Below, one piece after another: positions 1 to 64,000 of a stretch of DNA of 64,000 bases. The notes below the pieces were generated by a model. It had not been told where the DNA came from, did no database searches, and saw only the letters and a list, made by a program, of their open reading frames with translations. The position numbers and the translations under genes are program-made. The DNA lies in contig NC_042998.1 of NCBI RefSeq assembly GCF_006345805.1, positions 119,722,001 through 119,786,000 on the forward strand, given 5' to 3'. The stretch's first letter is position 1. Each line of letters starts with the position of its first letter. This stretch comes from Octopus sinensis. Taxonomy: Eukaryota.

Positions 1-1340
1 TTCCTTCATAGCAGTTTACAAGGATACAACTATGTCGGTTATTGAGCATGACACCTTCCTATATGAGTTGATTAAATATCTGGGTAATAATTGCGTATCC
101 TGCCTCATAAGATTTTTTGAGCATCTCTGCAACCATCTCTGATGGGCCCGTGACATTCCTTCTCTTCATGTCATTGATTGTTTTACTACCACACCGTAGT
201 AATTGATGGTTCCTCTGTAGGGTCAGCATGAGGTAGCCCCTGCTTTTTCGAGTATGCCTTCATCATTCCAAATACACTTCTCACCAATGGCATTTTGGTT
301 TTGTCTCACAATCCAGAACTCTTTATGCATCATATCCCTGTGTTGCAGGACACATGCAAGTCTCTTCTTTTCTGCCCCACCTTCAGTCACATATACTCAC
401 CACATAGATAACATTTCAATTTATTAGGTAATGCTCCCTACCACCACCTTCTTTTCAGATTTTCCAAGCCTTTCTTAGCCTTAACTGTTCTATCAGTTGT
501 CATTCCACCACCACTACATTATATTTGGTTTGGTTAACACTTTGCTCCAGCCACATGTCAGATCTGTAGCCCTAAGAATATTTCATAGAAGTTCCAAATT
601 GTCATCTATTCTACAGGTATCTAAATCTTTTTCCCTACAGTCATATGCATCAATTGGAATTTCTCTAAACCGATTCCTAATTACAGGATCTTTGTACATA
701 GATTCCTTCTTCTAGGTTTGCCTAGCTTCAGTTCTAAAGTCACTAACCACTAAGCTATGTTGCATAGTGCCAGAAATGGTTTTGTCATTTACATTAGCAC
801 TTCTGTCTATTTTCCTGGTGATAATGTAACTTGACTTGGGTGTTCACCAGATTGGTAGGTGATGAGGTAGTTGACTGGCTTCTTAAAGTGTGTTTTACAA
901 ATATTAGATCAAGTGCATCACAGAACTCCAGCTTTTCATTTCTTGAGTCATAACCACATGCCATGGGAGCTATCAACATGTTGGTCAACATATCCATTAA
1001 AAGTCACTAGCCACAGTAATGAGGTCACTGTCAATCATTGTTTATGTAGTCTGCAGAAGGTTTTCATAGAAGTGGTCCTTCTGTTTTTTCTAGCAGTCTT
1101 GCTTGTGGAGCACATGCTAAGAAAAATTTTGAGTTGCCTTTAGTTTGTTTCAACTTAATTATCCTGTCACATACCCTAACTGCCTCAGTTACTTTATCTG
1201 TCCATCTCTCATCTAACAGTATACCTACTCCACCCCTGCTGTCACTGTTATTCACCCAGAAGAATTTGTGCTGCTGTCTTAACCATGAGTAGTTTGGTTG
1301 AGGATCACTTCCATCTTACCTGTTGCATACAGCATCTCCA
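1..1340 (-). mobile_element. Degenerate RTE-clade LINE, AP-endonuclease region
   Basis: Minus-strand peptide GVGILLDERWTDKVTEAVRVCDRIIKLK...ACAPQ is typical of the RTE APE domain; many stops and frameshifts. Confidence 0.75.
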
Positions 1341-1484
1341 CAATCCCACCAGATCAGCCTTTCATCATGCCTATATTTATGCTTGCTACCCTAAAGTTTT
1401 GGAACTCACAGGAAGAGGGGACATGTCTCCTGTGGTAAAGCTACTAGATTATTTGTTCATCACAGTCTGGCTGCATTAGTACCT

Positions 1485-1970
1485 CATCATCATCATCATC
1501 ATCATTGTTTAACATCCGCTGCCCATGCTGGTATGGGTTAGCTGGTTTGACTAAGGACTGGAAAGCCAGGTGGCTGCACCAGGCTCCAATCTGATCTGCC
1601 AAGGTTTCTACAGCTGGATGCCCTTCCTAACGCCAACCACTCTGAGAGTGTAGTGGGTACTTTTTAATGTGTCACCAGCATGAGAGACAATCAGGCAGTA
1701 CTGGCATCAACCATGCTCAAATGGTGCTTTTTACATGCCACCAGCATGGGCGCCAGTCAGGCGGTACTGGCATCGGCCATGACAATGATTTCACTTGACT
1801 CAACAGGTCTTCTCAAGCACAGTATATTGCCCAATGATTGAAGGTACTCTTAAATGGGCTGATTATACAGCACTGGCATAGGCCATGGTTATGGTCTCAC
1901 TCCAAAGGTCTCGATCACTTATCATTGCGTCAATGAGGCCCAATGTTCGAATGGTCTGCCCCATCACTTA
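1485..1970 (-). mobile_element. 5'-truncated RTE LINE 3' end with (GAT)n tail
   Basis: Reverse complement of the shared 3' end ...ccatgctagcatggaaagcggacgttaaacgatgatgat, plus last ORF codons at 1920-1970. Confidence 0.8.
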
Positions 1971-2124
1971 GACTCTATCACTACACATTTGTCACTCCTT
2001 TACCTTTTATCACCCCCCCCATTCCTTCTATCTTTTTTACACTCTAATACCTTTCTCTCTCTTTCGCCCTTTATCTCCCCACTCCTACTTTCAAATTATC
2101 TCCACTGACCACTAACTGGTCAAT

Positions 2125-3690
2125 GTATCCCAGGTCGAGCACCTACAGTGGGTAGATGAGGCCTTAAGGGGTTACAAAGCGGTGGCAGGAGCAAAAATCA
2201 ACCGGGATACATCAGTTGGCTTGCAACTCGGCACCTGGAGGGGCAAGTCGATGCCTTCTGACAACATCGTGGGATATTGGACAGAAGGGCTGGTGAAAAT
2301 GAGTGGAGTCTGGTTAGGTCCAGATCTCCAGATAGAGAAGAATTGGAGCAAGGTGGGGAGCAAAGTAGCTCTCCTAACTCAGACTTGGTCTGAGCGGAGG
2401 CTGTCCTTGAAAGGGAGGGCGGAGGTTGCAGAGGTGTTTATCACCCCTGTAATCACTTACCGCCTGACTGTCATGCCTTGCCCCAATTCGTGGCTGAACA
2501 AGCTGGAATGCATGCTCTTTTGCTTTTTGTGGAGGGGCAGAGACCTCTTGTAAGGTGCTCTATCTGCTGCTAAAAACTGCTGAAGGGTGGGCTAGGGATG
2601 CCGTGGCTAAAAATGCATAGACATGCGCTCAGGCTTAGGCATCTCTGGCTTTACCTGGATGGTGAGCAAGTGTGGTCTCCATTCATCAAGCTGTTATTTC
2701 CACAGTTCACATCATTTACCAAACTGAACCCATGGATCAAGTGTAGACCGAGGTTGGGCATCTGACATGCAGAGTGCCATCAGGCACTTGTGCTTCTCCC
2801 CCAGTCAGGCAATGCCGGTGGCAGGGGTACTACCTTGTTCTTCTATAGAGGGTTAGTAGAGTTCAAGTGTAATGACATCCTGGGAGAAACCCTAGGCTTT
2901 GACAAAGATCAACTGGCCAACCTATTCCAAAGAACTTTCAGGCTGGGGCCTATGGATAATTACCAAAAGTCCCTGGCCTGACAATGTTACAGAGGAGCTT
3001 TACTGGTTTGAGATAAGCTCTTTAGACATGGGTGTGCACCTTCGCCAGTTTGTGCAAGATGCGAGCAGGACAGTGAAACTGTCCTGCACATGATTGTGCA
3101 ATGCCCCAGAGTGACTGAGCTCTGGGCTTATGTCGAACACCTGCTGTCACATTTGAGAAGAGTACAACTGTCAAGCGAATCTTTAATTAAGATCATTCCG
3201 CCGACCTCCCTGAATAGGGAGGAGCGAGCCTGTTTTCTCTCAGTAGTTACTGTTGCAAAAGAGGTAGTATGGAAGATGAAAGTGAAAGGAATTGCAACAG
3301 GTATGTTCATCTCCAGTCTCGAGCTAATCGACTTTTTCGTTTTCCACATGAAATGGAAAATAAGGCTGGAGAAGAAATGCCTGTCGCAAAGTGTGTTTCA
3401 TAAAAGATGGAAGTTTATAGCAAGTATGTTGCAAGTGAAAGAACCTATCTAAACGAGAATATAAAAAGGAGAAAGCAAATTCTTCAGTGTGAGTATGTGG
3501 TTTGTGGGGTCAATTACATCCTCCGCTTCATTTTTTGTAAATCACTCTTTCTCATTTAATTGTATATATTTTAATTGTTTGTTTATTCATATGTTTCATC
3601 TCACTCGATACCCTGACCCCAATGTTTGTTTTGTCTGTCCATGTATCGTCCCCTCTTTTTGTCAACCTCATGGTTAATAGAGAAATTAAA
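2125..3690 (+). mobile_element. Tx1/L1-clade LINE 3' fragment (post-RT region + zf-RVT-like Cys/His motif), pseudogenised
   Basis: AGAKIN..., WSERRLSLKGRAEVA..., KLECMLFCFLW, and CxxC...ETVLHMIVQCP..LW; broken by stops. Confidence 0.8.
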
Positions 3691-4188
3691 TGGTACACTT
3701 TCCCTTATCTATATCTTTGTTTTTCTTTTTTCTTATTTCTTTCTTTCCTTTATTCCTCTCTTGTTTTTTATTTTTTTATTATTTTATTATTTTCTTCTTA
3801 CTTTCTTCTCCTTCTCTCTTTTTTCTCTTCTTTTTCTCTTTCTTTATTCTTCTCTTCCTGTTTTCAATTTGAGCCTACTAATACACACCCTATTTTTAGG
3901 TCACTTTAAATAAAACCCTTGATTCAATAACACTGTGTATAAACTCCATACTTGGAATGACCAATTTTAAATACTATTGGGTTTTACTCATAAGATACTG
4001 GAATCTTATATGTATACCATTCTGCCAAAAAAATGGATCTACAAATACAATATCCCTACACATCTCACATCTATTTGCTTTCCTCCACCTCACTCTCTAT
4101 TTTGTATTGTATCTAAATTCACTATTACTAAACCATTCTCTCACACCATCTCCATTGAAGGGATATAATGAATATCCTGGAAACAACT

Positions 4189-4302
4189 GTATGGGTTGGA
4201 CGATTTGACTGGAGTCTGGGAAGCCAGGAGGCTGCACCAGGTTCCAGTCTGATCTGGCAGTGTTTCTACAGCTGGATGCCCTTCCTAACGCCAACCACTC
4301 CG
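4189..4302 (-). mobile_element. RTE 3'-UTR fragment
   Basis: Near-identical inverse of ~5993-6105. Confidence 0.75.
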
Positions 4303-4317
4303 TATGTATATATATAT

Positions 4318-5378
4318 GGGTGTGGGGGATGACCTTTTTAACTGGTTGAAATCCTTCATCCTCAGCCGAAAGGAGGTAGTCACAGTTCTAGGACAGCACT
4401 CTACACCATATGAAATGTCATCGGGTGTACCACAGGGATCTGTCCTTGGTCCCCTCCTGTTTGTGGCATACATTAATGACATAGATGCCAATTTAAAGAA
4501 TGCCACAGTATTGAAATATGCAGACAAAATCAAGCTGTACCTTGAAATCAAGAGGACTGATCCTGATGTCTACAACTCTTTCCTGCAATCAGACCTAGAC
4601 ACAATGCAGCAATGGATCACAGACTGGCAACTGAAACTGGCTGTGGACAAGTGTACCACCATGCATTTTGGGAGAAAAAACCCTGCGTCCACATACTCCC
4701 TCCACAACACTGATATCAAGAAATCCTCTTGCGAACGTGACCTAGGTATCACTGTCAGCAGTGATTTGCGTTGGACAAAGCATATCTCTAAAATTGTCAA
4801 GAAGGCCGAGGGTGTCTTGGCATCACTCAGCAAGACTTTTGTTAGCCGCTCTCCAGCCATCTATTTAAAACTGTATACAGCTATGGTACGACCACACTTG
4901 GAATTCGCATCATCAGTTTGGAATCCCTATCTTGCTCAGAACATTGACCTCCTGGAATCTGTCCAGAGACGTGCAACCAAACGCATACCCTCCATCAGAC
5001 ACCTACCATATTCTGAGCACCTTGTTTCCCTGGGCATGAATTCACTGAAGCTCCGGCGTCTGGCGACGGACTTGGTAAACGCCCACAAGGTTATCAACCA
5101 CCTCACCAACAACAACACTGAACACCTTTTTGATCTCCATGTGTCTAACACACGTGGACATGCCTACAAAGTCAGAAAACAACACAGCTCCCATGACTTT
5201 CGGAAACATTTTTTCACGCTCAGAGTTGCTGAAGCATGGAATAAACTGCCTGCGTCAGTTGTTGACTGCCATGACACTGCATCCTTTAAGGCCCTCATGC
5301 TTTCCGAAATCCGCCGAAACTACACCTGATTATATATACACTTTAGATGAGTTGTAGTGCACCTGAGCACTGTACACA

Positions 5379-5417
<39 letters not shown>
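4318..5417 (+). mobile_element. 5'-truncated CR1-clade LINE (RT C-half, open to stop at 5329) with 3' hairpin and (ATT)n tail
   Basis: SGVPQGSVLGPLLF, YAD(K), ERDLGI, VRPHLE, TRGH, FF.RV..WN.LP motifs. The catalytic YADD reads YADK. Hairpin tgtagtgc/gcactgta precedes the tail. Confidence 0.9.
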
Positions 5418-5426
<9 letters not shown>

Positions 5427-5446
5427 TATGTATATATATAAATATA

Positions 5447-5521
<75 letters not shown>

Positions 5522-5551
5522 GTATATATATATATATATATATATGTATAT

Positions 5552-6150
5552 TGCTTGCGAAGACCTGTTGGGGCAAGTGAAATCGGAATTGAAATTGAAC
5601 CAATCCTATGACTGGCACACGGCAATTACCAGGACCGCTGGACTGACTCCTGTGCAGGTGGCAAGTGAAAGAAAAACCATTTCGACCCTGTGCTTGAGGA
5701 GATCCATTGAGTCAAGTACACCAACATCAAAATCAATGGAAACTGCAGTTGTGATCCCTGTGCCGGTGGCACGTAAAAAGCACCATCTGAACGTGGCTGA
5801 TGCCAGCGCCGCCTATACTGGCTTCCGTGCCGGTGGCACGTAAAAAGCACCATCCGAATCGTGGCCGATGCCAGCGCCGCCTTGACTGGCTTCCGTGCCG
5901 GTGGCATGTAAAATGCACCAATCCGATCGTGGCCGTTGCCAGCCTCGCCTGGCACCTGTGCAGGTGGCACGTAAAAAGCACCCACTACACTCACGGAGTG
6001 GTTGGCGTTAGAAAGGGCATCCAGCTGTAGAAACACTGCCAGATCAGACTGGAGCCTGGTGCAGCCTTCTGGCTTCCCAGATCCCTGGTCGAACCGTCCA
6101 ACCTATGCTAGCATGGAGAACGGACGTTAAACGATGATGATGATGATGAT
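5552..6150 (+). mobile_element. RTE 3'-UTR with internal ~65-bp tandem units and (GAT)n tail, flanked by (TA)n
   Basis: Matches 63800-64000 and 37060-37415; repeated gccggtggcacgtaaaaagcacc. Confidence 0.85.
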
Positions 6151-6299
6151 ATATGTATATATGAATATATAGATGTATACGTATATATATATGTATATGT
6201 ATATGTATATACATATGTATACATATATATGTGTGTGTGTATATATTTTTATGTAGTTTCAACTGAAACCTATGGCCATGCTGGGGCACCGCCATTTTG

Positions 6300-9200
6300 C
6301 TACACTGTTATTACCGAGAGCCTCCTCTAATATGTAGCACTTGGTGAATTGATGAAGAATGAAGTTTGATGTCGCTACTCTCATTTGCACCTCTTGCTGT
6401 TAGGTAGGTTCATCTGGGACTCTCGACAGGAAGAGGTCCAGTTTTGATTTGAAAACTCCTACATCCATATTGTGTAGGTTCCTTAGGCTCTTTGGGAAAT
6501 ATTAAAAAGCTGCAGGCCCCTGAAACCTAGGCTGTTGCAGTAACTGGTCCTGAAGTGTGATGGCATTGCTTGGATATTTGGCACTGTGCAGTGTCGACCC
6601 ATTCTAGCATTGGTGTAGTTTTCAATGCCAAAATTTGGCAGAATTCCTTCCAGGACTTTCCAGATGTTTATTACTGCATACCTCTCCTGTCTTCGCTCCA
6701 AGGAGTAGAGTCTTAGCTGTTTCAGCCTTTCCCAGTAGCTGAGCTGTTGCAATGAGACAATCTTCTTTGTGAAGCTGCTCTCGATTGCTTCAAGGTCCAC
6801 AGTTAATTTTACACTGTTGGGTGACCATAGCTGGGAGCAGTAATCCACGTGACGGAGGACGAATGTCCTCCAGAGGACCATGATGGTTTCCTTTTCTCTG
6901 GTTCTGAACATTCTCAGGATCCATCCAGCCAGTTGTCTGCACTTTGTCGCTATCCTGATAATGTGCACTTGGAAAGAGGTATCATCACTCATGTTGATAC
7001 CTAGGTCCCTCACTGATTTAGGCTCTGGAGTTGTAATCCCCTGTGCACCAGTGTACCCTGTAAGTCTCATATTCAGTTTTGGATGCTGGTAGCACAGAGC
7101 TTGGAATTTTTCAGCATTAAACTGCATATTATTATCCTCAGCCCATCTGTAAATTGAGTCCAACTCCTATTGCAGATGTGCAACATCACTGTGGTTCTGT
7201 ATTTTCTGCAAGACTTTCGTATCATCTGTGTAGCAAATAAGGGTGGCTATCTAGGTAGTTGAGGGCATATCTGAGAGGGCCACTATGAAAAGCAATGGTT
7301 CCAAGACAGTGCCCTGTGGAACACCGCTCACTATTTGTGCTTTCATTGAGGTGGCTCCATTAGCCACTACTACCTGACTTCTTTCAGAAAGTCATGTAAC
7401 CACTCTCCAAGTTTTCCAGCTATGCTGAGATCATGCAGTTTGTGACATTTCATACCAGGATCCACTTTATCAAAAGCTTTTGCAAAATCGAGGTATATTA
7501 CGTCCACATTTGAGTTGTTGAGTAACTGCCTCAACACCTAGTCATAGTGTTGTAAGAGCTGGGTCAGGCAACTCCTACCTGGTCAAAAGCCATGCTGGGT
7601 ATCACTCAGCAAGTTATTTTCTTCAAGGAATGCGATTAGTTTCCATCTGACTATCCATTCCAATGACTTTGCTGATGTGTGAAGTCAGAGAGAAAGGCCT
7701 ATAGTTTTTGGCATCTGCTCTGCTTCCCTTTCCATGGACTGGGCATATTATTCCCTCCTTTAGCGTGTTTGGCAGCTTGCCATTTGCAAGAAAGCTCTGG
7801 AAGAGAATCTGTAGAGGTTTTGCCAGGACATGCTTACATGATCTGAGGAGGATTACTGGGAAACCTTTAGGACCAGCAGTTGAGTTTGCATCCACCTCAT
7901 CTATGGCTAGTAGTATATCTTCTTTTCTAATCTCAATGTATTCCATTGTAACTGCCTAACTGGTTATAGGTGAGGTGGCAAAGAAATCCACTGGTTCCTT
8001 TACTTGTCTGTGTTCCAACAGAATGGTAAAGACACTTTTGAACTCGTCATTCAGTACCTCACTGATCCTGGTAGGACTATCTGTGAGGGGGCCATCCTTC
8101 TGGAAGAGGGGTCCTATGGGTCCTATCTTGCAATGTGCTAAGGCTGTTCCTTTTGCATAATGGAAGAAGGCCTTTGGTTTTGACTTAATGTTTTTTATAA
8201 CCCAGGCTTCTTTGTCTGCCTTCTCCCTCACATAGGATTGTTGCAAGCTTTTTTCAATCTCTATCAGTGTTGTTTTTAGGCGGGACTTTTTGCTACATTT
8301 GGAATGTTGGTTGAGGCAATTTGCAACCTTTGTCCATCGTCTCATGAGGATCTTCCTCTCCCTTGGAATCTTGTTCCTTTTTGTGTTGGCCTTGTTGTGT
8401 TGGCTCTGGGACATATTTCTGGCATATGGTTTGCATGACAGACATGAAATATTCTAGTTCCATGCCAATGTCTGATGTTGAGAGACATTTCGGCCAGTCT
8501 TTTTTGAATCAATTTCCAGTCTGCTTTGTGGAAGTTCAGATTGGAGAGATTTAGACTGCTTCCTTTAATCTGTATGTCTCTGGCTACTTTTAGCCAATAC
8601 ACAGACAGCTCTATTATGTTGTGATCTGAGACTAATGTCAGCATCACTTTCATATCATGAAAGATGTCCATATTGTTTGTGAAGCAGAGATCCAAAATGT
8701 TATTCGTCCTAGTTGGTCTGAGTATAACTTGCTCCATGAATAGGGCATTGGTGAGGTTGAACAGGGACTCTACCTGTGCTTGTTTGCAATGAGTCATTCC
8801 TGAGAGCAAGAGGCCTTCAGGCCATTTGACATTGGGGAAGTTGAAATTACCTATAAGAAATACGCTCACATGGTGTTCCAGTTTCATGAGGATTTCTTTA
8901 ATTCTTGTGAGGCAATCTTCAAACTTGCCTGTGTGGTTTGGAGCATCTAGTGGGTAATATGTATTGCACATGACTATATTGTGTTGTCTTATGCATACAA
9001 TTAAATAGTCATATACTGAATCTGAGATTGACAGTAAGACCTGAGGTGTGACGTCATCAGGGAAGTATACAGCAACTCCACCATGGCTCCTTTCCATTCT
9101 GTCTGTTCGCAGTATGGTATATTTTGGTATGTGTACTTCTGCATCCTCTATATCAGGGTTCAGATGACTTTCCACAAGTGCTATGCATAGGACTTGATTG

Positions 9201-9455
9201 GATGCAGCAAGGTCTCTCAGGAAAAAATTTTGCTTTTGTTTTGATGCAACAGGCCCCCAATATTTAGTAAAAATATTGGTGTGATGACTGTGCAGGTGTT
9301 CGGGGAGACCATCCCGTGTCTGTTGATTGTGGTGGTCTTGCGCAGTGGTGGACAAGGTTCCTTGTTTGCGCTTGATGTAGCCAGAGCAGCTACTGCACAA
9401 TCTTTTGCATCATGTACAAAAAAACTCAAGCTCAGCTGTTGCCTTGCACATAACA

Positions 9456-9458
<3 letters not shown>
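6300..9458 (-). mobile_element. Degenerate near-full ORF2 of a second CR1-group LINE (endonuclease + RT)
   Basis: Minus-strand fragments ESHLNPDI...RTDR...GGVAVY, GNFNFP, NILDLCFTN, NYRPFSLTSHISKV, DFAKAFDKV, SGVPQG, YTDDTK, LYSLERRQERY. Confidence 0.88.
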
Positions 9459-9486
<28 letters not shown>

Positions 9487-10824
9487 CTATCAGAGATACC
9501 CGGCGTTGCCCGTGTTACATGCAATTGAAGAATTAGACTTTTCTTTTATATTTTCTGTAATGAACTGGAATACCTATGTTTCGAATTTGCAGATGAGAGT
9601 TATTGCAGATGAGAGTTATTTCCCTCATTACACACCCTAAAAAATTTGTAATCATGCCACATGTATCCCATACTATTGATTTTTATGCGTATATTCCAAA
9701 ATTCCAGTCTTATAGAACCTGTTAAAAGAATTTCGCTCCTGAAAAATGAAGGTCATGGAGCTCTAAAATGTGAGAGTTAAGGCCCCTATTGGAGTTGGGT
9801 GTCTTAATGTCAACCAGAGAAGTTGAATTGTTGAGAATCTTTTTAACTTTGGTCTTATATCTATTGTTTGAATTTCTTTGAAATAGGAAATATATGTTCA
9901 CTGGGTTTGTAAAAGAGAGCAAAGCTACAGGAAACCAAAAGATGAATGATTACAATAAGCAGTCAGCTACCTTACCCTAGTCATTACCACTCCCAATGTA
10001 GGATTCCTCACCATCCAGGTGACAGGCACAGCCATAAGATGCATTACGAATCTATAGCAATTGGAAGGGCATGACCCATCTGAAATAAACATTAACAACT
10101 GTGTGACGTAAGGGCTAAGGGGAAATGAAAGTGTCACCTCTGGAGTTTGCAAATGACCACTATACGTAATTGGACAGAATAATTTTACAATCTATAAATG
10201 TCTTTGAATAACCAGTCACTCATCTGGGAAGGCCTTGAAATCAATGTTACCATCTGGGGACTATGTGTGACCCAGTGATAATAAAAAGACTGAAAGGAGG
10301 TCTACAACCAAATAACTTTATTAAAAACTGTAAATATTACAGCAGATTTAAGATGCCGAGTAATCTTCAGCTAATTTTATATAGGTTTTCCAATAACATA
10401 AAGTTCTCAAATCAATTAATAACATCTTAGGGAAGGTAAATATACAGATAAAGATGTAGATATGAATCTTAGGAACATGAGGTAGTGTAGTTTAGATGCT
10501 AACTGACCAAAACCTTGTTTACAACTGACTGTTGTAAAAAAAATTTCTTTAGCTATATGGATAGGGATAAGGGCAGGTCAAGAATTCAAGTTACTTGAAG
10601 AAAAGAAGAGGAAAAATCAGGAGATGTAAAAGAAGAACAGATTGTCACTAGAACAAAGGGTCAATTTATTTATGTGTTGACAAAAAATATTTTTTGTCAA
10701 CACATAAATAAATATTTACAGCTTTTAATAAAATGTTGTAGTATGAAACAATTGTACTAAATTACCGGATTCATACTTGTTGCTTATTTTTGATTGTATA
10801 TATATATATCTATATATATATACA

Positions 10825-10917
<93 letters not shown>

Positions 10918-12585
10918 CTATATATATATACATGTATATATATATACATCTATCTATATATACATGTAAATTTAAATTTAAAATAATAAGGGTGAAAAAT
11001 TGAATATTAATTTGATTAATATCAATTTGAAACCAGTGGTGTAGCATATTGAAAAGTCTGAAGTTTTAGAAAAAATTATATTACATACATATAGGTGGAC
11101 ATCCATTATGCTAGAAGAAGATTTGCTATGGTCTTACCATTCCTTTGTTAGTGGTAAGACCATGGTGGATCTTCTTCTAGCATAATGGATGTCCACTTAC
11201 AGGTTATCCCTCTTATATAATAGTATAAAAATAGGATCACATGCGGTCGTATCGTATAGGAGACACGGTCGCACGTGGTCATATTCTTAATGAAATATTA
11301 CAGACCATATAATACATACAGCGGCAATAGAACACAAGTGGAATGACAACAAGATTTCTTTTTGAGATATATACATTATTTATTTTACATATTTTACAAT
11401 CATGTTGGTTGGAAGTTTGTAAGCGTTAGCATATTTTTGTGTCTGTGTGTTCGTGAGGCATAAAAGGTACTGACCAGAGGAATAACAATGGAATTTGGTT
11501 CACAGTTCATGTTGTTGGTATCAGCCTAGCAACAGGTAGTAGCAGATGGCTTAAGGTAGTTCTTAGAAGAACTAGAACTCAAGACAGATAATTGATTTAC
11601 CGTTTATGAGGTACACGGAGTGTAAGAGTTCCATATCAAGATGTTGCGTCTCGTAGTTGAGATTAATTGAATCACTTGTTGTGTTTATCTTTCTCTTGAT
11701 ATGAATATACTTCCAGATGTGTTAACTGTAGCCGTTTTTCCCGTGGTGAGATTTTCACCTAACCGCTAGAGTTGAATCTGTAGTTGTCTTGTGTACAAAT
11801 TAAACCTTAGTAGATAGAGACGATGTTTGGCGATGAGTTGTGTCTGTCGTTTGGTTTTTGCTGCGTCTTCATCATATATTCTGCTTGGTTATTTTTCTCT
11901 TGATATAATGGTGGTCGCCTGCCTTTCGAACTGGAACATAGTCGAGTATGCTCTGTGTGGTCAGAGGTTCGTTCTGAGAAGAACTAGAACCAAAGACGAA
12001 TATTTGTCTGAGAACCCTTCTTTATATAAGGTTCATGTGGCTCAAAACGAACTTCAGAAATGGAAAGCTGTGATTGGCTGCTTGGAACAATGGCGCGAAA
12101 ATAAGCGGAGGCAAATCGTGTCACGTGACAACCAGCGGTGCGAACGTAGTAGAGACCATGTGTCAGCCAATTGGATTAGTGTTTACAACAATGTTAAACT
12201 AGCCGAAGATGTTTGTAATCTCGAACGAGATTATTCTTAATACTCTTCTCAAACAGTGAAGATAGCAATGAAAGAAACGATATTGCTACAATAGTTTCAC
12301 TTTAATAGTTTCAGTATTAAAGTGAAACTATTAAAGTGAAACTATTAAAGTGAAAGCATCTGACATTACAATAGAGAGATGTTATTGTTTCACTTTTGAC
12401 AGATAATGCTGAAATAGTGGAGAAGATATGATATTCCTGTGGGCTCGCACTAGGTAAGAAGTTAAAATTTCTTTTTGTCTATGACACTACATGGACCCTA
12501 AGTAAGGCATGTGTAAAATTTGAATGAAATTGGTTGTGTAGTTCTCAAGTTTTAGGGATTCACACAGATAGACACATATTCTCAT

Positions 12586-12590
<5 letters not shown>
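9487..12590 (-). mobile_element. Non-autonomous Helitron-like element with cargo
   Basis: Left end tactatcagagatacccggcgttgcccg resembles the canonical 3' hairpin+CTAG end at 53020. Right end 12300-12590 is homologous to the 5' end at 58860-59116. That both ends belong to one element is inferred. Confidence 0.6.
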
Positions 12591-12626
<36 letters not shown>

Positions 12627-12630
<4 letters not shown>

Positions 12631-14185
12631 CATCCCATTAATTCTGTCCAAAATTTGAATAAAGAAAGCAAATGATCAAATGTTATATTTAACTGAAATT
12701 TAATCATCAATGTACTTTCCCTGATTATCTGCAACTTCCTTTCATCTATTTACAAGCTTTCTAATCCCATCAATGTCAAACTCTTTTGGTTCCAAAACGA
12801 AGAACTCTGAAATGTCAGTTTCAACCTCTTCCTGGCTTGCAAAAGTTATGTCTCCCAAATGATTCTGTAAACTACAAAACAAATGGCAGTCTGAAGGAGC
12901 AAGGTCGGGAAAATAAGGTGAATGAGGAATTTTTTCCCAACCAAGCTCTTCAATCTTCTGTGATGTGATCTTTGCAGTGTGGGGTTGTGCATTGTCCTGA
13001 TGAAACATCACTCCTTTTCAATTTACTATAGCGGGTTTTTTTTCTTTGAAGCTTGGTTCAAACACTCTAATTGCTGACAGTAGACTTGAGCAATTCAAAG
13101 TGAATTACTCCTTTGCAATCCCACCAAATAGAGAGAAGAACCTTTTTCCCATGAAGTTCCTTTCTTGGTTGTGGTTGACGACGTTTAACATTTCGATAGA
13201 AGATCCATTTTTCGTCACCAGTCACAAGTGTATCCAAAAAGGGTGAAATGAGCTCATGAGAATGGAGAGAAGGGCTGATGTCAACTCAAGATTTGTGGTT
13301 GCTTTTGGACAATTCATGAGGCACGTATTTTCCAAGTTTAGGAACCATTCTAAGTTGTTGAAGATGATGATGAACAGTAGTATGGTTTGAACTAAGCTTT
13401 ATTGCCAATTCTTCAACTGATAATGCAGGATTTTCTTCAAGTAATACCTCAAGGAGCTTATCATCAAACTCATCTTCAAGGCTGAAGTCTCCACTTCTGA
13501 ATTTTGCAAACCATCTTCTGCAAGTTCTTTCATTCAAGCATTCTTTCCCATAAACTGAGTGTATGTTTCAAGTCGCTTTGGCTACAGAGTTTCCTTTTTT
13601 GTACTTGTAACAGGATGAAAGGTCTGTAACACTGAATGGGTGCAGCTCTCATCCTTTACATTAAAATATCAATCGATGGAAAGAGTCAAGACTTCCGATT
13701 AACTTTAACAGCATAAATATTTTATTTCTGGATTTGCAATATATACATTCTTCTTCAGGGCGAACCGGCAGCCTAGGAGCTCAATCCTGTCCGTTCAAGC
13801 ATAGCATAGCAACGCCACGAGGTGCAGCTTGAGAGAGCTGCTAAAACACGTCCGTCCTGTTTGGCTGTCAGCATTCGAGAGACCGAACGAGGGGAATTTT
13901 GCTGCTGCTAGTTTTCTGCGCATGCACATGAGGGAACTTCTGGCAGGCCTCCAGGAAGAATCCAACTCTGCACATGCATGCTGAAGATTTCCAAAAGGGC
14001 GTCACTACATACCCATAAAACATTATGTGCCTCAAATGCTTTTGGATACTTACATGTTAGAAAGGGTTTTAATCAAAGAAATTTGAATTGTAATATTCTG
14101 TAAAATAATATTTAATTAGTTTAAATGTACACAAATGTATAAAAATAATTTTAAATTCCATTAGACATTCTAAAATGCTATTAAA
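12627..14185 (-). mobile_element. Degenerate mariner (DD34D) transposon interrupted by a solo LTR
   Basis: HQDNAQPHTA, HSPYFPDLAPSDCHLF, RTCRRWFAKFRSGDFSLEDE, LVTKNG (for TGDEKW). One terminus follows (TA)n; the other TIR appears lost. Confidence 0.88.
13606..14009 (-). mobile_element. Solo LTR (Gypsy-like, 404 bp) inserted in the mariner transposase
   Basis: TGTAAC...CACTACA termini; 4-bp TSD TACT/TACC; minus-strand AATAAA near 13720; mariner coding sequence resumes across it. Confidence 0.8.
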
Positions 14186-14189
14186 ATTT

Positions 14190-14427
14190 CAGCGCAAACG
14201 TCTCTCTTGCACGCCACATCCGATGCTTCTTATGTCCAACATTTCTCTCAGAGCGCTTACACTCTGTCGTGTATGTACACTGACATTACACATCCAGTGG
14301 ATCATGCTAGCTTCATTTCTTTCAAGCCTACGCATGTCCTCCGCAGTCATGGCCCATGTTTCACTGCCATGAAGCATGGCAGCTCGCACACATGCGTCGT
14401 ATAATCTACCTTTCACTCTGAGCGAGA
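14190..14427 (-). mobile_element. RTE ORF fragment
   Basis: [38 protein letters not shown], same family as 61826-63727. Confidence 0.85.
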
Positions 14428-14493
14428 TGTATATATATGTATATGTATGTATGTATATATATATATGTATATGTATGCATGTATATATATAAA

Positions 14494-14548
<55 letters not shown>

Positions 14549-14681
14549 GTATGCATGTATATATATGTATGCTTGTATATATTTATATGTATGCATGTAT
14601 ATATATATATATATATATGTATATGTATGTATATAATACGTATGTATATATATATGTATGTATATATATGTATATGTATAT

Positions 14682-17066
14682 CATCACCATCATAATCATC
14701 GTTTAACGTCCGCTTTCCATGCTAGCATGGGTTGGATGATTTGACTGAGGACTGTCGAACAAGATGGCTGCACCAGACTCCAATCTCGATCTGGCAGAGT
14801 TTCTACAGCTGGATGCCCTTCCTAAGCACTCCGAGAGTGTAGTGGGTGCTTTTATATGCCACCTGCACAGGAGCCAGTCCAGCGGTACTGGCAACGACCT
14901 TGCTTGAATGTTTTTCCATGTGCCAGTGAGGTGATGCTGGTAACGATGACAATCAAATGGTGCTTTTTACATACCACCGACATGGAAGCCAGTTAGCCGC
15001 TCTGGCAACAATCCCGCTCGGATGGTGCTCTTAGCGTTCCACTAGCATGGATGCCAGTCATCGAATTTGATTTCAATTTCGATTTCACTTACCTCAACAA
15101 GTCTTCGCAAGCAGAGTTTAGTGTCCAATGAAGGAAAGGTATGCATAAGTGGGCTGGTTACACACCTGGCATAGGCCACAAGGTTATGGTCTCATTTGGC
15201 TTGCCGGGTCTTCTCAAGCACAGCATATTGCCAATAGTCTCAGTCACTAGTCATTGCCTCGTTGAGGCCTAATGTTTGAAGGTCGTGCTTCCTCACTTCA
15301 TCCCAGGTCTTACTGGGTCTACCTCTTCCATGGGTTCCCTCAACCGCTAGGGTGTGGCACTTTTTCACACAGCTATCCTCATCCATTCTTGCCACATGAC
15401 CATACCAATGCATTTGTCTCTCTTGCACACCACATCTGATGCTTCTTAGGTCCAACTTTTCTCTCAAGCTACTTACACTCTGTTGAGTATGCATACTGAC
15501 ATTACACAGCCATACTGGCTTCATTCCTTGCAAGCTTACGCATGTCCTCAGCAGTCACAGCCGATGTTTCACTGCCATGTAGCATGGCTGTTCGTACACA
15601 TGCGTCATACCTTTTACTCTGAGTGAGAGGCCCTTTGTCAACAGTAGAGGTAAGAACTCACTGAACTTTGCCCAGTCTATTCTTATTCTAGCAGCTACAC
15701 TTTCAGTGCACCCTCCCCCACTACTGACTTGGTCACCTAGATAACGGAAACTATCAACTACTTCTAGTTTTTCTCCCTGGAATGTGGCGGAAGTTGTTCT
15801 CTGCACATTTTCAGTGTTTATTGCTCCTGAACATCTGCCACATACAATAACTATCTTCCCAGTTAGCCTTTCTTTGATATGTGTCCATAGCTTACACTGG
15901 ATACATCTTATAGAGCTTCTACCTACGCTTTTTCTACAGATCGAGCAGGGCCATCTACCTGAAGGGGTTTGTAGTTTTCCTGCCTTCCTACTTATTTGGA
16001 GTTTGGTTTTTGCTAGGTTGACTCTAAGGCCCTTCAATTCTAATCCTTGTTTCCACACCTGAAACTTCTCAAGTTTTGATAGTCACTCAGCAATTATAGC
16101 AAGGTCATCAGCATAGAGGAGCTCCCATGGGCATCCTGTCTTGAATTTCTCCGTTATTGCCTGAAGGACTATGATAAATAGGAGGAGTCTGAGGACTGGG
16201 CCTTGGTGGACCCCTACTTGTACCCGGAATTCTTCAGTGTACTCGTTGCCAACCCTCTCCTTACTGACAGCGTCCCTGTACATGGTTTTCACAGCTCTCA
16301 CTAACCATTCATCTATCCCTAGTTTTCTCATTGACCACCAGATAAGGGATCGGGGGACCCTGTCAAAGGCTTTCTCCATGTCAGCAAAAGCCAGGTACAG
16401 AGGTTTATCTTTGTCTAGGTATTTCTCCTGCAGCTGTCTTACCAGAAATATAGCATCAGTGATGCTTTTCCCTTGCACGAACTGCATCTCATCTAAACTG
16501 ACTCTCTCCCTAATTAGTTGGGCTATGACCCTCTCCATGACCTACATTACCTGATCCAACAACTTGATACCTCAGTAATTATTTGTATCTAAAGCGTTAC
16601 CTTTACCTTTGTAGCAGTTGACTATAGTGCTGCTACACCAGTCATTTGGTATGACTCCTTCATGCATCACCTGCTTAATTATACAGGTGACTAGGAAGGC
16701 GGCGAGCTGGCAGAAACGTTAGCACGCCGGGTGAAATGCGTAGTCGTATTTCGTCTGCTGTTACGTTCTGAGTTCAAATTCCGCCGAGGCCAACTTTGCC
16801 TTTCATCCTTTCCGGGTCAATGAATTAAGTACCAGTTACGCACTGGGGTTGATATAATCGACTTAATCCATTTGTCTGTTCTTGTTTGTCCCCTCTGTGT
16901 TTATCCCCTTGTGGGTAGTAAAGAAATATATACAGGTAACTAAGCTTAGCCAACACTGCCAGATATTTTGAGCATCTCTGCAGTGATTCCTGATGGGCTG
17001 GGGGCTTTCCCTGTCTTCATACTCTCAATTGCTTTATCTACCAAGGTACTGTCAACTCGGATAGCT
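14682..17066 (-). mobile_element. 5'-truncated, frameshifted RTE LINE (RT + PHD insert + 3'UTR + tail)
   Basis: ORF pieces at 15240-17066 align colinearly to the 642-aa ORF; flanked by TA-rich microsatellite on both sides. Confidence 0.92.
16696..16928 (+). mobile_element. tRNA-derived SINE (Meta/MESC-like core) inserted in the RTE
   Basis: A box tggcagaaacgtt, B box gagttcaaattcc, core gcctttcatcctttccgggtc; ~15-bp TSD tatacaggtgactag / tatacaggtaactaa. Confidence 0.85.
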
Positions 17067-17257
17067 TTATGTATATGCATATATATATATATAAATATAT
17101 ATATATGTATGTGTATATATATGTATGTATGTATATATGTATACATATATGTGTATGTATTATATATATATGTGTATATATATGCATGCATTTATATGTA
17201 TGTGTATGCATGTATATATATATGTATATGTATATATATGTATGTATATATATATGT

Positions 17258-17295
<38 letters not shown>

Positions 17296-17989
17296 TAGTT
17301 GTATTTGTGTACCTAGAGATCTTTAGGCAGACATACAGATGATTATATAAATAATCATGTGTATATATTTCTACCTAGAAATCTCAGGATATACACATAA
17401 ACATACAAGAAAGAGTTTAACTTCTGTATAATGTGGGAAATTTTTCAAATATTTCCAGGAATTGCACATGAAATTTACCCATTCTCTTTGACTGAAACTA
17501 TTTTGCATTTTCCCAATTCTGCATTATATATTTTAATTCTCAAATTTGTAATCATTTATATTTAATTTTTTTTTTTTAATTTTAAGTTATTTATTGGGTG
17601 CACATATTACTACTACTGTAACATATATGATAATTGGTGTAAATTAGTTATAAAAAATATTAGTCTCTTAGTTTTCCATCATAATTTATTCTATGGATTT
17701 TTTGAATACTGGTTTTGTGGAGAAACTATTTTTTTAAAATTTGTGTATGTAAAAATATGGACGAAAATTTAAACCAGTGTTGTTATATCATTTAACCAAA
17801 TGAAGGGCCATTTGATAAATAAATATGATATACAAAATATATTATTTTGGATAAAATGAAAGCTAGGGATGAAATAATTTTTCTGAGATAAAAACTGCTG
17901 TGAAAATTATGGCTAAAGAAATTGGAGAAAAAAACACTGTAAATTTCTTGGGAGATTTTTATTTTAAAATATCTGACAGGGTCTTGTCT

Positions 17990-19520
17990 CCTTAACGAAA
18001 TGGCAATCATGACGAAAGCACAGGTTTGTTGCGATGATGTCACGGGAAAAAGTGTTCTTCCATGGTTCGACTGTGTAAATGTAGTCGTCAAGTTTATAGT
18101 GGTTCACTTTCAGTATATGTGCGTGTATCCGTAAGTATGTGAGTCTGTAAGTGTTTGTGTCTGTGTGTGTGTCTTCTGTCTCACTTAGTCCCTTCGCAGA
18201 TATTCAACTCTTCGTTTGCTTTTATTTTATCTCCGGCTTCAGGTAGGTGATAGAAAATTAATAATTCTTTAACTATTCACAAATTTCTGCCGATGCTTTA
18301 GAGAGTTTTTAATTTTTTTTTTACCTGCATTCAATTATTCTCTTTTTGCTATTTCATCTCACCTTGCCATCTGTTATTTTTCTCAAGTAGTGTTTTGCTG
18401 GATGTTTTTGCTGAATTGATTTAAGAATAAGATTCGCGTCAGTTGATAATGGCGCTTTTTAGTTAAACTCTAACTGCCTTCCTTGTTCACATAAAAATCT
18501 TGCATGCAACTTTGTTCATTTACATATACCTGCTTCATTTATTCTTTTTAGACTGTCTAGCAATATAAATTTCTAGCATAGACCAAGGTTTTTCGTTTAA
18601 CTTCATAGGAGATTTTTAAAAACGTATATAAATAGATACAAAATATTATGAAGACATATATAAATATGTGTGCATGTGTGTTATATGTAAATATGTGTAT
18701 ATTTTTATATAAATTTACATATTGTGTTGCTTTTAGTCTTACTGTAGGTTCTTCTTTCTCTTCATAACTATTCATAATTTATTCATTTGTAAAATAAAAG
18801 TGGCTGGTGGGGGTTTTGATATTTAGGCCATGCAAGCAGTCTTGTATATAGATGTTTCGTTATGTATCGCTTTGGTTGAAATTTGCAACATCACATAGAG
18901 ATACTCTATATATATATGTGTGTGTGTGTGCGCGCGTGTATATCCCATTTAACTGCGGTCCTGTTCTTTTTTCCATTGATATCTATCCGTTATATACATA
19001 GGATATATCTATGATATGTATTTATAAGTGTGCGTGTTTAACTGTGTTCGTTGCGCGTCATACCTCCTACATCTTAGCTTCTCCCTCCTCCCACGTTTGT
19101 TTATTTCCTCCTACCCGTTCTTTTCTACCTCCTCCTGTCACTACTACTAGCACAACTACGACGTTGTACAAGTTGCTAATTTACATAAATCTACTCTCTG
19201 CACTCCCTATTGGTCAGATCTTGGCGCCATCATTGTTTTCCTCTCAACCAGCCCTGAATCTTTGAATGCACGTTTTGCTGTCTTATTTAATAGCGACACG
19301 GTAAGAAATGATGCCTTTTTTCCTTAATTGTATATTTCTTTATGGTCTGACAGATTGGCTTGAGCATTTTTCTGACTGCAAACAATGAAAATAACGTCTG
19401 CTGTCCATCAGTATAGTGCTGAAATGACGTCAAAATGTGTGTCATTACGAAAGGTCATCTGCTGATTAGTATTCAAAATGGCTACTAGTCACGCTTGTTG
19501 CCGCCGTCGTTCTTCTTTTT
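17990..19520 (+). promoter_or_regulatory. Putative promoter and non-coding 5' exon region of the HP1BP3-like gene
   Basis: CpG retained relative to the gene body. Strong donors CAG|GTAGGT (18243) and ACG|GTAAGA (19301). ATTGG (CCAAT) boxes near 19209 and 19354, YY1-like ATGGCG/CGCCAT near 18449 and 19225, TGACGTCA (CRE) near 19426. Coding exon 1 has an acceptor 14 nt upstream of the ATG, so an upstream exon is required. Confidence 0.55.
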
Positions 19521-19684
19521 CACACGTACACACACCTCTATCTTGTTATCTGTCTGTCTTCTCCCTTGCTAATTCAGTGTCTCAACATTACTAATTATCT
19601 TCGCTTTCATTTCATCTTCTTACAAATACATACTTTCCCGCGATGTTGCTGATTACACCACGAGCCAAAGAAGGGGCCGTTACG

Positions 19685-21830
19685 TTTTCGCTCGATTAGC
19701 TAGAAATAGTTTACAAATTTCCCTCAACTCACTCCCTATAGTGCTAAAAACAGTATACATTGAATGATGTCATCCCATACACATTAGGTTTGTGAAAAGA
19801 AAAAGGGCGGGATGGATGGTCGCAGCTGGAATGTTTTTGATCATAGGTTTGCTCAATCAAAGCTGATTTGGGGTTAAACAACAATCAAATACTCTTCATG
19901 TTTGTATTTTTGCATAGTTTCTTCTAATTGTAAACGTTGACTGATCATGCATTTCTGTTATTCCTTTGGAAATTCCACTTCTATTAGCAACTAAACAAGG
20001 AGGCCTCTATGTAGTCGCTAACCCACTAGAAATAGTATTCCCATCTCCACGTTACACCCCACATAAAAAAGGGGAAGGCCACATTGGATAATGATTCTAG
20101 ATGTAAAAGACTGGATGGGTGGTCACGGTTGGAATGCATCTGGACATAGGGCTGATTAGAGACTAAACGACGAGTGATCCTCTTGGCCTCTTTATCTGCT
20201 AGAACGAAGAGCCAAATCTTTAAATCACATCCTACCTTCTTCGTTAAAATGTAGGACATTGAATAGTGTAGTTTTCGATACCACTGTTTGAATTAAAAAC
20301 GGGGACGATTATAGCTGGAACGTCTATTGATGAAAGGGCTGAGAGACCTCAACATTGCCTATTAGCAAGTGTCAAACATAGTATTTATGGGCGACCATCA
20401 CTATTTACAAAAATACTGAATTACAGAAAAGACAAATCTGTGTTATGAGTATGTTGTTTGTGTTAGTGTGTAGTAGCGAATTTTCTAAATGAAAACAATC
20501 CTACCATATTTGTGAATTTTGTGGTAATTTCATGATACTTAATATTTTTATTTATGTTACCAGGGAACCTGACCTAGCTAGTTGTCCACGCTAATGCACT
20601 TGGGTCTAAATAACGAGTTGCTGATACTTTCATTTCGGCTTCACACATATCTTACTGTGAGCCTTTTATATTAGGACCGTGAAGTTCAAAAGAATTAATA
20701 ATACAACAATTCAAGGATTTCTTTGCTAGTGGAGTCGCTATCAGTCCTTCCTTAAATGCATAGTTTATGTTTTAAAAATAAGATTTGGCTCTTCCTTCTA
20801 GCAGACGAAGAGGATCACTCGTCGTTTAGTCTCTAATCAGCCCTATGTCCAAATGCATTCATTTGTTGCTGGTTAACTGAATTGCTGAAGCATTATTCAC
20901 AGGAATCCCATTAAAGTTTCTGAAGTAATGACTTATAAAACGTTTCAACAGATAGTTATCCACAACATACGTATATTTATAGCTTTTTAAAATATAAAAA
21001 TATGTAATTAAAACGGTTAGTAAACTCCACCACCTGCACGAACATAGTCATGTATGTATATGTGTATGTGTTTAGTTTTTACCTGATGTTACGTTTTAGT
21101 TAAATACTCCAAATATTTTCTGCCAGTAATGTAATATATTTATGTTCCAACCATTCTATTACATGATGTATATTTTCGCTTTCCTCCTCAACCAGTTTCT
21201 CTCCAAGTTTACGAGAGCGCCTATACATGTATTGTTGCACTTGCTAGAGATAGCAGCTAAATCACACCTTACATTTTTAATATATTAAAATATTGGATAG
21301 TATAACCTAAAAGACACAAAAAAAAAGGCCGATATGATCGTGGTTGGCAGGCCTTTAACTATAGGTTTGCTCGATCGTGGTTTACGTAAGGGTAAACAAC
21401 AATAACCAGCGATCTCATTTTAAACTACGGTTTCGCTTACATCGCTGGTGGTGATTTTCGGATACACAAACAGAAGTACTCAATGTATAGTTTATTCGTG
21501 AGAAGCCTCTCACTACTCGTAGTTCCTCACCACATACGATCCTTGAGGAACGAAAATAAAAATATGTGTGTATACTTTATAGGTGAAATTTGCACAGTTG
21601 CTATATTTTTCTCGCTTTACATTTAGCCCTATTTTGCAGTGGCAAAGCAAACCTATCATCAATCAATAGCGTTTCAGCCGTGATCAAGCATTGATTTTTT
21701 TTCTTTTTTATCAAAATTTTATTTTCCAGTATGTCCCTTTTTTAAGATGCAATGGTATGGTTAGAAGAATTTTTAGCTGCTATTTTTAGTGGATTGAGTG
21801 ACCACGTAAAGGCTCCCTCTTCGTTAGTCT
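19685..21830. repeat. Cluster of a ~200-bp dispersed repeat family (gctagaaatagcagccaaatct...gctaaacaac)
   Basis: Copies at ~19690, 20030, 20190, 21240 (+) and 21650-21830 (-); further copies at ~27880, 39935, 44180, 44455, 51215. Confidence 0.6.
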
Positions 21831-24379
21831 TATAATTTTGTTATATATATTATCTACGTGTTTCACGAAATCTTCTTAAGAATTGTTTACATTCACCAGT
21901 GTTTATTTTTGCCTCATCTCTCCAATGAAAATATTGTACATAATTGATAAATTTATTTGATTTGTTCGAAAAGAAGTAATAATGTTAGCCAGTGTTGCGT
22001 GTTTAATTTCAATACTCTAGTTCAGGTGTTAGGGATATATTTTTCAAAATGTAAATTGTTAAAAGTTTTGATGTTATATCAACTGCTAACGTGTCTCATT
22101 CATTCGCGCGTGCGCGTGAATTCTGAAGCGATGCTATTGATTTCTGTTGCAGTATTTTCATTTCGTTCTGTTGCTAAACATATTGGAAGTAATCGTTGTT
22201 TAACATGGGCATACTACACCATCCATCTCTTTTATTTATTTATTTATATATATATATATATTAGCGTACGTTTTAATGTACAAGAGTCTTCCATTTCGGA
22301 TACTTACTGCTTATTGACCTTATTTTTATGTGTGCATAAACCCTTTCAGCTCCAAGTGTTGCCCCGCTCTCATGACATCAGTCAGTAGTCATGTAACACA
22401 ATGTAATAAAGGGGCGGATAGACCGTTGTACGGTATATTTCAATATTTCATATAATGGAGAATGTGCTGTTTTATAGCAGCAAATGAGAACTTAGTAGCT
22501 CAGTGGAATTGATGTAGAATTTCAGATTGGGATTCACCACGATTATATTGATCAAAATATATATATATGTATACATACATACAGAGAGAGAGAGAGATAT
22601 GCTTTTCTAAAAAAGATTTATATTTGATCCCATAATCTTTAGCGGCCACGATATATTATTTAGAGAAAATACTAATTTTAAATTATCGTATCTTGATATA
22701 TGACAAATGTAATCAACGTAAACATATCACTGCCAACATTATTGATTTCCATATCCAAGTAGTAAACAGACTCCTTCCTCTATCGACACTATAGTTTTTT
22801 TGTTTGTTTGTTTGTTTTTTGCTTTCTAGAATAAATTGACGTTGTTTATTTTTCTGTATTTCTTTTATTTAATTTCCACCTTACAACCCCATCAAATAGG
22901 TGAAACGTTTATAAGCAATTTTTTGTTTTGAATTAAATACACTTATTTGTTTGTTTGTTTGTTCTCATAAAAAAAATTCGAATCCTTTCTCGGCTACTAA
23001 CCACGAGATATTGTGCTTTTTCAATACCTGTCTAGATTAAACAATCGAGGAATTATATACACACACCTGTGTTGAATTATGCCAATACCGCCAGATTATC
23101 TTTCTGGATTACTTGCCCCTCCCCTCAATTTCTTTAAAGTTTATCGTCACACCCTTTCCCAACAATGACCTAAATTCATTTTATTCACTTTAAAAATTCG
23201 TTTGGCTCTTATTTTCTAATTATTTAGTACTTGTTATTCAGACGTGCCATAAAGAAGAAAAAATTGCTCATTCTCCATTTTACTCTGAAATTTTGCTTAA
23301 ATTATTTGGGAGTTGCCATGATTGTGTGTGAGAGAGGTGGATATCTGACTAAAATTCTTCATTGATGTATATTTAGTCACATTTTTTATGTTGCTTGGTT
23401 ATATATTTTGATGTTCAAATCAAGTTAATAAGAATATACATATGTGCCTGTATGTATGCGCGCTACACACATTCGCACACACACACCTTTGCTTATTGTG
23501 ATTACTTTGGGACGGAGCCTTTTAAATAACGATAACTATTTGATAACATTTTGATACCATCCATAATCATAATAAACAACTTCTGCGTATGTGTTATGTG
23601 TGTTCGCGCGCGCGTGCTCACGAACGTTATATGTGTGTGTTTGTTCAATACACATGTTGTGAAATTGTGGAATGTACATGTTTCTTTGTCATCAAAATAT
23701 GTTGTACATGCATGTGCCAATACATCAAACATTGTGTTCGTGCAGAGATGAAATGACCAAATAAAAAGAATATCAGAATAATAAGTTTGTCAACCACAGC
23801 TGTGTTATTGTATAATTGGTAGTTTATTTAATTCTACATGCTATTGGATTTCGAAATATTACCTTCCACAGAATAGTGTCCTATACAATGGGAAGTTCAC
23901 AGTATAGTACCAGCGAAGGGGCAGGGCAAGGGGATATGAGCCACTTAACTTTTTTGTTGCCAAGGACGCTTTCTTAAATATCTTACTATTGGTTTTAGAT
24001 TGAATGAATTTAAGTAATCTACAGCCAGATATTCTAACAGTTACTACCTTTTGGTATTGGTATATATGAATATATAGTTATATATAATACTTATTGAAAA
24101 GCTTTAACTCATTGAGTCAAAGTTAGTATATCAAAAGCTGAAGCTAGGTTTGATATCATTTGCTTTGATGTCTTGGCAGCCAGAGTTTCATGGCAAGTTG
24201 TGAATATGAATCTTCAATCTGCAGTCTAGAACTTTTATGATCAAATAGGCTAAAATGTGTACTATCACTGAGCCAGTAGGAAGATCTAGATTAAGAGTGT
24301 GCACAATACTTGCCCAGGATTGGTAGGGCTCCTATACTTTTCAGCTAGTACCTATATGTATTACCCAGTCTCTTGTTCA

Positions 24380-25800
24380 CCACATACTTGTACTCTACCT
24401 CTCCTGTAGGTTAAAATTACACATCCAGTAAACTTTACTTGACTCATTTCTCTCCAACATTCACAGATCTACAGCCAATGCCTCATGCCTCACTATCATA
24501 GCATTGCCATTCTTATATATGTTGTATACAATTTGTTTTATACACAAGAACCCTATTTTGATAACAGAGATAACTCACTAAACATTTTTCACTTGTTTAC
24601 TCTAGTTTTCCCTACAACCTCGCTAGTTAAGTCACATAGGTCACAGTATCAACTACTTCTTACATCTTAATTCCTGTATCTTGGTTATTTTTTCTGTTAT
24701 TTCACTGCAATTAGTGTGTCTTCATTGTTCACATAGTGTACCCTGTATCAGGTTTCTAAATATTGAGCAAAGCCACTTTTCAGCTGTCATTACAGTTTTG
24801 TGTCTTCCTTTACCAACTAGTACATTACATTTTTCATATTAATATTTAGACCTTTGGACTATAAATTTTTGTTAGATTCTAGCACCAACTAGCATCAAGT
24901 TACCAGTATATAAAACTTACTTAGAGTATACAATCTTGATATACTATACTATTGTCCAAATATTAATAGATGTTGAGACAGTTCTAGTGAACATACCTTG
25001 ACACTAAAGTTCTCTTTAAACTCATTGCCAACCTAAATCTTGCAGCACTCTTGTAGATAGCTTGACAAACAATTCATCTACACTTTGTTTTCTCAGTACC
25101 TTTCTATCTACAGATCACCTTCATATCTGACAAGAAATATGGCATCTGGAAATCTACATTCTAGTATCAACTCAAAAAATATCATACTTAAGCTATCTAG
25201 TATATATTATTTGTCATGACTTTTTAAAGTCATATTGTGTCAGTCATTAGAAATAACACCCTTTCTACTCGATTAACTAAATATGTAATTATAAGTTCTA
25301 AATTTTCAATATCTTCACAACTAATCCTGAAGGACCTATTGCTTTCTGTCCCTGCATGTCCTTACTTGATTTACTATTATCATTTAATTTACTTATTACA
25401 GTTATCTCCTTTATTGATTTCATTTTAAGTAATCCATGATATTTCTATACTCTGCATTTACAACCTCTCAGTAACACTTTCATGTCTTTTTCTCATCTCT
25501 GCCACTCAGATTAATTGTGCTATTGGTTTAGATGAGATTTCTATTCAGTGACATTCTGTTATACTTTATACTCCTAACTTTGCATTAGAGAACATTAGCT
25601 AACTTCTTACTTTCAAGCTACTAACTACTTTTTATATATTGCTGCTTGCTACTCTCTATTTTTTTTTTGTTCCTCCCAGGCCCACGGCTTAAATCTTATT
25701 GCCCTATCTACTATACTATTCTATCACCATGCTACCCACTGCCTGAGTGGAGCATTGCTCCAGTCACAAAGTTAATCAGTAGATTGTCCCTTAGGAATGT
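24380..25800 (-). mobile_element. Very old degenerate LINE (probably RTE-like)
   Basis: Faint minus-strand remnants resembling IYKKG..NYRGI and QxGFR motifs; strongly CpG-depleted. Confidence 0.35.
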
Positions 25801-26309
25801 CTATCAATCTATTATCTATCAGAATAGCTAGTGTGTAAATTAAAAGTTATACCTAATGAGATTTAAATTTCTGCTTTTCTAGTTGTATTTTGTATTTTAG
25901 TGGTTTATAACTTCAGAGATAATAAAACTAACTTATATTCAAGATGGGATCACTTCTTGCTAAGAGGAGAGAACCTCTTTGAATTTTTTGTATATCTCTT
26001 GTAAAAAAATGTCAATTTTACTTTTCCAATTGATAGCTGTTGATTTTTTACAAAATCCATGTTGAAAACAATAAGCTAATTCAAGAGATCTGTTCTTTTA
26101 TAATTTTCAAGGTTATTTTTCTTTGGCAATTTAAATTGTATATTTGATGCATTGGTTCCAGCGCTGTTCCAAGATTTATGTGGTAAATTTTAGTGAAACA
26201 TTTAATAAAATAATATTTCTGATAAGAGTAATAGTAAGGAATTATTGTTTTCTTCTTTCTCATTCCCATTGAAGGCAAAATGGTTATAGCAAAATTAGTA
26301 GTATGGCAT

Positions 26310-26778
26310 GTGCTGGTGCCACGCAAAAAGTGCTTGCGCCAGCATCACATAAAAAGTACTTGTGCCAGCGTCACATAAAAAGTACTTCTTCCAGTGTCAT
26401 ATAAAAAGTACTTGTGCCAGCGTCACGTAAAAAGTACTTGTGCCAGCGTTGCAGGAAAAGTACTTGCGCAAACGTCGCATAAAAAGTACTTCAGCCAGCA
26501 TTGCATAAAAAGTACTTCAGCCAGCATTGCATGAAAAGTACTTGCGCAAATGTCGCATAAAAAGTACTTCGGCCAGCATTGCATAAAAAGTACTTGCGCA
26601 AACGTCGCATAAAAAGTACTTCGGCCAGCATTGCATAAAAAGTACTTGCGCCAGCATCACATAAAAAGCACTTGCACCAGCGTCACATAAAAAGTACTTG
26701 CGCCAGTGTCACATAAAAAGCACTCATGCTGGTGCCTCACAAAGGGCACTTCTGCTAGTGCCATGTAAAAGCACCCAG
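26310..26778 (+). repeat. 26-bp minisatellite, ~18 units (cataaaaagtacttgcgccagcgtca)
   Basis: aaaaag core recurs every 26 bp from ~26325 to ~26767 and runs into an RTE-type 3' tail (26780-26922). Confidence 0.9.
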
Positions 26779-28599
26779 CACACTCTTAAGTGGTTGATGT
26801 TAGAAAGGGCATCCAGCCATAGAGATCAGACTGATGGAACCTGGGCAGCTCTCCAGGAGCCCAACTCATGTCAAACCATCCAACCCATGCCAGGATGGAA
26901 AACAGATGTTGAATGATGATGACATTCGACCATATTACCATGTTAACTTCACAACCATTGTCACTCCATTTTTCTCTCTCTCTCTGAGTATTTTGATAGT
27001 TTTGTAAGATATTTCCAATTTACTTTTCTTATTTAGTAGGCATCGGATGGACTCTGAGTTGTAATGTTATTAAATTTCACTAACACAAGTTTGTTCAAAC
27101 TTTATTGAGCTGTATAATAAATGTAATAATGATGTTTCTCATTAGTGCAAGGCCACTTTAATTTGGCCCCAGTCCATGTCTGATCATATTTTATTGAACT
27201 TACAGGTGCAATAAAGCTCCCCCCCCACTTCCCTCAGTAAGATTTGAATTGAGGACATAGGTATATATCTAAATATTTTTCTGTTACTCACTGTCATTAC
27301 TTAAGTAATAATAATGATACACACCCATAGAAAGATTATTTCTTGTGACCACATCTTAACTTTAACGGTCTTGTTGATTTCATTTCATCCCTCTTGATCA
27401 ATAGTTTAGTGCTATACTTCCCTTGAGAATGTTTTAAATGCAGCTTTATATGTATTATCTGAATAGAAGATGAGATAGACATGGCTAGATTTACTGTATC
27501 AGAGCTTGTCTATTGGTATGTAATAACAAAGGCAAGAGAAACTAAGCATCCGTAAACAATTGCCTTGGTGAACATTGGAGCTGTCTATTTGTGATTCACT
27601 ACAGTTCATATAAATATGTAAAATATCTGATTAACCCAGATGTTTTATGATATTTAAAGTTCCATCTATATCCTACTATTAGGTAGGGTCTTGACTTTCA
27701 CTTCAGGGTTCTTGAAATAAGTAACAATAAAATATTGACTGCAAACAACTTCTACATAGTATGTAAGGAGGGTATTTTTAACTAAATGTAATTCTGTGTT
27801 CAATTTTAGTGGACACTTAGAGGTCTGTCCCACTATGCTTTTAAAAAGTATTATTGATCTGAAGGAATTGACAACATTGGTCAATATACCCACGACCATA
27901 TCATTCCAGTCATGACCATCCTGTCTTTTTAGAGGCATCTTAAACTACATTATCTAACATTCCCTCTTTTTTTTGAAAATAATTGACTATAAATTTGGCT
28001 GCTATTATTCTTTGCAAGTTAAGTTAACCATTGACTCAAGTATACAGGAATTCAGAAAGCAAGCGAAATGACAAGGGAGTTAACTAAGCTACTATTATAT
28101 GCAAGTCCAGGTAAAAGTTTCAACTGCATCCCTCTAAAATGGAGTACCAAAACTAATAGCTCTACAGCAGGAAATTGAGTCATTTTCATATAGTTTGTAA
28201 ATGGAAATACCTAACATTTCAAATAGAGACCTTCACCATGCAGCCTTTATTGACAAGCACTGCTAATAGTCTTATCAAATTCCAAAAATAGATTATAAAT
28301 AACTTACAATATATCTCAATATTTTGAATTGTTCAAAACCTACTCAGGTTAATTACTTTTCATCTTTTCAGAACCACTTGAATTAATATTAATAATATAC
28401 TTTGGTTGAATTAGTTATACACACCTTCTTTCCAAACTTGTTTAATGAAAGAGATTAAATTTATCCATGCCAGAGAAAAAATAAAGAAAAAAAACATAGC
28501 CATTATTTGCAAGTATTACTTGGTAGCATGTGCTCTGCTATTGCAAATTGTTTTAAGTGCCTTTGTAATCATAAGCTGATGTAGACACCCTCTCAGCCC

Positions 28600-28800
28600 T
28601 CCCATTCTTGAAACCAGTGAAATCCTGCTGGGAGGAGAGAGGGCTGCACCAGCACTCTGCTGGCACTTATTTTCAGTTTATTATCCTAGAGTAACCTGAA
28701 ATGAATTGACTTGCTTAAGAAGACAAGTTCCACCTGGTTCAGGAATTGAACTTACAGCCTTATGATTGTGATCTCAACACCCTGATAACTTGGTCACATA
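28600..28800 (-). mobile_element. Degenerate tRNA-derived SINE
   Basis: Inverse B box ggaattgaac and SINE-like body. Confidence 0.45.
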
Positions 28801-30309
28801 CTTTTACTTGTAAATAGAATCATTTGTCAAGATAATTGTGATAAACAAGGGATCATCTCTAGTGATGTTTGTGAGAGAGAAGTTGTGATATTCATGCCTT
28901 TTCTCAAATTATTACCGGCAGAAGTAAAATGAAAGAACTATACATTGGAAATATAAGTTCTCTCTAGCTCCTAAATTAAGAATAGGTACTTTCAGTGTCA
29001 CTACCTTTTAATGACGTTAGCTTTGCTTTCACTTACCTATCAAGTTTTTTTATGAATTGTAAATCATTATCTTGTTGGACTCCTTTCAACTCAAATGATC
29101 ATCAAGGCTAGTGTTTTTAGATGCCTGCAAAATAAATAATAGATAATTTGTTGTGGTTTTCTATGAGTCACTGTATACTATTTCAATAGATATTTTTTCG
29201 TTTTCTCACTTAGCTTCAATACATTTCTCATATACTGCATCAGTTTTAACTTCCAACTGTTTTGTATTGTGCAAATAACAGATTTTTAATATGCATTCAG
29301 GATAGTTGTATAACAAGGGAGGTAACTAAGTTATTGCCTAAATTTCGGTATAATTTTTCTTACCAATAATAGCACTCACTCCAAAATTATATTCTCATAG
29401 AGAAATATATTGATATCAAAGATATTTTATCAAGTTTAAGAGGGGCTCTTTTCCAAAAGATTTGTGTCTTAATAGTCATTAAAGTGCAACGAGTTTGAAG
29501 TGAAATTATTCTTTCTCTCCCACCACCCTACCATCTCTCTCTCTCTTTTTTTTAAAGCTTAAAGGATAAAATAGAACACCAGAACTTGAGAAGCATGAAA
29601 CTTTTCTTTAGTTAAATGTTTATTTTTTTACTGTAGTGAAGTTTGCCTTTCATTCTGCTAGTGTTTATAAAATAAGTGTCAGTTATATAATAGAGTTGAC
29701 TATATCAACTGTATCATCTCATTAAAGAGTATTAAATATGATGATTTAAATGGAAAGTTATGTGCTGATGTTGAACTTTTTAATTATTTCACTTATCAGC
29801 TGAATGTAAGACGTTTTACAGAATAAAGTGAATTATGTGATATTTGTATAATACATTGTTAGAAGAGTGATGGTGTTAATGTAGGTGACTGAGAAATGCA
29901 GCATATATGGTTTAGATATATGGTATAGAAATGTGATGGTGTCATGTAAATTGCATAGAAATCAGGTAATGTTGCTAAGTAAAATTGATCACTGCATGAT
30001 GCATTTTGTAGTTGTAAATAATCTGTGTAGTATAATGTCAAAGCATAGGATCAGAACAGATGACGAAACCTTCATATATATAGGCAGATGTGTTGAAGCA
30101 TACAAAAATTATGGTGAGGATGGTGTAGCTATACAGATATGATGTGCTTCTTTATTGTTAGGAAGTTTCCTTTAAAGTTTATGTAGGTGATGGTATAATG
30201 TAGAAGTGGCTTTGTCAACATCATTTATAATTAAAATAAATTTCTTTCTAATAAATGCATATTGTTATTAAAAGTATTTATTTTCTTATTTCCAGCTTTA
30301 TATTGCACC

Positions 30310-30638
30310 ATGCCAGCCATCAAACTCAAGAGAGTGACAGCAGAATACCTTGCTGAAAAGACTGCACAACAATCTAAAGCAGCTGCTGCAGCAAGCACAG
30401 CAGCATCCACTGCAACACCATCTGCAGCAGATGAAGATGCTTCAAACCGATCTGAATCCAGTACAGCAGCAGCTACTCCTACTAAAACAGACACAAAGAA
30501 TAAAGCCAAGCAGCCTACCACTGAGACAGCCAAATCAAGTGGAGCTGGGTCAAAGATTCTTTCTAGATTAGATGATACAGTTTTGACAGAAAAACGTAAA
30601 AGAAATGTTCCTGCTGCTGAGCTCAAGTTGATGGAATG
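30310..30638 (+). CDS. HP1BP3: HP1BP3-like coding exon 1 (MPAIKLKRVTAEY... Ala/Thr/Lys-rich N-terminus)
   Basis: Acceptor ttccag at 30295, ATG at 30310 in context gcaccATG, donor TG|gtttgt (phase 2). Confidence 0.85.
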
Positions 30639-32887
30639 GTTTGTCTTTTAATATTTCTTAATTTGAGAATGTTTGGTGGCAGAATTTAATAGAATGCTGG
30701 CCAGAGTGATTTCTTATATTTTACTACATTCTTTTTCTTTCTGATGATATTAACATTTCCTTTTTATTCATTTGAGTTCATCAAAATATACCAGTAGCAT
30801 ATAGATTCAATGTAATATACCATTAATACATTTGTGGCCTCGTACTAATGTAAGCAATGGAAATTTCCACATTTTCATTGTTAATTATACAACAAATTAT
30901 TCTGTAACCAATCCTTATTTTAATATATATTATTAGTAACATCTATTTTTGTCTACATTTAATTTATGTTTAATTTTCTGACATGCCTATAGTTCTCAAA
31001 TTTTACTAAAACTTCTGAATTCTTTATTTTATATCTTTCTTATTTGATACCAAACTATATATTTCACTGTAGTTATAGTTTTATGTTTTACACAAATTTT
31101 TCATTTTAGGCTTGATGATAACTTTGAAGAGCGAGACAGCACATCTATTTCAATGTTAATACTCTATGATTACTATGCCGAAACCTGTCAGTTAGATGCA
31201 TCCAAAGTTGTGGATATTCCTAACTTTAAAAAGGTAATAATTTGACTAATTTCTTAAATATCTAAATAAATGTCTGAGGTGAGTTTGTAATAAGATTTTT
31301 TTTGTTTTTTTTTTTACTACTGATCTCATTTTCATAGTAGAAACACTTTTTAAAATCTACACCATATTTTGATCAGGTGACCTCCAATTGTCATCAGGTG
31401 TCTTATTAGTGGAAGTATTCATTGTTCCACCCATGCTAGCAAGGAAGGTGGATGTTAAACGACGACGATGATGATGATGATTCATTGTTCCAGACTATAT
31501 TAGAAGTAGTAACTTTTACTTCTAAGTTAAGTCTGATAATGTCCTTTTCCTCTAGGTCACTAATGCATATATTTGTATAATATAAATGTATTGAAAAATC
31601 TTTCCTATCCGAAGACGAGGTTTACTGTTTTATCAGTTTGGGTTTACTGTTTACAATGAGGTTTACAGTTTACTAAGTTAGTTACTTGGAAGTGGATTCT
31701 GTTATACTTTATTATTGTCACCTATTTATCAATTCTACATTAGAGTATCTACACTGCCAATTTAATCCTAGATTTTCTTGATCTACATCAACAATTCATC
31801 TTATTAATTTTATTTAGATTTCTCTTTATTTTTACACAATACTTTAATTCTTTATCAAATTTGGTGTATTGCTTTGACCAATGTTTGAAGAATTATATGT
31901 ACTTGGCTACTTTGTAATGTTCTATATGTAGCCCTTAACTATCCTTGAAAGCACAAGCTTTTTTTTATTTTGTATTAAGCTATCCATATTGGTAGATTAT
32001 ACATAATCTAATGACTGTTCTTAAGAATTGAAAGATCATTGCGTAATACAGTAAATATTACTGTTGGAAATCTTATCTGAGATATGAAAGTCATTGATGG
32101 TGTATGAAATATCAATATATGATTCATGTGAAGATATATTATATATCACAGCTATAGAAGTTGGTGTCATCTGAGCTTAACACAGATGGCAGATAAACCA
32201 TTATTACTCCTGTTTCTATACAATCAATACATTAGGTATCTTATACCAATTCATTTAAGTTTCATTACCTAATTTTAACATTTAAGAGTTTCTTACTATT
32301 TGGTTTAATCATCATCATCATCATCGTTTAATGTCCACTTTCGATACTAGCATGGGTTGGACGATTTTGACTGAGGGCTGGCGAACCAGATGGCTCCTCT
32401 AGGCTCCAATCTTGATTTGGTAGAGTTTCTATAGCTGGATGCCCTTCCTAACGCCAACCACTCCGAGAGTGTAGTGGGTGCTTTTTACCCGCCGCCGGCA
32501 CGGGGGCCAGTAGGCGGTACTGGCAACGACCTCGCTCGAATCCTTTTACACATGCCACCAGCACAGGTGCCAGTAAGGTGACGTTGGTAACAATCACGCT
32601 CGAATGGTGCCCTTTTACGTGCCACTGGCACGGAAGCCAGTTGGCTGCTCTGGCAACGATCACACTCGGATGGTGCCCTTGGCACCCTACTAGCACAGGC
32701 ACAAGTGCCAGTAAGGCAACGCTGGTAACAATCACGCTCGAATGGTGCCCTTTAAGTGCCACCCGCACGGAAGCCAGTTAGCCGCTCTGTCAATGCTAGC
32801 ACAGACGCCAGTCATCAAGTTTGATTTTGATTTTGCGTTTGTAAAATCTTTAATGATCTATATATAGTTGTATGTTACTACTAGGTT

Positions 32888-32935
<48 letters not shown>

Positions 32936-35900
32936 GAGTATTTTTCTAGTTCAATGGCTTACATGTATTATAATGGTGTGTACTTGATTAACTTTGCATT
33001 TTACTTCTAGCATCATCAAATTGGATTATTTAAATGCTTTGTTTATATTTGATAAGTATGATTTTTAAATGGAATGTCTTACCTATATGATAAATTAATC
33101 AATGATTAATTAATATTTCAAATGACTAGATTGTGCGCCAGAAATTTGGAAAAGGTATTGGTATCAAGGAAACTTCGGCTTATAAAGGTTTGTTAAAAGA
33201 AAAGAAACCAAAGAAAAAACCAACAGTGCAAGCTGAGTCATTGCGATTAAAAATGAAAGACATTATTGATGAAGCTCTGAAAGAGTCAGGAAATCCTGTA
33301 TCCTTTTATTTCTATCTTTTCATTCATTCATATATTCCTTCAAGTATATATCTGTTTTACAAAACTTTTCGTGAATCAAACTGAGCAAACATATTTCATT
33401 TAATGAAACAGTAGAATCCAAGAAACAAGTTGTCAAGTAGAGTAAGTTAGTTTGCTGTGAAGAGGAAAAACTTGAAATTGTGATTAGTTAACACTTCAAT
33501 AACTTAAGAACCTGCAAGCTGTATGTATTGGTTATTGCTGGGTGTTTTTACAGGAGTACTGTATGGCTGTTCTTTGTTACATGTTACACATCTATTAGTT
33601 ATTAGATTACACATCTGTGGCAAGTGTAGTTAGTAATTTATAGCACTGAGACAAGTATATAGTTGACAAATCATAGTACTGAGACACATGATAGTTATTA
33701 AGTTATATTGTACAGTGGTGCTTATACAACTACAACATGAAAAGTTATTAAATCATACTATGACATATGTATGCTTTATTAAGTTGTAGAAAGTTGACAC
33801 ATATATAAAATTTTGTTAGCTATAAAAATGTTATAGAAACAAGAATAACTGTTCCACTGAAGAGACTACTAGCATAGCTAGTTACTGAACTTTGATGATT
33901 GAGCAAGTGCTGCTAACTTCAATATTATTGTAATATATATTTGAGTGTGATTTTTGGGAGATGTGATTGCTATTTTTAGCAGATTGTGCACCTACACAGA
34001 TATATTCCCTCAAAAAAGACCAAAACAGGAAGTGATGACTGCTGTTGACACTAAGTGAAGTGAAAGTTGTTGCAAGTGGTATCTAAAAGCATATTATAGA
34101 TTTCTCTCACTGAGAGCTTATTGTTTATCCTGTTGTGTCTGCTACCTAGTTGCTGTCTTCACCACAACAGTATTTTTGTAGTACTTAGTACCTGTTGACT
34201 GACCCAAAACTGTGATGCAGTTGTGTAGCGAACCTTTGATAAAATACATTTTGGTCATGACCATCCTGTCTTTTTCTGTATTTATAAGTAGATTGTCCAT
34301 AGTTATAACAATAACTAGATTGTTCATCTTTCTCAAAGTTGGCTGTGATACAGTTTCAATACTTGTTTTTAAGCTTTCCCCTTATTCATATTAATGACTC
34401 TTTGGAACCAACATGAACACCAACAATTTTTATCATCACTCAGTGTTTTCTGTTTGGTTGACAAAAAAAAAATAATACTGTAAATTGAGCTAACTTTCCC
34501 CATGCTGGCTCTGTTTCTGCTGTGGAAGGGTGGGGCATATGTTACTTTGGTGGGAACATTGTAAAATGAATTATATGAAGGATGAAGATTAAATAATGAA
34601 TTAAGTTAAAAGGTTACCAATAATACCAAAGTAATATGAATCATTGATTATATCAAACATGATTGTTATACACTGTCAGTTTACTTGTGGTTTTACTTAA
34701 CAAAGTGGTTCAGAAAAAAGGCGTTCGTTTTCATTGGTTGAAACAGTATATTGGGGCAAAATATCCTGCCCTCCGGGTTGATTTAAAACCAGGCCTTCTA
34801 AAGGTTGCTCTTGAGCGAGGTGTTCGATTTGGTTCCGTTCAATTGGTAAGTGATTCATTCTTTCCTACTTATCATCCCTCAATTCTTGTTCTTCATTATA
34901 CTCACCCCACCCATTCATTTCTGATCTCTAACAATCTATTACTCACCCTATTCTTGCAACTTCTACTCAGTTCTCCTGTTCCCACTCACTTTGTACCTTG
35001 AGGGTCCACCTCAACACCTCATCACCATTATTTTTATCTCTTTCCATCTCTATCCCAGGCACTCCCACTCTCTACTTTTATGTGAGGAACTATGTAGTTC
35101 CTCTACAGCAAGAAGCCTGTTCTTCTCTGACTCCATCTCTTAGGCTTTAACCCTTTATCTCCTAGCATAAAGCTGCTTCCCTGTCTACTGTAGTCCCATT
35201 CAGTCGAAAGGGATCTTATTTTTGCAAGCTGCATGGCAATCTTTTTAGTGCTGGTACCATAAAAACCACTCATTATGTGCTTAAATGTGATTGGTATTAG
35301 CCAGGAGACCCAGCTGTAGAAATCACTGCAAGCAGATATGGGAATACAATGCAGTCCTTGGACCCACTGGATCCTTTCAAACCATTCAGCCGTGCCAGCA
35401 TTGAATATGGATCATTAAATGGTGATGATGATTGTTGTTTTTAGAGTAGTAAATGACAGACTTGGTAGGCCACCAGATAAAATGCCTTGCAGTTTTTAGT
35501 TACATCATCATCATCATCATCATCATTTAGCGTCCGTTTTCCATGCTAGCATGGGTTGGACGGTTCTACTGGGGTCTGTGAAGCCAGAAGGCTTCATCAG
35601 GCCCAGTCAAATCTGGCAGTGTTTCTACGGCTGGATGCCCTTCCTAACGCCAACATCTTTGTATATTCTAAGTTCAAACCCTAATAGACCTGACTTAACA
35701 TTCACGTTTCAGGGTTTATAAAATAGTACTATAATATACTGGGAGTTAATTCATTCTTTGAAGTTAAGTCCTTTTTTATTTTGATTCCATCATATTAGTT
35801 GGAATTATTTGAAATAAGCAGATGAAGTGGGAAGATAGCAAAGTGACCAATGATATGTTGTGAAAAGAGACTGTTATTGTATGTATAGTAATAATTACAA

Positions 35901-38900
35901 AGTAAAGGAATAAAGAGTTGTTAAAAACTGTAAGGTACTAGACTTCATGTGTTGAAGTATTTTGTCTGGTTCTTAACATACAAATTTCATACGGCCTTTC
36001 ATTCATTCGATCAGGTCTTGTATGCACCATGCAGTACAATGTGTCTTTGAAGATATACTGAAGTGCAATTCATTAGTAAATAGGAAATGTCTATAGATGA
36101 CTTAGAGTTTGCCAATAGAATGAGTGACCTCAGTTTAATCAAAGAGATAAAATCAAATCCCCTAACCACGCATGTCTCTCTCTTTACTTGTGGGCACAGG
36201 CATGGCTTTAGAAGATCACTTCACGAGTATACTGTTTTGGGTTGAATCACATTGCACTGCATGGTACTTTGAGAAAGTACCTTTTATCATAATCTTTGGG
36301 TCAACCAATGCTGTGTCAGAGTTAACTGGATGTTAGAATTAATCCTTCACCCAGTTTAACATCATCGCTTGTCCCTTGAGTATTTTTTGTAGAGTCCTTT
36401 CTGTTACAAGCATTCTGGCTAGCTGTCTAGACTAACAAATAACTTCCTCCTCTCACTAAGCCATTAAAGTAAAAACTTCTTAAGTGTTGACAAGAATAGC
36501 CTGGGCAAAGTTCAGGGAGCTCCTTCATCTGCTGGCAACTAAGGGCCTCTCGCTCAGAGTGAAAAGTAGACTGTATGATGCATGTGTGTGAACTGCCATG
36601 CTACATGGCAGTGAAACATGGGCCATGACTGCTGAGGACATGCATAGGCTTGAAAGAAATGAAGCTAGTATGATCTGCTAGATGTGTTATGTCAGTGTGC
36701 ATACACAACAGTGTAAGTGCCCTGAGAGATAAGTTGGGCATAAGAAGCATCAAGTGTGGTGTGCAAAAGAGGCGTCTGTGCTGGTATGGTCATGTGTTAT
36801 GTATGAATGAAGACAGCTGTGTGAGGAAGTGCTACTCCCTTGACTGTAGAAGGAATCTGTGGAAGAAGTAGACCCAAGAAGACTTTGGATGAGGTGATGA
36901 AGCATGACCATCGAACATTGGGCCTCACAGAGGCAATGACAGGAGACCGGGACCATTGGAGATATGCTGTGATTGAGAAAACCTGGCAAGTAAAGTAAGA
37001 TTGCAGCCACACATGTCCGGCCCTGTTAAGAATACCCCTGATGCGTTGGGCGATATGATATGCTTGAGAAGACCTGTTGAGTCAAGTAAAACCAATATCG
37101 TAGCTGTGGCCAGTGCCCCCTGACTGGCTCTCATGCTGGTGGCACATAAAAAGCACCATCCGAACGTGGTCGATGCCAGGTCCACCTGACTGGCTCTTGT
37201 ACCGGTGGGCACGTAAAAACCACCAACCAATTGTGGCCAATGCCAGTATCTACAGACTGGCTCTTATGCTGGTGGCGTGTAAAAAGCACCATCTGAATGT
37301 GTAAAAACATTGCCGGATCAGATTGGAGCCTGGTGCAACCACTGGCTCTCCAGACCTGTCAAACCATCCAACCCATGTCAGCATGGAAAGCGGACGTTAG
37401 ACGAAGATGATGATGATCTGGACTATTTATGGGTTTTGTCTACAGAATTAAATTAGTTGGAATTCTGTTTGTATGAGTTAATTTATTCAAGTGGTTTGTC
37501 TCAAATGTGAGAGTGACTTGTATCAGAACTATTAAGATATCAGTTAAAGAGTTGGTATTTCAAATACTAATAATAGCAAGACCACTCAGAGCGCAAACCT
37601 CCATCAAGGCAACACCAATGTCCTCTCAACAATTAGCCAGAGATGATTTTTAAAATGAAAATATCTGAAATAAACTCAATTGCCCTCACCAATGAGAGTA
37701 GTCAGGTTCAAAAATGAACCTGACTGCTCTTAAAAATTAAGTTAAAAAACAGGAAAAATAATCCAGAATCCTTGTCCTGTACTGGATCAATCCTAAAATC
37801 TAATCAGTTTGTGCCAGTCATGAGGCCTAACATTCCTGAAAGTTTCATCTGAATCTATCCAGTGGTTCTTGAGATATCTTGTCAATGGACAAACAAACGA
37901 ACACGACTGAAAACAACACCTCCACTTTCGCTAAGGCGGAGGTAATAATTCTAATTTTGAGGGGAGTGAACAGGTCAATTACATCGAACCCTAATACATG
38001 ACAAGTACATTTTATCGACACTGAAAGGGTGCTAGGCAAAGTTGGCCTCAGTGGGATTTGAACTCGGAATTAAAGAGTTGAAACAAATACCATAAAGCAT
38101 ACTTTCAAATACTCTAATGATTCTGCAAGCTTGCTGGCTTATCAGTTTCAAGTTTTGGCACAAAGCCAGCAAGCAGTTTTAGGGAAAGAAATTAGTCAAT
38201 TGCATTGGTCCCTTCTTATCGGCCCTGAAAAGATGAATGACAAAGAAGAAATGCGCTAAGCATTTTGTTTGATGCTCTAAGGATAATTATCATCATTATT
38301 TAGCATCTGCTTTCCATACTGGCATGGGTTAGACTGTTTGACTGAAATTTGTAAGCTGGAGAGCTGCACCAGGTCCCTATCTGATTTGCATGGTTTCTAC
38401 AGCTAGATGCCCTTCCTAATGCCAACCACTCCAAGAATGTAATGGGTGCTTTTTACATGCCACTGGTATGAAGTGCCAGTTACGTGGCACCAGCATCAGC
38501 TTGGCTTGATGAGTCTTCTCAAGCACAGCATATCACCAAAGGTCTCAGTCACTTATCACCTCTGTGAGGCCTAATATTCAAAGGGTGTTTTTTATGTGCC
38601 TGTTGACATCAACATTGGCTATGACTATGGTTTCACTTGGCTTGATAAGTCTTCTCAAGCATGGCATATCGCCAAAGGTCTTGATCACTTGTCATTGCCT
38701 CCATGAGGCTCAGTGTTTGAAGATCATGTTTTCCTGGATCTACTTCTTCCACAGGTTTCCTCCACAGTTTATGACAATAATCAAAATAACAAAACTCCAG
38801 GCTAGACTGGATAATGAATGACAATCTCCACTGTTATCTTTATGTGCCAGTGTATGACATTTAACACTGAGTATCAATCTCCTGTATACATTTATGTATG

Positions 38901-41900
38901 TTTATAATATATAACTGATCTACACTGTTACCTGAGTATTTATATAACTTCTGTACTAAATTCTTCTTTTTCAGGTTCGAGGAATTGGTTATTGTGGCTT
39001 CTATCGTCTTCCCTTGCCAGATAGCACCGAAGAAGCCAAAGTTGTCAAATCTAAGAAAAAAGAAAGTGGATCCGAAGATAAAAAAAGTGATGGTACTGCT
39101 GATGAAACTGCTAAATCTGAAGTAATTAGAACAGTTTCAATTTTATTCATTTCTAATCTTTCAATTGATAGAATTAGCTGAGTGGATTAGCATCAGAGAT
39201 TGTTCCATTGTCACTTAGGACAGAACAGTATGCAGATAGAAAGTATGGGGAACAAGCTTTGGGTTGTCTGGGAATGTTGTTTGCAAAAGACTGGTGTCTT
39301 ATCCCAAGATTTATCTTGTTGTTCATTTGATGCTAATGGATGTGATCTGAGGGCACAATCAGCAACTTTCTGTATTCTATCATGGTTAATTAGTGCAATT
39401 TATTCCTTTAAGATTGTTAAAAAACTTTTTATGTATAGAGACATCCACATTTCCATCCAACTACAATTATTGTTATTGTTTGGTTGCTATTTCTAGTAGA
39501 TCGTGCAGCCATAGAAGTACCCTCATTGGCTCTTTTGTTTTCCAGTAGGTGACAACAGTTTAGTGGTAATAGTTTAGCAAATGTGGTTGCTGAATAAACT
39601 GAATGTGTTGATATTGTATCTTTTGTACAGTGATTACCATGTAAAAATATATGCTCTTTGTAAACAATTTTTAGTCCTAATTTTTCTAAGGAAAAACATG
39701 GCTGTTACAGTTTAATTCTGATCCCCTTTAAACTTGAATCCTTGTATTCGTGTAAAAGTATGTTTTCGCTCCTGTAGCAGGTACCAGAGAACAAATGTCT
39801 TTGCTTCACATACCTTTTCAACAATGATTTGGATAGAATTGTGACCATTTCATGCATTCTCTCATAATTTCATTTCCCCCTCCCCTTCAAAACAAAAGCA
39901 TTATAGGTCATCAAGGAAGTTTCTACATATGTTCTTGACCTGCTAGAAATAGCAGCTAAATCTCCTAAACGTCAAACTACCATATTCTCAAAAAATTACA
40001 TTAGATAAATTAGCTTTACATCTACTGGTCTGATTAAAATACAGAAATGATCTCAGCTGAATGCCTTTACTTGTTGCTCTGCTGAATAAGGACTGACCAA
40101 GGATTAAACAGCAACATCAGAAGAAAATAAAATCCCTAAGTACCTCTGTGAAAAATACTTGAACAGTGGTTGAATGACAGACATACTACAGTTGTCATCC
40201 AAGCTTATCAATTCATATCCCACTTTAGCTGTTACATTAACTCATTAGACAAGATATTCAACTCTGCTTCAGGATTAATGCCTTTTCTTTCATTTAGCCT
40301 AGTCACTGGGAAATTTGGGGGGGAGTAATGTGAACACATTGGCACTTTTGGTATCTGTGAGACTATTGTCTCACACAACAGAATAAAATTTGTGTGTTTC
40401 TTTGTTGTTTTTACTGAGCCACCCAACACAGTCCATGGTGTAAATTACCTGAGACCATTTTATTTATTTTGTGTTGTCCAACATTTTTTAATAATCTTTT
40501 CAACCCCACCTCTTTTTTCTTTTTTTTGTTCTACTCCTTTTTTAAAATTATACAATATTATATAAGCTTCAGATTTAGTAATAGCAAATCCAAATTATTT
40601 TGAAATACAACTAAGAGGTGGACTTTGAATAGACTGTTTCAATTTCCAAGTATCTAAACAATGTCAAACAGCTGTACTGGAAGCAGTGATTTCTAGAAAG
40701 AAAATGAAACAAAGGCCTTTAAAATATTTCTCTTCCAAAATTTTGAGAACAAACTGCATCTCATCAGTCATCTTCATGATTAAAACCCATGGATTATTTA
40801 CTTTGGTTCATTCCACTTGAAGTATTTCATATAAGAACTAATTGCTGCACAAAATGTAAACAAAGGGAAGAGGATAAACTGCACGAAATTAATTATTTTT
40901 GTCATAATGATAAGTGACATTTAGTAAGCTATATAATATCATATTGACTAATAACTCATTTTATGCAGTTATATTTCAATAAAATTTAAATGATTTTCAA
41001 GTTTTACCTGTAATTAAAGTAGATTTGAGACAAAAATTCTGGAAAAGATTTATGTTAGAACCTGTTGCTAAGTCATTTGAAACACTTGGGTGTATTTTAG
41101 TTAGCAATATAGTAACAAAAGGGTTAAGATAGAAGTTTTTGAAAGATGTTTTATTTTGTTTGTTATTTTAATATCAGGATGCTGGTGAGAACGGTAGTGA
41201 TGAGAAAAAAGATGATGGCGATAAAGCCACTGATGAAACTGAGAAAAAGACCAGGAAGAGAAAGTCCACTAAAGATGATTCTAGTAAGACAGCTAAAAAG
41301 TCAAGGAAAGCGAAGAAAGGTGATTAAATTGGTGTTTTTTATAAAGTCTAAGGTGTGTTTAATGTCAGTGACCATATTAAATGGTTTCTGATAATCATGC
41401 TGGATTTCATTTTAGAAGATTTAAGATACAGTTTCAATCCCATTAACACCTTGGACATGTGTAGCCTTGGGTTAACCAAAGTCCTGTGAGTTAAATTTAG
41501 TAAAGACAAGTCCATTGGATGTAGGTGGGGTTGCAGAATCGGTGCATCGTATAAAAATAACTTGTGGTATTTTCTTACTTCCCTTTAAGTCCAAGTCAAC
41601 TTTGCCTGTCTTCCAACCAATCAACAAAAAGCCTTGTAGGTGGTACCTCAGTGTTGCTGTAGTCTAACGATTAAAAGCAGTCAATGCATAAAAGAATGTG
41701 AACTCATGGTTTCCATATTTAAAAATGTGTACATTCTGGTAACTAATACACTCAGCTATTTCTTCATTTGATTCCTTTAAAATATTGCTCCATTTATGTA
41801 GTTACATTTCCTCCTGTTACATCTCATTTTGGATTTGATGAACATGTTTGTTCTTCAACTTAGCTGCCAAAACTTCTGTTTTATTATCAAACTGTCCTAG

Positions 41901-44900
41901 AGCTTTAAATATTTGGCAGTAACCAAGATGTCGGAGCACTGCTGAATTGACACATCTTTCATTCCTTTTTGGTGGTTCATGTCTTTGGAATGAAATGTTG
42001 CCAGAATAATATATATTTAAACAAATGCACCAATAGAGAGCAGTGTCTCTATTAAACTAAATAGTTATTTAAACTGGAATAAGTTCAGTTGTTGAGGTGA
42101 TAAATAGTTCCAGTACTTCTATCCAAATATATAACAGAAGACAAACTCATTAATTTGTTGATAGTTGCTATTTGTTACTGTTTTGTTTCTAATTCATGAA
42201 AACGTTTACATATATGTGTTTGTCTCATGCACATCACAATGTAAATTAGAACTGAAATAAATTAAAATATATTTACACACATAGTTTTATAATGTTAATT
42301 AGATGACTATTAAAGATTAGACTGCTGATATATTTGTAGCAGTACCCTCACTGATTAATAGTTTTGAGTTAAAATATGTTGTCTTAAAAGATCAGCATAT
42401 GTTTAGTTTATAACTAATAACATAATTCTGTTGTGCAGGAAAAAAGAAAAAGAAGCCAAAACATAGTACAGAGCTGAAGATTGAAGACACATTTCCGCTA
42501 GCCATTACTTTCATGTCAGAACCTAAAGAAGCATCAGTGTCTCGGATTAAGCGTTATATCCAAGACTTTTATCCAGATGTCAATGCTGAAGTGAGGTAAG
42601 ATTAATTAATTTAATGAAATTATTAAAAATTTTTCTTTGCAGTTACAGCAAGTTCAAGAGAGCAAGAGAATAAGTATGATTCTTGTTAGTGAAGATTGAC
42701 TGGATTTAATTGATTTTTCAATTGACTTTTAAGTTCAGCTTAAGCTGTGAATTTCCCTTGAAAAAACAAGAAGTTACAACATCCCATTTTCCCTGCTCCC
42801 TAAAAGTGTAAGAAAATAATATCCTAATAAATATTGATACATTTCAGAACGAAAGCTTAATTAGTTTATTTTGAAATGTATCAATATTTATTTGGATATT
42901 ATTTTCCTTATTTCACTGTTATGGTAATTTCTTGATATTATCAATTATATTTGGATATTGTTGGAGCAAACATTTTCTGTATCTATCAGCTGTATTGTAA
43001 GGTTAAAGTTTTTTCTTAATTAAATATGTTTTACCTTGAGGCACAATTCAACAGCCCCTATGAAATAACCTAAGTGTGAAATAAAAGGATATATGTGTAT
43101 CTTGACAAGAAGTAATTTTGTTTTTCAAAATATTGTTGAATATCTAAAACATCTGCAGTTACAAGGTTTTTCCAAGCTGGCATGGGTTGGACAGTTTGAC
43201 AGGACCTGGCCAACCAGAGAGTTGTCTGTTTTGGTATGGTTTTTCACAGCTCAATGCCCTTCCTAACACCAACCACTTTACAGTGTGTGTTGGGTGATTC
43301 TTATTCCCTCCACAAATCTTAGTTACAATAATATTTCACAGATAATTAGATAACAAATAATAATTATGCCATTTATTTCAACAGCATATCAATAATGTGT
43401 AGTATGTCTGTTTCTCCATGTAGGTGTGGGTTGGACAGGTCTTTTTTACAGTCAGATGTCCTTCCTGATACCAACTCTTTTAGTTGTCCTTTGTGCTAGC
43501 ATGGAAAAAGTGTGTTTATTCTAAAATTCAGGATATACATGATCTATATATATGTGTTATTCATTGTCAGGCTAAAGAAAGCTCTAGAAAAAGGTGTTGA
43601 GCGAGGATTATGGGAACAAGTGACTGGAACAGGAGCTTCTGGAACTTTCAGACTTCTTATTGATGAATTCAATCCTGGAAAATGTGAGTAAATAATTCAG
43701 ACTTTATTTATCTGAGACTCTTTATATCATTGTACTTTCTGATATAAAAGTTATAAAAGTTGATATACTTTATTTAATGTGTACATATTATATATTGTTT
43801 CTATATGTATGGCCAGTTATCATACAGCTTTGATAAAAAGTTATTTGCCAGTTTCAGCTGCAAAAATGAAATGTCAGGAATATAGATAATTTATGTATAC
43901 AAGCCCAGTATTTCTAATAAAATCATACTGCTTATGTGTTTCAATTAATTCTGAAAATAATCATGAATTTAAAGAGATTTAGTAAATTAACTTTTTCATT
44001 ATTAAGCTAGTGCTTGGAACTTAACTTAAAAATAAAGTTCTTAAAATGAGATGTTTTATACCCATAGTATCAGGTGGATTTACATAAAAAAAATGATTAA
44101 CACTTTATTTAATTGCTGAACTTGTTTCAGTGTGCAACTATCAAATATAATCAGTAATTTTTTAATGTTGTTTATCATTGGGCCAGCTGTTTTCAAGCAA
44201 ATCTGTGGTCAGAGCATTCAAGTTGTGACCCTTCTATCATAGGCCTACTTAGGTACGTTTGAAGGGAATTTGACAACTATTTCTAGCAAGGTTGTGAATA
44301 ACCACATGGAAGTTCTTTTGTTGACTTAGAGTGTGCATCATGTTAATTATTTTGATGCTATACATCTAAGTTCAATCAGCACAACAAATGTTTGGTGTTT
44401 CACAGAACTAAGAAGATATTCATTGATATATGAACTATATTTCTCTGTTGTTATTGTTGTTTAGTACCAGTTTAGCTCTGATTGGTTAAAAGTATTCCAG
44501 CCATGATCTCATGCTGCCTGTTTTTTAGACATATTGTATCTAGGACTACATTATACAATGTGTCCTTCCTGTTTTTAAGATATAAAGATGTAATTTGAAG
44601 GAATTTTGCCTACTATTTCTTGACAGTAGAGTGACTACAAGAAAGCACTTTTGTTCAATATAGTTTTAAAATTTCGTGTAGTAACACTGAAAGAAAATGC
44701 TTTCATGCAATGACTAAATCTCTGTTATGTTATTTATCATTCAGGTGAAACTGTGGAAGACATGGTATGTCTGGCAATTGTTGCTACTCATGAACCAAAA
44801 CAGGCTTCTGCTCTGTTAATCAAGCGTTATGTGCAAGAGTTTCATCAAGATTTCAACATTGAGACCCGACCACATCTGTTTAAGAATGCAATTAGTAGAG

Positions 44901-45626
44901 CTGTTAAGAAAAACATCATCAAGTAATTACTGTTTCTTTTCACTCTATTCTGTGTATACTTTTGTGCTGTACTGCTGAATTGCATTCCATCTAATCTCTC
45001 TTCTGTATTGAAGTCATTTTGAAAGGTATGATTATTACAACTGCTATTTTGTCAGTGCAAGAAATGATGAATCAGTCTGGGATACATGTGGTGTGCACTT
45101 GTGTATGGCTGTGTGGATGCAGCATGGTTGAATTGTTAAGAAATTTGCTTCACAGTCATACAGATCACATAGTCTTATGATGAGTCTGCCTGAAAATATG
45201 TTGTGAGGAAATGTCTGTGCAATACCAACTCCTTTACACCATAATGTAATGAGTATATTGTTCAGTTCATTGAACAACATCAAAATTCAATGTTGAAATA
45301 AGTGAAAATCCTTTTACTTTTGCTATAATTAATGTAGACTTATAAAATTATGTTTTTAGCTGTTTGTTGCTTAATATACTAAAAGGTCATTTTATTTCCT
45401 TTTTCTAAGGCAATTATCTGGTATTGGTGCCAGTGGTACATTTCAACTATTACTACAATATGGACCGTCCCCTGCCATGTTGGCTGGAAATCAAGAGGCA
45501 GATGATGTTGGCCAGGGTAGCAGTGACGATGATGAACCAGCCGAACAGTATTATGTCCGACCAACCAAGTCTCGTGGCCGAGGGCGCGGTGTTAAAATGA
45601 TTATTGGCAAGAAAGCCAAGCGATGA
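30310..45626 (+). CDS. HP1BP3: HP1-binding protein 3-like chromatin protein (RFX-like winged helix + 3 H15 linker-histone domains), 10 coding exons, 568 aa
   Basis: Hand-spliced join(30310-30638,31110-31233,33130-33297,34714-34845,38975-39121,41178-41319,42439-42595,43571-43683,44745-44922,45410-45626) = 1707 nt. All introns are GT..AG, phases are consistent, there are no internal stops, and it ends in TGA. Domain 2 (KIEDTFPLAITFMSEPKEASVSRIKRYIQDFYP...LKKALEKGVERGLWEQVTGTGASGTFRL) closely resembles vertebrate HP1BP3 H15 domains as I recall them (EPKEAS, GxGASGTF). Confidence 0.9.
31110..31233 (+). CDS. HP1BP3: HP1BP3-like coding exon 2 (RFX-like: WLDDNFEERDSTSISMLILYDYYAETCQLDASKVVDIPNFKK)
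   Basis: ttttag acceptor, AAG|gtaata donor, frame continuous with exons 1 and 3. Confidence 0.85.
31430..31479 (+). mobile_element. 50-bp extreme 5'-truncated RTE insertion
   Basis: cccatgctagc...gttaaacgacgacgatgatgat flanked by the 13-bp TSD attcattgttcca (31417-31429, 31480-31492). Confidence 0.85.
32309..32835 (-). mobile_element. RTE 3'-UTR copy with tandem units (intronic)
   Basis: (CAT)n tail plus homology to 14682-15100. Confidence 0.88.
33130..33297 (+). CDS. HP1BP3: HP1BP3-like coding exon 3 (IVRQKFGKG...LKMKDIIDEALKESGNP)
   Basis: ctag acceptor; donor CCT|gtatcctttt (U12-type); 56 codons, phase 0-0. Confidence 0.85.
33298..34713 (+). other. U12-type (minor spliceosome) GT-AG intron, 1416 bp
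   Basis: 5' splice site GTATCCTTT; branch-like TTTTACTTAAC at 34691-34701, about 12 nt before the AG; no polypyrimidine tract. Confidence 0.85.
34714..34845 (+). CDS. HP1BP3: HP1BP3-like coding exon 4 (H15 domain 1 core: KKGVRFHWLKQYIGAKYP...LLKVALERGV)
   Basis: cag acceptor preceded by a U12-type branch site; TTG|gtaagt donor. Confidence 0.87.
35195..35750. mobile_element. Old RTE tail (+, 35195-35432) and a SINE (~35445-35750) interrupted by a younger RTE tail (-, 35504-35655)
   Basis: Homology to other RTE tails; short acatc duplication at the nested insertion. Confidence 0.65.
36490..37416 (+). mobile_element. 5'-truncated RTE LINE (ORF C-terminus + 3'UTR + tail), decayed
   Basis: RIAWAKFRELL...LHGSETW...; colinear with 63220-64000. 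Confidence 0.9.
37577..37946 (-). mobile_element. HINE/DINE-1-like non-autonomous Helentron element
   Basis: Subterminal inverted repeats acctcc(a/g)...ggaggt at both ends, an internal palindrome acctccactttcgctaaggcggaggt, a terminal hairpin and a (caaa)n microsatellite. Confidence 0.55.
37955..38140 (-). mobile_element. tRNA-derived SINE (same group as 16696-16928)
   Basis: Inverse of B box (ggatttgaactc) and core (aggcaaagttggcctc). Confidence 0.7.
38290..38770 (-). mobile_element. CpG-decayed RTE 3' end with internal duplication
   Basis: ggcttgat(g/a)agtcttctcaagca occurs twice (~38503, ~38640); ORF end at 38690-38770. Confidence 0.8.
38975..39121 (+). CDS. HP1BP3: HP1BP3-like coding exon 5 (VRGIGYCGFYRLP wing + charged linker)
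   Basis: Polypyrimidine tract + tcag acceptor; GAA|gtaatt donor; 49 codons. Confidence 0.87.
41178..41319 (+). CDS. HP1BP3: HP1BP3-like coding exon 6 (Asp/Lys-rich linker)
   Basis: atcag acceptor; AAG|gtgatt donor (phase 1); purine-rich open frame. Confidence 0.82.
42439..42595 (+). CDS. HP1BP3: HP1BP3-like coding exon 7 (H15 domain 2, first half)
   Basis: gtgcag acceptor; AG|gtaaga donor; encodes KIEDTFPLAITFMSEPKEASVSRIKRYI. Confidence 0.9.
43571..43683 (+). CDS. HP1BP3: HP1BP3-like coding exon 8 (H15 domain 2, second half)
   Basis: gtcag acceptor; T|gtgagt donor; encodes LKKALEKGVERGLWEQVTGTGASGTFRL. Confidence 0.9.
44745..44922 (+). CDS. HP1BP3: HP1BP3-like coding exon 9 (H15 domain 3)
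   Basis: ttcag acceptor; AA|gtaatt donor; encodes VEDMVCLAIVATHEPKQASALLIKRYV...RPHLFKNAISRAV. Confidence 0.9.
45410..45626 (+). CDS. HP1BP3: HP1BP3-like coding exon 10 (QLSGIGASGTFQL, acidic patch, RGRGRG basic tail, stop)
   Basis: Pyrimidine tract + taag acceptor; TGA at 45624-45626. Confidence 0.88.
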
Positions 45627-46141
45627 AATCAGAACTCTTCATCTTTCCTATTAAAGAGTGCCACTTGTCAGTCGTTTCAGATGATATAAAGAAATCAGTA
45701 TACATACATATTACATGATGCCAACCACATTTTTTACATACTCATCCTGCATCAGGTCACAATCATTACATCTGGCTTTACATGTTGTCACCATCTCCAC
45801 GTTTCTCAGTTGTCTTAGAGCCATTTTTCATATTTCCTACTCAGACACTCAATCTGTGTGTGTGCGTGCGTGTGTTTAAGATTACTTTTAATCCCCACCC
45901 CATTTTGTCAAACAATCACATGAAACCAACAATAAAATATATTCTGTCTTAAATGTATATGTTTTGTAAAAATAATTCTAATTTCTATTTAAAACATAAA
46001 ATTATCATTATACTCCACACATACACATCCCCTTTATAATCTCAAATTTAAATTGCATTTATTTATGTTTGATTAACCATCATATTCTGATGGTTTTCTG
46101 TTTATTTTGATCATTGATTATGCTTTCTTTTAAATTTGTAT

Positions 46142-46147
46142 AATAAA
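46142..46147 (+). terminator. Candidate polyadenylation signal AATAAA (alternatives at 45931 and ~50840)
   Basis: AATAAA about 520 nt after the stop, followed by T-rich sequence. Confidence 0.35.
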
Positions 46148-48867
46148 ATATATACTTGGTTTATGTAAAAATCTAATCTCAAGTTATAGTTTTATTCCAA
46201 ATTTCAAAGTCTTTTTGATCTATTGAAAAAAAGACTTTCATTTTTTTTATAAAACTATTTGAAGAATTTTGTGTGGTTTCAAACACTAAAACTTATTATT
46301 CATGTTATTAGTATATCTTCATAACTTTTTAACTGATCATATTAGCAAATTTAGTGAGTACTACAAATCAGCACATAGTTGTAGAGAGATCAATATTGGT
46401 TGAGTAGCAGACAGTGAACGAAACATTGCAACTTTGTATATTTAACTTGTTTGTGCTTTGTTTTATATTTTTAGTGGTTTATATCTGGTGAGGTGATCAT
46501 GTAACATATATTTTCATGCGATAACTTTCACTGCATTCTCTCTCCTTCAGTGACTACTTTTTTATCTGTCGCAATCACTGGTGTGTATAATTTATGGAAA
46601 TGTTTTAAATGGTGTATATGAATCAAGAATGTTGAATATATTCCTTAAACTATCATAGAAAATAAATTTTCAGTTAGAAACGAAAATGTTTCTTTTAAAA
46701 AAAAATATTTAAAAAAAACATAAAATAGTTACTGTTTTGATTGTTTCAAAAGCTGTATCAGTTATAGTGTTTATATTTTAGTTGTATTCTTTTTTCTAAT
46801 TTTCCTTGGGACATCTTTGTAATTAGTATATTTCTCTAATTAGGCAGAGGTAAGGGATAGTTTTGTAGAAAGATCAAATAACGATCTCAATGTTATATAT
46901 AACTATTACAAGTTACAAATGCTATTCAGTTCTTGTGGGCCTAAAATATGCTAGGAATTGTCAGAACTATATAAAATAATGTTTTATCCTCATGGCAAAG
47001 ATATTTTATTCTGTTTGGCATTAATTATGATAAATTACACTTCCCTCTAAATTTTACTTCTAGGAATTATTTGGCTTTGAAATGGTTTTTGTTCTGATTT
47101 CTAAACTAAATTAAATGAAACACAAACAGGATAAGAAAGTTAACATTCATTCATAAATATGGAAATTTTACATCTTTGGATTTAAAGAACATATATCAGA
47201 TAGACGAAAGAAGTTATAAAATGTGATCCAGAAATAGTCAAACCATTATGTGAGTGAATCCCTCCTACATTTTTGTGTACTGTACACACTGTTCCATTAA
47301 ATATGGTCTGAATGGGAGTGATAAACAACAATAATTATTATTACATTTATATATTTTTCTAAGAGTAACACTAAAAAAAAATATGAATTTTACCTGGAGC
47401 AACTGGTTGATGAATGATGCTTGAATGTCTTCTATTAGAAATATCTATTCATTGTAATAATATTTTATTGCAACAAAATGTTTTAATGGTTATTTAGAGA
47501 TAACTTTCACTTGTTAGATTTGCTTAACTGTATTTTCATAAAATCTCAGTTGTTCCAATGTATAATAAACATAGTGAGTGTTGTTCAATGGATATAATCA
47601 TTTCATGGTTTCCATTTTCAATTTATTTCACTTACATTAATATAAATCCTCAGGAAATGCATGAATGTTACACCTTATCTTGTTTTCCTTATAAGATATT
47701 AATCTTAAGCCTATCTAGAAAATTAATAATAATAATAATTAAAAATAAAAGAAATAGAATAAAATCAAATAATTATGAGAGATATTTTTATCAATGTGTA
47801 ACTGATATGAAATTGGGGTTTATAGCGAGGGTTTATCACATAAGTAGTGTATGAAACCAAGGTTGAAATTTGTTTTCCATTTTTGTGAAATATTTTTTGC
47901 AAGATATTTAGCAGATGCTATTTAATAGATTGAATTTATTTTTTTATATTGTAAGATGAAAGTTTGATATATTGAAAAGTAATAAAGCATATTTCTAAAT
48001 GTTTTTCAACATTTTATTTGGTCTCCATCTATTCCAGCTATCTCCTTAACAGAACCCTACTGCTCCTACACTTTATAATTTCCTGAGTTAAATTAAGTAA
48101 GCTATTTTTAATTAGCTCATTAGAACGTTTTTCTGCTGAGTATTTACTTCTGTGTCCATAGGAATCTGAGTTTTTTTTTCTGTGAGAATAGAAAAAGTTT
48201 TCTAAGACTGAAAATAGGGTTAGCACAATTCATAGAAATTTTCTAACAAATTGTGACTAGAATACTTGTGCTGTGATTCCCCCAGTGTTAGCTATATTTT
48301 GTTGCCGTATGATCTTGAAATTATGTTTATGTATTATATGTGTGTGTCTTTCTCTCTCTACAGTTTTTTCAACTCTCATGCTAATAATGTTAATATTTAT
48401 TAATACTAATTGTCTAAAATCTTTGGATGTATATACAGTTTAATTTTAAACTCTCCATTATCAACTGACTTAATTATAATAGATCAGCACAGTCAAACAT
48501 AATTTTGACACATTAAAAAATATGCTCTTATACAAAAAAAGTCTGGTCAGTTCAGATGTTATATAACTTTTTAACTGTGCATCATAAATTAGTTTGCATT
48601 AGTAAATAATCAATTAGAAAATGATTGATCTGCAAAGTATACTATTCACATAGGAACAGGATTTCAATGTCCACTGCTGAATCTATGTTAAACAACCATA
48701 AGAGAAACTCATCTCTTAATTCTCTTTGGAAATTTCTGAATTTGCCTTAATTTTCTTGAAATACCACTCTATTTTGTCTTGGTCATTTGTTCTCATTTAC
48801 TCATGGCAAAAACACTTGTAGAGGTTATATTTTCTTTATCGAGAGTCCTATGTTGTAATATATATAT

Positions 48868-48914
<47 letters not shown>

Positions 48915-51445
48915 CATATATATATATAACATTCTTGCCTTAAATTTGCAACTGAAAACAATTAAAATCTTTGGAGTGTGTATAAGGGAAAGGCCAAATA
49001 CATATAATATTATTTCATATCCCTTTTAAAGATGTATATAACAATACAAACTGAGAATTTTCTCCTAACCTCTCTTTCTTTCTCCTTTCTTGTTTAATTT
49101 TATATTTTGATGAATGAAGTTTGTTCAATCATTTTATCAGGGTTGGAAGAGAAAAAAACGGACTTTTTATTTCTTTATTTTATTTTGTTTTTGTAATTGC
49201 CAAAAATTACATCTTATGACTTTGTGTGTTTGGTGGGAGAGAGAGAAATAGAGAGATAACAGCTCAGTTTAATAATATAACAACCCTTTGAGAGTGGAGG
49301 AACCCCCTCTCCCCACAACATAATATCAATTTAGTCAGTTTGTGTTTATCATATTTACATTATTATAACTGGTTACTTCACCTGTGTTCAGGTGTCAGAT
49401 ATAGCAACAATTTTCCTTCTATCTTAGTTATTTTATATGGAATTTCTTATTTCTCTATAACTATCAGCTCATAACCATCTTTTCTTGCAAATGTATTAAT
49501 ATTTCTATTGAAGATATGAGTGGTGCTTTGTAGCAAGGTTAGCTCCTGGCTAGCTACAACAGTGAACCAGTTTGAATTCTTGCTTGAAATCTATTCACTT
49601 CTTTGTTAATGTCTCCTTGGGAATGACATGAACTTCTTTCTTCCTCTAAAATAGGGCCTCTGTGCCTAGTCAAAAAGAATCCAGAATTTAATTTTTAACT
49701 TCAAGATTGTATTCCTGAAATACTTCCCTTTGACAGAGTTTCTACTCAAATCATGTTTAGTTTATATTTTACAGTTGAAATATGAATTGTTTTTTATTTC
49801 TCAAGTATTTGGCTGTAGTTTAATATATATATATATAGAACATTCTACATTTGTAAATGCTACATTTCAAGAAAAAATGTCATAACCTCTGACAGTTTTA
49901 TTGCATATATTCCCTTGATATGTAATATATACATATGGAAACCAGTATATGTTATAATTGTAATATGTACAGATGTAAATCTATGATTATATTATAGTTT
50001 ATTGTCTTCAGTTACATCCATTTTGGTGTTACTTTTTAAGTTGATTTCTTGATTTTTATCAAATGTTTCATATGTGTGATGGAATACAAATAGGATGAAA
50101 TGTGTATAAGAAGTTGTATTACATTTTAAACAAGAGGCAGTTCTGTGTCTGTGTGTATGGATGGATGTATGTGTGTGTGCCTGCGCGCACTAAGTACAAT
50201 TTCAAATCCATACCTAAATGTTTCATAACAACCAACATCACATTGAAGTGACTGCAATCATAATATATGCATGCATACTCATATACAAACATACATACAT
50301 ACACATTATTCATTTTTTTTTTTTGTTTCATTTCAACATGAAATTAAATTAATAATTTCATGTTGAACTAAAAACTAAATATTAATAAACTATAATATAT
50401 TTGGAGTTCCTTGGGTTTATTTATATATATATATATTTGTTTTGTTTTTTTTGTTTTTTTTTCTGCTTGATTTTTTTTCAAGCTTAGTTTTCATTTTATA
50501 TGAACTGACTTGTGAGAGTTTCTAGATTTACTTCAAGGTATAACTCATGGTTAGAGTTTACGTCTTTTCCAAATGAAACTACTGTTTGGAAATGATAGGC
50601 AGTTGTTTCCTAAATTAACAAAGCAATCAGACATGTGCCTCAATAAAAATAAAATAAAAAAGAAAGCAAATGAAAAATTCTTCTGCAGATGTGCTTTGAA
50701 GTACTAGTTAAAGAGCAAGCCATTGTTTTCCCTTTCACAAAACAACTCTGCAAATGGTTAAAATAATAGAATTTTGTTCTGAAATGTATATTTTATTTAT
50801 TTATTATCATCATTATTATTTTCATGTGAATTTTGAGTGAAATAAAATTTATTTATAAGCTGACTGGAAACAGTTTCCACTAGTTGGACTTATCATAATA
50901 TTTAGTGGGGAAACATATGAAATGTATTATTTTCAACAAAATATGTGTTTGTTGCTTTCAATAATTGTGGAATTTTGTAGGTTGTCATGTAAACCGGATC
51001 AACTTGAGTGGAAATAGATTAAGCATAGATTTACTGTGCACTAATAAGATTGATATTTTCTTCAAATCTATGAATGCATACACGTTACTGATAGTGTAGG
51101 TAGCTAACAGGTCAATAGTTTTTATTTTGTCACTAATATTGTTGTGTGCTTATGGCCAAAACACTAAACTGTTATTGCTTCAAGTCAATAAAGGAGCATC
51201 TACCTGATTAATTGACTTGCTAGAAATAACAGCTGAATCAGTAACAAATAACAACTTTCCATCTTAAGAGGAAGGAAACATTGGGTAATGTAGTTCTAGT
51301 TGCATACATCTGAAAACGAGATGCTCAATGCTAGAATACTTTTGATTGTAGGTCTGCTCAGTTAGAGCTGACTTGAGGCTAAACAATAATTCTTACATGT
51401 AGGTTGTGTAAGGTATGACCAGCTCACTGCTGTAAACATTGATTA

Positions 51446-52684
51446 CGAGGGGCATTCAATAAGTAATGCCCCTGACCCACTTCCCATAGCAGTAGAGCAA
51501 TGAAACTTGGCACAGTTATTAGTCTTTTTCTACATAGGAACCACACACAGTTATGCATTTCTCCAATCGTTTGATGCAGCTCTGGAAACCGTTTTTGTAG
51601 AAGACCGCAGCTTGGTCCTCCAACCACGATGTTACTTCAGAAATCAAGGCTGCAACATCTGGGAAACGCTTTCCTTTCAAAAACAACTTCATGGCTGGGA
51701 AGAGGTGAAAATCAGAGGGTGCAAGGTCAGGAGTGTAGGGGGATGGGGGAGGAGTTCATAGCCGCACGCCTGTCCTGATCTGGCAGCAAGCGTGTTGTGG
51801 ACCGGAGCGTTGTCCTGCAGGAGGAGGATGCCTTTGCTGATCTTGCCCCGCCTCTTGATTTTGATAGCTTCTCTTAATTTCCTCAAAAGTGAAGCATAAT
51901 AGGCTTCTGTAATTGGTATCCTTTGCCAGGAAATCTGTCATCACTACTCCGTCCTGGTCCCAGAAGACTGTGAGCATGACCTTGCCTTCTTTGGAGGAGG
52001 TGAGTCACGGTGCTTCCACTGCATTGACTGGGCTTTGGTCTCTGGATCATAGTGATGGACCCAGGTTTCATCCTGTGTAATCAGTCTTTTGAAAAATTTT
52101 GACTCATCTTGGCACATCTCCAAATTCATCCTCGAGCACTCGACGCGTTCTTGCTCCTGGAAAGGTGTGAGCAACCTGGGAATCCATCTGGCAGACACCT
52201 TTTGCATATGCAAATGGTCATGAATGATAGTTTCCACAGACCCGGTACTAATCTTGACCTCATGGGCTATTTGGTGAATAGTTATGCGTCGATCTTCCAA
52301 AATGGCAGCCTCATCAATGGCAGAAGGGGGGGCGACCAGATCTGGGAGCTGTTTCCACAGAGTTCCGACCATGTTTGAATTCACGATGCCAGCGTTTTAC
52401 AAGGTCATATGATGGGGCATCATCATAAGTTACTTTCATTTCATCAAAAGTCTCCCGTGGTGTGCGTCCTTTCAAATACAAAAAACCGATCACTGCTCAA
52501 CACTCAACAGGCTCCATTTCACACTTGACTCAGTTCAAACACCTGTAAATCAGAAACCACAATTACTTCAGAGCTGTAATTTACCACTTAATCTATAGAG
52601 ATATAAATAATTGTACATGCAAAATTTCAGCTAGATTGTTTCAACTGCAAGTGGGTCAGGGGCATTACTTATGAACGTCCCTCG
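51446..52684 (-). mobile_element. Full-length but frameshifted mariner (irritans/Hsmar2-like), 1239 bp
   Basis: ~37-bp TIRs cgaggggcattcaataagtaatgcccctgacccactt, TA target duplications (51444-45, 52685-86); WIPRLLT, TQDETWVHHYDPETK, LQDNAPVH; ATG at 52517. Confidence 0.93.
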
Positions 52685-53019
52685 TACTATTATAAAATTG
52701 AGTTGAAATCTTGAAAGTACATTTAGGAGGGGGATAATTTCTTTCTCCCTCTACCAGATTGTCTATCATACAGTACTGATTGTGAGGGACCCTCTCAAAT
52801 AAAATGTCTTCTTTAACCATTATTGTCTCAAACACTGCATAATGTCAGTATTGTTTATATTTCGTTTTAAATTTCTTGAAACTTCATATTTTTATGATTT
52901 CAAAATGACACCAGGTAATTAGAAAACTAAAAAGAAAAAAATAATAACTATTACTAATATTGTGCTCTGTTAATTACATTAGTTTTTTGGAAATAGACAT
53001 TCACTGTTATATTTACTTA

Positions 53020-54367
53020 CTAGCAGTATAACCCGGCCTTGCCCGGGATTAAGTTACGATTATTAAGCTAATCAAGTTCTTTATTTCAAACCAAACTAAG
53101 TAATATCAACGTCAAATTTGGGCAAAATCCGTTGAAATTGGTTATATTATATATATATAATATAATATAATATAAATATATATGGGCAACAGACACGAAC
53201 ACACATGTACTTACGTACACCTATTGCATGTTTTGTGCATGTTCATAAACAGAAATGAATGGAAAAATGTTGTTAAATTTGTAGATTAACACTCGCACGA
53301 TTTTCACTAAGAAAAATAATCGTTTTTTTTTTTTTTTGTGTGGAATCAACTACTCTGGCCTCTTAATATGCTACAAAACCCTTTTTGTGGTCCGTGAAAC
53401 GGAGTGGGTGTGGTGGAAACCTCAGAAATTGTACCCATTTATATTGTGCAATTCACTGACAAATTGCAAAAGATCCCTCACATCTTTGTTGTTAAATAAT
53501 GGATTGTCAACAAAACACTTTTTTACTTGGCGTAAAATATAAACAAAACTCTTTCGCACCCAAAGTAATGTGTGTGAGAGAGAGAGGGAGGGGAGAAAGA
53601 TGAACGATTTAAAATAAATAAATGATTTAAAATAAATATATTGTAATTGTTGTGTGAGAAAGTATATATGCTATGATTATAAAATATAGTGTCTTTCTAA
53701 AACATCCTGAATTTGAACACTATATCTCATGTTTAAGAAAAGACAAAGCATTTTATATTTTATGAACGTCGTCACTTACTCTCTCTCTCTCTCTCACTTT
53801 GTCTTTCCCGTGAAACTCTCTGCTTCTCTTCCACTTTTCTTTATCTTGTTTTTTTTTTGTTAGACGCCGTCAGAAAGCTATGGCTGAAAATAGATTTTTA
53901 TGACCGTCGTCACTTCCTCTCTCTCACTTTGTCTTTCCCGTGAAACTCTCTGCCTCTCTTCTTCCACTTTTCTTTATCTTGTTTTTTTTTTGTTAGACGC
54001 CGTCAAAAAGCTATGGCTGAAAATAGATTTTTATGACCGTCGTCACTTCCTCTCTCTCCCTCTCTCACTTTGTCTTTCCCATGACACTCTCTGCCTCTCT
54101 TCTTCCACTTTTCTTATCTTGTTTTTTTTTTTTTGTTAGATGCCGTCAAAAAGCTATGGCTGAAAATAGATTTTTACCGCTAAAAGTTATGGCTGAAAAT
54201 AGATTTTTACTGCTATCTGCGGGTGCCTCGGGAACAAAATAAGTTGACAAAACCCAGATAGGATGTTGACGAATGTCCTAAAATTTAAGCGACATGCGTG
54301 CTAATTTGTGGATGTGCATAAACTACAATCACGTACACACACACATCTTGCCGTATATATATACAGA
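53020..54367 (-). mobile_element. Non-autonomous Helitron with canonical ends
   Basis: Minus strand reads A|TCTGTATATATA...cccgggcaaggccgggttatactgCTAG|T: 5' TC, 3' GC-rich hairpin + CTAG, inserted in AT, no TSD. Confidence 0.85.
53766..54212. repeat. ~135-bp tandem repeat x3 plus a partial unit inside the Helitron
   Basis: cgtcgtcacttcctctctc...gctatggctgaaaatagattttta repeated. Confidence 0.9.
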
Positions 54368-55345
54368 TATATATAAATATATATGTATTCCCAACCACAT
54401 GGTTCTGGGTTCAGTACTATTGCGTGACACCTTGTGAGTATATCTGGTTGACATAAACCGTAAGAAGCCCGTCTTATATATGTATATATATAATTATAGT
54501 ATATTCTGTTAAGAATATAGTAGAATACAGTATAAAACTCGCTCGTGCACTTTCACATTTAAACTGTGCTTTCCAGTAGTAGTATTATATGTATTTCCAG
54601 GTTTGCGTTTGGACATCTGTCGTGTGTGAATAGATAATTGAAAAATTGGAGTCAACAAGAAGGGTACGGTTGGACATTTATTTTTTAATCACTACAATTG
54701 TTTGCACGCAACGTAGTTCTCCAGATGTGCAGGTACTTGATTAAGAAACTATTTCCCTGCATTATGAGATCTAGTTGTGTTTCCTCAGGTGATATGTAAA
54801 TATTGTCTCTGTAAATTTAAAATCCTCGGCTTCAAGAACATTCTATCTCTCTGTCGTGGCCTTAATTTAGTAGTAGTCACAAAGCCTATCAGGGTATGTT
54901 GTTGGTGAAGGGCCGTTGGCAAACTGCTTTGAATGCGTAAATGTAGTGGGATGGTGATTCTCGTACTCTTAAAGTGGTTGCTGTTTTAAAGAGATTGGTA
55001 TTTTGTTTCTTTGTACTGTTGATTTGTTCTTCATGGTTGGTTACACATATGATTCTCCTTAGTTGGCCTTTAAGATTCAACACTCGGACACATACACGCA
55101 TATATGCGCGCGCGCACACACATATACATTCACATATATACACATATATAAAATCTACACACACATATACATACGGATATATACACACGCTCACATATAC
55201 GGATATGTACGCGAACTCGCGTACACCTATACTCACTCGCATATACATACACAGATGCTCGCGTGTGCATACACACACTTACACACATGTATAGATATAT
55301 CTACTTACACACACACACATGCACACCCACTCACACCATACATAT

Positions 55346-55920
55346 TGTAACAAACCTGTGAGTGTGAATATATCTTCTCTTGTACTTTCGGGGTACAAGA
55401 GGCAATCACTAGCCGTTGCTTTAATAATCCAGAATTCTACCAGTCAGAAACAACAAGACGCAGACGTAATAGATATATATACTACTTTATTCTCTAATGT
55501 GGTAACAGTAACAATAAGTGGTTATCTGGTATCCCTTTGGTTCTGGGCGCGCAAGGCTGAAAGTTAATCGATTGTAATATTTACAATGTTCAGCCGCTAA
55601 AAACAGAACGGGTTAAAGATGGCGTCCGGAACAGGGAGAAGATGTGGTCTGCAACAATTTGGTTAAAGGCCTTTTGGTAAGGTGCTGCTAGAATCAAGTT
55701 CGGACGGAGAGAAAATATACGTGACCGTTGCCTTCAGTCGCTGCTGTCTCAAGTCGCTGCTTGCTGGACGCTGGTGGTGAACGTCTTACGACCCCCTTGC
55801 CTCGGCTAACTGCTACGTAGGCAAAAGGGTTCTTCTTCCGGTGGTGAAAGCACCAACCCCGCACGCGCGAAATACAAATGGACGGTGCGCGAGCGCGCGC
55901 CGTTGTATAGGATCACTACA
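55346..55920 (-). mobile_element. Solo LTR (Gypsy-like, 575 bp), CpG-rich
   Basis: TGTAAC...TCACTACA termini, perfect 4-bp TSD ATAT, minus-strand AATAAA near 55490. Confidence 0.85.
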
Positions 55921-55939
55921 ATATAAATATATATATTCA

Positions 55940-56340
55940 CTCACAAATTAAAAAAAGAGTAGCTTATTAGCAATTAAATAAAGGCGATTTTATTATAGAG
56001 GTAAAAAAAAGTGGCAGATGGTACTGACTAGCACAGTTTTTGTTAAAATAACTCAAACCCACAAGAGCACTGAACTGATAAAGAGACTGATAAAGAGAGG
56101 TAAGTCCCCAGCGTGCATAGCCGGATCGCAATTTCGGATTTTGATGCAGGCCATCTTAATCTTCATCAGCGACTCTTAAAGCCTAGAGTTAAGCACGACT
56201 GCTTCTATCAGTCTTACAAGAAAAACCGTTGAAAATGTGCTGATTTTCAAAACGGTAAAAGTGTAAACAATAAATTAAAAAGTGTGGCTTATTAGCAATT
56301 AAAGCATAAAGGCAAAATTAATAGAGGTCACAAAAGTGAC
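55940..56340 (-). mobile_element. Penelope-like pseudo-LTR / retrozyme-like unit with partial terminal direct repeat
   Basis: gcttattagcaattaaa...taaaggc...tagaggt...aaaagtg repeated at ~55963 and ~56287; contains a hammerhead motif. Confidence 0.55.
56120..56173 (-). ncRNA. Minimal type I hammerhead ribozyme
   Basis: Minus strand: gucg CUGAUGA a gauu-aa-gaug-gccug-cauc-aa-aauc c GAAA uugcga UC^ cggc. Complete core, stem I gucg/cggc, stem II, near-palindromic stem III. Confidence 0.75.
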
Positions 56341-56359
56341 TATATATATATATATATTT

Positions 56360-56518
56360 TTTTCTCTCCTTGTTTTTTCTGTGTCCCTTTCTGTAGAAGA
56401 GCGTAGGCTCGAAACGTAAAATACCTTTTCTATTCCTGAGCGTTATCCTAATACACCTGTTTGTTTTGTACACCACCTGTCTTCGTCTTTTGTTTTTTTC
56501 GTAAACTCTCCCTATATA

Positions 56519-56561
<43 letters not shown>

Positions 56562-56800
56562 CATACATATATATATAATTATATACATATATATAAACAA
56601 GGCACGAGAAACTGCATGTTTGACCGCTAAATCCACAAGTTTTTTTACTTTCTCTGTTTTCGTCGTGCTCTTTTCTGTTGAAGAGCATAGGCTCAAAATG
56701 TAAAAGACTTTCTCACCTTCTCGAGCGTTAAACTAATACACCTGCTTGTTGTTTATACACCTGTCTTCGTCTTTTGCTTTTCTGTTAATTTCAACTATAT
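56360..56800 (+). repeat. Two tandem ~150-bp Penelope-like repeats, each with a variant hammerhead motif (56387-56422, 56670-56706)
   Basis: cttt CTGTAGA A GAGC gtag GCTC GAAAC GTA aaa, and the decayed cttt(t) CTGTTGA A GAGC atag GCTC AAAAT GTA aaag. Confidence 0.6.
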
Positions 56801-57521
56801 GTATGTATGTATGTATGTATGTATATGTATGTATGTATGTATATGTATGTATGTATGTATATAGCAGCGCATCAGTGCTACCTCAAATCAACACCCAACT
56901 AAGACATGTATTCTTCAAGACACTGGGAGATACCCAGTATCTCCCCATCAGGGAGACAATGTTCAGCAGAGATGGGACTCTCTCAGAGACATCATCCATA
57001 GAACTGCACGAAAGTTCTTCATCCAGATCGTTTAGTCAGTCTCTCCAGAAAGAAAACTCTGATGTAACATGTGCAATTTTGTTTGCATCTAATGATTTAG
57101 ACAACTCTTTAGTTTTAGGTAATTGCATACGTTATTTAGAGAGCGAGATCGACCTTGAACGAGGCCTTATTACAAAATGTTTCAGGTACACGAATCGCTT
57201 GATTATTTAATATCTCTATTAACGTCTCCATTATGAGTTGCATCATATGACTGGCTATAACTGAAAAAGAAAATAATACTCAACGAAAAATTCCATGATG
57301 GAATGAAAGCATGCGTCAATGGGTGATATGTTCTCTGAACAGCTGCTTCAAGAGGCATCCATCATTGCCACATCTATGCAAAAAATGAAGATCTCGAAGG
57401 GTAATGGAAAGCCATAACCATTCTGTTTATGCTTAAGCAATGGCATTGATCAAAATTAAGTTGCAGTCATCAAGTATGTACATACGTACATTCCTGATGA
57501 CTGTTTCTTTCTTTGTATGCA

Positions 57522-58720
57522 TCTCTCTATATATAAACGGCAGTTTGTGTGTCTGTCAGGTTGTACCCTCACCCTGACCACGGCTTTCAACCGATTCTGA
57601 TGAAACTCGACACACACATAGCCCAATGTCATAATTCAAAACTAACGCAGCGAAAATTTTGAAAAGTTCCCCCAGTTCTTAAAAAAAATCGATAAATTCG
57701 ACATGGGTTGAGAATCTAAGCTTTTTATATGCAACACATTTTCTACAGACTGTCTAGGGGACGCAACTCGACCTTTTTAACTCTCGGAACACGTGGGGTA
57801 AGTATCCCAAAATGTATAAAAATGTACAAAAACGGCAAAAAAGCGGGCAGCAATGTGAGTGACAACAACGAAAAAGTCAAAAGTGACCAAACTGAACAAA
57901 CAAATGGAAAAGGTTTTTTGATGCACACGACAAAAGCGGTTTATAATAAACCAAGAGTTTGCAAGTAGCGTCCGAGGACCCTTAGGGTACGTAAAAAATT
58001 TAAGGTAAAACGTTTGGGGTGGTAGTTATAAAGAAAGTGTAAACAAAAAAAGTATTCAAATAACTTGCGGCTGCAGCAGCTATTAGCAGAAAATGTTTCA
58101 AAAATTTTTGGGAAAAATTTTCAAGAAATTCTTCAAAAATTTTTCTAAAATATTGGGGAAAATTCCTGAAAAAATTTTTGAGGAAAATTTTCAAAAAATT
58201 TTTCAAAACTTTTTGGGGAAAAGTTTTCAAAAAATTTTTCAAAAATTTATGGGGAAATGTTTCAAGAAATTTTTGAAAAATTTTTGGGGAAAATTTTCAA
58301 AAATTGGAATTGTAGGCCCGTCTCTTGCAATTTCGATCAATTGGATCTTGTTCTCCCTCTTGTATAGAAGTGTACGGCTGCAGCGAAATTCATTTTTGGA
58401 CTTTTTTCGATCGAAGGCATTTTAACAAAAATGTTTCCGTAAAGATGGTGAAAATATCGTCAATTTCCCCAAACAGGGACACAATTCAATTTTTAAACAA
58501 TAACCAAAGCCCCTTCTCCGAAAGGGGAAGGGTTACGGTTTACAATTATTTAACAAATGCAACACAACAACGCTTCCCTGACAAGGAACCAACAAACGTG
58601 ATCACAATAGTCAAACAGTAATAATAATAACAACAAACCTTTTTAATTTATCCCCATTTATGTGAAACCACTTATTCAAGTTCAAGTCATTGATGCAATT
58701 TTATACAAATTGCTAATACA
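57522..58720 (+). mobile_element. Helitron-like element, 5' part (no 3' end seen)
   Basis: A|TCTCTCTATATATAAACGGCAG..gtgtgtctgtc..aaccgattctgatgaaact, the same 5' architecture as 54367 and 59116. Confidence 0.6.
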
Positions 58721-58721
58721 C

Positions 58722-59116
58722 ACATAATAAGGGTGAAAAATTGAATATTAATTTCATTAATATGAATTGAAAACCAGTGGTGTAGCATATAAGACCATAG
58801 CGGATCTTCTTCTAGCAAAATGGATGACCATTGTTAATGGTTCATCCCTGTTATATAATACTTTCACTTTAATAGTGAAAGTGTCTGCATTATAAAAGTG
58901 TTTCACTTTTAACACGTAATACTGAAATAGAGGAGAAGATATGATATTGCTGTGGGGTCGCCCTAGGGAAAAAGTTAAGATTTTTTGCTGATGACACTCC
59001 CCGGACCTTAAGTAAGGCATGTGTAAAATTTGAATGAAATTGGTTGTGTAGATCTCAAGTTTTAGGGAAACACACAGACAGACAGACATACATTCTCAGT
59101 TTTATATATATAGAGA
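58722..59116 (-). mobile_element. Helitron-like element, 5' part; internally deleted relative of 10983-12590
   Basis: A|TCTCTATATATATAAAA..(ctgt)n on the minus strand; blocks match 10983-11048, 11156-11222 and 12300-12590. Confidence 0.75.
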
Positions 59117-59721
59117 TGTTTTATTACTTTGATACTTCATATGTGAAGGTTGTGGATTTAATTTCCAGATTAGGTAGCAAGTTGTGTCCTTGAGCAAGGT
59201 ACTTTATTTCATGCTACTTGAATCAGTACTGTGAAAATCAGTATTGGCAATAGCTGAGGGTGAAACTTATGGCAAATTGATGTCCTATTCAGAGAGGAGT
59301 CTTGTACTCAGTCAGAGTCATACACTTTGGAAACCAGAATGAGCTCCAACCTGATATTCTTGCAAAACAGACTTAAAAGTATGACTATAGTCTCTGTACT
59401 TCTACAACCTCTTTGATGCTCTACTGCACTATGCATTACCCTGATATTTAATGATGATATATTAAAATAAGTCTATCTTTTTTACAGGTTAATATGACAG
59501 GGTCATAATCTAATATTTTCCTTTCAGTATCTCAGTTGCACTTGTTTGGTAAAAGATTTAATCTAAGGAATAATTGATAATATATACCCAAAATGTTAAA
59601 GTAACTACTACAGTTCTATATTTAAGAGATAAGGAATTGTGTACATTATTTACATTTGACAGATATTTGTCCTCATCTTATTTGTTGTAAATAATGAAAG
59701 TAACTACTGTTGTCCCACTCT

Positions 59722-60035
59722 TTTAGTCATTGAACTGCAGCCATGCTGGGGCACCACCTTGATGGTATTAGTTAATGAACTACTTCCCAGTGTTTATTTA
59801 TAAGCAGAGTACTTATTTTACTGGCCTCTTTGCTGAACTGCTAAGTTATGGAGATGTAAACAAGCCTATACTAGTCGAGCAATGAGAAACAAACTTAGCA
59901 TACATATATACATGATGGGCTTCCACACAGATTCAGGCTAGGGCTTAGAAGATACTTGCCTAAGGTATGCACTAGGACTTGAACCCCTACTGCATGCAGT
60001 TGCGAAGAGAACTTTTTAAACACTCAGCATGCTTA
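59722..60035 (-). mobile_element. Octopus-type tRNA-derived SINE
   Basis: gccatgctggggcacc 3' segment (also at 6273-6293), inverse B box ggacttgaaccc, acttgcctaagg core. Confidence 0.7.
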
Positions 60036-60247
60036 TACCTACTTAATAGTTTTTCAATTTCTAATTTATAATACTAAATATTTTAATGTTTTATTACAGA
60101 ATTTTCCTAATATTTACAAAATATAATATTACTAATGTAAAAACAAATGAACATATTGTATGGTTAAGTAGTTCTCTTCACAGTCATATAGTTCTAGCTT
60201 GATCCTATTGTTCTTGGGTGATAAACTTAATCTGCTGCCCAGTTTAA

Positions 60248-60467
60248 CCCTTTAATATTTAAACCAGTTATATCCAGTCCAAATATTCTATATGTTTTAT
60301 GTTCAAACTGGCCAAATTCAGCTATTCACATCTACCCTACAATGTCATTCTAAAAATGTACAGTCACATCATTGAAATCTTTAAGCTAAAAGATAATGCA
60401 CAATTAGTTCAAAATAATGTGAATAAATAAGCATTACATTTGAGAAAGTAATTTGAATGCTAACGGG
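60248..60467. mobile_element. piggyBac-like MITE
   Basis: TTAA|CCC...GGG|TTAA with degenerate ~16-bp TIRs. Confidence 0.65.
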
Positions 60468-61289
60468 TTAATATCATCTGGTCTCTGAATGCCTTTAGCA
60501 AGGTCTAACTCTGTTGCAAATATTAAGACTTGGAGGCTTTGCAGAAAGTTCATGAGTGTTCTTTCTCTGACTAATCTGCCATAAATAAGACAAAACCTAC
60601 ATGTAAATAACAGTTTAGCTGTGGATTATCTTAATCTTATTATCATTGACTTAATACAAACTTTGTGGCTTTGTATTGTCACTGTTAGAAGTAAAACAAT
60701 GTGGGGTGCAATCACTTGAATTATATTGACAAAATAGATAATGGTTAAATATGAAGAATATATACAGCAAGACATTATCTAGTGCTCTACTAATTATCCC
60801 ATCCACTTAATGCCTTTATTAGAAAAAATGTTTAAAAGAAACTACCCTTTTTAAGCTATTCTAGTATATTCCAATGGTGCCAAACTACAGATCTCAAAGC
60901 TACTGTGTCTAGCAGGTTTCAATGCTGCTTTTTTCTTAAAAACAACTTTTAACATCATACCAGCAATAGTTAAAAGCATTAACACCAAAAATGAAGACTT
61001 AATAAAAGCCTTCAACAACCAAAGGTTAATCAGTCTAGTGAGAAAAAAATGTGTAATGGTATATTTTGGGAAATTTAATTATAACATATATATCATGGCT
61101 CTTAAATGTAAAACAAAAAATGTGAGTCTTATCAAACAACCAGGTCACCCCTGATATATTCTATTGTTGTTTATCTCCAGGTTAGTCTTGATTGAATTCA
61201 TGAATGATCAATAGCATCCCAACCATGAGCGTTTTGCACCTCCACCGACCCACCTGGAATAATTTATATCCTGTTATTTTATCTTTATC

Positions 61290-61620
61290 GAGTGCATGCT
61301 CACCAAAAGTGCCAAGCTGAAACTTATAAAAACCATAGTTTGACTAGTACTCTTATATGGGTTTGAAGCATGTACCCTAAGAATGGTTGATACCAAGTAA
61401 CTATAGATGATGAGCTACAGATGAATGCTGCAGATCAGTAGGGTGGCCTATTGAATCAATGGTTCAGTCTTGGAGGAGGTGGGAGCAGAATGAAACTTAG
61501 CAATGATAGTCGGATGGGGAAAACTGAAATATTACATCCACATTATCAGGGCCTACACCCTTAGAGGATGAAGATGGGGTGGTGACATGAAGAACTAGAT
61601 AAGAATGACTCCTAGCAAAA
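61290..61620 (+). mobile_element. Old RTE (BovB-like) C-terminal fragment
   Basis: KLKLIKTIV*LVLLYGFEACTL...YR*MLQIS...NGSVLEEVG. Confidence 0.6.
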
Positions 61621-61798
61621 TATCTGGCTGTACTACAAGTGTAATAAGGAGTGATGTTTGTGTCAAGCCCCTAACATTCAATCAGCCATGAGAATGGCCA
61701 TATTCTTTCAGGCATTTCTTGTACTTATTGATTTTTTGAATATATATATATTAGTGTTGACATTAGTATAAGGTGTAATACTGATTATATTAATCATC

Positions 61799-63727
61799 AT
61801 GGTTTTATATATATATATATATATTTTTGCCAATGTTCTGAGCCGTGAGGATGAAAGACTTGAGGTATTTCGTGTTGCAAGACAGTGTGTGAGAGAGAAT
61901 CGTGATGTGGTAGGAGAGAAGTGTGTTCGCATGGATGATGGTTCACTTGCGCTAAATGAGGATGCAAAGAGAGAGGTTTGGAGATGCCACTATGAAAGGT
62001 TGCTGAATAAAGAAAATGAATGGGATAAAGAGAGTCTGCCGAATGTTGACCCAACAGAGGGACCAGCTATCCGAGTTGATAGTTCCGTGGTAGCTAAGGC
62101 AATTAGAAGCATGAAGACAGGGAAAGCCCCAGGCCCATCAGGAATTACTGCAGAGATGCTCAAAATATCTGGCAGTGTCGGCTATAACCTAGTCACCCGT
62201 ATAGTCAACCAGGTGATACACGAAGGAGTCATACCCAATGACTGGTGTAGCAGCATACTAGTCAACTGCTACAAAGGTAAAGGTGATGCCCTGGATACAA
62301 ATAATTACAGAGGTATCAAGCTGTTGGATCAGGTAATGAAGGTTACGGAGAGGGTCATAGCCCAACTAATTAGAGAGAGAGTTAGTTTAGATGAGATGCA
62401 GTTTGGGTTTGTCCCAGGGAAAAGCACCACTGATGCTATATTCCTGGTAAGGCAGCTGCAGGAGAAATACCTAGCCAAAGATAAGCCCCTGTACCTGGCT
62501 TTCGTTGACATGGAGAAAGCCTTTGATAGGGTCCCCCGATCCCTCATCTGGTGGTCAATGAGGAAACTAGGGATAGATGAATGGCTGGTGAGGGCTGTGC
62601 AAGCCATGTACAGAGATGCCGTAAGTAAGGTTAGAGTTGGCAGCATGTACACAGAAAAATTCAAGGTAGAGGTTGGGGTCCACCAGGGTTCAGTACTCAG
62701 CCCCCTCCTATTTATCATAGTCTTCCAGGCAGTTGTGGAGGAATTCAAGACAGGTTGCCCCTGGGAGCTCCTCTATGCTGACGACCTCGCTCTAATCGCT
62801 GAGTCACTATCAGAACTGGAGGAGAAGTTCCAGGTGTGGAAGGAGGGTTTAGAATCGAGGGGCCTTAGAGTCAACCTAGCTAAAACCAAAGTACTAATAA
62901 GTAGAAAGTTAGAAAATCCACAAATATCCTCAGGAAGATGGCCCTGCTCGATCTGTAGAAAAGGTGTAGGTAGAAACTCTATAAGATGTACCCAGTGTAA
63001 GCTATGGACACATAAGAGGTGCAGCAATGTCAAAGGTAGGCTAACTGGGAAGATAGTTTTTGTATGTGGCAGATGCTCTGGAGCATTGACCTCCGAAAAT
63101 CTGCAGAAAACAACTTCCGTCACTTTCCGGGGGGAAAAACTAGAAGTAGTTGATAGCTTCCGCTATCTAGGTGACCAAGTCAGTAGTGGGGGCGGGTGCG
63201 CTGAAAGTGTAACTGCTAGAATAAGAATAGCCTGGGCAAAGTTTAGGGAGCTCTTACCTCTGCTGGTGACTAAAGGCCTCTCGCTCAGAGTAAAAGGCAG
63301 ACTGTATGATGCATGTGTACGAACAGCTATGCTACATGGCAGTGAAACATGGGCCGTGACTGCTGAGGACATGCGTAAGCTTGTGAGGAACGAAGCCAGT
63401 ATGCTCCGATGGATGTGTAATGTCAGTGTACTTACTCGACAGAGCGTTAGTACCTTGAGAGAAATGTTGTACCTAAGAAGCATCAGTTGTTGTGTGCAAG
63501 AGAGACGATTGCGCTGGTATGGTCATGTGGCGAGAATGGATGAAGATAGGTGTGTGAGAAAGTGCCAATCCCTAGCAGTTGAGGGAACCCGTGGAAGAGG
63601 TAGACCCAGGAAAACCTGGGACGAAGTGGTGAAGCACGACCTTCGGACGTTAGGTCTCACCATGGAAATGACTAGAGACCGAGACCTATGGAAGTATGCT
63701 GTGCGTGAGAAGACCTGGCAAGACTAG
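61799..63727 (+). CDS. RTE reverse transcriptase ORF (endonuclease missing; PHD-type finger inside the RT)
   Basis: KAPGPSGI, NYRGIKLL, QFGFVPGKST, DMEKAFDRV, GVHQGSVLSPLLF, YADD, FRYLG, GSETW, RLRWYGHV, RGRPRKTW. The first ~9 codons come from the flanking (TA)n. Confidence 0.85.
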   Translation: MVLYIYIYIFANVLSREDERLEVFRVARQCVRENRDVVGEKCVRMDDGSLALNEDAKREVWRCHYERLLNKENEWDKESLPNVDPTEGPAIRVDSSVVAKAIRSMKTGKAPGPSGITAEMLKISGSVGYNLVTRIVNQVIHEGVIPNDWCSSILVNCYKGKGDALDTNNYRGIKLLDQVMKVTERVIAQLIRERVSLDEMQFGFVPGKSTTDAIFLVRQLQEKYLAKDKPLYLAFVDMEKAFDRVPRSLIWWSMRKLGIDEWLVRAVQAMYRDAVSKVRVGSMYTEKFKVEVGVHQGSVLSPLLFIIVFQAVVEEFKTGCPWELLYADDLALIAESLSELEEKFQVWKEGLESRGLRVNLAKTKVLISRKLENPQISSGRWPCSICRKGVGRNSIRCTQCKLWTHKRCSNVKGRLTGKIVFVCGRCSGALTSENLQKTTSVTFRGEKLEVVDSFRYLGDQVSSGGGCAESVTARIRIAWAKFRELLPLLVTKGLSLRVKGRLYDACVRTAMLHGSETWAVTAEDMRKLVRNEASMLRWMCNVSVLTRQSVSTLREMLYLRSISCCVQERRLRWYGHVARMDEDRCVRKCQSLAVEGTRGRGRPRKTWDEVVKHDLRTLGLTMEMTRDRDLWKYAVREKTWQD

Positions 63728-64000
63728 TGAAGCCATAATCCGTGGCCCCTACCTGGGACGTAGTCAGTCCACCTGTGCATACCTTCCTTCTTGTGACACT
63801 TGTGAAGACCTGTTGAGGCAAGTGAGAATCGAATCGAATCAAATCAAATCAAATCGAACCAAATCAAAATAGATGAACATCAATGGAATTTGTATCCTTG
63901 TGGTACCAGTGCCGGTGGCACATAAGAAAACCATCCGAACGTGATCGTAGCCAGTACCGCAACGACTGGCCTCCATGCTGAGGGCACATAACAAACACCA
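61826..64000 (+). mobile_element. Young 5'-truncated RTE LINE running off the window end
   Basis: Uninterrupted ORF to 63727 followed by the 3'UTR shared with many copies in the window. Confidence 0.95.

Follow-up and report, generated by a model that had tools for sequence, protein, structure and literature searches.

A wingless RFX-type domain, probably of RFX4/6 origin, ahead of three linker-histone domains in octopus HP1BP3

The analysed window, a 64-kb stretch (64,000 nucleotides) of the Octopus sinensis genome, contains the octopus HP1BP3 gene. In its product, a domain that is almost certainly RFX-derived and wingless precedes three linker-histone (H15) domains. The overall interpretation, modestly favored here, is that this domain came from an RFX4/6-class gene by a partial duplication that preceded the split of the carrier phyla, and that it likely provides a fourth, sequence-independent contact with chromatin.

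Results

Gene structure and HP1BP3 identity

The gene comprises ten coding exons that encode 568 amino acids (aa), and all introns are GT-AG. Each of the nine junctions was seen in contigs of 4/4 sequencing runs from four studies, at a depth of 94–480; these runs are presumed to be RNA, are not recorded as such, and were used without a DNA-run control. The model is 100% identical to the database protein P0202, annotated as octopus HP1BP3, and matches O. bimaculoides P0004 at 565 of 569 positions, with zero differences within the RFX-type domain. The initial annotation had proposed that the first three exons are spliced together and that the domain is split over them. Both points hold: the junctions are seen in 4/4 runs, the peptide quoted corresponds to residues 107–172 of the 568, and helix 1 lies in exons 1 and 2 and helix 3 in exons 2 and 3. 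Exon 1 here denotes the first exon with coding sequence; transcript contigs extend 5′ of 30295 with sequence that is not found at that place and thus points to a candidate upstream exon. At the other end, transcribed 3′ sequence beyond exon 10 reaches at least 46500. The RFX-type domain cannot be removed in frame by splicing (exon 2, 124 nt; exons 2 and 3 together, 292 nt). All features lie on the forward strand.

30310..30638, + strand: coding exon 1 (aa 1–110), with the conserved N-terminus MPAIKL, an Ala/Ser/Thr low-complexity linker, the basic arm, and most of helix 1; its 3′ end is in phase 2, within the Trp110 codon
30313..30327, + strand: PAIKL (aa 2–6), the sole PxVxL-like match in the protein and a candidate HP1-binding motif
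30592..30612, + strand: basic arm KRKRNVP (aa 95–101), a putative DNA-binding arm or nuclear localisation signal
31110..31233, + strand: exon 2 (124 nt, aa 110–151), with the end of helix 1, strand 1, helix 2, and the start of helix 3
33130..33297, + strand: exon 3 (aa 152–207), with the rest of helix 3, the wing-deletion junction, the post-wing strand GIGIKETSAY, a basic linker, and the start of the first H15 domain
33151..33156, + strand: K159/G160 wing-deletion point, where RFX4/6 proteins contain the wing (17 extra residues) and their genes a third intron
33241..39013, + strand: H15 domain GD1 (aa 189–264; exons 3, 4, and 5)
34714..34845, + strand: exon 4, part of GD1
38975..39121, + strand: exon 5, part of GD1
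41178..41319, + strand: exon 6, a disordered charged linker (from junctions and model)
42439..42595, + strand: exon 7, part of GD2
42474..43664, + strand: H15 domain GD2 (aa 360–431; exons 7 and 8)
43571..43683, + strand: exon 8, part of GD2
44745..44922, + strand: exon 9, part of GD3
44745..45452, + strand: H15 domain GD3 (aa 438–511; exons 9 and 10)
45410..45626, + strand: exon 10, with the end of GD3, the acidic tract, a short basic tail, and the stop

A Pfam profile search found three Linker_histone stretches in P0004, the three-H15 makeup used to recognize HP1BP3, and the best PDB sequence match of the octopus protein is human HP1BP3 (2rqp, E 8.2e-7). In a tree of H15 domains that included no full-length vertebrate sequence and left the amphioxus domains unplaced, GD2 and GD3 cluster with their counterparts from other three-H15 proteins (88/85 and 93/99). 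In the ESM Atlas, the Lingula protein lies near chordate HP1BP3 clusters at 0.75–0.76, a lead only at a value below 0.9. As described in PMC4344522, vertebrate HP1BP3 (HP1-BP74; 2rqp) likewise has three H15 domains, with an acidic tract and then a basic tail after them; the tail is about 25 aa in octopus and 100 in vertebrates, and is long in abalone, clams, and Lingula. The same paper, from which this contrast is drawn, describes the vertebrate N-terminal region as Glu-rich and unstructured, in line with the initial annotation, whereas octopus HP1BP3 is predicted to have a folded RFX-derived domain there. The vertebrate-position PxVxL (PQVKL, V257) was not found in octopus HP1BP3, and there is none between GD1 and GD2; MPAIKLK at the N-terminus occurs in 17/42 orthologues.

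The N-terminal domain has an RFX fold

The RFX-type domain spans residues 102–169. P0004 scores 31.5 bits against Pfam PF02257 (cut-off 27; E 2.8e-7) over profile positions 4–55 of 79 only, and exon 2 alone gives an E-value of 6.4e-4, under the curated cut-off. Most orthologues fall below this cut-off, which was passed by 5 of 22 matches in one search and 1 of 8 in another. A profile built from 19 orthologous domains matched only RFX1, RFX5, and ARID2 in the PDB at E<0.001 (4/6 rows). The structure model of the domain alone reached a pLDDT of 85.9 (best of five; range 64.6–85.9), and aa 101–170 had values of 68–85 per block in the full-length model. The predicted fold consists of three helices and a small sheet, with no hairpin. 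In a fold search over 48,161 chains, the top match was RFX5 (65 residues aligned at rmsd 1.5, Z 8.8), followed by RFX1 (59/76 aligned at rmsd 1.5, Z 7.1), with structural identities of 26–30%; the next match had a Z of 5.5, and ARID2 was absent among the matches listed. Foldseek alone, with the domain or the full-length protein, gave no match at E≤0.001 (best domain values 5.8e-3 and 4.6e-2). ESM Atlas proximity to RFX clusters (0.83 and 0.75, below 0.9) provides leads only, and homodimer predictions for the domain, made twice without an alignment, scored 0.00 and speak neither way. The agreement of profile, model, and fold search bears out the proposal of an RFX-like domain with its helical core kept, ahead of three H15 domains.

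The domain nevertheless stands outside the RFX family as delimited in PMC2873420, which sets a minimum of 40% identity to an RFX domain and requires all nine DNA-contact residues: identity to the domain of an RFX6-like protein is 24/79 (30%; one BLASTP pair). No BCD_RFX match was found in P0004 at E≤1, the remainder consisting of H15 domains and linkers without B, C, or dimerisation domains, and the Pfam profile search found no ARID, ARM, or zinc-finger domains. Conservation across orthologues is 45% for the RFX-type domain, 11% and 25% for the linkers, and 57–60% for the H15 domains.

The wing is deleted

Relative to RFX4/6-type domains, both BLASTP and HHalign (98.7%) place a single 17-residue gap at the wing, a segment that is 17 residues long in 38/38 canonical RFX domains. 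In 41 orthologues out of 42, the post-wing profile is best placed immediately after K159; these 42 are a hand-picked set of related domains whose rows are not independent. The RRLGTRG motif is present in none of the 42, as the initial annotation had anticipated for octopus. That annotation described a shortened wing; from the alignments, the wing is altered by being deleted whole. Similarly, its four winged helices are four such domains, of which three (H15) are winged and one, the RFX-type domain, is wingless. The tetrapeptide YKGL was tried as a remnant of the RFX YYG strand and rejected (−17.4 bits on the post-wing segment, against +13.5 for GIGIKETSAY).

Of the nine DNA-contact residues given for the RFX domain in PMC12311785, six fall within the gap in octopus, two are retained (K151 and R154), and R19 is replaced by Met. 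The retained helix-3 positions are K/R in 41/42 and 32/42 orthologues, and R19 is Arg in 0/42. The glycine that precedes K45, invariant in RFX, survives in a single orthologue; Asn stands there in 20/42, nine other residues are also seen, and the following residue is K/R in 41/42. Other outward positions of helix 3 vary too.

Charge and the basic arm

Residues K95, R96, and R98 of the basic arm are each invariant (42/42), and together with K151, K159, and S167 they are the best-kept surface residues. The mean net charge is −3.3 for the domain core and +1.9 with arm and tail, compared with +4.7 for canonical RFX domains; helix 1/strand 1 (mean −2.2) and helix 2 (mean −1.9) are acidic. The arm also resembles the KKTIPxW motif of proteins that lack the domain, at a complexity too low to score.

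This distribution of charge permits a second reading of the same origin, in which the domain is a protein-binding module that docks on histones or a partner through its acidic helix 1–helix 2 face, and the arm is an import signal. The loss of seven of the nine DNA contacts and the acidic helices favor it, as does RFX5, which engages H2A/H2B through an acidic patch at E102 (PMC12311785), a position that is Glu in octopus. However, this position is Glu in only 11/42 orthologues and Lys in 16/42, by which its role as a conserved histone contact was rejected, and the best-kept surface residues are basic apart from S167. We regard this reading as rather unlikely, if the strongest of the alternatives.

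An RFX4/6-class gene as the donor

Exon 2, with its length of 124 nt, phase 2 in the Trp codon, and phase 0 after the FGK lysine, equals the matching exon in 3/3 octopus RFX4/6-class genes, and differs in length or phases from that of the octopus RFX1-3-class and RFX5/7-class genes. The shared length and phases suggest that part of such a gene was duplicated at the DNA level, and an RFX4/6-class donor is considered probable. A uniform model gives a chance of 1.5e-4 for two shared introns, which is overstated, since ARID2 shares one. Parallel intron gain is easier at AAG/G-like sites, and the diagnostic one of the two shared introns sits at such a site. The octopus domain also has in common with RFX4/RFX6 (PF02257; RFX structures 1dp7 for RFX1 and 8zjr for RFX5) the helical core, the post-wing segment GIGIKE[TS]SxY, and the helix-3 Lys and Arg. 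It differs in the loss of R19 and the 17-residue wing, an identity of about 30%, and linker-histone domains in place of the B, C, and dimerisation domains.

An origin from ARID2, from a different RFX class, or from a five-domain RFX protein, rather than from RFX4/6, appears unlikely. A single branch (SH-aLRT 90) separates the 25 HP1BP3 domains from the rest, consistent with a single origin, but the tree, built on 66 columns, leaves their sister group unsettled (support 66), and the fold search ranked RFX5 highest. ARID2 has the Trp intron in common with HP1BP3, and five-domain proteins rank high by summed score in the profile search. The post-wing E/D-x-S occurs in 23/25 HP1BP3, 20/23 RFX4/6, and 8/21 five-domain proteins, and in 1/4 RFX1-3 and 0/2 RFX5/7 proteins, both thinly sampled classes. 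Against these points, HP1BP3 has both introns in common only with RFX4/6-class genes, among the RFX4/6, RFX1-3, RFX5/7, and ARID2 genes compared. In addition, K/Q at the QKF position is found in 16/25 HP1BP3, 23/23 RFX4/6 (a count that follows in part from the definition of the class), and 0/27 rows of the other three classes. Finally, a strict first-look search found no five-domain RFX gene in the octopus genome.

ARID2/BAF200, a PBAF component, is likewise a chromatin protein with a degenerate RFX domain, which retains 5/9 DNA contacts according to PMC2873420. Octopus ARID2, a separate gene on G000:C28, keeps a wing-length loop, unlike HP1BP3, has its second intron elsewhere, and sets the domain in an ARID/ARM/zinc-finger context.

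Distribution and age of the fusion

As a survey suggested by the initial annotation revealed, an RFX-type domain with three H15 domains also occurs in bivalves, gastropods, the brachiopod Lingula, and the annelids Owenia and Dimorphilus; precomputed Pfam tags already show the RFX domain on some HP1BP3 entries. A profile search of 1.84 billion representatives gave 112 matches, and every named carrier is a mollusc, an annelid, or a brachiopod. No RFX-like domain was found in five amphioxus HP1BP3 proteins or in five further proteins that have three H15 domains. The amphioxus proteins (P0034, P0037, P0038, P0042, and P0044) have four globular domains in a row, as in octopus, but all four are H15. 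The fusion likely predates the split of molluscs, annelids, and brachiopods. A fusion older than Lophotrochozoa, lost in chordates and other lines, is quite improbable given the named carriers and the ten proteins that lack the domain, although seven carriers have no assigned phylum (P0020, P0024, P0047, P0059, P0060, P0062, and P0066) and no HP1BP3 from outside the bilaterians was retrieved. No description of an RFX-type domain in HP1BP3 was found in the literature searched, which excluded subscription papers and supplements.

Discussion

In the favored account, part of an RFX4/6-class gene would have been duplicated at the DNA level into HP1BP3 before molluscs, annelids, and brachiopods diverged. 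A single genomic deletion may have removed both the wing and the RFX4/6 intron inside it. According to PMC4333399, helix 3 of RFX lies on the minor groove and the wing in the major groove. With this sequence-reading element missing, the domain is likely a non-specific grip on chromatin and would not read X-boxes. On linker DNA beside the nucleosome bound by the H15 domains, the backbone or minor groove could be gripped by the K-R-x-R arm and by the basic residues on one face of helix 3 (K151, R154, K156, and K159), which would add avidity and positioning. By analogy, this role may be equivalent to that of the disordered N-terminal region of vertebrate HP1BP3, deletion of which lowers chromatin binding, as reported in PMC4344522. 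The RFX-like domain of ARID2 has been tentatively placed on extranucleosomal DNA (10.1101/2022.05.20.492795). Because the core is net acidic and R19 and the RFX glycine are lost, DNA affinity may be slight, and the K-R-K-R arm is possibly just an import signal; the chances that non-specific DNA contact is the main role of the domain are judged to be even.

Alternatively, with the wing lost, helix 3 could have returned to the canonical major-groove role, so that the domain reads a new sequence and steers the linker histone. Most winged-helix proteins read DNA with helix 3, according to PMC4333399; the former glycine is Asn in 20/42 orthologues, with K/R next to it in 41/42; and the invariant K-R-x-R arm could supply minor-groove contacts. 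However, the former-glycine position is variable, with Asn in fewer than half, and the outward helix-3 positions vary, unlike those of a base-reading helix. There is thus only a slim chance of a targeted lophotrochozoan linker histone, in which a captured RFX4/6 domain reads DNA sequence or shape by helix 3 and the basic arm. A gene-prediction artefact or weak profile match is ruled out by the junctions (4/4 runs), the fold search, and HHalign; the presence of the domain in three phyla, where it is conserved, also speaks against it.

The preferred reading, a wingless RFX4/6-derived domain that contacts chromatin without sequence preference, describes how the DNA-binding domain of a transcription factor became part of an architectural protein of chromatin, a history that can be traced: introns mark the donor class, and the specificity element has been excised exactly. 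As a natural wingless RFX domain, it offers a way to test helix 3 acting alone, and the fusion, as a rare genomic character, can help to place spiralian phyla. Were the domain to prove sequence-selective, this linker histone would carry a targeting module of its own. HP1BP3 is not vertebrate-style everywhere: it has an RFX-type domain and three H15 domains in lophotrochozoans, and four H15 domains in amphioxus.

Gene structure and transcript of octopus HP1BP3

The octopus HP1BP3 gene is intron-rich, with ten coding exons on the + strand (30310–45626), GT-AG borders at every intron and a 568-aa product identical to the database protein annotated octopus HP1BP3. O. bimaculoides HP1BP3 (P0004), which served as its stand-in, is identical at 565 of 569 positions, with no difference in the RFX-like domain. 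The peptide reported in the initial annotation corresponds to aa 107–172, read through spliced exons, and the proposed splicing across exons 1-2-3 is borne out by contigs containing all nine junctions in 4/4 runs from four studies, which are presumed to be RNA and have no DNA run beside them as control. Skipping of exon 2 (124 nt) or of exons 2 and 3 (292 nt) cannot be in frame. At 31179, three of the four runs carry C>T, which is synonymous for Ala133. On the 5′ side the HP1BP3 contigs continue beyond 30295 into different sequence. Two candidate upstream exons, at 9284–9346 and 18188–18244, come from an alternative annotation (P0203); the first lacks a clean donor at its annotated border.

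Orthologues were hand-picked from the matches, leaving out fragments and near-duplicates (P0004, P0041, P0043, P0154, P0196); the resulting 42 are related sequences, not independent ones. The N-terminal MPAIKLK (30310–30330) is kept across molluscs, exactly in 17/42 (aa 1–20 at 64% identity), and fits a PxVxL-like candidate HP1-binding pattern, shifted from the vertebrate position.

The RFX-type domain has lost its wing

In agreement with the initial annotation, Pfam identifies an RFX-type domain (PF02257, 31.5 bits, cut-off 27, profile positions 4–55 of 79) beside three Linker_histone stretches. Against the PDB, a profile of 19 domain sequences matched RFX1, RFX5 and ARID2, at E-values between 2.8e-5 and 7.5e-4. 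The AlphaFold domain model (pLDDT 85.9, pTM 0.74; remaining four models 64.6–77.3) has predicted helices at 11–23, 34–47 and 55–66 and strands at 24–26 and 70–72. Among 48,161 chains compared, this predicted fold is closest to RFX5 (Z 8.8), followed by RFX1 (Z 7.1, 59/76 residues aligned, rmsd 1.5), with the next chain at only Z 5.5; Foldseek again returned RFX5 and RFX1 as its top two, though at E-values of only 5.8e-3 and 4.6e-2. The full-length model contains four separate domains joined by low-confidence linkers (pTM 0.35).

In RFX4/6-type domains, IRQKFPK is followed by 17 residues holding RRLGTRG and SKYHYY and then by GIGIKE[TS]SxY. In octopus HP1BP3, VRQKFGK is followed by GIGIKETSAY with nothing between. 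BLASTP against one RFX6-like protein and HHalign against 21 RFX4/6-type domains (98.7%) both place a single 17-residue gap at the wing position, so that the wing, previously described as shortened, has been deleted outright. The segment is 17 long in all 38 canonical RFX domains, defined as those fitting the search pattern used. Scored as a ten-residue profile, the post-wing segment finds its best fit directly after K159 in 41/42 orthologues (mean +13.5 bits), with negative scores at every other register. YKGL as an equivalent of the RFX YYG was ruled out by register scores (−17.4 bits).

The available text of PMC12311785 gives nine DNA-contact residues for RFX1, namely R19, K45, R48, R57, R58, G60, R62, K66 and Y67. 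The last six fall inside the gap; R19 is Arg in 0/42 orthologues, K45 is K/R in 41/42 and R48 in 32/42. Because the domain falls short of the nine residues and 40% identity by which RFX transcription factors are recognized in the available part of PMC2873420, it does not class as one. RFX8 and RFX4 forms with the domain shortened or missing are described in the accessible portion of PMC5838959, with no wing deletion among them.

A probable RFX4/6-class origin

Three RFX4/6-class genes are present in the octopus genome (G000 contigs C5, C16 and C3792); the class names of its RFX genes are our assignments from sequence likeness. All three have a 124-nt domain exon bordered by a phase-2 intron in a Trp codon and by a phase-0 intron directly behind the FGK lysine, and HP1BP3 exon 2 has exactly this length and both borders. 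The following RFX4/6-class exon is 62 nt and ends in a third intron within the wing. The domain exon borders differ in the RFX1-3-class (C4) and RFX5/7-class (C15) genes. An RFX-like domain downstream of an ARID exon on C28 keeps a wing-length loop and has only the Trp intron in common; the gene is a probable ARID2:

G000 C28:1522272–1590000 (loci L023, L033–L035), probable octopus ARID2

Since the phase-2 Trp intron is common to probable ARID2 and RFX4/6, it may be ancient. In other genomes, seven exon-sized ORFs start and end at the two border points of exon 2 and three further ORFs have one of these borders, a pattern that we attribute to frames running on into these same introns.

A donor of another class is given room by the tree, in which 25 HP1BP3 domains form one group (SH-aLRT 90) with its sister group left open (support 66), by the fact that one alone of the two common introns is diagnostic, and by the five-domain RFX proteins, the intron comparison having covered the RFX1-3, RFX5/7 and ARID2 classes. 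The E/D-x-S signature behind the wing position favours RFX4/6. Because the introns are kept, we argue for DNA-level duplication and not a retrocopy; a single deletion could have removed the wing and third intron together.

The RFX4-like post-wing exon of L018 (C5) leaves the expected frame after GIGV, probably through an assembly indel. The five-domain proteins (P0050–P0054, P0057, P0058, P0061) are 870–1090 aa long and contain as many as five RFX domains, of which the middle is degenerate; a strict search found none in the octopus genome.

Distribution and prior record

The domain is carried by HP1BP3 of cephalopods (Octopus, Argonauta), bivalves (Solemya, three scallops, Mercenaria, Mactra, Mya, Ostrea), gastropods (three Haliotis, Elysia, Batillaria, Bulinus, Patella) and, outside molluscs, Lingula, Owenia and Dimorphilus. 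It is present, whole or partial, in 50/62 retrieved H15-type proteins; the other 12 comprise two mollusc-type records with incomplete N-termini, five three-H15 proteins and five amphioxus HP1BP3 proteins (P0034, P0037, P0038, P0042, P0044), which differ in having four H15 domains, not three. When 1.84 billion representatives were searched by profile, 112 matched, and those with H15 domains and a named organism are lophotrochozoan without exception.

Precomputed Pfam tags place PF02257 together with PF00538 on 3/4 and 10/32 records of two listings, so the pairing is already visible in databases, under names that say HP1BP3 or H15 protein and nothing more. No paper on an RFX-like domain in HP1BP3 was found in the literature outside supplements and subscription journals. 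The RFX-bearing HP1BP3 is a real and probably undescribed variant.

Other features of the window and genome

Mobile-element remnants, named by eye from translations, and one tandem array are present in the window; among the LINE-type remnants are a piece within intron 4 and, at the end of the window, an open frame of 651 aa.

Repeats in the window
2116–9409, 15555–16541, 36600–37000, 61772–63727: LINE-type reverse-transcriptase remnants
51944–52396: mariner-like transposase fragment
26320–26725: tandem array, ~29-nt units

RFX1-like genes on small contigs (C6303, C8459 and C8703, loci L002–L004; C10213 and C11958, L007 and L008) have introns of 25–26 nt (measured in three), unlike octopus genes. 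Dicyemids, which inhabit octopus kidneys, have tiny introns, and these genes are possibly dicyemid parasite DNA in the assembly.

Proposed role of the wingless domain

Judged by sequence conservation, the RFX-like domain is under constraint, with 45% identity to 22 non-cephalopod orthologues, compared with 57–60% for the H15 domains and 11–25% for the linkers. According to the available text of PMC4333399, RFX1 reads the major groove with its wing, and the minor groove lies under helix 3. The basic face of helix 3 is retained in HP1BP3 (mean charge +2.8), and a K-R-x-R arm (+3.0) is new and invariant. The domain core is net −3.3, with helices 1 and 2 acidic. Binding of a protein or histone by this acidic face is conceivable but rather doubtful, as the equivalent of RFX5 E102 is Glu in only 11/42 orthologues. 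Reading of a new DNA sequence by helix 3 is improbable.

The N-terminal region of vertebrate HP1BP3 is described as unstructured and as raising chromatin residence in the available text of PMC4344522, and the accessible part of 10.1101/2022.05.20.492795 suggests that the ARID2 RFX-like domain may contact extranucleosomal DNA. By analogy with both, there is perhaps an even chance that the wingless domain would touch linker DNA with low affinity and independently of sequence, supplementing the binding by the H15 domains.
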